Part shown: piece by piece, positions 1-64,000 of the stretch | Position numbering within the stretch: the stretch's first letter is position 1 | Layout of the letters: every line of letters starts with the position of its first letter | DNA from: Cenococcum geophilum | Lineage: Eukaryota | Direction of reading: 5' to 3' | DNA length: 64,000 nucleotides | NCBI GenBank assembly: GCA_050273025.1 | Contig: CP158635.1 | Location: 21,142,001 to 21,206,000, forward strand | Notes under the pieces: generated by a model | Database searches by the model: none | Told to the model about the DNA's origin: nothing | The model's input: the letters and a program-made list of their open reading frames with translations, nothing else | Program-made: the position numbers and the translations under genes

Positions 1-3000
1 CTACCCTATTATCCTTAAAATAAACTAGCTTAAATAATATAACCCTACTATTAACTAGAAGAAGAAAGAAGTAACCTTTAACTCTAAATACTGTAGAGAG
101 ACTTACCTAGGGCATAGCCTAGCCGCCTCTATTTACTTCTTAGAATATTAACCTATGGAACCCCTTATTATTCTACCTATAACTAACTACCACTATATAA
201 GTGCCCTAGCCTTCTACTGTATAGTATATAGGAAAGATTAAACCGTTGCCGTAGCTTCCTAATTACGACTATATAAGCTTAATAAAGAATAGGACTATAT
301 CCTCTATAGTAATAGAATAGATATAATTAACCTTTTAAAAGACGACGCCCCTATAAAACTCTATAGACTTTTACCTTTAGACTTTAAGAAGTTTATAAAG
401 CTTAAAAAAGGACTTACCAACGAAGAACTCCGCAAGCTCCTCCTTAAGAGGTACTATAACTTTACTAATATATGCTTATAAAAGGGCGCAGATATACTCC
501 CCCAATATTAACCTAATAACTATACCATTAATATTAAATAAGGAAAAATACTACCTTATAAGAGACCCTACCTAATATTAAAAGATAAACTTCTAGTTAT
601 AAAAAAGTATATTAACGAGCACCTTAATAAAGGATTTATTCGTCCTAGCATATTACTAGCAGCCGCCCCTATCCTTCTCGCTAAGAAACTAGGAGAAGGT
701 ATTTAATTCTACGTTAACTATAGAGGACTTAACGCTATTATAATTAAAAACTAATACCTAGTACCGCTTATACATAAGACCCTTAAGCGGCTTAGTTAAG
801 CTAAAATCTATACTAAGCTTAATATTATTGCCGCCTTTAACTATCTCTAAATACGGAAAGGTAACGAATAAAAAACTATATTCGCATTGCGCTTTAGCCA
901 ATTAAAATATACTATTATGCCCTTTAGCGTATATAACGGCCCAGGCACCTTCTAAAGCTATATTAATAACGCCTTATAAGACTACCTTAACGACTTCTGC
1001 TATGCGTACCTAAATAATATACTTATTTATAGTAATAACTCTTTTAAGCATACTAAATACGTTTAAAAGGTCCTATAGCGCCTTAGGGATATAGGACTTT
1101 ATATTAATTTAAAGAAAAACAAATTTTTAGTTATAGAAGTAAAATACCTTAAACTAATTATTACTACTAAGGGTATCTATATACACCCCAAAAAAGTACG
1201 TATAATTACTAAATAGCAAGCCCCTAACTGTATTAAGGATATATAAGCCTTTCTTAATTTTGCTAACTTCTATTAGAAATTTATATATAACTTCTTAGGC
1301 GTAGTAGTACTACTTATAGTAATAATGCAAACGAAGGGCCTTTCTATAAAAGGAAGAAAAATACACCTACGCTTTACCTAGACGCCTAAATATAAGAAGA
1401 CGTTCTAAGACCTTAAAAACGCCTTTACTAAAGCACCTATCCTAGCTTACTTTACACTAGGATAACAACTCTATCTTAAAACCAACTCCTTAGACCACGT
1501 TAACGCAGACATCCCTTTCTAGATAGGCGATAACGGTCTCCTTTACCTAGTTATATTCTATTCGTCAAAACTTATACTATAAGAGTATAACTATAAAATC
1601 TATAATAAAGAACTCCTTATAATTATATAAGCGTTTAAAGAATTTTAACTAGAACTCTCCTTAGTAGAACCTAACTAGCTAACTAAAGTCCTTACGGACT
1701 ATCGCAACCTTAAGTACTTTATAACTATAAAGTAGCTAAACTAACGCTAGGCACGTAAGAACAAGTTCCTCTTTAGTTTTAACTTTAAAATTATATATAG
1801 ACTAGGAGTATAAGGTACTAAACCTAATAGCCTAATACGCCGCTTATAAGACCTTCCTTAGTCTAAAGATAACCCCTATAATTAGTTCCAACAATAGACA
1901 ATCCTAAAAGCATAAAATTTGGCCCTAGGCATACCACCTACAATAGAGCCAACTATACCTTAGCTTTATACCACAGAACTAGAGTTACCTCCTAAAATTA
2001 ATAAGCTTATTACTACGGCATATAATACTTCTATTAACCCATTACTATATTAACTTATCGCCGTAAAGACCGCTAGCGCCTATACGCTACCTACTAACCT
2101 TTAAAGCTTAGGCTAGATTATTATAGCAGCCTTAGAAGTAAAAGAGAATAGGCTCTATTATAGAGGCCGCCTATTTATCCCTAACTTAGAAAATCTATAA
2201 CGGCAACTAATCTAAATGGCCCACGACCTCTAATTAAGTGGCTACCTAGGCAAAGGAGGAACCTACAAGCTCCTTAGCCGATATTACTTCTAGCTAAAAA
2301 TAATAGACTTAGTTAAACGCTTTATAGGCGCCTACTACGGTTATAAGCGCGCTAAGGCCTTTAATATAAAGTACTAAGGACTATTATACCCTCTACTAGT
2401 ACCTATACGACGATAGGCAGATATCGCTATAGATTTCGTTATTAACCTACCACCCTATAAACGACACGGCCGTAACTATAAGAATATCCTTATAATAATA
2501 TACCGACTTATAAAAGAGCGCTACTACGTCCTAACTAAAGGCGTAGCCATTAGCGATGTTACTAACGCCTTCTTTTATAAAGTTTACTAACTATATAGGT
2601 TACCTAACTTAATTACATCTAACTAAGGCATATAATTTAACTCTAATATATAGAGACAAATCTGCTAACGCCTTAGTATCTCTGTTAAGATATCTATATC
2701 CTTTTATTATAAAACTGCTAGGTAACCGGAAAACGCTAATATCAGCATAAAAGTGTACCTACAATAGGTAGTCGCCTATAGTTAAAATAACTAGGTAGAT
2801 TACCTCCTACTAGGTAAATTTATAGCGAATAATTACGTCTTAACTACTACAGGACTTACCCCGTTCTTCGCGAATAAGGGTTATTACCCCTAATCCGGTA
2901 TAGAGCCACCAGAACCTATTAATAAGAAACTACTATATAGAAAACGCCTTAAGATGCTACTTGCCGACTAGCATACAGACTATATAAAAAATCTACTCGA

Positions 3001-3603
3001 CTATTATAAGGGGGAAATGGCCTGGGCTTAAGTAAAGTAGGCCTACTTCGCTAACTATTATAGAACGCCACTACCGGAGATACGTGTTAGCGACTGGGTA
3101 TAGCTAGATATACGTAATATCTCTATATAGAGGCCTATAAAGTTACTTAATTATAAGAACCTTAGCTCCTATTTAATTAAATAAGTTATTAATAGGGGAG
3201 CCGTATATAAGCTAGAACTCCCGCTTACCCTAGCTACCCGCGGGATATAGCCTATATTTTACATATAGCTACTACACCTCTATTAGCCTAACCCCTTACT
3301 AGGGCAGATATAGCTTAAACCCCTACTAGTACTAATTTAAGATAAGAATAAAGATAATAACTATAAGGAGTAGACTATTAAACAAATTATTAACTCTAAA
3401 TACTTTAGCAAAGGTAGAGGACGACGGCTTTACTACAGAGCTATATACATAGGATTCGATATAAATTAGCCAGAATGGCAACTATAGGAAGACTTTAAAA
3501 ATGCAAAGGATTTAATTAGCGACTTTTACTACGCAAACCTATAGAAACTGGGCCTAAGCAGAGATTTTATACTTAATCCTCTATAGGAGCCCTTATAGAG
3601 TTA
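1..3603 (+). pseudogene. pol: Gypsy pol relic (RT, RNase H, integrase, chromodomain)
   Basis: Degenerate motifs: AAPILL-KK-GEG-FYVNYRGLN (~661-735), MPF (~917), YL(D)(D)ILIYS (~1007-1033), RNase H ETDSSD-like (~1480), integrase H..GHPG (~2221-2250), chromodomain-like end (~3370-3540); many RIP stops. Confidence 0.9.
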
Positions 3604-3891
3604 AACCGCTATACATTGCCATGTAAGGGCAAATTGCCGTTAAATTGCCATTAGATTGCGGTAAAGTGCGATTATATAACTGGAATATCGTTAAGATATC
3701 TAGGAACTTTAACCGGCGGTTAAAGTTATCTAATTAGTTGGATTTTTAGATGCCAAGCCTTATTATATAATATTATTTTAAGCCTTTAACAATACCCCCC
3801 TTTCTTCTTTTCTATACCTTAAGTGTTCCTTTTATATATATATAGTAACCATAGCGTCGCCGGAGCTCTACCTTTATAGGAAGGGGGGTAG

Positions 3892-4084
3892 TGTTACGGA
3901 ACCCCACCGTAGGGGCCTCTATAGGAGAACCCCGTGCTCTTGCGTACACCTTATATATAGCTTATATCAGCTACGCGTAGGTATATCACTTCCTTACGCC
4001 CTCGACCCTTACGATTGATCGCGTAACGTCTTATAGACTCCTTAAATACATACGCTCTATGGCCACTGCCCCCGTCCTATAATA
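3892..4084 (+). repeat. 3' LTR of Gypsy element
   Basis: TGTTACGG...ATAATA (RIP of ..ACA); homologous in reverse complement to the LTR at 62364-62568. Confidence 0.85.
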
Positions 4085-5375
4085 TAGTAAAACGTTTCTC
4101 TATTACTACCTTTACCACTACTACCGCTTACGCGGTAAGGTTGTTCTTTATATAGCTTCTTTTAGTATTACGGCCCTCCTACTACTTAGTAACCGTACTA
4201 CCTACTCCTGTTTTTAGATACCTATTAATCTATATAAAGAGTCTACTTGTAATATCTCTAAAAGATTAAATCTAGCCAAGCTTCTACGCCGTACCTCTTT
4301 ACTTATTTAGGATAAGGTGCTAATACAGCACCGCTACTACTTTAAAGCTGTATACTATATACTTATAGACATCTATTCTAATAACTCTACCTTTAGTGGG
4401 CTCCCTACTATTTTAGGCGGTAACTTTACTTAGATACTACCTGTCGTCCTATAGGGAAACCGCGTAGCTATTATAGGTGCTTACCTATAGCGGTTATTCC
4501 TCTAGTCTACCTTCTATATTCTTTCCTTACGGTTAAATATACGTATCTACTAGGGCGAGATAAACTAGCAGTTTGCCGCTTAGGTGCGAAGCTTATCCTA
4601 TAATATATCCCTAGCTAATAGGGTTAGTATTCTACCTATTATAGCCTAGTTCCGGTCCTAGGAATCCTTTTACGGGTATATATACCCTCTATATCTACTT
4701 ACGCGGGTATACTATAACCTAAATGCCTTTCGCGATCGCGCTATCCTAACTATTTATAATAATTCTGTAGCTAAGATTAATAAGGCTATCCTTACGCGGC
4801 TCTGCGGCTTCCTAAGCACCTTTTATTTTACGGACTCTATAGAGTAAAATAGAGAAGAAAATTATATAGAACTGCCGCCGGTGGAGCTCCTATAGACATT
4901 TAACCCTAATAACCTACCTCTGTTAAAGCTTTCCCTAAAGGTAAGGGCGCCTATAATTCTTTTACGGAACCTCTACCCTAAGGAAGGGCTCTATAACGGC
5001 ACCCATATGGTTATTACACGCCTAGGCTAGCGCTATATTAAAGCTTAGATGCTTCGCGGCAGCTTTTACAGGTAGCTGCGGCTAATCCCTTATATTAAGC
5101 TTACCTCTATAGAGGGAGAACTACCGTTTATTATTAGTAGAAGGTAGTTTCTAATCCGGCTGTGCTTTACTATAACCGTAAATAAATCGCAAGGGCAGTC
5201 TTTTAACTTTATTAGGCTTAATTTGCGTATACCAGTCTTTACGTATAGGTGGCTATATATTACACTATTAAGAGTAACAGATATATATAGGCTTTTACTA
5301 TTACTATCATAGGATAGGGATAGCACAACCGTTAATATTATATATCTAAAGGTTTTACTAGCCGTTACGGGCTAA
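4085..5375 (+). pseudogene. Helitron PIF1-like helicase, C-terminal part (Helitron copy 1)
   Basis: Starts inside Walker A (GKTFLY); WDE-like, LGGDF-Q-LP, LKVGAP-ILLRNL-P-EGL-NGT, RRQFP-RL-F--TVNKSQGQS and NI-YPEVL motifs; colinear with 36556-37830. Confidence 0.93.
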
Positions 5376-5439
5376 GACGTGGGGGGATAGTATGGCAGCA
5401 GTAGTGGTAGTAGGGTAGTAGTAGGGTAGTAGTATGGTA

Positions 5440-5645
5440 GACTAAGTTTAGAAGGCCAAAAGCCCGCTATAGGCGCGAGAATTCCGTTAAATTTCTTTAA
5501 GGAACCAAATTACTAGCTATAACCTAGTAATTTAGAAATTTTCCTTAGAAAATTTAATGGAATTCTCGTCTAATATATATTGAATTTGGGTTAAACCTAA
5601 GAGTTATATTAGTTAAAAATTGGTCTGGATTACCTAATAAGGGAC
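5440..5645 (+). repeat. Helitron junction module with ~93-nt hairpin (5476-5568) followed by CTAA|T
   Basis: CGAGAATTCCGTTAAATT pairs with AATTTAATGGAATTCTCG; inner stem AAATTACTAG/CTAGTAATTT; module recurs at ~42435-42635 and ~54640-54835. Confidence 0.85.
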
Positions 5646-5929
5646 GTGCTTCCTTATGTGCTATCCTATTAAATTTACCTTTTTTCTACCCCCTACAACT
5701 CTCCATCTTCCCCTCTATTCATTATACTTTATCTACCTACTACCTAAATACCTTCTAATTGTATACTTTACTCTACCTATACATGCTATTACTTTTTTAC
5801 TAAGTTTATAATAAAACGCCTTAGAGCTCTATATAAGACCTATAACCCTTATAAAGTTAATACTCTTGTTTTACTCTTTTTCCTATTATTACCTCTCTAA
5901 CTCTATATAGGAGAAAAAAAGGGGATAAG

Positions 5930-7208
5930 TATAGTCCTAATAACCTTTAGCGGACCTTCCGTAGCCTATAAACTAAACTACAGCCGCTACTACTTCCGTT
6001 ACTACCACCGCTCCCCTTATACCACCCGTATTAATTTAGCCGCGACCTACTATAGTCCGTCCTATTGCGGGCTAGTTAAATATTAGGCCTATTACTACGG
6101 TCCGCCCTATTACAAAGTAGCTAGATTATAGTCCTATTACTATAGTCCGCTATATTATAGAGCAGCTAGATATTAGTCTTATAATTATTACCTATAACTT
6201 CTACGCTACCCTATATTAGATTAATAAATATATTAATATATTACCGCCCAGCAATCCTTAATTTAAAGTCTGCTGTAAGTATAATAATATAAACCTCCCT
6301 CTATTCTAGCCTCCATTAAAATATCTACGCGATCTTTTAAAGTCCTATAGTACTTTTACTAGGCAGTTTAGGGAGCGGCTCCGCGCATATAATATAGCAT
6401 TGGCTTTTACGTCCGTAAACTATACCGTTACTAACTATAGTATAGCCCATAGCGGCCTAAATTGCTTTTAGATATATAGTGAGCTTTATTATCTATAGGG
6501 CCCGCTAAAGCCTCCTACTAATACTACTCCGCGGTATGCCTAGCTATACTTTTACAACCCTAGTTATGCTATAGATGTCTAGCTATAGGCCTGTCCTAAT
6601 ACTTAGCTAGATATAACTATTCTATAGTGCCTTACTACTATACTATCTAAGGAATAGAACCCTTTTATCGCCCTCTATTAAACCGTAAGGGAACGGCTTT
6701 AGGTTTAGCCTATAACAGCCCTATTACGGATTATCTTAAACCTATAAATACGGCTTATCTTAAAGGCTAGTGCTAATTAGCGCTGTAAGAACCTCTTAAT
6801 AAGTAATAAGGCGGCCGTTATTATACTAGATAAGTATAGTAATACTAGCTTCCGCAATATTATACTTATGGAGCGTTATATGCCTAATAAGCAGCTGCGG
6901 TACTACCGTATTAACTTAACGCATACCGTATATATGCCGCTCCACTACGTACTACTATTCTATCGCGGCGATACTAGCTAGCACTAGGGTCTTTAGCTAT
7001 GTAACTCTAATTAAGCCTATTAGCGAGACCATTTAACCTAGCGGGTATACTTTTAGTTCTACCTACACATCTATAGCAACTCTAGGTTAGTCCCTTTTAC
7101 CTATTACTAGCTATTTTAGTAGTATATTATTAATGCATAGGCGCTATATAATTAGAATAAGCTTACCTAGATCCGCTCTAACTAAATAACCCTCTATGTG
7201 GAGCTGTA
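5930..7208 (+). pseudogene. Helitron Rep/helicase, N-terminal part
   Basis: IR-YNIAL-FTSV, FQI-GEL----GPL--P, YAQLYF-DP, Y-PLHYVLLF-RG--GW motifs; colinear with 55125-56448. Confidence 0.88.
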
Positions 7209-7549
7209 AGAGTATATTATAAAAAAGGTGCATAGAGGCGAAAAAATCGATTAATTTTTCTAAGTTATTTTGCGTGTAGTTTCAATCACGCCTATATATA
7301 TAATTAGTTTTACCGTAAAATAACTTAGAAAAAATAAGCGACTTAGACGGCAAGGGCAGAACTTAAGGCGCACTCACTAATACTAAAATGTCACTAGTCT
7401 CCGCCTAAGAAAACGCCACTTTTTTTTAACCAATTAGCTATCTACCGACCTTAAGTTTATCCTGCCGTCTGAGGGCCTTTGGTGCGGAACTCTATAGCGC
7501 TTAACTTTAATTTTCGCAATTTTATATAAGAGACACTTTTACCTATATA

Positions 7550-10088
7550 TTTAACTCCCTAATAACGCCTATTTAACCTAATAAGCTAACAAGTTAAGTC
7601 AGACTAATCTCCTCTATAATCGATTACTTTTTTATAATAGGAACACTACTTCCTTATAAGTTATGCGCTTCTAGTATTTGGATAAACACCAACGCGTCCT
7701 TATCCTCCCCACTCTCCAATATCGACTCCCTTTCCCCCTTAACACCGTTCTCTATATCTCGGTCGTCTTAAAGGCAAGTAACTGCACCCCCTACTAGTTA
7801 TTAAAGGCGAATTAAACAACGGCGGAGCCCTCTTTCTTAGCGCTAAAAGCTATGGGTGATATAAATACTATAGTAGCGAAACAACTTTAATATTAGGAAA
7901 TTCCTTAAGGCATAGGTTACAGAGGATATTAATAGTAAATTAGGTGGCCTCTATATTAGTTAGTAGATTTTATTATTACGTTCTACTTTAGAACAAGTAA
8001 AGGTTTATACAGCCCTTTAATTAACTAGTTACGTGTTAGTAGAGGATATTTCCTTAACAGAACTTATCCAAGAACTTAATACACTACTTAGGCAGCCATA
8101 TTTTAACAAGTTTAACCACTTTACCTCTATAGAGAAGGTTAACTTCTTTTAAGTATTAAAAAAAATTAAATTAACTACTCCTACATAGACTGCTCTACTT
8201 AAAAAGCTTATAAATAATTAACGCTAGGGCTAGAGTAGTTATAAAGGGTTAGGCAATTCTAAGATAGTCCAGCAGTAGTTATATTTAATTACTTCTATTA
8301 TCTATAGGAGTCATACACGGTATACTACTAACCTCTTTATAAAAATATTAGGAATCTACCTACTTAGAAGTGGTGTCAAGCGTTAAGTTATTAAGGTATT
8401 AGCTAGGCTAGGTCTCTATAATAGTTATAAATATATTAATTAACACCTTATAGATATTACTAATAATGTAAAGGAAAGTTTAACCCCCTAGTCTATATTT
8501 TATATAGCTAACTAATAAAAAGAATAAGCTACCAAGCCTTATAGTTAATCCTTAAGCGCTACTAGTCTATAATAACTTTAATTTTAAGGATGATATTAAA
8601 GATTAAGTGCTTAGGTCTTCCGGAATAAGAATGTGTAATATAACCACTACACTTCTTATCCTTTGCCCTAAGATTCCAACTACTAGCCTTAAGCAGTTAA
8701 TGTTTAACCCGTTATAACCGCTTCTTTTTAATAATATTATCTTATCTCTAGGTCTTTAACGGGACCATATCTTATAGTAGTTATTAATATACTTTATTAC
8801 AACTGCTATCCGTAAGCTTTATTTATAGGCAGTTAAATATATTTTTAGTAGTAAGCTAGGTCTTTTTTCTATAGTACTAAAGCTTAACCTGCTATCTCCT
8901 TAAAAAACTGCTCTATAATAGCTAGGTACGATCTTTTACAATAAAGGTACAATTAAAGGTATATATGGTGTTTATTAGGATATCTAGATCTACAAACTTA
9001 GCCTTAAAGAGGATAATAAGTCGGGCCATTTTACCTAGGGCGATTAAAAAACCATTTAATATATTAAAAGCGTTAAAACCGAGCAGTCTCTTACTAGTTA
9101 AGCTTTTAACCGTTAGGACTAGTTACTTAGGCCACCTATATTCTTTTATATCCTTTAAAGTTTCCTCTATCTTATAGTTCGCACTTACTAAAAGAGTCCT
9201 CCTAGCACTTACTTAAAGGCCACGCTCCTTTATAATATTAGCTACTGGGACTAGTATAAAATCTTATAAGAAAATGCTAAATTCCATTTTATTAAGCCAT
9301 TAATTACACAAAGCTAGATAGCTTAAGTAGTTGCACTCTAGTACAATATACTTAGCACTAAGGGGTGGTTTTAAGGGGTTAATAGCAAGGAAAATAATAG
9401 GAAAGAGTCCTATAATAATACTATTATGCAGCTAACTCTATTTTAATTTCTTAAGTTAATTAAGCGTATATAACAATGAGTATTTACCTACTCCGCTTAA
9501 ACCGGTTAAGGGCATAATAATAAGGAGTTTTTTTAGTATATATTAGTATCTCTAATAGGTTAAAGCTTTTATGGTTCTACGGCATGCTATCCGTTATAGC
9601 AATATTAGTCTAATCCGCTAATTTATTAATCCACTCTCTATCTAGTTCTATAGGGCTAAGCAGTTGCGGTATAAGTACGAGATATTTTATCTTTAATAGC
9701 TTTTTATAGATCGGATTATAACTACTAAGCTTTAATAATTAATTCTTGCGTTAAGTTTAGTAAATCTAGCAGGTTAATCAAATACCTTTAAAGCAATTAA
9801 TCTTGCTCTAAAGCATATTAACTACTACTATACCATTAATATAAAGCTACATAAGAACTCCACTCATAATATTAAAAAAACATTTAGATGGGTTGCGCTC
9901 ACTAGTTTATATATTTCTTAACTACGTGCTATACTAGAGACTTTATTTAGTTAAAAAGCCGATTCTAAATATAGTAAAAAGTTAGCACTTGCTAATATAT
10001 TTAGTCTTATATACTATCTCTAGGCTAAGGGTTATACATATATCCAAGTAGTTAATAGTAATTATAATGGTTAATTTAAGTCTATTAA
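7550..10088 (+). pseudogene. DUF6589-type (Academ-like) transposase relic; continues ~16294-16460 after the Copia insertion
   Basis: VY(D)NFNFKD (~8565), GD(Q)KT (~9038), HAIRY(G)(D)I(G)LI (~9583), NLAG--NTF(E)AI(D)LAL(E)HIN (~9763-9822); start approximate. Confidence 0.72.
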
Positions 10089-13000
10089 TGTTTGTATCAA
10101 TTTAATAATACAATTAAGTCATATCCCGGGGCACGAAATACATATAGTATTGTATGCTCTTTAGGATGGTAGTGACTGTCTCTTATATTAAAGCAGACTA
10201 CGTAGTCTATATACTGATGCGACCTCCCCCTAATTAGTTAGTACTTTAAGAGTGCACTAAACACGTAAGTAGGTGGTTAGTACACCGAACGCGTAAACGC
10301 GTAGTTGGTGTACCGAACGCATAAGCACGCGTTCGGTACAATAGGTGCTGTAATTATACACTGGCGGTACTTAAAAAATAAAACCACCTATATATAGCCT
10401 CCGTAATTGTTTTAATAGAACTATAAAATACAAAAGAAATATATAGGAAATCCCTCCTAAGGTGCCTTCTGGGTTGCCTTCTAAATGGTGCTCTAATCTA
10501 GCTGTAAGTCCTGCTTACGGTCCGTAAAATAAACTGTATAGCCTTTTAACGGGCCGTAAATGTACCATACGGCCTTCTGACGGGCCGTAACTAAACCGTA
10601 AATGCTCCGTTAGTCTCGCTCTACCCATTTTATAACCTTTAGGTTAAGCTTATTTGTGTTAATTAGGGTTTTAAAAGCTTAACACAGCTTTGCCTTAGTT
10701 ATAGCGTCTACTAGGTTGTCTCCGCTGCTAATCCATTTAACCTCTATAATCTCGCGTTGTTTATAGGCCTGACGCAAGCACATTAGGTTAACTATAAGCC
10801 TCTTCTCCTATGTTGTACCTAGTTTAACTAGGCAGTTGTAGAGGGACTTTAAATTAGTGCATAAAACTAGGGGTAGCTGCTCCAATTATAGGATCTTCTA
10901 AATCGTTGATTTGATTATGGCTGCTATATTAAAGCTATAGGCTAGTGTATATAGTTTAGAAGCTAGTACACTACGGGTTACTTGCTTGCATTTAATTGAA
11001 GACCAATACAGTATATTTGCGTCTTAATTATAGTCTATAAGTATAATTATAAAGCCGATTTGCGATAATAGGTCCCTATTATTGGTGAAGGAGGCGTCTA
11101 TAAATACCATTACGCTAATAGAATTTAGGTCTAGTGGTACAAAAGTAAGTCCTCTTATTGTATTATTAATCTGCCATTAAATGCGCTTATTAAGCTGCTT
11201 AACATTTTCTTCTTATAGGTCTACTGCCTGGGCCGTAAAGGACAAGTTATAGGCAGATTTGGGTTAGTAGACTGTAGTAATATAGGCGCCTCTTACACGC
11301 TGTGCAGCATATTAGTCCTTTATATTTATGGTCTTATAGGTCTCTCTACGGGAACTGGTAAGGTCCGTAGGCTTTGCTATAATAAGCTTTAGGTTTTAAG
11401 CTTGGCGTTCCTGGGTTAGCTGAATTAAGTTGCCCTTTTGTGTAATTAAGCCTCCGTTAAACTTAATTAGAGTCTGCTTAGTTAACTGCTCTTATAGCTT
11501 TGCTAGGAACTTAGCTTCTTATAGTTTAGTCTCTTTAGCGTCCGCAAATGTCCGGTCTGCTAAGAAGAGGGTATTGTTTGTTTGGAGTCTAATAATACTA
11601 AGGCCGTTTAATAGGGTATATAGGAGGTAAGGGTTATAGGTCAACTACTCCATTTTAAGTTTACGGACATAGTGCTGGTGGTATGTCTTAAATCAATGGT
11701 TTCTAGCTTCTGGCACTCCATAGAGTGGTTTTATAACCCGTAAAATTGTTCCTAGTTACAAATTAAGCTCCAGCGGTGGTTATATAAAGATATCCCTACT
11801 TAGGTAGGTATTAGATTGTACGTAGGCTTATAAGATGTCCCGTAGGTAAAAAGCTATAGGTTTATTTTACTATAGGCTGGGCATAAGTGCAAGTATAATT
11901 CGTTAGCTAACTTATTAGATTATAGGCGATTGCATAAGGACTAAGTCCTTTCCCTGGTCGTTATAAGCTTGTATAATAAGCCTTAACTTTTTAAAGGCTT
12001 TGTTAGTATTAGGGTGCTTAATTTTGTTAATAAAGCGCGAGTTAAATATACGGACGCCTTATGGAATGTCTCTCTCCGTTATAACCGCAAAGACACCCTT
12101 TTTAAGTAGTCCATTAATCTCTTTACGTTATAAGTCCGTAAAAGGGGTTTCCTATACTAGAATTAATATATCTATAGGCGGAGATTACCTTATAGATATA
12201 CCTACAGAGGTTAAGTAATTTTCCGTTACAGGGTTCTTACAGGGGCGTCCTTAGCCACGCTTTATAGTAGGTTTAGTAGGTTCAGTGGGTTTCTAGGGGA
12301 CCTTTGGGGTAGGCAAAGGTGCTTCCAGTTTATTTGATTTGGCGGGTGTTTCTAGTTTACCTAATTCGGTGGGTGCTTTTGGTTTGTCTGGCTTGGCGGG
12401 TGCTTCTAGTTCGTCTGGCTTGACGTTATAGGTGTTTTTGGACCAAAAATAGGGTTTTACAGACGTGCTTCTAAAGCTTATCAATCCACTAGGGAGCTGT
12501 ATATAGCAGGTCTTGTCTTCTATAGCCAGTAGACGGTAAGGTCTAGTTTAATTACTGCTTTTATGCCACATAAGGACTTTAGAATTAAGCGGGAGGTTGT
12601 GTACTAAGGTCATATTAGGTCCGTTGCGGTGGTATAGGGCGTTATTGACAGTTTATTTGGCCCGTAATTTGACTATTTCAACCATTGCCTTCCGTATTAC
12701 AGCTGCTTGATCTGTAACGGACGGGGTAGGAGGGTCCAGTTTGCTTATCCTTGGGTAGGCTCTATAGACTAAGAGGGTAGGTACTAGTCCGTCAGGGCCA
12801 GTAGTGTTATTAACGGCTTTTACGGCCATCTATAAAGCCAGTTCTTTTTAGATGTTCTTACACTCATCTATAATAATCTAGTAAGCTCTCCGTAGAGCTA
12901 GGTAAGCTTACTTAATAAGCCCAACAGACTAATACGCCTTAACTAGAATGGCTTTTATTAAAATAGCCATGGCCGTAGCATACTGTTAGAATTCCTTACT

Positions 13001-16000
13001 GATAAAGTTCCTGCCGGTGTTGTAGGTAATATACTCAGGAGGTCTAAAGTATATATTAATCTAGCAGGTCCGTAAAATGTCCTAAGTATATTTTGCGGAT
13101 ATATTTTGCAACTAATGGGCGGCTTAATAGCGGGTTGCCTTATCAATTATATATAATACTGGGCTGCCGTTAATATACATAATGTCTACGTACACTAAGT
13201 GGTTGAAATTAAGGTCTTTATAAAGAGTGAACTTAAATCAGCCTAGGGAACGTCCGTATTTCTGGCAGAAGGAGCAGTATTTAGTTAGGTGGTTAACTAC
13301 CTTTTTATTAACGTCGTCATGTCCAGAGCGTTTAAGGACTCTATACAGCTTTTTAGCTAACAGGTAGCCGAAACGGTAGTGCAGGCGGTGGATTTCCGTA
13401 CTAGTTAGGTAGCACGGGTTATAGTTAAAAGATTCCTAAATATAGGTCCGTAAAGTCTCTCCCTATATAAGAAACGGGTGTCCAAATCGTTGTGTAATTA
13501 GTAAGGTAATATGCTTGCTTTCTAGGGTAGTTACAGGGCCAATTAGGGTGTCCGTAATATTATTGTAGTATACCTATAACCTATCCATATCTACAAGACA
13601 GAGTAGGAAGGGGGTGTCCGCTTTTACTATGTGGAAGTTAACTAGGCTAATTAGAGTCTTAACTTTAACTAATCCAATTAATGTAGTTGAGCTGATGCCG
13701 AATTGGACGTTTACGGCCCCAGTTTGCGTAATATCAATATCCGTATTGTTATTTATGGTGGTCCTATATACAAGGTATTGTCTATAGCCTGCGGTAGACT
13801 TCTTAGAGGCACCTATATCAATTATAACACCATAGAATTCCTTAGGGGTATAGCGTTCTATAGTAATATATGCAAATAAGTCCTGCTTGTGATCTGTAAT
13901 ATTTATAATAGGGGTGCTTACATAATAGTTTTCGGGCGCAATTAAGTGTATAAAGGAACGGTCGGCTAATACGGTTGTAATATTAAAGGCTTGGCTGTTT
14001 ATAAAAGGTCCAAAAGTGGTTAGGAATGTCTTTAAGGTCTCTTATTCTTAAGCGTCTAAGTTAAAGTTAATTATAAGGGCTTCTATTAACTTATTAGGGG
14101 GCTTTTCTACTTCCTCTCCTTTGTATTCCAAAATGAACTGGTTAATACAGCTATTAAGTCTCTTTTTGGACTTATTACGTTCTTCCTGGGTATACCTTAT
14201 AGACTAATATCCTTCCTTACCGCATACAAAGCATTTCTAGCTGGTTTGTCTATGGGGGTATGTTTTTATATAGGGGTTGCTACAGGGGTTACGGGTAGGA
14301 CTTGGTCGGTATGGGTACTACTAGCAGTAGCGGCGGTCTGTAAAGTAGACGTCTAAGTCTGTTTATGGATATTGAATATCTGTAATAAAGGCTTAAGTAC
14401 TGCCTGGTGGGTTTAAGACTTTATATATTATAATAGAGGAGCGTAGATTATTAATAAGGCCAGCTAAGGTATCTGTAGGCTTGTAGTAGGTATACTTGTA
14501 GGGCTCTACTTCCTAGCAGGCCGTAATAAGTTTATTGTACAGGAAGTCGTCTGTTTAAAGCTTAGCGTTAAGGCCGTGCTATAGGTGCCGGAGGTCTTTA
14601 ATAAGAATTTATAGGCACTTTATAGTTAATTTTTTAGTGTTCTTATTAATTATGGTCCGTAGCTTGGTTGCATTCTATTAGGTAAGGATATTACACTTAT
14701 ATTCTGGTCCTTTAAAGTAGTTGCGGGTGGCTTTATATAGCTTATTAAAGGAAACACTAAGGGGGTTACTCTTGAGGTTGGTGTAGTAGTGGTTAAGTAC
14801 TAGGCCGCGCAGTATAGTAGAGTAGGCTTAGCTAAACTCTTGTTTAGGAATGTCAGCCTTCTAGTAAAGGTCCGTAAAGATAGTCAGTTTAAAGTTAAAG
14901 TTATTATTTTCACTACTATACTTAGATTCGTTAGTATAAAGCTTAGCTAGGTTAGCTAGCTTCTTACTATAGGTCTTTACTTAGGTGGCTTATAGATCTA
15001 TAGCTTGCGGATATATAGCTTGCGGATATATAGTTTACTGATATATGGTTTGCGGATCTGTGACTTAAACAACAGGGGTAATTTAGTCTGTATTTTGGTT
15101 TATAGGGGTATTACGGTCCGTATTTTGGGTTACGGGGGTATTGTAATCCGTAGTGTGGTCCGTAACTTGAGAGTAGGGTTTATTTTAGCTAGCGAGGTTA
15201 GCTCTAAAGCCGCTTGGGTCTATGGGATGAATTTGGTTAAGTAGGTTAGGTATAAGGCTAGCAATCCTATTAAGTTTAGAAGAAGCAAAGAGTTCTTTAA
15301 TAGTTTTAACCTAGTCTAGGATTTCCTCTTTAGTTTATTCTGTTTAGTCTTTCTTATATATTATATTATATAAAGACTGTGTAATAGTAACTTATTTATC
15401 CCTTTTAACCCATACACCTTAGTTACGTAAAAGGGTTTATAGTTTACGGATGGTAATAGGGCTGCAGGCCTTAAAAATAGCTTCTATAAAGTCTATAAAG
15501 TCTTCCTAGTATTACTCCCATAGGTCGTTATTTATAAGCTTAAAGTATTTATATTTAAGGATTTTAAAACTAATATAGTCGTTAATGTTATTTGTAGACG
15601 TAACGTTAACTCCTTATCTCTACTTCTTTTGACCTTTACTAACTTACTTGCTAATATCTACCATACTATATAGTGTAGTGTGGTATATAGCGGGTAGTAG
15701 CAGCTTATAACGGGTAGGGGAGGTCTTATAATAGTCCATAGAATTAATTAACGGGTCCATAATGGTTCGTAGGAGGGTAGGGGGTTTCCATAAAAGGTCT
15801 AAAGAGGTTTAAGGTTTAAGGGGGTTAAGGATAAGGGTTCCGTATAGGTCTATATTCACGTCTATAACTTCTAATAAACCGTACTAAGACTTAAATAAGT
15901 ATACAGAGTTAGTAATAGGTCTATAATCCCCGACTTCCAACCTTCTAACAGGTCGTACTAGGAGTCTAAACAGGTAGTTGCTATCGTATATCGCTCGGTA

Positions 16001-16288
16001 GGAGGTGTTAAGTAATTACTAATTTGTGCGCGCTCACTGATCAGTGTTTATATCAATTTAATGATACAATTAAGTCATATCCCGGGGCACGAAATACGTA
16101 TAGTATCGTATACTCTTTAGGATGGTGGTAACTGTCTCTTGTATTAAAGCAGACTATGTGGTCTATATACTAATGCGACCTCCCCCTAATTAGTTAGTGC
16201 TTCAGGAGTGCACCGAACGCGTAAACGCGTAGTTGGTGTACCGAACGCGTAAGCACGCGTTCGGTACAACAGGTGCTGTAATTATATA
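10089..16288 (-). mobile_element. Ty1/Copia LTR retrotransposon, full length, RIP-degenerate
   Basis: LTRs 10089-10360 and 16045-16288; 5-bp TSD ATTAA; minus-strand gag zinc knuckle (CFVC ~14225), protease IIDIGAS (~13820), LHYRFGY, RT KPLYGVPEA--HW (~11720), RNase H SVLASKL and L-NCLV-LGTT-EKRL. Confidence 0.95.
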
Positions 16289-16559
16289 ATTAATATTCTT
16301 ATAAATAATACAGAGCTTCTTAAAAAAAGATTTACTTATTTAATCTTTAAAATGTTATTATACCTAATAAGATTATTTCTATTTCGTCTAAAGATAAGGA
16401 GCAATCTACTACTACTACTAAGCTATTAGCATTTAAAGATTATATAAAGGCAATTAATAATATATTTTATACTAAAGATAGAGGTTATTAACTGCTTTAC
16501 TTTAACTTCACTTAACTTAACTACTATACTTTACCCCCTTAACCCCTTAACTACCTATT

Positions 16560-18300
16560 CGGCTTATCGCTTACCACCCCCCTAACTACTTATTTAGCTT
16601 ATCGTTAACTACTTCTTCTATAACTACTAGTTAAAGACTACCCTTATTTCTACTTTCTTTGCCTTATTTATTATAGTTAACAACTACTTACTAACTCCTT
16701 ACTCCTTATAGTTTACCCCTTTAAGTTACTGCATAGTTCGTACCTAATATCTCTTATATTATTATCTTAAGAAAACCGTCTTACTAACTACTTATAGTAG
16801 ATTACTTATTATAGTTAGTATTTATAATCCTAATAGCTTCACTAGCCATCCCAACTCCTCTCTCCTTAACGTTAACTTTTTTAATGTCCTTTATCTTAAC
16901 CCGTTTAAGACATATACTACTAGGTTCCTAAAGTTACGGCTTTAACAGCTATTACTTTACCTTTACCCTAATAAGCTCTGCAACTGGACTCTACCTAAGG
17001 GTATAAATATAGTAACTCTAAATAATATTAAGGACTAGTTAATAGGTACCTCTAATACTATTGCTATAGATAGGTAGGCAGCAGTCGCTTATAGGGGTTA
17101 AGTAGGCTAGCAGTTAACCTAGGATATAAACCACGACCTAGTTAACCGCTGCCAGCCTCTCTAGTTATATACTATCCACTTCGGCCTTTTAAATAGGCCA
17201 ATTTAAATTAGCAGTAATAAGAGTAGTAAAAATACCGGTAAATTAATTATAATCAGCAGTAATAAGGATAAGGGTAATACCGGCTAGGAGTAGTCTCGGC
17301 AGTTTTAGCAGTCGCGGTAGTCGCAGCAGTTAGATAATAAGCAGTCCCCGCTTTTTAGGGAGAGATAATAACGTCTATATGCCTTATAGGAGTTATAGCA
17401 GTCTAACCCTATTAAACTGTTAGATAATGAGGAGCCCACGCCTCTTAGGGAAAGGTAATAATAGCCGTATACCTTCTCTATAGGTCGAACATTAACTAGG
17501 AAGAGTACTCTAATATCGACTAATTATAGTTATGGTGCTCTAGCATCTTATATTATAGCCTTAAATACGTTTACCTAACTATTACTAGTCTATCTAATAG
17601 AGGAACGTTAGACCAATTTTCTTAATATAGCAAGTTATTAAGGTACTATTATAATTGCTATTATACGCGGGTTAACTACTTTGGCGTTCTTTCTACCTTA
17701 ATATATAGTAATAGCGAGTCTTAATACTTATAATTAACTAAACTATTAAGTATAACCACTTAATCTGTTATTTAATAAGTTGCCGCTATACGGTAATACG
17801 ATACGTATATTATTAATTTCCTTTAATAATATCTTAAGTCTTAGTTAACTGGTTAGCCGGTTTACTAGCAACTCTAAGAAATAGGTAGCTTAGTTTTTAG
17901 ACTAAATATAGCGGTATAATAGTATACCTTCGCTAGTAGATTAACCAGCTCCTCCTAACTCCTTAATTTAGCCGCTCTTGTGTATATCTATAAATCCTTA
18001 CTTAACTCCTTAGATTTCCTTCTAACGCTCTACTCCTTTAGCTTTAACCCCTTAAACTCCTTCCGCTTTAACTTACCGCCTCTCTTCTAGCAGTTTACTC
18101 CTTATAATTAGGCTACTTAAAATCCTCTATCGTTAACTACTTAGGCTCCTCCCTAATTAACCTGTTAGCCTAGACTTATATTTATAAACGTATATAATAA
18201 TAAAGAGTATATTTTATAAGCTACTTAGAAATTGTGTATATAACTAGTAAATTATAGTTTAGTAAATAGTTTAACAAATAGGTTTATAGTTCTCTTTTTA
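16560..18300 (+). pseudogene. Third ORF relic of unknown function inside the Academ-like element
   Basis: Coding-like composition with low-complexity I-ISS(D)E-type and Pro/Gln-rich tracts between transposase and helicase; no family recognised. Confidence 0.35.
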
Positions 18301-18429
18301 GGATAAATAAGTGGTAACTTATAGCCTTTAGAATAGTTAAATAAATAAGCTAATTAATTCCTTAACTGCTTTCTGGTTTAATTTAATATAAAAGTTTATT
18401 TAGAGATTAATTACTTATACCCTTCTAGC

Positions 18430-21400
18430 ACGTAATAAAGCTAAACTATCTAGGAATGCCAAGCCCATTTTATTTATACCTCCTATATTCCTAAACATAT
18501 AGCTTTTAGTGTTAACAACCGCTTGCGCCTATCCCGCCCATTATTTCTTATCTCTTTACTATAGTTTTTTAACACTAGGCCGCTAATATTCTCACTATTA
18601 GGTGCTAATATTAACTGCCTATATAAGATAGAAGCTATACCCTCTAAACCCCGCTACATTTTATTAGCAGTAAAATCTGCGGTCTTTACCCTTTTTTTCC
18701 TACCTTTATAGGTTCTACTACTAGGAGCTATCGGTGGTTCTAGGCTAGGCTCTATACTATTAGTTAGCGAAGCAGTCTACGAGTCCACTAGTTAAGTCTC
18801 CAGCACTATTAGTTAAGTCTCTAGCACTAGCAGTTTAGTCTCTAGCACCACGCTTTTACTACTCTATAATTCTAGTTCCTACAACTACTTGTATTTAATT
18901 TCTCGCTACTGCGACTAGTGTAAACCACTATAACCTTATCTTAGTGACTGGTTATACTATAGTAAAGGGGATAGCATATTATACTGGTTAAGGGGAAATA
19001 GAGTAACTCCTTTAGCTAAAGATAGCACTACTATTAAAAAGGGAAATTTTGGTACTAAGCTAAATAAGCGTATATAGTTCTCTATAAGCTTTTTTTATTA
19101 TAATATAACTAGTAAAGCAGTCTTATTATTAATCTTAGTTTATCTTTCTATAACCGATACCCTTTATTTATCGGCTATAAGCTTACTATTACTAGCGCTA
19201 CTAGCCCCAGATAATGAGTCACTAGTGCTAAATACTAGTTTCTTAGATTTCCTAGACTCTAACTACTTAGCTAGTACCCGTGACGTTTTGGTTTCGTAAA
19301 CTCAACCAACACCACCTCGCTAGCTAGGTAGTTGCTAATACGGTATACAGCCTACCAAGAAACCCAAAAAATAACTTTAAACTTTAAACCGTAATAATTA
19401 TCTACAACCATAACTTCTAATCCTCTTAAAGATAAGGCTAAGGTCTAAAAGGCCTTTGCTGCCTATATAGCCAATAAGTTTCCTTCTATTGCTGCTACTG
19501 CGCGCCATTTCTATACCAAATATAACCGCGTTAAGAATCGTGTTAATAGACTCCCTGCACAGCCTAGGCTACCAGCTTATAACCTACTACTTACTCCATA
19601 TAAGGAGAAGGGCCTTCTAATATAGCTGCATTGCTATAACGCGCTTAAAACGCGTGCAATAGTCCAAGAGCTTAAGTGGGAGTGTAATTATATACTTAAA
19701 TCGCGTCACACCGGCCTAAAAAAACCACTACTCTGTGGCAGCCATTAAACCAACAAATTTCTTAAGCGCCACCCTAAATTTAGTCTACGTACTAAAAATC
19801 CTAGGAAGCTAAAAAGACAGGCGGCGGAAGACCTAATAGCGCTATCGCGCTAGTACGAGGACTATAATTGCGTGGTGGGGCTTTATAAAATTATAGTAAA
19901 AGATATATACAATTATAATGAAACGGGTATACGCCTAGGCGCAGGTAAGAAAGAGAAGGTAATTATAGCTTTAAAGGCCTTTTAAATTACTACTACAAAG
20001 GATACCAGCCGCAAATTAGCTATGGTTGCAGAAGTCATTTCTAGTAATAGAGCTATAGGGCCTCCGCTTATTATCCTAGCAGGTAAAACTATATAAAAGC
20101 GCTAGTGCACATAAACAGATAAGCTGCTAAGCAATTACTTGCTAGGAGCAAGCGACACTGTATATATTAACAATTAGCTACTATTAAAGTGGGCTATTTA
20201 CTTCAAACAGTGGTCTAAGAAGCGCTAAATCAGCAAAAATCGACTCCTTATCCTAGATAGCCACACTAGCCATTTTACTAGGCAATTTATATAGTTCTAC
20301 AATAACTATCTAATTGTCTTATTCGCTACAATTCCGCATATAACGCATATCTGTCAGCCTCTTAATATTATAGTTTTCTAGCTATATAAGTACTGGTATG
20401 GGCAAGCTATAGCTAGGGCCTTTTGAAATAGCTGTATAGATTTTAACAAGATGGAGTTTCTATAAGCTCTACACAAAGTTCGCCTTAATATATTTAAGAG
20501 AAGCATAGTTCTAAGCGCCTAGGCAAAATTAGGGCTAATTCCTTTTAATCCCGCTGTTATGCTTAGCTAAATTCAAATACTATTACCACGGGCAATAACG
20601 CCTATAGATGCAGGTTTTATAGAAAATCACCTTCTAGAGACACCAGCTTATGCGCGTACGCTTACAGTACTAGCTAACCTACTAGATTAGGAGGAGGACG
20701 AGGATACGTAGTATATTCTGCACGAAAAGTTTATACGTGGTAGCCTAGCAATTGCGGTTATAGCTAAGGCTGCATATAGAGACTTATTACGCACTACTGC
20801 TATAGCGCAGAAGCGTAAGGATATACAAAAGGATGCTCGGCAGTCACTTTAAACGGGAGGCGTACTTTATATACAAGATAGGCGCAATACTGTAGAGAAT
20901 TCTAAACTCTTAGTGTTGTAGGATACATAAGAGAAGCTAAGGAAGCTTAAGAAAAGGGCTGCCAATAAGGTAATTAAGGCCCAGAAGCGCAAAGAGATAG
21001 ATGCACGTAAAGTCATAAGGGCCTACAACAAGGCCAACGGAATTGTAGTACGGCGAGGGCCTTATAAAAATAAGTAGTAAATATATCGTAATTTTCTGAG
21101 TTTCTTGGTGGGCTGTATACCGTACTAGCAGCTACCTAGCTAGCGAGGTAGTGTTAGTTGAGTTTACGAAACCAAAACGTTATGGGTATACTATCTATAT
21201 TCTAGCAAAGGAACTAAACTAGCTACTCTCCCTAAGCTATAATATGCTTCCATTTATTTAATAGGAAATGCTTATAGAGATCTTCTATAGTTTATATTAG
21301 AAACTTAGCAGCTAAGGTAACCTTATTAAAGGCGCGTATAATTGCCCACTAGTAGTAACTAGGCAAGAAATATAAAAAAGGCATTAGAGTAAATCTCTTT

Positions 21401-23400
21401 TCTATTAGGACCAACTTATTTACTTATACTTAACACCACTTAGCCAGCCATTAGAGAGTAACACCTTACTTTAAGCCTAAGGTTGGTTTTTAAAGGGAGA
21501 CAGGAGTAGTTGGCGCAGTGGTTATAATAAGAAAATTAGGGTTATAACCTATACCGTTACAACAACTCTCCTATAGTGCCTTTGGAGTTTATATTTTAGG
21601 ATTACATTTGTCCTCCTAAAGAAACTTAAGTAGGTATTTACGGTGGCAGTTACTATTTAGTATAGCCCTCCAATAATCGCTTATAGAGTCCCTACTTTTA
21701 ATCTCCTACTTTATCTAGGGACGAACTTTATTCTTATTAGTTAACTAGTTAGTAGTTATACCGTTAAGTTCCTAGTTTAAATAAGGGTACTGGTCTAATA
21801 AGTTGCCATTATAATCTAAATCGGACTCGCGACTGCTCCCCTAAGAAAATAATTGCTATAACTAACTCGCCTGGCGATTGCATAAGAGTATATTACGTCT
21901 ACGTTTTAACTTAGACATTATTTAACCGGTAACTTCTTCTTAAGTTAACTCCTTTTAATATCCTAACCAATTAAACGCCTAATACGGTATAAAGAATACA
22001 GCTACTCCGGTTTTATTGTAACCCCTTACTATATAACTAAACCTTTACCATAGATCTCCAATATTATCTATAATTAGGAAATTCTATTAAATAACTATAT
22101 AAATATCTAGGATATCTATACCTATTCCGAGAGCAGTTATAGCTACTATAATCCAAATATCTAACTGCTTACTACGGAAAATATTATATATCCTATCCTA
22201 ATTATACTTCGCTATATAAGATATATATATCCTAACTATCTGGTTTATAAAACGCGCTAAGTAGCCCTTCTAAATAAGAGACTCCTTAAGGTACTAAGAG
22301 ACTGCCGCGATGCGTCTTCTACCGTTAAGAAATATAATTATTTTTAGGATTTTCTAAGGGGTTAAGCCATTACCTAAAAACTTAACTGCTTAGTTAAGTA
22401 AGAAGTATAACTGCTTATAGCAGCTTATCTTTCCTTTTAGTATCGGAAATATATAAATTAAGATATCCGGTCGGTTAATAGATGTACGGATAATCTCCAA
22501 TATACCCAATTTAGTTCCCTCCGGCTAAAACCCACCATTTTTTTTTACTACTTGCTCTATCTTAATGTCTATAGTTATAGAGTAGCTAAAAAAAATAACA
22601 CTTAATAAAAGAAACCGGCGTAGCTTATAGATTAAGACAAAGTCGCTCTAAAACTTCTTTTACTAATAGAGTATATAATACTTATTAATAGCTACCAGTC
22701 TAACTTAATACTAAAAGAATAGATCCTATAGGATCTTCCAGAATTTAGGAGATATAGCTTACTCTAGCCTAAGTAGTATATAGGTATATATACCATTCTT
22801 AATATTTTTAAACAGTTAAGGGTTCTAGAATTTTGTATTCGCTAATATTAAATATAGGTTTATACTAGGGTATTAACAAATTAATTTAACCTATTTCCCC
22901 CCTAGCTTACTTAACGGGATAAGCTATATTATAATCTGGCTAGTTAAGACTAAGAAAGCATAGAATATAATACTTTTACTAAAGCCAGTTTTTATAATAA
23001 GTATAGTATCCCCTATTCTATAAACTAGTTGGCGAAGTGCTCTAACCTATTGAGTATAGGGATTCTTTCCCTTAAGGAGTCAGTATATAGCACGGGTAAG
23101 CATTTCCGTTTAATGCTTTATATTTTAGGGTTTAGAACTATCTAATACGAGCCTCCGGAGCTATAGAATAGTTAAGGTTAGTATATATTTTATTTAGGCA
23201 GTATATAACTAGGCCTTAAAAGGAGTTAAATAACGCAAGTCGCCACGTTGCTGTTAGTAATACTGCTTGCTTTAAGGCATCTAAAGAGGATTTACAAGTA
23301 GACCTAACAAGACTCGCAAAAATATTTTAACCTATAATTTTAGAACTTTATATTAGCTAAAATGCATAAATAAGTATATAGATAAATAAAGTGACCCTTA
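18430..23400 (-). pseudogene. RecQ-like superfamily 2 helicase relic, interrupted by a pogo element
   Basis: QVRAL...GDTILI-KTGF(G)KSIIF (~23040-22965), VAI(DECH) (~22690), C-SAT-like (~22575), IIVA-TALG-G-DIPDI (~22150-22105), LW(Q)RF(GR)-VRG (~22050); ends approximate. Confidence 0.85.
19277..21186 (+). mobile_element. Tc1/mariner pogo/Fot1-like DNA transposon
   Basis: ~95-bp TIRs CCCGTGACGTTTTGGTTTCGTAAACTCAAC...; TA TSD on both sides; transposase relic ~19410-21077 with IYNY(D)ETG, RLLILD(G)HTSH, PH-THICQPL(D). Confidence 0.95.
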
Positions 23401-24540
23401 AAATATAATCGATTACCTTTTAAAGTGGTTAACTGGTTAACTGGTAGAGATATATCGCTCTTTAGCAATGTCGTGTTTAATTAATAAGTAGACCTTTATA
23501 CATTTTCGCACTAAAGGCCCTTAGACAGCAAATAAGATCGCGCTTCTAAGTACAGGGGTTATATAACGCTAGCAGGGGTTTAATAAAGCTAGTAGGGGTT
23601 TTATATAAAGCTATACTAATTAAGTACTAGCGAGACTTATCTCGTTTACCGTCTAAGTCGCTTACTAAAATAACCTCTATACACCTTTTTTACAACATAC
23701 TCTTTTTTTATTTTATTTTATTTTTATTTTATATCCGTTATATTATACTATATACAATACTACGCATACAGCCTCTAGGCTATGGCGCTATAGTCCTATA
23801 TATATAAACCCCTTAGGGCAGCTTAATATATACTAGTAACTATATCCTTAGTAGTTTATAAGCCCCTAAACTAGGGGTTTATAGTTTCTTAGTAAAATAC
23901 TAAGTTATAAGCAACTACTAGGGAATGAGAAAGTAGTAGAAAACTTATTAGGAATTTTTTTTTTGGGCGCGTTGTTGCAAACGAAAATCGGGGTCTGCAA
24001 AACCTGCGTAAGTCGCAATTTTGGCAATTTGCGGCGATTTGCAGCAATTTGCTACAAACATATAGGCTACCTATGCACGCGCCTGCCCTATTTATGTGTT
24101 TGTAGCAAATTGCTGCAAATTGCCGCAAATGCTAAAATTGCGACTTACGCCTACAGGTTTCGCAGACCCCGATTTTCCGGAGAGTCCCCGGGCACTATTA
24201 TCCCACACAACCATGATTAATAAGCGCTTACTAATGCACACGCACGGGCCGCCATCAACAGTGCGGAAGAACTTCAAAAAAGCATGTCCTCACCGCAACT
24301 TACACCATAGAATATCTACGCAATTACGTAGTAAATAGACTAGTTTAGGGCGTGGAATTAATAGCTTATTATACAGACTAAAAGTCCTAAACAGCTTATT
24401 AAGTGAATATTAGTGCTAGGGCTAAAGATATAACGCCGAAGTCGGACCACTTTAACAGCAAGTTTTCTAGAAATTTTCTACTGTAGAGTTGTTCTAAATC
24501 TATACCTTGTAAAGCCTATATTAACTTCCTACTATACAGC

Positions 24541-27500
24541 ATGGCCAATAGCTCTTCGTTTAATATTAATTCGACTCTTCCTGACCTTAATAAGCTCCTG
24601 CAGCGTCGCCCTGCTGCCCATACTGCCTCTGCTGCCCATACTGCCTCTGCTGCTCTAGTACGAAAACCTGGTGATCGCCAGAGCAACCCCATTAAAGTCC
24701 TTAATACTCCACCCCCTCTTCGCCAGGTTGCTCTAGCCGCTTAGCATAAGGTTCCTCAGGCTCCTTAGGCTCCGTCAACTCCATCTTGGCTTCACTAGCC
24801 ATAGTATATAGATGTAGAGAGCTCGGCACAGGCCTCTGCGCAGGAGTCGTTCTCTCCTCTACCCCCTCCTAGAACTCTAAACCCCAGCAGTCATAAATAT
24901 CGTGCTACTTCTACTTCTTTGGTACATAATACAAATAATCCTCTTTCATAATAGCTTTAATCGCTGTCGCCAGAAGTCAAGATCTAACGTCCAGAGTGGT
25001 AGCTAAACCACCGTTTACATCCGGACCTAGCTCTAGTAGTAAAAAAGGTAGTTAACTCTATACCCGCCCACCACCTTCTAAAGCCATACGATGGTGAGAC
25101 CTTTAAGGATCCTAATGCCGCGTTTAATTAATACTAGGACTACGCCTTCAGTAAAGGCTTCTTTATTATTACACTATCCTCAGGCAATAAAACCGCTCTA
25201 CGGCCGCACCGTATCTTTAGCTGTAAACACCATAGTAAGCACACCCGGAATTACCGTAGGTTAAACAACTTCTGCGGTAAGGATAGCAACCGGTAGCAAG
25301 AGGGCACTAAGGTACACTAAAAGAACTGCGGCTGGTGTATTCAGGTGGCCTAAAAGAAGCTTCCTGGCTATATAGGTAATATTAAGGGATAGGTGGCGAC
25401 TATTACGTATGCCAAGCACTCTAATCTAGAGGCTCTAGAGGCTTTAGAATATAACTTTATTACAAATCCCCTTACTTATATTGGCCACTAGGATCAACTA
25501 CCGGAGGCTAAAGAGGCAGCCGCAAAAGCCTACGCTCTTAGGGCAATATAAGAGACCTATCTTACTGCATAGCATTAACTTTCTACCCAGGAGTTATATA
25601 TAAGCAAGAAGAAATACTATAGCTTAACACAATTATTAAGCGGCCTTCCTAGAGGAGCTGAGGGCCAGCTACAAGCGCTCGGCGCCCTTAAGCTGCTTCT
25701 CCACTAGTATAGATTTAAGTACCGGTCTTAATATACCTATACAATTAATCCAGAATTAGGTCGTTTAATTACCTGGAGTCTCTAGCAGCTAGTATTCTAG
25801 CTTCCTATCCAGGTAGATTTAGCGCAAAGGTTTATTACCGACTTTAGCTGCCAGATAGACGCTATATTTAATACCAATTAATCTAAGCTCTTATTGGCTA
25901 CTATAACCGGCGTCACTAATATGGGGTCCTCTTTTCTAGCAATATAGTCGTTTATTAAGAGTGAGTTTTAGCTAAATTAGACCTTTTTACTAGAGTCTAC
26001 TTAGCAGAAGCTTTAGAAACGGCTACCTAAAGTTATTGTCGCCGACTTTGGTAAGGGCCTTGCGGCCGCCTTATTAGTAGGGCAGTTAATTACAGTTGTT
26101 CTCTAGTACTGCTAGTGGCACGCCGCAAAGGCAATAAAGAAGCGGATTAATAAGGGGATCCAGACAAAGGCTAAAAGGCCGCATAGCTACTTAGCGGAGG
26201 AGAGGAAGGCAGTAAAGGAACTATTTTAGCCCTACCTAAAATCTAAAACGGTAGCAGAGCTTAAAGCCAATTAAAAGGCAGTCCTAGATAAGCTACACCC
26301 GTGCGATAAGGTGTAGTTTTAGACTATATACGTTAAAAAGGAGAGCCAGATAATTACCTGTTATATTAGGTAAGTTTTAGTAAGCTGGGGAATAGAATGT
26401 CGCTATAAGGCATTTGGATGAGCTTTACTATAGGCCGGCCTATAGTAAAGCTCATCCAAATATCTCGTGGTGACATTCTGTTCCCCGGCTTAAAAACCTT
26501 ATTTTAACGTTAACCGCTTACTCCCTCACTAGATACCTTCCAGATTTAGGTGCAGCGGCAAGCTAACGAGGCAAGGGTATTAATAGAGGATTAAAATGCT
26601 TTACCAATTATTAATTAAGCCTTAAGGATACTATAATTAAGCTAAAGAGGTGGATTTCGATACTATGCCAGGAGTTAATCAAATCCGAATATATGTCTAA
26701 AATGTCCCTCCCCCGAACTATTACCCTAGATCTCTTTTAGCACCACTTTACACAGATTAACGGTGTAGTAACACACTACGCGCTTAAGCGAATCTTTAAC
26801 TCTATGTGTGGCGCAAGAGCTTTAATAAATAAGGAAAAGCAGGAGTAGACCAATCGGGAGTAGAAGCAGGACGACTGCAACTACGAAGACCCCTACCAAT
26901 ACGGCCTCCCCTGTCATCACATGCTTATTCGGTACTTAATGCAGAGGCTTCCTATATTGCTAGCTTTAATCCACCCTCGCTAGTATATCGTAATAAAGCT
27001 AATTGCTGCTCCGGATTGGCAGCCGCGATATATTAAGGATATGGCGTTTTAGGGCGACTGTCTGCTAGGGCACCCAGAAGCTCTCACTAGGATCCGGCTA
27101 TTAGTTCTCCGCCTTCTTAATATTATTAAGGACCTTCCTACTAAAGAAATGGGCGAGCTTGCTAATAAATTTAAAGACTTTAAGGTGGCTTAAATAACTA
27201 TTTTAACTAGATAGGCAGAGCTTTAATTACTACCTAAGGGCGCTCCATTTAAGGTTCCTCTAAAGGCTCGCTGGCAGCCACCACCTAAAAAGAAGCACAG
27301 TAAGGCCAACCAGCGAGGTAAAATAAGTGCTGAGATTGCTAAATATGCTGCCGACGTCGCTATACAAAAGCTCCAAAAGGAAACGTAGGAGGAGGCCCAG
27401 AAGCAGAAGGAGCAGGTACTAAGCAGCGGCGTAGATCTTAGCTAATTTCTAATCCAAAACAAAGAGCCAGCCGATGAAGTAGATATGGATATTAAGGAGG

Positions 27501-28028
27501 ATAAGTAGCAACCGTTTAACGAACCGTTGGTGCTATATAACGAAGTTTTAGGGGGGTTAGAGGATAAGGTGGTCATTTTAGAAGCGGAGGAGGACGACGA
27601 CGACTCGTGGCTTAATAACGCGGAAGTACTCCACGGTACTATATTGGACGACCCTCACCAAAATATTGGTAAGAAGGAGCCTATCGCGACCCATTCGGTA
27701 CCTAACAATTATTAAGAGCCGCCTCTCCTACTCTATTAATCCGGCAGAGCGGCGCGCACTAGAGCTTAAAGAACCTATACTTAATTAGCTCGTGGTAATT
27801 TTATATTAATCTTAAGTAATACTAACGAGGATCCTAGTGATCCTAAGCCAAAAGAGGTTGTCGATCCTGAGCGAAAAGAGGTTGGCATTCCATCGAAATT
27901 AAAGTAATAGCGACAGGGAGCTTCTATAGACGCGCATAAGGCTTATAAAGCTAGCGCACTTGCTATTAGGTCCCCCAAGGCTAAGCGCACGCGTAGTAAT
28001 AAAAAGGGAAAGGACCCTGTTGAAATAG
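24541..28028 (+). pseudogene. MULE (Mutator-like) DDE transposase relic with FAR1-like N-terminal and SWIM-like domains
   Basis: ATG 24541; DYAFSKGF, IDA-FNTN-SKLLL--ITGVTNMGSSF (~25855), VIVADFGKGL, YC-WH (~26107), QYGLPCHHM (~26897); probable intron 26370-26532. Confidence 0.9.
26381..26492. repeat. 112-bp loopless palindrome in the transposase intron
   Basis: Two 56-nt arms centred on GGCC|GGCC (26436/26437); mismatches are transitions; TA at both ends. Confidence 0.9.
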
Positions 28029-28217
28029 ACGGCCGAATATTGGAGTATTACACGTGTAAATAGTGCTTTGTTATTCAAATCGGAGTTCAAGTTGGCGATA
28101 GTGGCCTGTGCGGGCTTACTAATTGCTGAGTAATCACGGTTGTGTGGGATGATAGTGCCCGGGGACTCTCCGCCGATTTTCACTTGCAACAACGTGCCTA
28201 AAAAAAAATTCCTGATG

Positions 28218-29001
28218 TAGAGGTTCTGCACGAGGCTCTACACAAAGCTCTGCACGAAGCTCTGCACGAAGCTCTACACGAAGCTCTGCACGAAGCTCTA
28301 CACGAAGCTCTATACAAAGCTCTGCGCGAAGCTCTACACGAAGCTCTACACGAAGCTTTGCACGAGGCTCCACACGAGGCTCTACACGAAGCTCTGCGTA
28401 CAGAGGCTCTGCACGAGGCTCTGCACGAGGCTCTACACGAAGCTCTACACGAAGCTCTACACGAAGCTCTACACGAAGCTCTACACGAAGCTCTGCACGA
28501 AGCTCTGCACGAAGCTCTACACGAAGCTCTACACGAAGCTTTGCACGAAGCTCTACACGATGCTCTACACGAAGCTTTGCACGAGGCTCTACACGAAGCT
28601 CTGTACGAAGCTCTGCACGAAGCTCTACATAAAGCTCTGCACGAAGCTCTGCACGAAGCTCTACACGAAGCTCTACACGAAGCTTTGCACGAGGCTCTAC
28701 ACGAGGCTCTACACAAAGCTCTGCATATAGAGGCTCTGCACGAGGCTCTGCACGAAGCTCTACACGAAGCTCTACACAAGGCTCTGCACGAAGCTCTACA
28801 CGAAGCTCTGCACAAAGCTCTATATAAAGCTCTACACGAAGCTCTGCACAAAGCTCTACGAAGCTCTACACGAAGCTCTACATATGGAGGCTCTGCACGA
28901 GGCTCTGCGCGAAGCTCTACACGAAGCTCTGCGCGAAGCTCTACACGAGGCTCTGCGCGAAGCTCTGCGTACGGAGGCTCTACACGAAGCTCTACATAAA
29001 G
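28218..29001 (+). repeat. 12-mer tandem array (ACGAAGCTCTRC)n, cassette copy A
   Basis: Direct reading; occasional 15-nt variant GTACGGAGGCTCTGC. Confidence 0.97.
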
Positions 29002-29169
29002 CCTTTGTGTGTGTGCGCGCGACACATTACTATTGGGTCCCCGCTATATTCCCGATAGCCTCTACACGTGCCTCTGCTAAGTATACCCCCTATATACACC
29101 TAGGTAGCCACCTCATTTTTTACCCTTCCTTACATCCTATCTAGGAAGACACCAGAACGACAGCCAGCA

Positions 29170-29600
29170 GACGACCGTCGCCGGAGCCAGACGACCATCG
29201 CCGGAGCCAGATGACCGTCGCTAGAGCTAGACGACCGTCAGAGCCAGACGACCGTCGTCAGAGCTGGACGACCGTCGCCGGAGCCAGATGACCGTCGCCA
29301 GAGCTAGACGACCGTCAGAGCCAGACGACCGTTGTTAGAGCTGGACGACCGTCGCCGGAGCCAGATGACCGTCGCCAGAGCTAGACGACCGTCAGAGCCA
29401 GACGACCGTCGTCAGAGCTAGACGACCGTCGCCGGAGCCAGATGACCGTCGCCAGAGCTAGACGACCGTTAGAGCCAGACGACCGTCGTCAGAGCTGGAC
29501 GACCGTCGCCGGAGCCAGATGACCGTCGCCAGAGCTAGACGACCGTTAGAGCCAGACGACCGTCGTCATCGCCACACGACCGTCGCCAGAGCCACACGAC
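29170..29600 (+). repeat. 20-mer tandem array (GACGACCGTCGCCAGAGCCA)n with 77-bp higher-order repeat
   Basis: CCGGAGCCAGATG recurs at 29201, 29278, 29355, 29432, 29509. Confidence 0.95.
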
Positions 29601-29664
29601 AACCGTTTAAACGACCAGCCAGCGAACACGATAAACGATTTGATCGATCGATCGAATTAAGGTG

Positions 29665-30065
29665 ACATAGACAGGTAGGCATAGATAGGTAGGCACAGAC
29701 AGGTAGGCATAGACGGGTAGGCATAGATAGATAGATAGACAGATAGATAGATAGGTAGGTAGGTAGGCAGGCAGGTAGGTAGGTAGGTAGGCAGGCAGGC
29801 AGGTAGGTAGGCAGGTAGGCAGGTAGGCAGGTAGGCAGTTAGATAGCTTTATATTTTATATAGTTATAATATAAATATATTTAAAAGTATATTATAGCAA
29901 TCTATGGAAATATGTGATAATTTAGTTATTATATAATATAATAAAATTTTATATAGTTATAATTTGTACAGTTTATACAGTTTGTATAGTTCGTATAGTT
30001 CGTATAGTTCGTACAGTTCGTATAGTTCGTATAGTTCGTATAGTTTGTACAGCTTGTACAGTTTG
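29665..30065 (+). repeat. 14-mer/AGAT/AGGT/AGGC microsatellite, AT-rich spacer and 9-mer (AGTTCGTAT) array
   Basis: Direct reading. Confidence 0.9.
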
Positions 30066-30406
30066 CGCGCTATTTATTTATAGGGTAGCAAAAAGCTAGC
30101 ATTAGTTTAGTGGTTGAGCGTTTTACTGTAATTTACTAGCAGAAGCTGCAAATTTGTTACGAAACGCGCTGTTTACGCGAATCGCTAACGACCATATACG
30201 ACCACGCAAATCGCATAGTTTGCAGCAAATTGCCGCAATCTGCAACAACGCGCCTAAAAAAAAATTTCCTGATGCCTATAAGAAATAAGAAGTCCTAACG
30301 CCTATCCCTATCCTTTTATAATTTATTTCTATCCTTTTACTTTCTAATATCTCTTTACTAAGAGCCTAGTAGGAGTTACCTCCTTCTATAGATCCTGTTA
30401 TTATTA

Positions 30407-32833
30407 CATTGGGAAAATATTCGCAGGATAAGATTCAAGTAGACTTTATATAGCGCGTTTCGCGTAATTGACATGTAATTTGACCAACTTGACACGCAAT
30501 TGACCAACTTGACACGCAATTAACCAACTTAACATGCAATTTAACTAACTTAATACGCAATTAACCAACTTGATATGCAATTTAACTAACTTAATACGCA
30601 ATTAACTAACTTGATAACTTTAAAAGCTAACTGCATATTCCTTGACACGCAGTTAACCTATTTAACAACTTTAAAAGCTAACTGTATATTCCTTGACATG
30701 CAATTAAGGTAAAGCTATATGCCAATTACGCAATCTTATATAATCTTACATAGTCTTATTACTTAGAGGCTCTGCACAAGGCTCTGCACAAGGCTCTACA
30801 CGAAGCTCTACACGAAGCTCTACACGAAGCTCTACACGAAGCTCTACACGAGGCTCTGCACAAGGCTCTACACGAAGCTCTACACGAAGCTCTACACGAG
30901 GCTCTGCACAAGGCTCTACACGAAGCTCTACACGAAGCTCTACACGAAGCTCTACACGAAGCTCTACACGAAGCTCTACACGAAGCTCTACACGAAGCTC
31001 TACGTACAGAGGCTCTGCACGAGGCTCTGCGCGAAGCTCTGCGTACGGAGGCTCTGCACGAAGCTCTACGTAGAGGCTCTGCACGAGGCTCTGCGCGAGG
31101 CTCTGCGTACGGAGGCTCTGCACGAAGCTCTGCACGAAGCTCTGCACGAAGCTCTGCACGAAGCTCTGCACGAAGCTCTACGTACAGAGGCTCTGCATGA
31201 GGCTCTGCGCGAAGCTCTGCGTACGGAGGCTCTGCACGAAGCTCTACGTAGAGGCTCTGCACGAGGCTCTACGCGAGGCTCTGCGTACGGAGGCTCTGCA
31301 CGAAGCTCTGCACGAGGCTCTGCACGAGGCTCTGCGCGAAGCTCTGCGTACGGAGGCTCTACACGAAGCTCTGCACGAGGCTCTGCGCGAAGCTCTGCAT
31401 ACGGAGGCTCTACACGAAGCTCTACACGAAGCTCTATACGAAGCTCTACGTACAGAGGCTCTGCACAAGGCTCTGCGCGAAGCTCTGCGTACGGAGGCTC
31501 TACACGAAGCTCTGCATCGGGTCCCCGCTATATTCCCGATAGCGTCTACACGTGTCTCTGCCTATGTAGCCGCCTTATTTTTTACCCTTCCTTCCCTCCT
31601 TACATCCTCCCTACCTAGGGAGGCACTAGAACGGCAGCCAGCAGAGGACCGTTGCTAGAACTAGATGACTATCGCTAGAACCAGACAACCGTCGCCAGAA
31701 CCAGACGACCGTTACCAGAACCAGACGACCGTCGCTGTCGCTAAACAACCGTCGCCAGAACCAGACAATCGTCGTTAGAGCCAGACGACTATCGCTAGAG
31801 CCAGACAACTGTTGCTAGAACCAGACGACCGTCGCCAGAACTAGACAACCGTTACCAGAACTAGACGACCGTCGCCAGAGCCAGACGACCGTCTCCAGAG
31901 TTAGACGACTGTCGCCAAAACCAGACGACCGTCGCCAGAGCTAGACGACCGTCGCCAGAACCAGACGACTGTCGCCAGAACTAGACGACCGTCGCTAGAA
32001 CTAGATGACCGTCGCTAGAACCAGATAACCGTTACTAGAGCCAGACGACCGTTACTAGAGCCAGACGACCGTTACCAGAACTAGACGACCGTCGCTAGAA
32101 CCAGACGACCGTTGCCAGAACTAGACGACAACGACTAGCCAGCAAACACTATAAACAATTCGATTAATTAATCGAATCAAGGTAGTATAAACAGGGAGAT
32201 GCTGACGGGTAGGCAGATGCAGACAGGTAGGTAGATACAGACAGGTAAGCAGATACAGATAGGCAAGCAGATGCAGACAGGTAGGCAGATGCTGACGGGT
32301 AGGCAGATATAGACAGGTAGGCAGATGTAAATAGGTAGGCGATGCAGATAGGTAGGCGATGCAGATAGGTAGGCAATGCAGACAGGTAGGCAATGCAGGC
32401 AGGTAGGCAATGCAGACAGGTAGGTAATGTAGATAGGTAGGCAATGCAGACAGGTAGGCGATGCAGGCAGGTAGGTAGATAGGCAGGTAGGTAAGTTAAT
32501 AGGTAGATAGGTAGAAGAGAACCATCGCTATATTATATTAAATTATCTAAAATAATATTATTTATTTTGCTAGCCTTATAAATAGCTTTAAAATAGCTTT
32601 TATTTATTTAAAATATGCTATTAGTATAAAAGAGGTAAATATAATTATGGTTGCTAAATGCGCAGATTGCTGGCAGGTTGCGCGCAGGTTGCGCGCAGGC
32701 TGCGCGCAGGCTGCGTGTTAAAAAAACACGACATAGGCTAGTCGGTCGAGTTGCCAAATGACCTCAACTGCGCGCCAATTGCGTCAACCACCAACCATTG
32801 AGGCCATTGAAAGGGTACTATATTTTGCCGATG
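30407..32833 (+). mobile_element. Non-autonomous TIR element carrying satellite cassette copy B
   Basis: Termini CATTGGGAAAATA / TATTTTGCCGATG, TA on both sides, inserted at the end of LINE ORF2; 20/21-mer array (30480-30615), 12-mer array (30765-31516), spacer, 20-mer array (31645-32128), 17/18-mer AGGT-derived array (32200-32510). Confidence 0.85.
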
Positions 32834-34674
32834 TAGCTACTTTCTAGTGGCTATCCCTATTCTACTTAGGAATAGAAAAAGTGCCTTTCTTCCCTTTTAT
32901 ATACAAAATAACTTTTCTAAAAAGAGAGAAGAGCCTAGTTTCTTTTATATTTCTCTTCTTTCTTCTCTATATAGGTTATAGTCTAGTAGTAGATGTCTAG
33001 GGGTTTATAGTGCTCTATATTCCCTAAAGCATCTACCATCTTCATTCTCCCCCCTATTACTTTAGAGAAGGATTTAAAATAGCCTTTTCCTAGCTTTAGC
33101 TGGAAGAAAGCTAATTGTAGCCTTTTAGGATATTTATCCTTAGGGGCTTTAAGAGAAAAGGAATGACTTCCTTTACAGATCCTAGTATAGTGTTTTCCTT
33201 TATTCTTATTCTGTTGCTAGTTATTTTCCCACTATTCTAGTATCTTTTCTCTTGCTGCTCTCCCTATATAGGCTAGGGAGGTATAAGAAGATTATAGTTT
33301 TCTTCTAGAAAGGCCCTTTTTAGCTAGCTTATCTGCTATTTCGTTCCTATAGATTCCTAAATGGCTAGGAACCCAGTAGAAGTTAATAGAGATCCCTTTA
33401 CCAGCTAGATAGAAACAGCTTTATATAATTTTAAAGACTAGTTCTTGCCCCCCTATAAGAGAATTAAGCTATAATCTTTTAATAGCCGCTTGGCTATCTA
33501 TAAAGATATAGACTTATTTCTCTTCTAATCTTTATTATTTTAGGTGTTTTACGGCCCTATAGACTGTATAGATCTCTATGTCTATAATTTCCATATAGGG
33601 TCCTAGATTCCAGTTTATTGCATATTTAATCCTATTTCTCTCCCCTATTTTATATATGGCAGCTACGTTTAATTTATTGTCTTTAGAGCTATCTGTATAG
33701 TATATATCTACTAGGTCCCACTCTAGGGATTTTTATAAATTTTCTACTAGTCTTAGATGTTCTTATGCAGCTTCTTCCTTACTACCTTTTAAGATAGAAA
33801 AGGATGCATAAATAGGAGGAGACTACGGTTTTTGCTATTCTAAAGAGATTCTCTCTATTTTCCAATTTTAAATTAGCTGCTAAACTCTAGAGGCTAGAGA
33901 TAGTAGCTGTGTCTTTGGCTGTAAGAGGTACTTTATAGTAGAGTTTTTAGGGCTAGAACTAGAGCTAGAACTAGCTGCTAACTTATCCCTATCTTTATTG
34001 ATCTCTTCTATATTAACCTTCTTAATTACGTAGTTTTCCTTAAATTTTAGGATTCTTAATGCGTAGTTATTGTAAAGCTTTTTAAATCTAATTCTAGGAG
34101 GAGGAATAGAGGCTTTAATCTCTATAGCTTAGCTAGGAGATCCTCTAAAAGCTCCTAAAACTAGTCTTAGGGCCTTATTTTATAGAGATTGGTACCTATT
34201 TAGTAGGTGGTCTCTAGATTTGCTTTTCCACCAGCATTATACTTTGTAGTCTGCTATAGTAGTAACGCAAGCTATATAGAGCTGTCGTAGGGCTTATAGA
34301 GATAGACCTCTTTGTATATTACCTAGCCTTCTAATTAAATAGAAAGCTGCCTTTACTTTAGGGATTTGTATTTCTATATGTTGTTTAAAAGTAAGCTTAG
34401 AGTCTAGGAATACCCCTAACTACCTAACTAGGGGTTTAGGGGATATTTCTACGTCTCCTAGCTTTAACCCTTCTTCCATAGTGGTACGTTTACTATAGAA
34501 GTATATAAGCTCTATTTTGCTAACGTTAAAACTAATAGCAGCTTCTTTAGCTTTAGATATTAGCTCTAGCGCTATTCTCTCTAGCTTTTTGCAATTAGAT
34601 TTAGCAGAATTTAAAGTAACCATAATTGCAAAATCGTCTATGTAGCTAAGAGAATAGGCTGCAACATACTCTTA

Positions 34675-37600
34675 CAATAGCGTTATAAATACTCTTACCT
34701 ACTATAATCTAGACCCTAAATTATTAGGCCACTGCGTAGTTTTTCTATCTTGTTTCCTTAGCGGAGATCGCTTTATTAGGCAGTGCTATTAGGATTTAAT
34801 AGCTATTATCTATAAATACGGCCGTCTAAGTATATTTCTTACGTTTACTGCTAACCCTAAATAGGACGAGATTACCTATAAGCTACTGCCTGGCTAGACC
34901 GCTATAGATAGGCCCAATCTAGTTATGCGCGTCTTCTATATAAAACTTATCCACCTCTTTTACAACCTAAAACGGAAGTAGATCTTTAGCTAGTACTACG
35001 GCTCTATTTAAACTATTAAGTACTAAAAACGGGGCCTGTCCTATCTATACCTACTACTCTTTCTATATTTATATAACCGCAATAGGCTACTAAACCTAGC
35101 CGTTATTGACTATTTTATATCCGCTAAGCTTCTATAATTAGAGGACAATCCTACTAGCTGTCTTACTAAGATTATAAAGTTAATAATAGTTTATAGCCCT
35201 TACGGCTCCTAGAATCCGTAGGCTCCCTATATAGTTACGCTAGGGCTAGGCCTTCTACTAACCTACTTAAAGCGGTACCCTAAGCCTTTTAACCCTACTA
35301 CTGTTATATATAAGGACGGCTATCCAGAATACCGCCATTGTAATAATTTGCGGTTATAGTCTATCCGCTTACTAGGGGGGGCTATATTTAAAATAAACAA
35401 CCACTAGATTATTCCGTACTGCCTATATTTAACTATAAAGCATTATACGTATATAAGTGTTAAGGTCTGCGCCTCCGTAAAGTCCGTTAAGTATATCTAT
35501 AAGTATATATATAAGGGGAGCGATCGCACTACTTTACGGCTTATAGATGGTAATAAGGTAAGCTAGTATTTATAGGGCTATTATATCGGCCCCTCCGAGG
35601 CTATCTAGCAGCTATTTAAGTTTCCCGTTTATAAGGAGTTCCCCCCTATAATTTAGCTTACGGTACACCTTTTAGGCAAGTAGCCCGTATACTTTTAGCT
35701 AGATTAGTCCGTAGAGGAGATCTAGTAGCGCTTTTAGCTCTCCTACTCTACCTTAACGGCCTTCTTTAGGTATAATATAGAGTATAAGAATAACCGTAAC
35801 TAGCTATATTAAGACTTTCCTAAACGGCACGTCTTTTATATAAAGCGCTGGGAGTAGCGTCCTTACTAGTAAAGTACCGTAATAGGCTATATATATTACT
35901 ACAGCCCTATTATAAGTAAGAGGTTCTACTTACGGCTACTATTAATATCCATTTTTAGCCCTACCTCCTTTAAAGACCTCTATACTATTGCTAGTATAGC
36001 CTATCTAACCTTCTAGGCCGCCTACGTTACCCTAGGGCTACTAGAGGATAATTATAAGTGGATTAATTACTTAACAAAGGCCGCCGTTTTTGCTATTAGC
36101 GCCTAGCTATACTCCTTATTCGTAACCGCTTTAATTTACGGCCCTATTATAGAGCTAGTTGCTTTATAGGACCGCTTTAAATAGTCTATTTATAATAATC
36201 TACCTTACTTTCTAGCCCGCTAACCTAATGCTCCTCCTATAGTTACTAAGGATAATAACACCTATTTTAATTACGGCCTATACCTTATTTATTAGATACT
36301 TACAAATTACTAAAAGATGCTTATAGACTATAGCCTGCCCTAGTTCTAGCACTAGTAGGGTATTATTGCTAAGGGAAGTAACCCGCTTCTTATAGCGGAG
36401 CTACTATAATATAACCCTATAGAGGAAGAATGCTAATATATTAAGCTACGCTAGCAGCTAAATGTAAATTAGGCAGCGTGCTTTAATACTATTATTACCG
36501 CTATAGATGCGGATCTATAAACCGCTCGCTTCTTTCTCTAGGGCCCTATAAGCACTAGTAAAACGTTTCTCTATTATTACCTCTACCACTACTACTGCTT
36601 ACGCGGTAAGATTGTTCTTTATATAGCTTCTTCTAGTATTATAGCCCTTTTACTACCTGGTAGCCGTACCGCCCACTCCTATTTTTAGATACCTATTAAT
36701 CTATATAAAGAGTTTACTTATAATATCTCTAAAAGCTTAAATCTAGCCAAGCTTCTACGCTGTACCTCTCTACTTATTTAGGATAAGGTGCTAATATAGC
36801 ACCGCTACTACTTTAAAGCTGTACACTATATACTTATAAACGTCCGTTTTAATAACTCTACCTTTAGCGGACTCCCTACTATCTTAGGCGGCAACTTTGC
36901 TTAAATACTACCTATCGTCCTATAGGGGAACTGCGCAGCCATTATAGGTGCCTACCTATAGCGGTTATTCCTCTGGCCTACCTTCTATATACTATCCCTA
37001 TGGTTAAATATACATATCCGCTAGGGCGAGATAAATTAGTAGTTTGTAGCTTAGGTATAAGGCTTATCTTATAATATAGCCCTGGCTAGTAGTATTAGTA
37101 TCCTACCTAGTATAGCCCTATTCTAGTCCTAGGAACCCTTTTACAGCTATATATATTCTCCGTAACTACTTACTTAGGCATATACTACTCTTAATATCTT
37201 CCGCGATCGCGCTATCCTAACTATTTATAATAATACTATGGCTAAGATTAATAAGGCTATCCTTACGCGGCTCTGCGGCTCCCTAAGCACCTTTTATTCT
37301 ATAGACTCTATAGAGTAAAATAGAGAAGAAAATTATATAGAACTGCCGCTAGTAGAGCTCTTACAAATATTTAACCCTAGTAGCCTACCTCCGTTAAAGC
37401 TTTCCCTAAAGGTAGGCGCGCCCGTAATCCTTTTACGGAACCTTTACCCTAAGGAAGGGCTCTATAATGGCACCCGTATAGTTATTACGCGTCTAGGCCG
37501 CCGCTGTATTAAAGCTTAGATACTTAGCGGCAACTTTTACGGCTAGCTACGGCTAATCCTTTATATTAAGCTTACCTCTACAGAGGGAGAACTGCTGTTT

Positions 37601-37833
37601 ATTATTAGTAGAAGGCAGTTTCTAATCTGGCTATGCTTTATTATAACCATAAATAAGTTATAGGGGTAGTCTTTTAACTTTGTTGGCGTTAACTTACGTA
37701 TACTAGTTTTTACCTATAGGCAGCTCTATATTACCCTATCTCGGGTTACTACCGTAAATAGTATTTTAGTACTGCTTTCCCTAAATTAAATAAAGATAGA
37801 TAATATTATCTATTTAGAAGTCTTACTTTTGTA
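34675..37833 (+). pseudogene. Helitron Rep (HUH) and PIF1 helicase, remainder of copy 2
   Basis: FLTFTANP-W-EI (~34836), (E)Y(Q)KRGL-(H)L(H) (~35018), KY--KYIYKGSD (~35490), Walker A GP--T(G)KTFL (~36542), helicase motifs through NIIY-EVL. Confidence 0.93.
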
Positions 37834-37974
37834 ATAAGGTATATTATTTTATTATATAACTACTTTTATAACTGCCCTATAGGGCTAGCAAAACTTTTAT
37901 AAATGCCCTATAGGGCCCAGTAAACCCCCCCTCTACCCCCCCTCTACCCCCACTCCCCTACTCCTTATCCTTAT

Positions 37975-38927
37975 CCTCCGATAACTCCTCCTTAAGTATA
38001 GCCGCTAAATGGCGGAGCAGCCCTGTAACCCGCCCGCGCCGCCTAAGACGGGGGCGGACGCGGGCAGGTAGGGCCTTCTCTTCCTCCTCCTTATCATCGT
38101 CATCGTCGTTATTATCGTCGTTGGCGGTGGCAGTAGCGGGAGGTGCGGGAGTATAGAAGCAGGAGCGGGAGCGGGCTGCGGCGGGGGAGGTAGCAGACGC
38201 TATTATCTCTATTAGTTATGCTTTTATAGCTTATATTACTAACTTATAGGCCCGGAAGGAGCAGCGCGCCCCTTTGTTGCTATAATAGTAGTTAGTATAG
38301 CTGCTACGTAGCTAGCCCGCGACTAGTACATACTCCGTAAATAGGCCGCCGCCCTATATATACGACGTATAAGCCTATAGGGCTACCATACCCTAGCTTT
38401 AGGCTAGGGCGGCCTTTGCATTTAGGGCCCTAGCCTTAAGGTAGACCCCCTAGTAGACCCTAGAAGCTCTACCTAAGCTAAAAGCCTACTATAGAGATAC
38501 ACCCTAAACGCGTGGTAGGGGATATAGCGCCCGCATTACAGCCGTGTTAGCGGTAGCGGCTTCGGCGGCAGTGGTAAGCGCGGTAGGCGAGGGATTTTAG
38601 GGTAGAAGGGCGGTGGGCTAATTTACGGCTATAAAGCTGGCTGGGGGGGGAGCAGCGGCAGCGGGGGTAGTAGGGGTAGCGAGAGCGGTGGTAGTAGCGG
38701 AAGTAGTGGTAGCGGCAGCAGTAGGAGCGGGGAGGGGTCTGGTAGCAGCAGCAGCTATAGCAGCTATTTACATATTAGTATCTTCTTAAATTCTTAAATT
38801 CTTAAATTCTTTTATAGTACTAATACTTACTAGTACACTTATCTGCTGGGACTAAAGTCTCGCGCGCAGGCACCCTAGCCTAAGACGGCGGCGGCAAGGA
38901 CAAGAAGTAGCGGCCGGGCGCGGACAT
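37975..38927 (-). pseudogene. DUF3716-like Cys-rich protein relic with one intron, lying within Helitron copy 2
   Basis: ATG at 38927; intron GTAAGT...CTAAT...TAG (~38830-38765); NA(E)AALA...GG(P)FTE(C)VLVAG-LR(G)S(CA)N(CH)Y-N-GARCSFR (~38425-38250). Confidence 0.7.
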
Positions 38928-40051
38928 GGCGGCGGCAGCGGCGGTGGTGGTAACGGTAGTAGTGGTAGTGGTAGTGGTGGCAGCGGTGGTAGTAGCAGCA
39001 GGAGTAGGAGCAGAAGACGCAGCAGCAGCAGCAACGGCAGTGGTGATGGTAGTAGTGATAGTGCTATTGCTTAAGGAAGAAGAAGAAGATAACGACAACG
39101 ACGTAAATAGCTATTGTTAATCTACGTCACGTGATTAATTATATAAATCTATATCACGCGATTATCACATAAAGGCAGCCTTACGTCACTACTACGGTAG
39201 TAGGGCGGTAGCGAGGTAATAGTGGGATAGTAGTGGGGCAGTAGCAGGGCAGTAGTAGGGTAGTAGTAGGGCAGTAATATGTAGTAAATGGCAGTAATAG
39301 GCAGTAAAGGGAAGTTAAAGCTTTAATACTGTATTATATTTATTATATCTTATTCTTATTTCTACTTTATATAGATATATATAAAAATATTAATAGCGTT
39401 TATAATAGTGTTTATAATAAGTTAATTAATAGTCCTAATAGTAGGGTCTTTTATATATATAAGTATCTTATATAACATTTTTATAAAATAGATTTAATTC
39501 TAAATATATAATATATTCTATAATATAAAGTACTTTATATAATAGTAAAAGTAGTACTATATAAAATTAAAATAAAAGTAAAAATAAAAGTTATAGCTAT
39601 AGCTAAAGTAGTAAAGTTAGTAAATTAAAAAGGAATTAATATAGTATATAAAAAAGAATAAAAATAGTAATAGTACTATAAATAGAAATAAAGGTAAGAA
39701 TAAAGATAATAATAGAAATAAAAATAGTTATAATATAGTATTAAAATTAATAAACTAATATAATAATTAATATAAAAGATAAATAGATAATAATAATAGT
39801 AATAATAAGGTAGAAATAGTAGTAATAATAATAAATTAGGAACTAAAGTAATAGTAAAAAATAGTATATAAGTAGTAATAAATATAGCTATAAATTAGGA
39901 AATAAAGATATATTAGAAGTAATAAAAAGGAAGTTATTTTAGTAGTTAAAAGGGAAGTAGTAAAGGTAGTAAGGGTAGTAATAAAAATAGTAGAATAGTA
40001 GAATAGTATTACGGTAGTAGTAAGTAGTAGCAGGGTAGTAGTAGGGCAGTA

Positions 40052-42364
40052 CGTCAGGAAAAAATTTACCAGCATTTTTACAGTATTTAGCAGCATTTAG
40101 CGGCCAAATGCGCATTCCGCGCACTACAACGTATAGCGTATAGTATTGACTAAGGTGCGGCATACTGCCGTATTTAATAATGCGATGCAGCATACTGCTG
40201 TATACTACTATATTTAATAACGCGGTACAGCTAACTGCCGTATTTAATAATGCAGTGCAGCTAATTGCGCATTTTGCACTTAATGCGCAATTAATATATA
40301 ATGCCCTCCTCGTGCATTCTGTATATAATGCCCTCCTTACGCATTTTATATATCTTACTCTTCCTACACACTTAATAGTATTTGCTTAGTTTATATAGTT
40401 AGTGCAAAATTATATTATTTTAGATAATTTAATATATAGCGACGGTTCTCTTCTACCTACCTACCTACCAACCTACTTGCCTACCTACCTACCTACCTAC
40501 CTACCTGCATACCTGCCTACTTACCTACCTACCTACCTGCCTATTTACCTACCTGCCTACCTGCCTACCTATCTATCTATACCTACCTATTTATACCTAC
40601 CTATCTGTGCCTACCTATCTATGCCTACCTATCTATGTTACCTTAATTTAATCAATTAATTAAATTATTTATTATATTCGCTAGCTGGTTATTTAAACGG
40701 TTGTTATATAGCTCTAGCGACAGTTATCTAGCTCCAGCGACGGTCGTCTAGCTTTAATAACAGTCGTCTGGCTCTAACAGTCGTCCAACTCTAGTGACGG
40801 TCATCTAGCTCTAGCAACAGTCGTCTAGCTCTAATGACGGTCATCTAGCTCTAACAGTCGTCCAGCTCTAGCGACGGTCATTTAGCTCCGGCGACGGTCG
40901 TCTAGCTCTAATAACGGTCGTTTAGCTCTGACGGTCGTCTAGCTTTAGCGACGGTCATCTAGCTCTAGCGACGGTCGTCCAGCTCTAATGACGGTTGTTT
41001 AGCTCTAATGACGGTCATCTAGCTCTAACAACGGTCGTCTAGCTCTAACAACGGTTATCTAGCTCTAACGACGATTGTCTAGCTCTAACGACGGTTATCT
41101 AGCTCTAACAACGGTTGTCTAGCTCTAACGACGGTCGTCTAGCTCTAACAACAATTATCTAGCTCTAGCGACGGTTATCTAGCTTTAGCGACGGTTATCT
41201 AGCTTTAATAACGGTCGTTTAGCTCTAACGGTTATCTAGCTCTAGTAATAGTTGTCTACTAGCTATCATTCTGGTGTCTTCCTAGGTAGGGAGGATATAA
41301 GAAAGGGTAAAAAATAAGGTGGCTACCTAGGTATATATAGGGGGTATACTTAGTAAAGGTACGTATAAAGGCTATTGGGAATATAGCGGGGACCCAATAC
41401 GGAGCTTCGTGTAGAGCCTCCATACGTAGAGCTTCGTATAAAGCCTCTATACGCAGAGCTTCGCGCAGAGCCTTATGTAGAGCCTCTATATATAGAGCTT
41501 TATATAGAGCCTTATATAGAGCCTCGTATAGAGCTTTATATAAGAGCTTTGTATAGAGCTTTGTACAAAGCTTTATGCAGAGCTTTGTGTAGAACTTCGT
41601 ATAGAGCTTTATATAGAGCTTCGTGTAGAGCCTTATATAGAACTTTATATAGAGCCTTATATAGAGCTTTATACAGAGCCTTATATAGAACTTTATATAG
41701 AGCTTTATATAGAGCTTCGCGTAAAGCTTTATATAGAACTTCGTGTAGAGCTTTATATAGAGCTTTATGTAGAGCCTCGTATAGAACTTTATATAGAGCC
41801 TTGTATAAAACTTCATATAGAGCTTTATATAGAGCTTTATACAGAGCCTTATATAGAACTTTATATAGAGCCTTATATAGAACTTCGTGCAGAGCTTCAT
41901 ATAAAGCTTTATGTAGAACTTTGTATAGAGCTTTGTGCAGAGCTTTATATAGAACTTCGTGCAGAGCTTTATATAGAGCTTCGTATAGAACTTTATGCAG
42001 AGCTTTATATAGAGCTTCGCGCAAAGCTTTATACGAAACTTTATATAGAACTTTAAACTTTATATAGAACTTTAGGAAAAAATTACTAGCATCTAATTTT
42101 ACTTTTCTGCCATTTTAGCATTTTCTAGCATTTAGCAGCTAAATCCTAATACTTAATTATAAATACAGCTAAATGCTAATACTTAATTATAAATGCGGCA
42201 TTTAGCGGCTAAATGCTAGTACTTAGTAATAAATGCTGCATTTAGCTACTAAATACTAATACTTAATTATAAATGCGGCATTTGGCGGCTAAATGCTAGA
42301 AAATACTAAAAATGCTAAAATGGCAGAAAAGTAAAATCAGATGCTGGTAAATTTTTTCCTGACG
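40052..42364 (-). mobile_element. Non-autonomous TIR element carrying satellite cassette copy C (inverted), with a third internal TIR at ~42071
   Basis: TA-CGTCAGGAAAAAATTTACCAGCAT ... ATGCTGGTAAATTTTTTCCTGACG-TA; TACC microsatellite, 20-mer array (40715-41258), spacer, 12-mer array (41400-42070); ~42071-42364 is itself a foldback unit. Confidence 0.88.
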
Positions 42365-42434
42365 TAGTAGGCAGTAGAGGGCAGTAATAGGCAGTAATAG
42401 GCAGTAGAGGGCAGTAGTAGGGCAGTAGTAGGGC

Positions 42435-42635
42435 AGACTGAGTTTAGAAGGACAAAAGCCCGCCGTAGGCGCGAGAAATAAGTAAATTTCTCCAAGGACC
42501 AAAATTGCTGGCTATAAGTTGGCAATTTTGAAATTTTCCTTAGAGAATTTGCTTATTTCTCGTCTAATATATACTGAATTTGGGTTAAACCTAAGAGTTA
42601 TATTAGTTAAAAATTGGTCCGGATTACCTAATAAG
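42435..42635 (+). repeat. Helitron junction hairpin module, copy 2 (stem 42472-42562)
   Basis: CGAGAAATAAGTAAATT / AATTTGCTTATTTCTCG followed by TCTAAT. Confidence 0.85.
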
Positions 42636-43916
42636 GCATATATTACCCTATTAAATCGCAACCTTATAACTAACCCTTCTACACCTATAATACACCCCCT
42701 AATAGTAGGTAAATAACTTTTCTATTTAGATAGATTTATAGAGCTTATAAAGTGCTTTAAAAAAATAGTACCACTTTTATCTAAATATCCTAAGGGTAAG
42801 TAATATTATACTAATGTAAAGTTTTATAGCTTTATAAAAAATTCATAGGGGGCGCACGGAGCTTTATATAGAGCTATACATGGAGCTCCATAAAAGCTCT
42901 ATATAATACTCTATAAAAGCTCTACATAAAGCTCTACTAAAAGCCTATTTAGAGCTCTAAAGCTCTACTAATATGCAGTACTAATATACTAGGAAGTCTT
43001 ATAACCGTCTCTACGAGTAGCTCTATAACGAACGGCTCTATAACCGCCTATATAATCGCCTATATAAACGGCTTTATAAACGGCTCTGTATTGTCTCTAT
43101 AACGGCTCTACTATTACCTATATAGTCGCCCATACAACCGCCTTTACGATATCTCTACATTTCCCCTATAACAGCTTATAAATGGCCCTACGACAGCCCT
43201 ATAACGGCCCTACGACGGCTCTATAACGGTTTTATAAACGGCTTTACTATAATAGCTTTACAATCGGCTTAGTAATAGCTCTATAAACGGCTCTATAAAC
43301 GGCTCTACTATCGCCTATATAAATAGCTCTATAAAACGGCTCTACTGTCGCTTATATAATCGCCTATATAATTGTTCGTATAAACGGCTCTTTAATAGGT
43401 TAGGGGGGGCTATGCATAGAGCTCTATTTAGAAACTGTTATATACATATATAACTACGCGTATATAACTACCGCGTATATAACTACCGCGTATACAACCA
43501 CCGCGTACACAACCCTTATTACTACTACTACTCTATAGATCTCCCCCTTAACCGCTTATTTTATGCCTATTATTATTACACCAGGTCTATTTCTAAATAC
43601 CCCTTTAATTCTAACGGTCTCTACCTTACTATATATATTTACTGCCAGTATAGGCAGAAGGAGAGGAAGGAGAAGGAGTAGGCCTAATAGCCTTTACAAT
43701 AGCCTCCGCAACAGCCTCTACAGCAGTCTCCGCAGTAGTCTCCGCAGCAGTCTCCGCAGCAGCCTCTATAACAGCCTCCGCAGTAGTCTTTATAACAGCC
43801 TCCGCAGCAATCTCTATAGTAGCCTCTATAGCAGTCTCTACGCTACTACTTTAGTTATAACTAGCTGCACCAACCTTTCTAATTTAGTTGGTTTAAAACT
43901 TATAAGATCTGCCTTA

Positions 43917-44056
43917 TCCCTTAACCCGTCAAAATTGGTCGTACGGTTATCGATAAGGGCTAGCCAATTGGATCAAGTAGATCAAGGCCCCGCGCCAAAC
44001 AACACGTAATGTTCATGCACGGACCTTCCTCAATTCGGTCCTGACGGGTTAAGGGA
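43917..44056. mobile_element. 140-bp MITE-like element
   Basis: TA-TCCCTTAACCCGTCA ... TGACGGGTTAAGGGA-TA. Confidence 0.65.
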
Positions 44057-44938
44057 TAAATAAGAAAGCTCTACATAAAAGGTCTAAGTAGACGCGATTA
44101 TATAGCCTATTGAATTAGCGCTGGCCTCCGTTATAGGAGTTAATATAGATATATCTATAGTAATAGGTATAGTGGGCTGGTAAAGAGGAGGTTTATACTA
44201 CTATATAGATATCTAAGGGCTAGAAACTGCTCCTTAAACGGCGGCCATTAACTATAGATAATTACCGTTAGGAAATTAAGCTATAGGAGTAGCTATAATA
44301 AGAGGAGTAGTATAAACAGCGTAAGTAACGACAGGTATAGCGCTGGCAGCTTTATTAGCAGCGGGTATATAAGCACTAGCGGGTATAGGCTATACATTAG
44401 GTATAGAGGCAGGAGTAGTAGTAATAATAAGAGTAAGAGCGGCGGCAGCAGCGGGGGGAAAAGAAGAAGGAAGAGGAGGAGCTAGGTAGTGGTGACTAGG
44501 ATAATAACGGCTAGGGCGGTTACTAGTAGCCTAGATAGTAGCGGCTAAAGCAGCTAGAGCAGTAGCTGGAGTAATAGCTACAGTAGTAGTGATAGTAATG
44601 GTGGCAGTAGTGGCGATAAGGTAGCGATGGTAGCAGTAGCGGTAGGGCGGTAATAGTAGTAGTAATAGTAATGGCAGTAGGGTAGCAGTGGTAGTAGGGT
44701 AGTAGTATAGTAGTAGGGTAGTAGTAAGGCAGTAGTAGGGTAGTTAAAGCTTTAATGCTCTAATATATTTATTATTTTTATTTTTATTTTTACTTTATAT
44801 AAATATATATAAAAAATATTAATAACTTTTATAATGGTTTTTATAATAGGTTTATTAATAGTCCTTATAGTATGGTCTTTAGTATATTTATAAATATCTT
44901 ATATAACCTTTTTAAAAAAAATTTTATATATAAAATAT

Positions 44939-47288
44939 TGTTGGTATTACCCAAGTGCACTTATATGGCCTATTAATCGATAGATTTGTTTGTTATCTAA
45001 TAGGTACAGAAAGTAAAGGATCGTAAGGATCGCAGTGCCTAAGTAGGGGGCTAATTAGTCACTATAAGGATAACTAATTAAAGATACGTAACCACATAAC
45101 CTCTGTCCATATATTCCGACACTAGCAGTTCTTTCTTTATGCTTATGGTGCTGCAGGAAGGCAGTAAGGCAGCAAGGTAGTAAGGTATTGGTTTAGCTGG
45201 AGGTAAAAGCAGTAAAGGTCTATTTGGGTAGTAGTACGGTATTAGCGGCGGTAGTGATAGTGGTTAAGTATAGAGCTTGTCTATCAGTCGGTCAGTTAAT
45301 CGTAGGCATATAGGCACGATCATTCGGTCGGTAAATCGCAGGCGTATTAGCGCGATCAGTATCGTAATAGTAGTCATAGCGGCGCTATTAGTTTATTAAT
45401 GGTATGTAGCCGTACAGTGTAGTACTTATAGTCGTTATTATATGGCAGTGCGGTGCTAGTATAGGGTCGGTTCTGTAGGTAGGTCGGCACGGAGTCTTAT
45501 TATAGGGTTAGTTCGTAAGTATATTAGTTGCAATAGTTATCGGGCTCGTAGCTGCCGTAGATACTGGCAGTTCTTTCTTTATGCGTAAAACAGCTATCCT
45601 AGCACTAATCTAACTAAAATTAATCCTCTATCCTAACGAAGCTTAATCTATATCCAAATTCCTATTTATCTCTTTTAGACGATAATATCCCTAAATATGC
45701 TTATGGAGAGTAGTATTCGAGGGGAATATAGATCTACACTTAGTATATTAAAATGGTTAACAATCTAGCAAATATTTAAAGAGTGCTTAACCTAAAGGGA
45801 ATGTAGTAGAGCACTTTTTACAGGTTTAAGGTTGCGGGGGTTTGTATAAGCTTAGCTGCCGTAGCTCCTTAGCTTTAGTTAATAAAGAGGGTAAAGCTAG
45901 TAGAGCTTACGCGGGCGGAGCTTGTGCTAGTATAGCTTATTATTGCTACAATTGCTAAACTACGCTTTATAACTTCTTAATCTCTTCCTTTTATTCTTAA
46001 TATGCCTTCTAGACTCTTTTATACTGCTATTAACATAGGTCTAGAATATCTTGCTACTAGCGTAATTTCACTTTAAAAGTCTGCTTTTATTATTAAACTA
46101 TATCTTATACATCCTAAATCTGTTTTTAGTAGGCGGTTATAGTTAAAAACTCCTATTAGGCTTTATTATTATAGATATTAATATAATAAGGCCGCCCAGT
46201 AGCCATATAGCTCCCGCTTTTATATTCTTTAGGAAGTTAAGGTAGTGCTATTATTAAAGGGTTATAGCTGCCGTAGACGCCGGTAGATTTAAGAGGGTAG
46301 AGAATAGGGAGCGCGCTAGCGTTATAGGCGCGCTATTAACGTAATTTTTAACGTGGTAGATCTATAAGGAAGATAGTAGACAGTGTTAGAATTATAGGTA
46401 GGTAGGGGATAGTTTGCTACTAACGCTGCTAGATTATTAGGTATTGGGTGCTGCTAATGCTACTAGGTTGCTATAACGCTAGAGTACTACATAAGGCTAT
46501 TAGATGTTGATTTATATACTAAGACGCGTACTAGGTATTAGGTACTATATAAGGCTATTAAGTTGCTATAATGCTAGAATACTGCACAAGGCTGTTAGAT
46601 ATTTGGGTATTAGGTGCTGTTGACGCTGCTAGGTTACTATAATGCTGGAGTACTACGCAAGGCTATTAGATGTTAATTTATATGCTAAGACGCGTACTAG
46701 ATTATAGTTTGCTGCTAAGTTATATTGCTACACTAGGGTACTATATAAAGCTATTAGGTAGTTAGATGCTAGGTACTATTAAAAGGCTAATATACTATAT
46801 ATAGTGCTGCTAAGGTAACTACTGCTGGGGTACTGCCTGGGGGCTATTAGGCATTTAGTGCTATTATACTAGGGGTACTAGCACTTAGTAAAGAGGCCGT
46901 ACTAGGGGTTAATTTATATACTATAGAATGTTTTATACGTTGCGTATTTATATTCTAAGCTAGCTAGGGCTAGATACTGCTAGAGCTACTAGGTGCTAGT
47001 TTTGCTGCTAGGTACTAGAGTACTGCTTATAATTAAACGAAGTTATTAGGGCAGTAGTGAACCTTATTACTCTATGGCCAACTAGTAAAGTTAACTATTA
47101 ATTAATATTGGTATCACCTAAGTATACTTATATGGCCTATTAATTAATGGATTTATTCATTGTCTAATAAGTATAGAAAGTAGAGGATTGTAAGGATCGT
47201 AGTGCCTAAATAGGGGGCTAATTAGTCACTATAAGGATAACTAATTAAAGACACGTAACTATATAACCTCTGTCTATATATTCCGACA
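44939..47288 (-). mobile_element. Non-autonomous LTR element (Copia-derived), 2.35 kb
   Basis: 183-bp LTRs 44939-45121 and 47106-47288; TSD AATAT; no RT/integrase motifs seen; LTR-adjacent motifs resemble those of the two Copia elements. Confidence 0.88.
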
Positions 47289-47452
47289 AATATATTCTAT
47301 AATATATAGTAGTATTATATAAAGTAGTAATAAAAGTAATAATAAAGTAGTATATTAAAATTAATATAAAAATAGTAAAAATAAAAGTAAAAGCTATAAG
47401 CTATAGTAGTAAATATAGTATATAAAAGATAATAGTAATATAAATATAAAGT

Positions 47453-50400
47453 TGTTGGTCATATAGGGTGACTTACCAATAACGACTACTCGAGTAGGTT
47501 ATAGTGATGTTGGTTAATAAAGCTTGTTTATTGGAATGAGGGAGGGCGAGGAACTTAAGGCTCCTCGCCACGCTAGTGCCGCGGCGACACGTAATGGCAA
47601 CTTGCTATCACGTGACGGCAGTTTACCGTACGTGACGGCAACTTGCCTTATTCTTAACACTAGTAACTCTTCTTTTATAGTTGCCATCTATATATAAATA
47701 CTGCTTAACTATTATAACAAATATAAATCCTCCTTACTTACTATTACCATTGTAATATAAGTCTCGCTATCCCAAAATTTGCCTCTTTAGTACGCGGTGC
47801 TTTCTTACTAAGGAGTCGTAGGTAGACATTATATTAGGGCCGTTAGGGCCGCCAAGGCGCTAGCTATAAGCGAGCTAATAGCGATTTTCTATCCTGGGGA
47901 TAGAAAATCCTAATTAGCTGGTTGGAATTAGGGTCCGCAGATTATCGTACTCCTACTCCCTTTTAACCCAACCTTTAACTCGTATATATAAAGTATTTGT
48001 ATTAACAAACGTTTCTAAAGCCTTATTTAGGTTTGCCTTCGTTATTATATTTACTAAGTTGTTTTAACCGTTAATCTATTAAATCTTAAAGAGTTTTTGC
48101 CGTTTATAGGATTAATAAAGTACTATAATGTCGATTATAAGGCGCTTCTCCTTTATAGTATTAAGCTTGACTAAACACTTATAGAGGGAGTATAAGTTAG
48201 TATATATAATTATAGGGATAACGGGAAGTTCGAGTTAATCTGTAATTATCTTTAGGGTAGTTCTAATTGCAATTGCTATATTAACTCCGCTAACTATTTT
48301 ATATATCTCTAACGCTAGAACGCTTTAAGTAACGCGCTTACTCTTAGTTAAGCTCTAATAAATAAGATTACTGTAGATTATAAAGTTATTCTCTCTGGTA
48401 GATTCGTTTATAATAATAATCTTATATTCTAGCTAGGAGCTAAAATCTTTATTATTTATAAACGATCTATTAACAAATATAAAGATCTTAGCGGTAGGAA
48501 GATTAATAGGTATATAAAGTAGTCCCCAATTAAGATGGTTTATTTACCAGAAAAGACGCTTATTTAGGGTAAGGATATTATTTTTAGTTAGTTTCTAGTA
48601 TTAGGTGGCAATAGAGAGATTAAATAAAGCCTTAGGTTAATAGATAGAAGCAATATAAGCTTCGCGAGCGTGTTGCTCTATATATCCTTGTTTTAGAGAG
48701 TTAACGTTAATAACGTCAATCTTCTTACCTTAACCCTTCTAGCGTAAAGTAATAGAATCCTTATTTAGAGAGAGGATGCATTTATTAAAAAGTAATAGTG
48801 TTATTAAATTAAGCTTTTCCTTTAGCTTTGCTATAAGATTTGCCTTTACTAGCTTATCTTCCTTAAGAGCTAAAAATTAGTCATCTCCTAAAATAATTAT
48901 ATTATTAGTTTATATGCCGATAATTTTAAATAAAGTTTCTGTAGTTATAATAAGGAAGCATAAATTAAATATAGAAGTAGTTATTAAAAGCTTCTCTTTA
49001 TAGTACTTACTATAGGTAGCCTACTAATAGCTTCCTACCTTTGCGATACTATATAATGGCTTAAGTATAACCATAATTATATCCTCGGGATATTAGTAAC
49101 AAATTTGCTCTAAAAAGTATGCTAATATTAAGCGCTAAAGGCGCGTCTCTAATTAGGTATAGGCCTAAGTAATATCTTGTAAATAGACCGCTATTCCATT
49201 CTTTATTAAGGAGGGAGCTAGCGTAATAATAACTCGCTAACTAGCTCGTTAAATTATAGGAGATTACGTAAGAATTATCTCCTTACCGTTATTATTGTAA
49301 CCCTAAATAATAAGCCTTAATTTCTTAAATGGGGCGTTAGTAGCTTTACCTTTAATCTCGTTAACTATTCTTAACTTAAAGATGCGAACTTTATTAAACT
49401 TAATAGGGTTATACTTCTTAAATTTAAAGACTCCTCTTATAATAAGGCCATCGATCTCCTACTTGTTAGATACTTAAAAAGGAGCTCTTAGAGTTATAAT
49501 ACGACCTTTCTTTTAGAGCTATTTTGCGAGTTTAAAGTTAGCCTTCTCCTTAGCTATTATAAAGGCCATTAATAGCTTAACTCTATTCTTAATAGCGGTA
49601 ACAAATTACTCTTTAAAATTAATAAGATATTAGCGATTTTATAATCCCTTTAGGCGACCTCTACCACGTTATAGTTGCGGCGTATTTACTATAATTATAT
49701 TAAAATTGTGGTTGCCTTCTAGAGCATATTAATTATAGCTTTCCTCTAGGGCATTTTTTATGGTATCCTATAAAGGCTCAGAACTGCTATCCTTATAGTA
49801 AGGCTTAATAATAGTTAAATGGAATTAAGTGGGTTTATAAGGTATTTAAATAGTATAAGTCTAACTATTAATTACAATAAGTTAATATAGGCCTAACTAT
49901 CCTTCCTTTTTACGCTATATGCGTACCTTAGACTAGAGTGGCAGATTAAGCGTAGTTAAGGTATTTAGACCATTTCTTATTCCTAGTGCGTTATTAACCT
50001 GGCGTATAGCGTAGAGACATTATACCTCCTTCATTGCCTTATAAATAGCCTTAGCTTATTATATAATAGAGGGAGATAGTAAAAAATCATTAGTTATTTA
50101 AGGGTAGGCGCTAAAGACTAGTAATATAGGTATAAGTCCATCTAGGCCAGCGGAATCATTAATAGCTTTAATAGCCATTTATAAGGTAAGTTCTTTACTA
50201 ACATCCTCTAGTTTTAAGGAGATAATCTTATATATGCGGCGTAATAGCGTATAATATTGCTCTACTTTTTTAACACTATTATATACCTTAATAGGGACTT
50301 CCTTAACCTTAATTACCATTACCTTTATCTATTATTAAAACTCTATAAATAAGAAGTTCTTTCCTACATTATAGACGATTTAATTAGGGGGTCCTAGGTA

Positions 50401-53400
50401 GATATTAATCTAGCATAATTAAAGGGTATCCTATATATTCCTAGCTAATATATCCTTTAAGAATCGTACGGCTTAAAAGGAGGTTAAAAAGTTAATAACT
50501 TAGAGTACTAGCTTGCCGCTAAGATATATAACATTAATAATAATACAGAAGTTAAAGTTATAGTTATCTTTAAGGGTAAACTTAAATCGGCTAGGGGACT
50601 TCTGGTTTATTTAGTAGTAATAGCAGTACTTTATAAGATGCTTAATTGCCTTAACTTTAACTTTATAGCCTACCCGCTAAAGAACCCTAAGTAATTAGTA
50701 AACGAATAGGTAGCTAAAACAATGGTGTAGTTAACGTAACTCTAACTTAGTTAAATAGCTTTAAGCAACACTTTTTTCTAGTTATTAAAGGAGCAGCTAA
50801 GGGTAACCCTATTTGCGTATAATAGGTACCTAATTATCTCCTTATATAAGTATATTTTTAAGGTTATTAAGCTTAACGCTTAATTTATTTATATCCCTAA
50901 TATAGAATAGAAATGGAGTGTTTACGGGAATAACGTAGAAAGTGATATATTCTAAGGGGGTTTAGACCCTAATTATGCTAAAAGAGATTGGCCTGCCGTT
51001 AATTAGTTAATCTAGATAAAAGTATTAAGTTATTAAAGAGCTTAAACTTAAGGTTCTCCTACTATAAATACTCCTACGGCTCTTATATCTAGCATAATAC
51101 TATAAAAGACGTTTGCCGAGTATTTATTGTTAAAGGAGAACGTAAAACTCTCCTTTGGCTTATTAAAGATATTTGACTTTATAGTAAAATAGAGCGTAGA
51201 TTGGTTATTAAGAATAGTAACGATTTATATGCCATCTACCTTACTATACTTAGTAAAGTATTAGTTAGGTAAGTAGTTCTTAATTTCTATATCTATAAGA
51301 AGCTATTCAGCCTTATTAACCTTACCCTTAAGATCTTTTACGCCTTTATATTAAACTAGGAAGCTTTAAAAGTAGGCCATAGTAACCTTATAATTTCCGA
51401 CGTTTCTTATACTTTAGCGAAACTTATTATATACCTCCTTTCGCTTATTAAGAGAATGCCTAGTTAACTAGTAATTCGGTTTCTTACAAACATAGCACTT
51501 CTTTTAGCAATTACTTTAAAATAAACCTCCATAAGGGCCTCCACCTTTACCTTATAGTTATTAATTATACCCTCTACCGTATTATCTACCGCTACTATAT
51601 ATTTAATTAGTCTAGTTATAATTGTATTGGTTAGGCGGGTTAATTAAAGTAGGTTAAAGTTAGGCGTTAAATTGCTGTACTTTTTAAGAGCGTAGAGCGG
51701 TGCTAATAGAAGATCTTAATTAAGTATACACTTCTTTATAAGTATTTACAGGATTAAAGAGAGTAAGGTTATATTCTTTAATACCTTAGTATACGCTAAT
51801 AACTTAATTATATAAGCTGAAGTCCTTTTAATATAATTTGGATAAACCACGCTAAATTATCTAAAGTTAATTAAAGAGCTTTTAAAGATAATTAAGCCGA
51901 GGGACACCTAGGTTTATAGTAATAATCCTTAAAAAGGTAGTCTCTCTCTATTCTAATATATACTACTACTTATTCTCTTCTGTTTTAAAGTGGTATCTTA
52001 ACTTATATATTATGCGGTTAAAATTATATCCTTTTCCTACCAAATAATTATAATAAAAGGTACTAGCTTGGCCCTTAAGCATAACAGAATAGGCGTTATA
52101 GTATTAATTAGACTCTATTCCTACCTTCTAGTAATAATTATAGAAGATACGTAGGTTTAAATTAAGAATATTGTATAATTCCCTACTAAACTTCTTCTCT
52201 TAATCTAAATAGAGCTTTGTAAGCTCTATAAGCAATTTTAAACTGCCTCCAATTTAAGATTAAGATAGAGGAGGTAGGAGTTGCATTGCAGGCTATAGTG
52301 GGGACGTAGGTCTAGTTGGTGGAGTCTAAAGGTTATTAAATCGCGAAGCAATGGGATCCTGTGCCTACTCTTATTAGGGTATAGTATCTAACATTAAGGC
52401 TATGGGTTAAATTAGATACGGAGGAGTTAAAGGCAGAGGTAGGTTCATCTCTAGAGGTATATTATCTAGATTCTATCGTGAATTAAGCTTCCTTATAGTG
52501 CGTAGTTAGTGCTTAATCTCTTATAGAGTTTATTCGTGTTCTTCTTTTACGTTAATAACCTACTCCTAAATGTTATCTTTAATAGTACCCCCGTTTATAG
52601 GTATAAACACTCTATACTCTCGCAAGAAGTTATAGAAGTCTTATATAATATCCTTCTTTATAGAAGTCTATGTTTCCTTTATCTATCTAATAAAGTCCTC
52701 CTTTATATAATACCATAGTATAGTATTATTATATTTACTATCTTTGTAGTGTGCTATACGGTATAATAGGAATCCGTTTAGGTCCTATTGCTTAGCAGTT
52801 ATAGGGCTAATATCTCTGTTCTATATCTCTAGGTTAATATCGTTCTCATACTTCTTTAAGTAGGTTAACGCCATAGTAGGTATAAAATTGACAGGGTGTC
52901 GTACGTTAAAGGTAGGTAGGATTTTCGGTTTTGTAGGATCTCGTAGGTTTGCTGTTAAGAGGTAGGCAATTTAAGATGTTATTTAACGCGTTTTGGACGT
53001 CGTTTAATGCGTTTTAGACGTTAACTTAGGACCCTAGGTTTAGTAATACTTCTAACCTAAAATATAACTAAATCTTTGTAAACGCGATTGTTCTGCGTAA
53101 TAAACGCAACTTAGTATCTCCTAGTACTTAGTAACACTTCTATTACTAGTTTTCCGTAAGTTTAAGGTAGTATAGTATCGCCGGGATCTATTCTATATAA
53201 GCGTATATAGCACCCCTATATAAGACTATCTTTTCTATTTAAAAACCTAGCTGCTCTATAGTTAACTATATATTTAACCACTAATTAGTATTAGTTATAC
53301 AGGGTGACTTACCAATAATAACTACTTAAGTAGGTTATAGTAATGTTAGTTAATAAAGCTTGTTTATTAGAATAAGGGAGGGCGAGAAACTTAAGGCTCC

Positions 53401-53475
53401 TCACTACGCTAGTGCCGCGGCGACACGTAATAGCAACTTGCCATCACGTGACGGCAGTTTGCCTCATTCTCGACA
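47453..53475 (-). mobile_element. Ty1/Copia LTR retrotransposon (second family), full length, RIP-degenerate
   Basis: LTRs 47453-47659 and 53289-53475; TSD AAAGT; KKCYVCKK (~51495), L-Y-HCF(G)Y (~50720), KPLY(G)IA--GSY (~49050), LGTIKEKRL (~48150). Confidence 0.95.
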
Positions 53476-54639
53476 AAAGTAAAAATAATAATAGAAATAA
53501 TAATAGTAAAAGTAAAATATAAATAGTAGTATAATTTATAGTATAAGTAGTAAAAATAATAATAATTAACTAATAAGAAAAGCTATAATAAAAGAAATAA
53601 TAAAATAATAAAAGAAGTTAAAATAGTAGCTAAAATAATAGTAAAAATATTATTAGAAGTAGAAAAAATAAAAAACTATAAATAGAGTAGTAGTTAAATA
53701 TAAAGTAACTTTTTATATATTAAACTATATCTTAATTTAATAGGGTAGGTAAAATAGAATTTATATATAAAATGTAAAAGTTAATTAAGAATATTTAATT
53801 AAACTATATAATTATAAAATTATATAAGGAATATTAATTTATAGCTTTAGATTGTCTATATAAATATTTATAGCGGTCTCTATAGTAGTTTCTATAATAG
53901 GCTTCTTAATAATCTTATAATAATATTTTGTATAGGGTAGTAGTATGGTAGTTAAAGGTCTATTAGAGCTCTAATATATCTATATTAATAGTATTTATAA
54001 TAACCTTTATAAGAATCTTTATACTAGGTTTATTAATAATCCTTATAGTAAGGGTCTTTAGTATATTTATAAGTATTTTAAATAACCCTTTTTATAATAG
54101 TAAAAATAGAAATATATAAAGTAGTAATAAAAGTAATAATAAAAATAGTAAACTAAATATAATTTAAAAATAGTAGTAAAAAATAGAAATAAAAATAGAA
54201 GTAAAAATAGAAGTAGAATTAAAAGCTATAGCTAATGTAGTAAAGGTAGTAAATTAAGAAATTATTAATATAGTATATAAAAGATAATAAGAATAAAAAT
54301 AGAAATATAATAGTAAAGATAAAGATAAAAATAAAAGTAATAAAAGTAATAATAATAAAAATAGTAATAAAATAGTAATAAATATAGGATTAAAATTAAT
54401 AAACTAAAGTAATAATTAATATAAATAATATAAAAAAAAGTTAATAAGAATAAATAAGTAACTAAAATAGTAGCAGTAAATAGTAGATAAAGTTATAATA
54501 GAAGTTATAATAAAAATAGTAAATATAAAAAAAGTTAAAATAGTAGTTAGAAAAGAAGTAGTAAAAGTAGTAAAGATAGTAGTAAAAATAATAAAGTAGT
54601 ATTAGGTTGTTAATAAGGCAGTAGTATACTAGCACTTGG

Positions 54640-54835
54640 TTTAAAAGGATAAAAGCCCGCCGTAGGCGCGAGAAATAGACTAAATTTCTCCAAGGACCCG
54701 AATTGCCGGCTATAAGTCGGTAAGGAGGAAATTTTCCTTAGAAAATTTGGCCTATTTCTTGTCTAATATATGCTAAATTTAGGTTAAACCTAAGAGTTAT
54801 ATTGGTTAAAAATTAGTCCGGATCACCTAATAAGG
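54640..54835 (+). repeat. Helitron junction hairpin module, copy 3 (stem 54669-54761)
   Basis: CGAGAAATAGACTAAATT / AATTTGGCCTATTTCTTG followed by TCTAAT. Confidence 0.85.
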
Positions 54836-57800
54836 GATATACTCCCTTACGTGCTACTCTATTAAATTTACCTTTTTTCTACCCCCTATTGCTCTCTATC
54901 TTCCCCTCTATTTATTATACTTTACCTACCTACTACCTAAATACCTTTTAATTATATACTTTACTCTACCTATAAGTACTATTACTCTTCTACTAAGTTT
55001 ATAATAAACTGTCTTAAAGCTTTATATAAGACCTATAACCCTTATAAGGTTAATACTCTTTTTTTACTCTTTTTCCTATTACTACCTTTCTAACTCTATA
55101 TATAGGAGAAAAGAAGGGGATAAGTATGGTTTTAATAACCTTTAGTAGACCTTCTATAGCCTATAAACCAAACTATAGCCACTACTACTTCCACCACCAG
55201 TACTACTCCCCTTATACCGCCCGTATTAATTTAGCCACAACTTATTATAGTCCGTGCTATTACGGGCTAGTTAAATATTAGGCCTATTACTATAATCCGC
55301 CCTATTATAGGGTAGCTAGATTATAGGCCTATTACTATAATCCGCCCTATTATAGGGTAGCTAGATTATAGTCCTATTACTACGGTCCACTATATTATAG
55401 AGCAGCTAGATATTAGTCCTATAATTATTACCTATAACTTTTACGCCGCCCTATATTAGATTAATAAACGTATTAGTATATTACCGCCTAGTAATCCTTA
55501 ATTTAAAGCCTACTATAAGTATAGTAATATAAACCTCCCTCTATTTTAGCCTCTACTAGAATATCTACGCGATTTTTTTAGAGTCCTATAGTACTTCTAC
55601 TAAGTAGTTTAAAGAGCGGCTCCGCGTATATAATGTAGCATTAGCTTTACGTCCGTAAACTATACTATTACTAACTATAGTATAGCCCATAGCGGCCCAA
55701 ATTGCTTTTAGATATATAGTAAGCTTCACTATCTATAGGGCCCGCTAGAGCCTCCTACTAATACTGCTCTATAGTATACCTAGCTATACTTTTACAACCC
55801 TAGTTATACTATAAATATTTAGCTATAGGCCTATTTTAATACCTAGCTAGATATAACTATTCTACCGTACCTTACTGCTATATTATTTAAGGAATAAAAC
55901 CTTTTTATTACCCTTTATTAAACTATAAGGGAACGGCTTTAGGCTTAGCCCGTAACAGCCCTATTACAGATTATCTTAAACCTATAAATTCGGCTTATCT
56001 TAGAGGCTAGTACTAATTAGCACTATAAGAACCTCCTAATAAGCAATAAGGTGGCCGTTATTATACTAAATAAGTACGGTAATACTAGCTTCCGTAATAT
56101 TGTGCTTATAGAGCGTTATACGCCTAATAAGTAGCCGCGGTACTGCCGTATTAACTTAACGCATACTATATATATGCCGCTCTACTATATACTACTATTC
56201 CCTCGCGGTAATACTAGCTAGCATTAGGGTTTTTAGCTATATAACTCTAATTAAGCTTACTAGTAAGACTGTTTAACCTAATAGGTATACTTTTAGTTCT
56301 ACCTATACATCTATAGCGACTCTAGGTTAATCCCTTTTACCTACTACTAACTATTTTAGTAGTATATCGTTAATATATAGGCGCTATATAATTAGAATAA
56401 GCTTACTTAAATCCGCTTTAACTAAATAACCCTTTATATAAAGCTATATAATAGCGTTATAAATACTTTTACCTGCTATAATCTAGACCCTAAATTATTA
56501 GACTACCGTATAGTCCTTCTATCTAGTTTCCTTAGCGGAAATCGCTTTATTAGCTAGTACTATTAGAATTTAATAGCTATTATCTGTAAATATAGCCGTC
56601 TAAGTATATTTCTTATATTTACTACTAACTTTAAATAGGATAAGATTACCTATAAGCTACTACCTAGCTAAACCGCTATAGATAGGCCCAATCTAGTTAT
56701 ACGCGTCTTCTATATAAAACTTATTTACCTCTTTTACGACCTAAAACGGAAGTAGATCTTTAGCTAGTACCGCGGCTCTATCTAAACCATTAAGTACTAA
56801 AAACGAGGCCTGCCCTATTTATACCTACTACTCTTCTTATATCCGTATAACCGCGATAGGCTATTAAACCTAGCTATTATTAACTATTTTATATCCATTA
56901 AGCTTCTATAACCAGAGGGCAATCCTACCAGTCATTTTACTAAGATTATAAAGTTAATAATAGTTTACGGCCCTTACGGCTCCTAGAATCTATAGGCTCT
57001 CTATATAGTTACGTTAGGGCTAAGCCTTCTACTAACCTACTTAAAGCAGTACCCTAAGCCTTTTAACCCTACTACTATTATATATAAGGACGGCTATCTA
57101 GAATACTGCCGTTGTAATAATTTACGGTTATAATCTGTCCGCTTACTAAGGGGGGCTATATTTAAAATAGATAACTACTAAATTATTCCGTACTGCCTAT
57201 ATCTAACTATAAAGTATTATATATATATAAACGTTAAGGTTTACGCCTCTGTTCCCCCCTATAATTTAGCTTATAGTAAACCTTTTAGGTAAGTAGCCCG
57301 TATACTTTTAGCCGGACTAGTCTATAGTAAAGATCTAGTAGCGCCTTTAGCTCTTTTACTCTACCTTAACAGCCTTCTTTAGGTATAACGCGAAGTATAA
57401 GGATAACCGTAACTAGCTATATTAAGACTTCCTTAAGCGGTATATCTTTTATATAAAGTGCTAGGAGTAGTGTCTTCGCTAGCAAGGCACTATAATAGGC
57501 TGTATATATTACTGCAGCCCTATTATAGGTAAGAGGTTCTACTTATAGCTACTACTAACGTCTATTCCTAGCCCTACCTCCTTTAAAAACCTATATACTA
57601 TTACTAGTATAGCCTATCTAACCTTCTAGGCCGCCTACGTTACCCTAGGGCTATTAAAGAATAATTATAAGTAGATTAATTACTTAACAGAGGCCGCTAT
57701 TTTTGCTATTAGCGCCTAGCTACGCTCCTTATTTATAACCGCTTTAATTTATAGCCCTATTATAGAGCTAGTTGCTTTATAGAACTGCTTTAAATAGTTT

Positions 57801-58415
57801 ATTTATAATAATCTGCCTTGCTTTCTAGCCTGCCAACTTAATACTCCTCCTATAGTTACTGAGGATAATAACACTTACTTTAATTACGGCCTATACCTTA
57901 TTTATTAAATACTTATAGATTACTAGAAGACGTTTATAAACTATAGCCTGCCCCAGTTCTAGCACTAGTAGGGTATTATTACTAAGGGAAGTAACCTGCT
58001 TCTTATAGTAGAGCTATTATAATATAACCCTATAGAGGAAAAATGCTAGTTTATTAACCTATACTAGTAGCTAAATATAGATTAGGCAGCGTAATTTAAT
58101 ACTATTATTACCGCTATAGATGCGGATTTGTAAACTACCTACTTCTTTCTCTAGGGCCTTACAGGCACTAGTAAAACGTTTCTCTATTACTACCTCTACT
58201 ACTACTACTACTACTCGCGTAGTAAGATTATTCTTTATGTAGCTTCTTCTAGTATTACAGCCCTTCTACTACTCCTATTTTTAGATACCTATTAATCTAT
58301 ATAAAGAGTCTACTTATAATATCTCTAAAAGCTTAAATCTAGCTAAGCTTCTACGCCGTACCTCTCTACTTATTTAGGATAAGGTGCTAATATAGTACTA
58401 CTACTACTTTAAAGC
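54767..58415 (+). mobile_element. Helitron copy with Rep/helicase relic (~55125-58415), cut by a Gypsy LTR
   Basis: Colinear with 5574-7208 + 34675-36820; EYQKRGLPH-like motif ~56790; Walker A ~58155. Confidence 0.9.
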
Positions 58416-61400
58416 TGTTACGGAGTAAGTATAAGTAGCGATAATATATAGCAAGGTAGATATTATTAAGCTATATATATAAACTGTGTAAGGAGGTTAA
58501 GACGTTGTATAAGGAAAGAAGGTAGGAAAATGGGAAGAAAGGGTATATATTGTGGACTTAGTTACTTAGTTAATACATACACAGAGCAAAATAGGATTTA
58601 GGTAGTGGTCCTAGCAGAACTTAGTAGGATTTAGTAAAACTTAGTAGAACTTAGTAGAACTTAGTAGAATATAGCAGAATGCGGTAGGTTGCCGTCAGAT
58701 TGCTATAGATTGCTATTAGATTGCTGTCTTATGGTTAGTCTCTAGTTGCTAAGTTGGTAGAAATAGATAGATATGTATAAGGTGTTACGGGGGTGTCCTA
58801 TAACAGTACCCCCCCTTTAAACTCGAGCTTCTATAAGATAGGGCTGTAGTAGTTCTGGGTGGAGTTTATAAAAGTCTTCTGTAGCTTATATAAGTCCTAT
58901 AGAGTTAAAAGGTTCCTATAAGGGCTTAGTAAAGCCTCTCCATTTCGTAAGATATATATATTAGCGTTTCCGTTTATTATACTTAATATTATTAATTCTT
59001 TTAATAAAGTACTCGTTTTTACTATCTACTTTAACTAATAGGGGAGGGTTTTATATCTGTCTAGGTAGGGCGTCTAATACGGGAGTAGTAGGGCGGAGGA
59101 CTAACGTGTAGAATACGGGGTGGATTTTAACCGTATTAGGGAGCTTTACTTAGTAGGTATAGGATAAAATAACCTTCTTAACCTTATAAGGGCCAGCGTT
59201 CTTCTAATTAAGCTTCTTAATAGGTTGTTTTATGTTTAGATTTCTTATATTTAGCCAGACGAAGTTATTAATTTAGTAGGCCGGTGCTAGGGTTCGTTTC
59301 TTATTCGCTGCGGCCTTATAGACAGATTAAGCCTATATTATTTTATTAGTAAGGAACTATTATAGTTCCTCTATCTTCTTTATAAATTTATTTACTTCTA
59401 TAATTTATAAGGCGTAATAAGTAGGGCGAGGAATATTACTAAAGGGTTTAAAACCTATTTATAGATACTAGCTGTAGTTGGCTAGGAATGGAGAGACCTT
59501 TATAGTTTCTAAGACGGAATTATTTATAATAAACTTAGTAAATGCAAGCTAGTTAATCTAGTTATTTTATAAGTATGACGTGTATATCCAAATATACTAT
59601 TCTATTATAGTATTTATATATTCTATTTAGCCATCTATTTCTAGGTAATATATTATAGACAATAGTACTTTAATACGGAGTTAGGTAGTTAGTTCTTTTT
59701 AAAATTTAGAGATAAACTAGCTACCTCTATTAGAGATAATCGTTTTAGGGAGTTTATAGAGTTTCTATACGTAATCTAAGAACAGCTAGACAATGGTAGG
59801 TGTTAATATATTAGGGCAGGCGATTAAGTATCTTATCTTAGATAGTTAGTCTATAACTACTATAATATTCGTGCAGCTCTTACTTACGGAGAGGTCAATA
59901 ATAAAGTTAATTAAGATGTCCTTTTATCTTCGGTTCGGAATAGGCAGTGGCTTTAAAAGGCCGTTGTATATCTTATGCAAAGCTTTAGCTTATTGGCAGA
60001 TATAGTAGCTAGAGATGTACCTTTATGTTATATTATATATATTCGGCTAATAGTATTCTTATTAAAGCAGTTCTAGGGTTTTTCCTTAGCCTAGGTGGCC
60101 GGCTACTAGTAAATTTGTAACCGACTACCGGACCTTATATATTACCCTGTTTTACCTACGTTAGCACTACCCTCATATGTTTCGGATACGTTTAATATAA
60201 GTTATAGGCTCCGGAGTTAGGGGTCTACTTTTATGTATTTATACCACTTGATTTCCATAAATTTACAATTAAGTTGCTTATTTAATTCCCACACACTGCA
60301 AAGCTTACAGTTATGAGCCCGGCCTGCCTACTGTACTACATCTAATCTGTACATTTAGCGCTTACTAAGCAATTAATCTACTACCTCGTTTAAGAAGTCA
60401 CTACTTCTTCTACCTTTATAAGTGTTTTAAGCTTCTTTCGGGTACCTCTCTTATACTTATAATTACCTTTATTTACTAAACGGACGGACGATCGAATATT
60501 GATCGTATTAAACATTGATTGAACCGAACTGAACCTGACCGTATAAACCCGACCGTATAAACCCAACCTCCTTTAACCCAGATACACAACCATTTAATAG
60601 AGTCGACCTATTTACTATAGCGTAACGACCTTATATGGCGTCTAAGTAAGAGCCTAGCTAGCGCAATAGCCCGAGTACAGAGCTAGAGCGAGATGCTAGA
60701 GCACAGAGCTAGAGCGAGATGCCAGAGCACAGAGCTAGAGCGAGATGCCAGAGCACGGAGCTAGAGCAGAAGCTAGCTTAGATATACTAATAGTGAGAGA
60801 CAAGGATATTAGGTAGACATAAGGAAGGTATTAAACCGACAGCAGCCAGTAGTGAACTATCGCCAAAACTAGACAACTATTTAAACGACCAGCTAGCGAA
60901 TATTAGATTAAACCAAACTAGAGCCTTAATATAGGCCTGTCGCCAAATCAAATCAAGGCCTCCTGGGGAGGCACCAACGCTACAATTAGTCGCAGCTATT
61001 ACGCTATAGACGCCTTCCGCTACAACTAGTCGCAGCCGTCACGCTGTAGACGCCCTACCAAAAACCAGTCTACCACAGACAACCAGTCGCAGCCATCACG
61101 CTGTAGACGCCCTTCCGAAACGCCAGCCTACATTGGCACCAGCCTTATTGGCACCAGTTGCGACGACCGCAACGTCACCAAATACGACGTCTTAACGTCA
61201 CTAGAGTCACCAAGTGACTACTTCCAGATCTACCTCGATTACAGCTTATATGGCTACAGCTTAAATAACTACCTTAAACACAGATCTAAATATCTACCTC
61301 GACTATGGATTAAAAGGATCTACCGCGAGCACGGATTAATTAATTGCCTTAAATGCAGATTAAAATACCACACCTAGATCAAATGATTTAGTAGAGCCTC

Positions 61401-62363
61401 CTATAAAGGATGCTAAACATCTACCTTAACTATAGATTAAAAAGATCTACCGCGAGCATAGATTAATTGGCTGCCTCGAATGCAGATTAAATTACTATAC
61501 CTCTTTAAATACAGTCTCCTAAGAGGCTAGGGAGGACACCTTTTTAAATATAGTCTCCTAAGAGGCTATAGAGGACATCTCTTTAAATACAGCTCTATGT
61601 CCAGAGATATAAAGCTGGGGAGTATAGTTTCTGCCTTTATTTTTCTTTCTATAGCTTTAACTACACCGTCAAATCTGGGGGGGTATATAACTGACTACTA
61701 GACCTTGTATATTACCCTGTTTTACCTACATTAGCACTACCCTTATATGTCTCGGATACGTTTAATATAAGTCATTAGCTCCGGAGTTAGGGGTCTACTT
61801 TTATGTATTTATACTACTTGATTTCTATAGATTTACAATTAAGTTACTTGTTTAATTTATATACATTGCAAAGCTTACAAAATTATATATATGTTTAAGG
61901 AGCTTAAGCTTAAGTTTATTATAGTTAGGTATAACTAGGCGGTTCTAGTAATATAAGCGGTTTCTATAGGCTTTATATTTACTTAAAGAAATCTTTTTAG
62001 AGTATTTGGTACTATCTTATATTAGCTTAAGCGTCTCTTAAATAAACTTGTTATTTAGGTATTTATTAACTATAATCTGTTTAATTAATTAATTAGGTAT
62101 TTTAAGGACGTATACTATAAGGTCTTTAGTAAGAGGGTTAAATAGTTTAAAATAAAGTAGGGTCTAGTTTTAGTAAGAGCGCACTTCTTCTAGTGCTAGC
62201 GCGTCTTGCAAATATTAGGTTAGAGTATTAGGCTTCTAACCTTAAACGCCTAGGCGGTATATAATTAAGAATTAAAAATAGGATAGATATTCTAACCAGC
62301 GGGCCTAATAATGTCTTAGCTATTTTATAGTTGTAAAGTACTATAGATTTTTATAGTTGCTAA
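58416..62363 (-). mobile_element. Gypsy/chromovirus relic (second family): 3' LTR 58416-58805, chromodomain and integrase
   Basis: TGTTACGG...TATAACA LTR; C-tract (PPT on minus strand) at ~58808; chromodomain W-GF-KP, IHPVF, SIISNR(G)SQF, GH(P)G motifs; interrupted at 60116 and 62364. Confidence 0.9.
60116..61879 (+). mobile_element. Non-autonomous LTR element (TRIM/LARD-like) with Copia-type PBS
   Basis: 194-bp LTRs 60116-60309 and 61686-61879; TSD AAATT; GTTATGAGCCC right after the 5' LTR; G-tract before the 3' LTR; non-coding, repeat-rich interior. Confidence 0.9.
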
Positions 62364-64000
62364 TATCACAAGGCGCGGAACAGTGGCTGCTAAACGTATG
62401 TATTCAAGGAGTCTACAAGACGTTACGCGATCGATCGTAAGGATTGAGGGCGTAGGAAGGTAATATACTACGCGTGGCTGACGTAAGCTGTACGCGAAGC
62501 GTACGCGAGGGCACGGGGTTCCGCTAGGGAGTCTCCTATGGAGGCTCCTGCGGCGGCGTTCCGTGACACTACCCCCCCTCTTATAGAGGCGGAGCTTTGG
62601 CGACGCTATGGTTACTATATACATATAGAAGGAACGCTTAAGGCATAGAAAAGGAAAAGAAATAACACTAAAGGGGTTGGTGGTGTAGAGTTCTGCCAGC
62701 TCTAATCATTAAATAGACTAATTAGGATTTTCCATCCCTGGGATAAAAAATCGCTATTAGCTTAGTAGAAGGCGGTAAGCTAAACTAATATCTTTATAGT
62801 CCGCAGCGATATTACGTAATAAGGCTTGGCACCTAAGAATTCAACCAATTAGATAACTTTAACCGGCGGTTAAAGTTCCTAAACATCTTAACGATTTTTC
62901 GGTCACGTAATGACAATCTACGGCAATTTAACGGCAATTTGCCCTTACGTAGTAGTGTACAACGGTTAAACTCTATAAGGGCTCCCATAGAGGATTAGGC
63001 ACGAAATCTCTACTTAGGCCTAGTTTCTGCAGGTTTACGTGGTAAAAGTCGCTAATTAGGTCCTTTACATTTTCAAAGTCTTCCTATAGTTGCCATTCTG
63101 GCTAATCTATGTCGAATCCTATATAGATAGCTCTATAGTAGAGCCGCCGTCCTCTGCCTTTGCTAAAGTATTTAAAGTTAATAATTCGTTTAACGGTCCA
63201 CTCCTTATAGTTCTTATCCTTATTCTCATCTCAAATTAATACTAGTGGGGGTTTAGGCTATATCTATCCTAGTAAGGGGTTAGGCTGGTAAAGGTGTAGT
63301 AGCTATAGGTAAAATATAGGCTATATCCTACGGGTAGCTAGGGTAAGTGGGAGCTCTAGCTTATATGCGGCTCCCTTATTAATAACTCATTTAATCTAAT
63401 AGGGGCTAAAATTCTTATAATTAAGTAACTTTATAGGCCTCTATATAGAGATATTGTGTATATCTAGCTATACCCAGTCGCTAACACGCATCTCCGGTGG
63501 TGGCGTTCTATAACAGTTGGCGAAGTAGGCCTACTTTGCTTAAGCCCAGGCCATTTCTCCCCTATAGTAGTTAAGTAGATTTTTTATACGGTCTGTATGC
63601 TGGTTAGTAAGTAGCATCTTAAGGCGTTTTCCGTATAGCAGTTTCTTATTAATAGGTTCTAGTGGCTCTATACTAGATTAGGGGTAATAACCCTTATTCG
63701 CGAAGAACGGAGTAAGTCCTATAGTGGCTAAGACGTAGTTATTAGCTATAAACTCGCTTAGTAGGAGGTAATCTACCCAGTTGTCCTGGCTGTAGGCAAC
63801 AACCTATCGTAAGTACGCCTTTATACTGGCGTTAGCGTTTTCTAGCTATCCTATAGTCTTATAGTAGAAGAATATAGACATCTTAATAAAGATACTAAGA
63901 CGTTAACAGATCCGTCTCTATAGGTTAGAGTTAAATTACGTATCCTAGTCGGACGTAATAGAGTTAGGTATTCCATATAGTCGGTAAACTTCGCAAAAAA
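62364..64000 (-). mobile_element. Gypsy element of the same family as 1-4084: 3' LTR 62364-62568, chromodomain and integrase end
   Basis: Reverse-complement homology to ~2575-4084; PPT at 62569-62582. Confidence 0.93.

Follow-up and report, generated by a model that had tools for sequence, protein, structure and literature searches.

A Helitron1-like family in Cenococcum geophilum ends flush with a long terminal stem

Introduction

Three hairpins of about 90 nt, each at a junction between Helitron units, lie in a 64,000-nt stretch of the Cenococcum geophilum genome (the window; contig CP158635.1) and raise the question of where this transposon ends and what so long a stem does at its boundary. 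Canonical Helitron 3′ ends carry a hairpin of 16–20 nt, 10–15 nt before a terminal CTRR (PMC4778049, PMC5876387, PMC11417382, PMC13286980, PMC4289320, PMC2267711). Recognition of the 3′ end and choice of target are poorly known in Helitrons; the reconstituted element Helraiser has a short terminator hairpin and an AT target. Its hairpin is described as a terminator, and swapping the stem keeps about 90% of activity whereas changing the loop does not (PMC4778049). A sequence-only reading had taken the window hairpins for an unusually long, structure-selected terminator or origin at a Helitron junction.

Identity of the element

The window is fungal repeat DNA of the RIP type (TpA/ApT 1.77), and all copies of the family examined in the genome (178 Mb, seven contigs) are RIP-damaged. 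A little damaged reference unit of 5,119 bp (L161:878-5996) has a frame of 1,441 codons and 23 stops, which matches the Pfam profiles PF14214, PF05970 and PF21530. Residues 41–1412 of 1441 align to the RepHel protein of Helraiser (828 bits, E 9e-248, stops read as X), and the closest named relatives are ascomycete proteins (52–54%). One relative in this RepHel clade, P0001, is 84% identical and keeps an open frame of 1,223 aa. As the frame matches these profiles and aligns to Helraiser, the family reads as a RIP-killed Helitron1 of ~5.1 kb, predicted to function as Helitron1 does.

Several hallmarks of Helitron1 are present. RepHel combines a Rep domain (HUH/Y2) with a Pif1 helicase as in Helraiser, and solitary starts with dissimilar upstream flanks open with TCT, that is, with the 5′ TC. 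Inspection revealed none of the short inverted repeats that the 5′ end and the subterminal 3′ region of Helitron2/Helentron elements share: both stem arms lie within the last 93 nt of the element, and the 5′ end differs in sequence. A protein tree (61 rows, FastTree, midpoint root) served as a guide only, its branches being inflated by RIP and a Helitron2 outgroup being absent. A search of viral contigs for the family gave 0 matches. Elsewhere in the genome, a second Helitron group (L178, G000:C7:4775232-4775792) has a Helitron_like_N match without internal stop, covering profile positions 1–163 only.

Position of the 3′ end

Genome-wide, the mini-hairpin pattern has 113 exact matches and its reversed control none; the 100 matches listed and copies found by BLAST together gave 111 anchored copies. 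Ends were called from TTCTYR and complementarity to the left arm, with two calls corrected by hand; since the calls rest partly on that complementarity, their independent support is the divergence of the flanks, which part ways immediately 3′ of the last base of the stem. In 105 of the 111 anchored copies the element ends flush with the last base pair (...TTCTCG|T), and in six a callable end is absent; damage to the left arm made the caller miss L014. The last four bases are CTCG in 80 ends, CTTG in 12, CTTA in 10, CTCA in two and TTCG in one, 25 being RIP-type variants. The next base is T in 105/105, and 65 ends run into a non-Helitron flank and 40 into the TC start of another Helitron; together these features place the end at the last stem pair.

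Thus the called ends have neither a terminal CTRR nor the canonical short hairpin; in their place stands a flush stem of 86–94 nt, with an 11-nt mini-hairpin 93 nt upstream. The CTAA|T that the sequence-only reading took as terminus had to be abandoned: CTAA is positions 2–5 of the TCTAAT start of the next Helitron, and the flanks diverge right after the stem. A CTGA ~12 nt beyond the stem was likewise rejected, as unique flanks diverge before it. That the hairpin is a Helitron boundary with an unusually long stem, not an internal structure, is borne out by the mapped divergence.

Empty sites, available for three of eight whole elements, show a gap of 0 without duplication for L172 and L179 and a 7-nt offset for L181. 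Whole elements that align to an empty site without offset thus lack a target site duplication, the exception being solo stems (see below). The base 3′ of the element is T in 65/65 non-tandem flanks, and the 5′ base is mostly A, often T and sometimes G or C; RIP blurs both.

Two irregular groups were noted. In L050, L057, L068, L134 and L144, the mini-hairpin is followed by only 8–12 nt of the left arm and then by other sequence; two of them have a complete end 1.4–1.6 kb further on. L184, L185 and L180 have composite 3′ regions, in which the mini-hairpin stops after the loop and is followed by the helicase end of another Helitron plus an extension; their 3′ ends were replaced repeatedly.

The window copies

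All three window stems pair as first described and keep pairing while their sequences change (Table 1). The CGCC-GTA-GGCG mini-hairpin directly precedes each, intact in copies 2 and 3. Folded as DNA, the + strands of copies 1, 2 and 3 have z-scores of -6.6, -6.9 and -2.6, with 0, 0 and 4 of 200 shuffles folding as well; copy 3, which has the private inner-stem lesion, folds less well than the other two. After its 5′ part, unit 2 is broken up by ~27 kb of other repeats; its Helitron_like_N match begins at 34712, and the copy 2 stem probably closes this unit after another insertion.

Other repeats share the window. Remnants of a Gypsy-like reverse transcriptase and integrase, recognised by eye in translation, occupy 1-3773 and 62809-63998, the latter copy being partial and inverted at the window end. 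Arrays of 12-, 20-, 17-, 9- and 4-nt units in two orientations, common to L170, lie at 28160-32530 and 40430-42070.

Table 1. Features of the Helitron units in the window and the two solo stems (window coordinates unless a locus is named)
Feature	Position	Strand	Remark
Unit 1, 3′ fragment (RIP-broken helicase C-terminus and 3′ end)	4087..5568	+	81% to 3603-5119 of the 5,119-bp reference L161:878-5996
Spacer motif from the canonical sister-family end, matched with RIP changes	5436..5449	+	possible relic of an older end
GNA-loop mini-hairpin, copy 1	5465..5475	+	RIP-damaged
93-nt terminal stem, copy 1	5476..5568	+	last base 5568 is the 3′ end, CTCG
Unit 2, 5′ part with TC start	5569..7208	+	contains CTAA; 75% to reference 1-1719
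Unit 2, continuation (Rep, helicase, 3′ extension)	34673..40051	+	82% to reference 1718-4797; 84% to long-form copy L173
GGGCAGACTGAGTTT	42431..42445	+	differs by one transition from the spacer motif in the canonical end of the sister family
GNA-loop mini-hairpin, copy 2	42461..42471	+	
91-nt terminal stem, copy 2	42472..42562	+	3′ end CTCG at 42562
Unit 3, TC start	42563..42633	+	no RepHel similarity downstream; resembles short units of other arrays
GNA-loop mini-hairpin, copy 3	54658..54668	+	
93-nt terminal stem, copy 3	54669..54761	+	inner arm has a private lesion; 3′ end at 54761 is CTTG, a RIP-type change from CTCG
Unit 4, TC start and truncated RepHel	54762..58418	+	76-79% to reference 1-2523 and 2683-3867
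Solo stem L249	L249:613-705 (G000 C6 ~10.67 Mb)		8-bp target duplication, checked against 7/7 empty homologues
Solo stem L250	L250:476-568 (G000 C6 ~13.38 Mb)		13-bp target duplication, checked against two close empty homologues

Pairing and covariation

The covariation set consists of 84 full-length stems (86–94 nt) in 77 distinct rows, in which 93.8% of cells are paired under the named structure. Pair 7 is A-T in 54 copies, T-A in 29 and T.T in one; pair 9 is C-G in 54 and A-T in 30; pair 10 is C-G or T.G in 54, A-T in 19, G-C in one and T.T in 10. Changes on both sides of a pair total 173, compared with 65 in shuffles (none of 500 as high) and 12–43 with slid partners, although relatedness alone inflates this count. 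For that reason a second count took purine/pyrimidine swaps only, leaving out transition-only swaps; RIP cannot make the former and is ruled out as their source.

Among these swaps, counted by hand, variants shared between copies are compensated in 6/8 cases and private ones in 1/12 (Fisher p=0.004). The six compensated shared classes, only about six events, comprise outer pairs 7, 9 and 10, one inner pair and two at the inner base that are partly register shifts. The two uncompensated shared classes are the T.T mismatch in 10 copies and a bulge in four; the outer 8 pairs have no shared uncompensated transversion. Since private transversions break pairing and shared ones keep it, the alignment indicates that pairing is maintained in replicating lineages and decays after insertion. 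Transversions beyond the reach of RIP, claimed from three copies, thus reappear as covariation in the larger set. The accompanying claim that the stem is structure-selected is likely, with homogenisation of the arms by template switching as the alternative.

C-GNA-G loops are unusually stable in DNA. Both hairpins carry GNA loops, and one G.T pair is fixed in 82/84 copies; these features fit the top strand and point to it as the strand that would fold.

Length variation in the stem

Sixteen of the 105 stems have internal deletions that leave 22–82 nt, and five have duplications (103–117 nt). Judging by deletions of at least 10 nt elsewhere in the element, a count that misses large ones breaking BLAST hits, 0.35–2.7 stem deletions would be expected. 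All deletion forms retain the outer arms and the same end, and duplications leave the end in place too. As even the 22–23-nt forms end at the same base, either most of the stem length, in particular the long inner part, is dispensable for end placement or the deletions arose after insertion. Deletions of this kind usually arise by slippage across a folded hairpin. Those of 63 nt occur beside full-length copies in at least two clusters of upstream sequence, in a clustering that gave mostly singletons. In L140 a 12-nt duplication is mirrored in both arms, and four other copies have a duplication in the left arm only; template switching, a process known from RNA stems (PMC8794818), probably contributes to these changes.

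Target motif and head-to-tail arrays

Target preference was assessed in 57 non-Helitron 3′ flanks, leaving out six that start with TCT and two repeated targets. AC occurs at +9 to +13 in 51 of these, against a mean of 12.2 and a maximum of 20 in control windows of the same flanks, and TAC in 40 (control mean 5.7). RIP may have turned CAC into TAC in the flanks; the positional excess is independent of that. Of the 37 starts of the element itself that were scored, 31 carry the motif at +11. This likeness between targets, T and then AC, and the 5′ end of the element may explain the head-to-tail arrays. Neighbours within an array come from mixed subfamilies, with up to 3% transversions between them; at C1:7.66 Mb, three consecutive units are 1–2 transversions apart, which may make them a concatemer. 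A head-to-tail arrangement with similar starts also occurs among distant relatives that end in CTAG.

In three sets of loci (L128, L130, L210; L109, L142; L013, L250, L253) one repeat spot was hit repeatedly by different subfamilies within 0–4 nt. The 5′ flank of L082 and the 3′ flank of L139 (G000:C5, ~3.951 and ~3.973 Mb) resemble the two halves of a single target site, one on each strand, which suggests that the segment between two oppositely oriented Helitrons was inverted. Sequencing data, comprising short contigs and an RNA run, gave little coverage of the stem and no circle joint among the joints listed; for the RNA run, the best 15 of 55 joints include none from end to start. A joint in 54 RNA reads skips L161:1163-1225; these reads are stranded over the 5′ region of the element and 85–95% alike, so they stem from another copy.

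Solo stems

A search with the right arm found two loci that hold only the 93-nt stem, from first to last paired base, without mini-hairpin or element. Both are almost free of RIP changes and flanked by target duplications (Table 1). Their right flanks carry the AC motif, and each stem is of a different attached subfamily type. Pattern searches added no further solo stems: the two were among four matches of one pattern, and two other patterns returned 0. Other 5′-truncated copies have target duplications of at least 7 nt at 0 of 32 boundaries. That the 5′ foot was broken independently at two loci suggests in vivo folding of the stem. The solo stems are taken as products of abortive integration, the alternative being repair of a hairpin-induced break.

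Related families

The sister family L247/L257 (G000:C7:12917700-12922660, minus strand) is 64% identical in nucleotides to the reference unit. In different flanks, L257 and the metagenome copy L183 both close with a 9-bp stem (loop C-GTA-G), followed after a spacer of 15 nt by CTAG|T; the pattern of the sister's end has one match in the genome. The loop and an AC at +9 or +11 in the flank are shared with the long-stem family, whereas the canonical 9-bp stem, the 15-nt spacer and CTAG|T are not. In many long-stem copies the sister's spacer motif turns up again directly 5′ of the mini-hairpin, where it is perhaps a relic of an older end. Among 66 metagenome loci, three have the end described here (L181 and L243 long, L210 short) and many have no identified end. 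The distant relatives L187, L193, L220 and L228 show CTCG|T after a short hairpin, as single copies whose ends were read from the motif. Long stems turned up solely in this genome and in close metagenome relatives; as the sister keeps a short hairpin of canonical form with CTAG, the long end seems to be derived, with a narrow distribution.

Discussion

The family is Helitron1-like but departs from the canonical form at its 3′ end. Of the functions that such an end could have, we consider it reasonably probable that the derived right end is a terminator in single-stranded DNA, the foot of which marks the cut, and that RepHel cuts and joins there by means of the T...AC motif. During rolling-circle transposition, the displaced top strand would fold into the 4-bp GNA-loop mini-hairpin, stacked directly on an interrupted stem of ~40 bp with a second GNA loop. 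The foot of the stem would set the mini-hairpin beside the scissile CTCG|T bond and leave only the downstream T-N(7-11)-AC single-stranded. RepHel would then cut and join at CTCG|T, recognising one T...AC motif both in new targets and at the 5′ end of its own element; resident 5′ ends would thus be good targets, and mixed head-to-tail arrays would follow. The position of the end, the pairing and its covariation, the tolerance of length, the target motif and the solo stems are observations; from them are inferred the folding on the transposing strand, the terminator role, what RepHel recognises and the upkeep of pairing by selection. It counts against a terminator that CTCG itself would be paired in a fully closed stem, whereas HUH nucleases cut DNA in single-stranded form. 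Of the two roles first proposed, terminator is nevertheless the best reading; nothing in these data favours an origin, and the origin-like TC start comes directly after the stem.

The strongest competitor, to which we give a distinctly smaller share of belief, treats the long stem as a by-product: a snap-back inverted copy of the last ~45 nt, its arms matched by template switching without selection, only the mini-hairpin and CTCG|T-N-AC being of consequence. Template switching can make and keep stems with multibase compensations (PMC8794818), and the mirrored duplication of L140 beside the four left-arm-only ones, the frequent loss of the inner stem and block-like changes at pairs 9–13 all agree with it. 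One-sided states have spread, however (T.T in 10 copies, C.C at pair 10 in the metagenome copy L243), and a stepwise route therefore exists. Moreover, an unstable palindrome stands at full length or longer in 89/105 copies and in both RepHel subclades, and the outer 8 pairs are free of shared uncompensated transversions.

It is improbable that the 93-nt module is the captured miniature inverted-repeat element of a cut-and-paste transposon, placed by chance at a Helitron end. The solo stems, with inverted ends and target duplications, are what such an element would leave, but a miniature element would have many stand-alone copies and duplications of fixed length, and here two solo copies stand against more than 100 attached ones and the duplications measure 8 and 13 bp. 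Both solo right flanks also bear the Helitron target motif, and the solo copies match different attached subfamily types. About as improbable, and ranked just below it, is a stem that serves as origin or RepHel loading site at joined circle ends: in a circle or tandem junction it would lie directly 5′ of the TC nick site, as in 40/105 copies, yet first array elements and solitary elements start at TC without a stem, and the Helraiser hairpin is described as dispensable for transposition from circles (PMC4778049). A role as RNA, in a 3′ untranslated region or as small-RNA precursor, is very improbable: top-strand G.T pairs suit RNA too and there are weak miRNA-type matches in Rfam, but the best reaches 27.6 bits against a 90-bit cut-off, a level that any long hairpin reaches and below the gathering score of a known family, the DNA boundaries of whole elements and solo copies coincide with the stem foot, and one RNA run has ~3-fold depth in the bin of the stem against 67-fold near the 5′ end.

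The terminator reading can be carried further, tentatively and with rather less confidence than the reading itself. This RepHel lineage might set its end by the junction of single- and double-stranded DNA at the stem foot, whatever is looped out (22–117 nt), and pick targets by a T...AC copied from its own 5′ end. The solo stems would then be fossil half-integrations, in which joining of the 3′ end was followed by fill-in of 8–13 melted target bases and by trimming of the remaining strand as far as the stem. If so, the order of Helitron strand transfers and the target footprint could be read straight from genome sequence. The family amounts to a natural mutation series, in which the sequence of the stem varies freely, the outer pairs and GNA loops persist, the length of the spacer does not matter and targets look like the 5′ end; short oligonucleotides would thus allow tests of how ends are recognised, how the family targets itself and in which order integration proceeds. 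Programs that look for a short hairpin with CTRR would miss this end, as the HelSearch settings (PMC4289320) and the right-end rule of HELIANO (PMC11417382) are described.

In the openly accessible literature covered, mostly at the level of listings, no flush long stem, CTCG end or 5′-end-like target motif came up, and the passages covered of bioRxiv 2025.11.13.688278 and PMC13535494 contain nothing on this end. As described for Helraiser and HLE1 (PMC4778049, PMC5876387, PMC11417382), the family has a RepHel that joins HUH and two-tyrosine motifs to a Pif1 helicase, a 5′ TC, a 3′ hairpin, T after the element, no duplication around whole elements and head-to-tail junctions. Unlike in these elements, the stem measures 86–94 nt instead of 16–20 nt, the end is CTCG instead of CTRR, a second, short hairpin lies upstream and the 5′ host base is not fixed (A commonest, T common). 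Helraiser further differs in an 11-nt spacer between stem and end, of which there is none here, and in a target defined by AT and AT-richness, strongest on the 3′ side, instead of a positional AC motif (same sources).

Among fungal elements, HELPO2 of Pleurotus also has a non-CTRR tetranucleotide, CTTG, but with an ordinary subterminal hairpin, no flush long stem being described in the text available (PMC4289320). FoHeli of Fusarium, a Helitron2, is alike in its non-canonical ends, self-insertion and multiple termini; it differs in asymmetric terminal inverted repeats between the two ends, where both arms here lie at the 3′ end, and in ending with ATTTT or CTCCTGT (PMC5148889). Precise junctions of a 3′ end with TC have been described between adjacent dissimilar Helitrons of maize and read as consecutive insertions (PMC2267711), and tandem arrays in plants and bats are cited in PMC5876387. 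In the present family such junctions make up 40/105 ends, and the resemblance of the target motif to the 5′ end could account for them.

Follow-up and report, generated by a model that had tools for sequence, protein, structure and literature searches.

The 64,000-nucleotide stretch of DNA analysed here (the window) is AT-rich and repeat-mutated, with a GC content mostly between 0.30 and 0.40 and a TpA/ApT ratio of at least 1.3 across all parts measured, a composition consistent with RIP-active ascomycete DNA. It contains three copies (A, B and C) of an element in which a core with tandem arrays lies between two arms, and one of these copies also carries a MULE. The features are listed below; the 12-mer, 20-mer and AGRY arrays were detected by TRF.

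23946..30274, + strand: copy A, a whole non-autonomous element with A-type arms and three termini, carrying a nested MULE (delimited by its termini and empty sites)
23946..24177, + strand: first part of the A left arm (a foldback), ending in the MULE target duplication (24169-24177); 95% identical to the MULE-free arm of locus L055
24178..28172, + strand: nested dead MULE of 3,995 bp with its own ~75-bp TIRs and the 9-bp duplication CCGATTTTC
24541-26369 and 26533-~28090: MULE ORF, with a putative intron at 26370-26532
28173..28217, + strand: remainder of the A foldback, including the inner (third) terminus; TA and the 12-mer array come next
28218..29846, + strand: core of A (12-mer array, spacer, 20-mer array, motif, microsatellite)
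28225-28996, + strand: 12-mer array of the A core
from 29035, + strand: hairpin spacer of the A core
29168-29600, + strand: 20-mer array of the A core, with a 77-bp higher-order repeat
29611, + strand: motif of the A core
29666-29846, + strand: AGRY microsatellite of the A core
29847..30274, + strand: A right arm with 9-mer repeats and the outer terminus
30407..32833, + strand: copy B, a two-terminus element with B arms and a TA duplication, lying in the 3' end of the LINE that also hosts copy A
40052..42364, - strand: copy C, a three-terminus element with C arms and a TA duplication
42071..42364, - strand: C left arm, a foldback of two inverted left arms; the inner terminus is truncated here and intact in six sisters

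The cassette copies and their insertion sites

An earlier note on this DNA had described three ordered homologous cassettes, and this description was upheld, the homology spanning the region from the 12-mer array to the microsatellite. The spacers start at 29035 (+), 31519 (+) and 41395 (-), and the three copies are identical to each other at 115/131, 133/153 and 119/148 spacer positions, the differences being mostly transitions. The termini placed by that note at 23946, 28217, 30274, 30407, 32833, 40052 and 42364 were all recovered, as was the ~290-bp foldback at 42071-42364, whose inner terminus is without its last letters. The AT-rich tract, which had been counted as a further shared module, did not hold up: past the microsatellite the copies are only 44-53% alike with many transversions, ~60 bp are common to B and C only, and the right arms are otherwise unrelated.

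The earlier proposal that matched outer termini carry a conserved non-coding cassette from place to place agrees with the empty site found for each whole copy. Copy A interrupts a LINE in its 3' region; the empty form of this LINE is present in L066 and L005, and the empty-site joint (23943 to 30276) was found in contigs of runs X8 and X1; its flanks (CT and CC) are one transition away from a 2-bp duplication. For copy B the empty site is seen as a loose end at 30384 in run X1, and the host sequence of copy C has uninterrupted paralogues near 5430 and 54600 in the window. The empty sites of A, B and C lie at the outermost termini, which were therefore the ones used when each cassette moved. 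The contig and read evidence at run level comes from four of the 24 public runs listed as containing the stretch, which include root and fungus metagenomes.

To survey the family, a 25-letter spacer pattern was searched in metagenome contigs, which gave at least 120 stretches (loci with an L number), and flanking sequence was retrieved for 80 of the listed loci. The copy set consists of 120 listed metagenome loci and the three window copies (123 in total), with both ends visible in 16. All listed loci were chosen via the exact spacer 25-mer, hence via the cassette; they may derive from several strains or species, and some mosaics could represent misassembly. The spacer and terminus patterns had no occurrence in the viral contigs and none in the genome contigs scanned.

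Several other elements were seen in the window. A 1.9-kb element with ~100-bp TIRs (19275-21188) has pogo/Fot1-like DDE words by eye, three related pieces (34673-37900, 4085-5268 and 56447-58418) look Helitron Rep/helicase-like by eye, and 1-3800 and 62395-64000 are inverted, by eye Gypsy-like copies. Degenerate 12-mer arrays at 42855-43394, the first of which weakly resembles the cassette 12-mer, have neither spacer nor termini nearby.

A MULE passenger in the left arm of copy A

Fungal Mutators go under the name MuDRF. The MULE domain in copy A is real, as the transposase exon matches Pfam PF10551 (E 8.7e-10). Word-indexed protein searches with the broken exon found no relatives; an index-free search found 362, and all five relatives tested match PF10551. 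The TIRs start with CGGAGAG and are unrelated to cassette arms A-F, and the target duplication CCGATTTTC is present with 9/9 letters on both sides. When the MULE was removed in silico, a ~265-bp foldback was restored that is 95% identical to the uninterrupted left arm of L055; MULE-free foldbacks are also present in L080, L045, L052 and the second copy of L002. The segment 23946-28217, which had been read as a MULE transposase unit, turned out to be this foldback, into which a separate MULE (24178-28172) is inserted.

Among the matches listed, the MULE body occurs in one of the 120 loci (L039). This second copy (4,002 bp, 88% identical over 3.75 kb) lies at the array/spacer junction, a cassette position different from that in the window, and its target duplication retains 8/9 letters. 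The summed contig depth in run X1, which is not a copy number, was ~1,000-5,200 over the MULE versus ~78,000-300,000 over the arrays, and this contrast points the same way as the rarity of the MULE among the loci. The putative intron of the window MULE contains a ~125-bp hairpin (26374-26497), which is also found in L039.

The element shares with canonical MULEs the MULE domain, the TIRs and the 9-bp duplication, with nothing notable differing, and is an ordinary member of this group killed by RIP. For Muta1, a canonical MULE, duplications of 8-9 bp have been described (PMC5225508).

The earlier note had proposed that the MULE unit, or its MITE, moves the satellite cargo using the outer TIR. 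Both MULE copies seen, in the window and in L039, do sit within cassette elements, but L039 came from a cassette-based search. The two copies occupy two different insertion points, each with its own 9-bp duplication, as against 2-3 bp for the cassettes; the TIRs are the MULE's own and unrelated to the cassette termini, and MULE-free sisters and empty sites of the MULE exist. Inner units at differing positions with their own target duplications, which the note itself had named as speaking against its proposal, are what the MULE presents. The MULE was rejected as mobiliser, and this reading is now extremely improbable. Membership of the cassette elements themselves among the MULEs was also rejected, since none of the 16 two-ended copies has an 8-11-bp duplication and the termini are not those of the MULE. 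The MULE entered the left arm of copy A later and is a passenger there.

Termini, target duplications and the third terminus

The family comprises at least 120 metagenome copies of elements 1.4-2.4 kb long without protein, which have short CATC/CGTC termini, arms with subterminal repeats and a common satellite core, and which inserted as whole elements with 2-3-bp duplications. Arms A, E and F end in the CATCA type, B in CATCGG or CATTGG, and C and D in CGTCA; left and right arms are alike over only ~8-30 bp. Among the 16 two-ended copies the duplication was TA in eleven and TC, TT and ACC (L049) in one each, and it was inexact in two, window copy A and L003 (flanks TA and TT). Thus 14/16 copies have a 2-3-bp duplication, the probability of a random 2-mer match being 0.076. 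TA was found beside 37 of 65 termini, against a background of 0.14, and the other 28 flanks are not TA, which shows that the TA target is preferred and not required.

Several assignments were tried and rejected. Tc1/mariner elements have a strict TA target, and a Tc1/mariner MITE does not accommodate the TC, TT and ACC duplications or the 28/65 flanks that are not TA. Foldback/Galileo membership would need long matching TIRs and 7-9-bp duplications, in place of the ~8-30 bp and 2-3 bp seen here. The passages on Styx/IS3EU in one source (PMC10853768) do not fit, nor do the 6-bp duplication and TAYGG ends given in another (PMC12730594).

The closest resemblance is to PlavakaB of the CMCT clade, which is defined by CATCA..TGATG termini and 2- or 3-bp duplications (PMC12730594). 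CATCA opens 27 of the 28 PlavakaB FASTA starts compared (29 of the 55 supplement entries), and of the 28 supplement families compared four start with CATCAGGAAA, nine with CATCAGCAAA, one with CATCAGCATTTT and one with CATCGGGG (PMC12730594). The cassette elements are like PlavakaB in having CATCA-type termini (arms A, E and F) followed by a run of A or T, a very short terminal match and 2- or 3-bp duplications, and the A and E termini match published starts over 9-12 letters (PMC12730594). They differ in having no transposase, and the portions of that account cited do not describe CGTCA and CATCGG end variants, a satellite core common to six or more types of arm, or a left arm that forms a foldback; one non-autonomous family, PlavakaB-N1_FiHe, is listed there (PMC12730594). 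None of the 21 intact ORFs from the loci encodes a Plavaka transposase, and none was found within or beside any copy; terminus scans for a transposase partner in the viral and genome contigs covered were empty. Judged by their ends and duplications, the cassette elements are probably moved by a Plavaka-type enzyme.

With the same anatomy, the mover could instead be a Mutator/IS256-fold family making 2-bp, mostly TA, duplications, or a different lineage of CMCT, for the CGTC-ended C and D arms at any rate. CGTCA, the C and D end, is indeed missing from the 29 PlavakaB starts compared, of 55 (PMC12730594), but the 9-12-letter matches of the A and E termini in the same source and the 3-bp duplication of L049 argue against such a mover, which we consider improbable.

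The inner terminus had been placed at a fixed position in the earlier note, and this proved correct. A third terminus is present in 7/14 A-type and 7/12 C-type left arms (the truncated window C counted), is decayed or absent in the rest, and was missing from all 12 B left termini. The inner arm is an inverted copy of the left arm, not of the right arm. All six intact C cases have the inner junction TAGAGG, which points to one origin; the A inner junctions vary (TAGAGG, TAGG, TAAATG, GTAT, CTAT). In L013 the left arm of one B copy has an inverted B copy joined into it head-to-head, and self-insertion of this kind could yield a third terminus. This sole intermediate is of the B type, a type without three-terminus copies among the 12 left termini.

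A free foldback MITE, as had been envisaged, was not seen: each foldback in the 120 listed loci and the window is the left arm of a cassette, a result that carries little weight in loci selected by the cassette. An apparent free A foldback in L002 was rejected, being the left arm of a cassette on the opposite strand. These data bear on a composite-transposon route, in which free foldback MITEs would first land at a TA close to the cassette's 5' end and then move the core via the distal terminus of their own type. The varied A inner junctions resemble independent insertions with the TA bias of the family; however, equally varied junctions would be produced by adjacent deletions that start from an active inner terminus, and neither a free foldback nor one with array on both sides occurs in the 120 listed loci and the window. 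The composite route is a possible but rather unlikely origin of the third terminus.

Taken together, the cassettes are likely to represent a high-copy, non-autonomous cut-and-paste family in a RIP-active ascomycete that depends on PlavakaB, has a swappable core and carries the MULE as a passenger. In this model a PlavakaB-type (CMCT clade) transposase would act in trans and read the termini together with the subterminal repeats, so that only recognised arm pairs would move. The third terminus would stem from the head-to-head insertion of one copy into a sister copy, after which a deletion between palindromic subterminal repeats would leave a left arm and an inverted left arm. The resulting three-terminus unit would move with its outermost pair, and the inner terminus would often decay. 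The tandem arrays would serve as homology islands, at which ectopic recombination or gap repair could swap the core between arm types.

Probable exchange of the core, and RNA reads over it

One core is surrounded by at least six arm types (A-E and F/H variants), and some copies of this core do without the 12-mer array. In 24 of the 27 copies having both arms the left and right types agree, and the mixed-arm copy L077 still has a TA duplication. When arms were compared with the spacer indel type, all four combinations were found (A: long 7, mid 2; C: long 4, mid 7). A spacer identical in purine/pyrimidine code is common to L007 and L045 (A arms) and to L030, L042 and window copy C (C arms); among 42 such RIP-blind haplotypes in 68 typed spacers it is the only one that crosses arm types. 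Taking the independence of core and arm types together with this common spacer, copy C is seen to combine an A-like 5' core with a B-like junction after the microsatellite. Misassembly is possible at single loci, yet window copy C carries the same mosaic. The identical spacer under A and C arms points to core swapping, and exchange within the common arrays appears to be the simplest cause of the arm/core mosaics.

The cassettes also seem to collect insertions, small elements being present in the arrays of L009 (210 bp) and L051 (490 bp). L076 has a long core form with ~5 copies of a ~330-bp higher-order repeat. Truncated cassettes adjoin a HET-domain gene (Pfam) in L032 (5405-6619) and, downstream of the spacer, an ankyrin-like ORF (by eye) in L012. 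The 12-mer array was also considered as a protein-coding repeat, which was unsupported: with the common 15-bp variant set aside, the frame is kept in 72/119 non-12 steps, and the frame-keeping ones are mostly missed 24-, 27- or 36-bp steps.

Raw RNA reads of run X21 cover the 12-mer array, the spacer and the 20-mer array (7,992 reads placed from 12% of the run). First mates over the cassette bins are divided by strand as 2503 vs 168 (14.9:1), and the depth over the MULE (24334-27820) is zero; given the usual library chemistry, the core RNA runs in the direction of the cassette. RNA-type contigs of X6 are far deeper on the core. The X21 reads are mostly less than 95% alike, and their variant words match D/E-type cores, with one word matching no surveyed locus; a few loci could give all of the core signal. 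A piece of the core was also found in an LTR element of the window:

60116-61879: non-coding LTR element with ~193-bp LTRs, 5-bp duplication AAATT and repeat-rich interior, holding the 137-bp core piece
60839..60975, + strand: 137-bp core piece (spacer end, one 20-mer, motif, palindrome), 76% identical to L062 (E 3e-24)

Some of the core reads may stem from such LTR elements. The observations on core RNA and LTR sharing come from a single raw run and a single LTR copy.

At its start the spacer has a 9-bp stem; the spacer fold is not unusual compared with shuffled sequences (z -1.5). The first 25 letters of the spacer are exact in at least 120 copies, which were selected by that 25-mer; indels abound in what follows. 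A known RNA family was rejected for the core, as the three weak Rfam matches in six loci were all far under the gathering score.

These data could be explained by a core that has a function as a transcribed module (a non-coding RNA or a cis signal), which may have originated in non-coding LTR elements and which several transposon families retain as helpful. The strand-biased X21 reads with none on the MULE, the deep X6 contigs, the core piece within the LTR element and the exact spacer start agree with this. On the other hand, the divergent reads with D/E-type words could all come from a few loci, neither the fold nor Rfam singles out the spacer, and the exact start is how the copies were chosen, the remaining spacer being indel-rich. 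A functional core is considered doubtful. The same low probability is given to a wider reading, in which the core would stand on its own as a transcribed module, an RNA built of satellite sequence or a cis signal, that circulates among six or more TIR arm families as well as non-coding LTR elements and is kept for its benefit to the carriers, and the foldback arm would be a recurring, selected three-terminus design in non-autonomous Plavaka elements of fungi.

Relation to known systems

Each ingredient of the preferred PlavakaB-dependent family has a precedent in PlavakaB ends, satellite-carrying CACTA elements and MITEs, solo-TIR elements and chimeric cores. Galileo of Drosophila mojavensis likewise has repeat-rich arms, arm extension and chimeras with the ends of one subfamily round the interior of another, but it belongs to the P superfamily and has long matching TIRs and 7-bp duplications (PMC3573991). 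Plant MULEs with an extra solo TIR are also three-TIR non-autonomous elements that move whole; they are of another superfamily, rare and almost never multi-copy (PMC3310237), whereas here about half of the A and C arms have the third terminus. Tandem-repeat MITEs such as DTC84, which has AA duplications (PMC3879986), and satellite-carrying CACTA elements (PMC8978399) likewise hold an ordered tandem array and a microsatellite between inverted ends, the satellite being spread by the transposon; one core under many arm families is not described in the portions of these two accounts cited. The literature covered, which excludes Repbase reports and most subscription journals, held no account of the cassette family or of a core common to Plavaka arm types.

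Without a functional link to RNA or LTR elements, the locus would be neat but of a familiar kind, in which nesting, chimerism and the spread of a satellite come together. What it offers the little-studied Plavaka group is a concrete set of high-copy non-autonomous elements, whose several arm types can be matched to their transposases, and it presents tandem arrays as probable sites where transposon subfamilies of a RIP genome exchange sequence. The core would be a mobile non-coding module of a new kind if function lies behind the strand bias of the RNA and the presence of core sequence in LTR elements.
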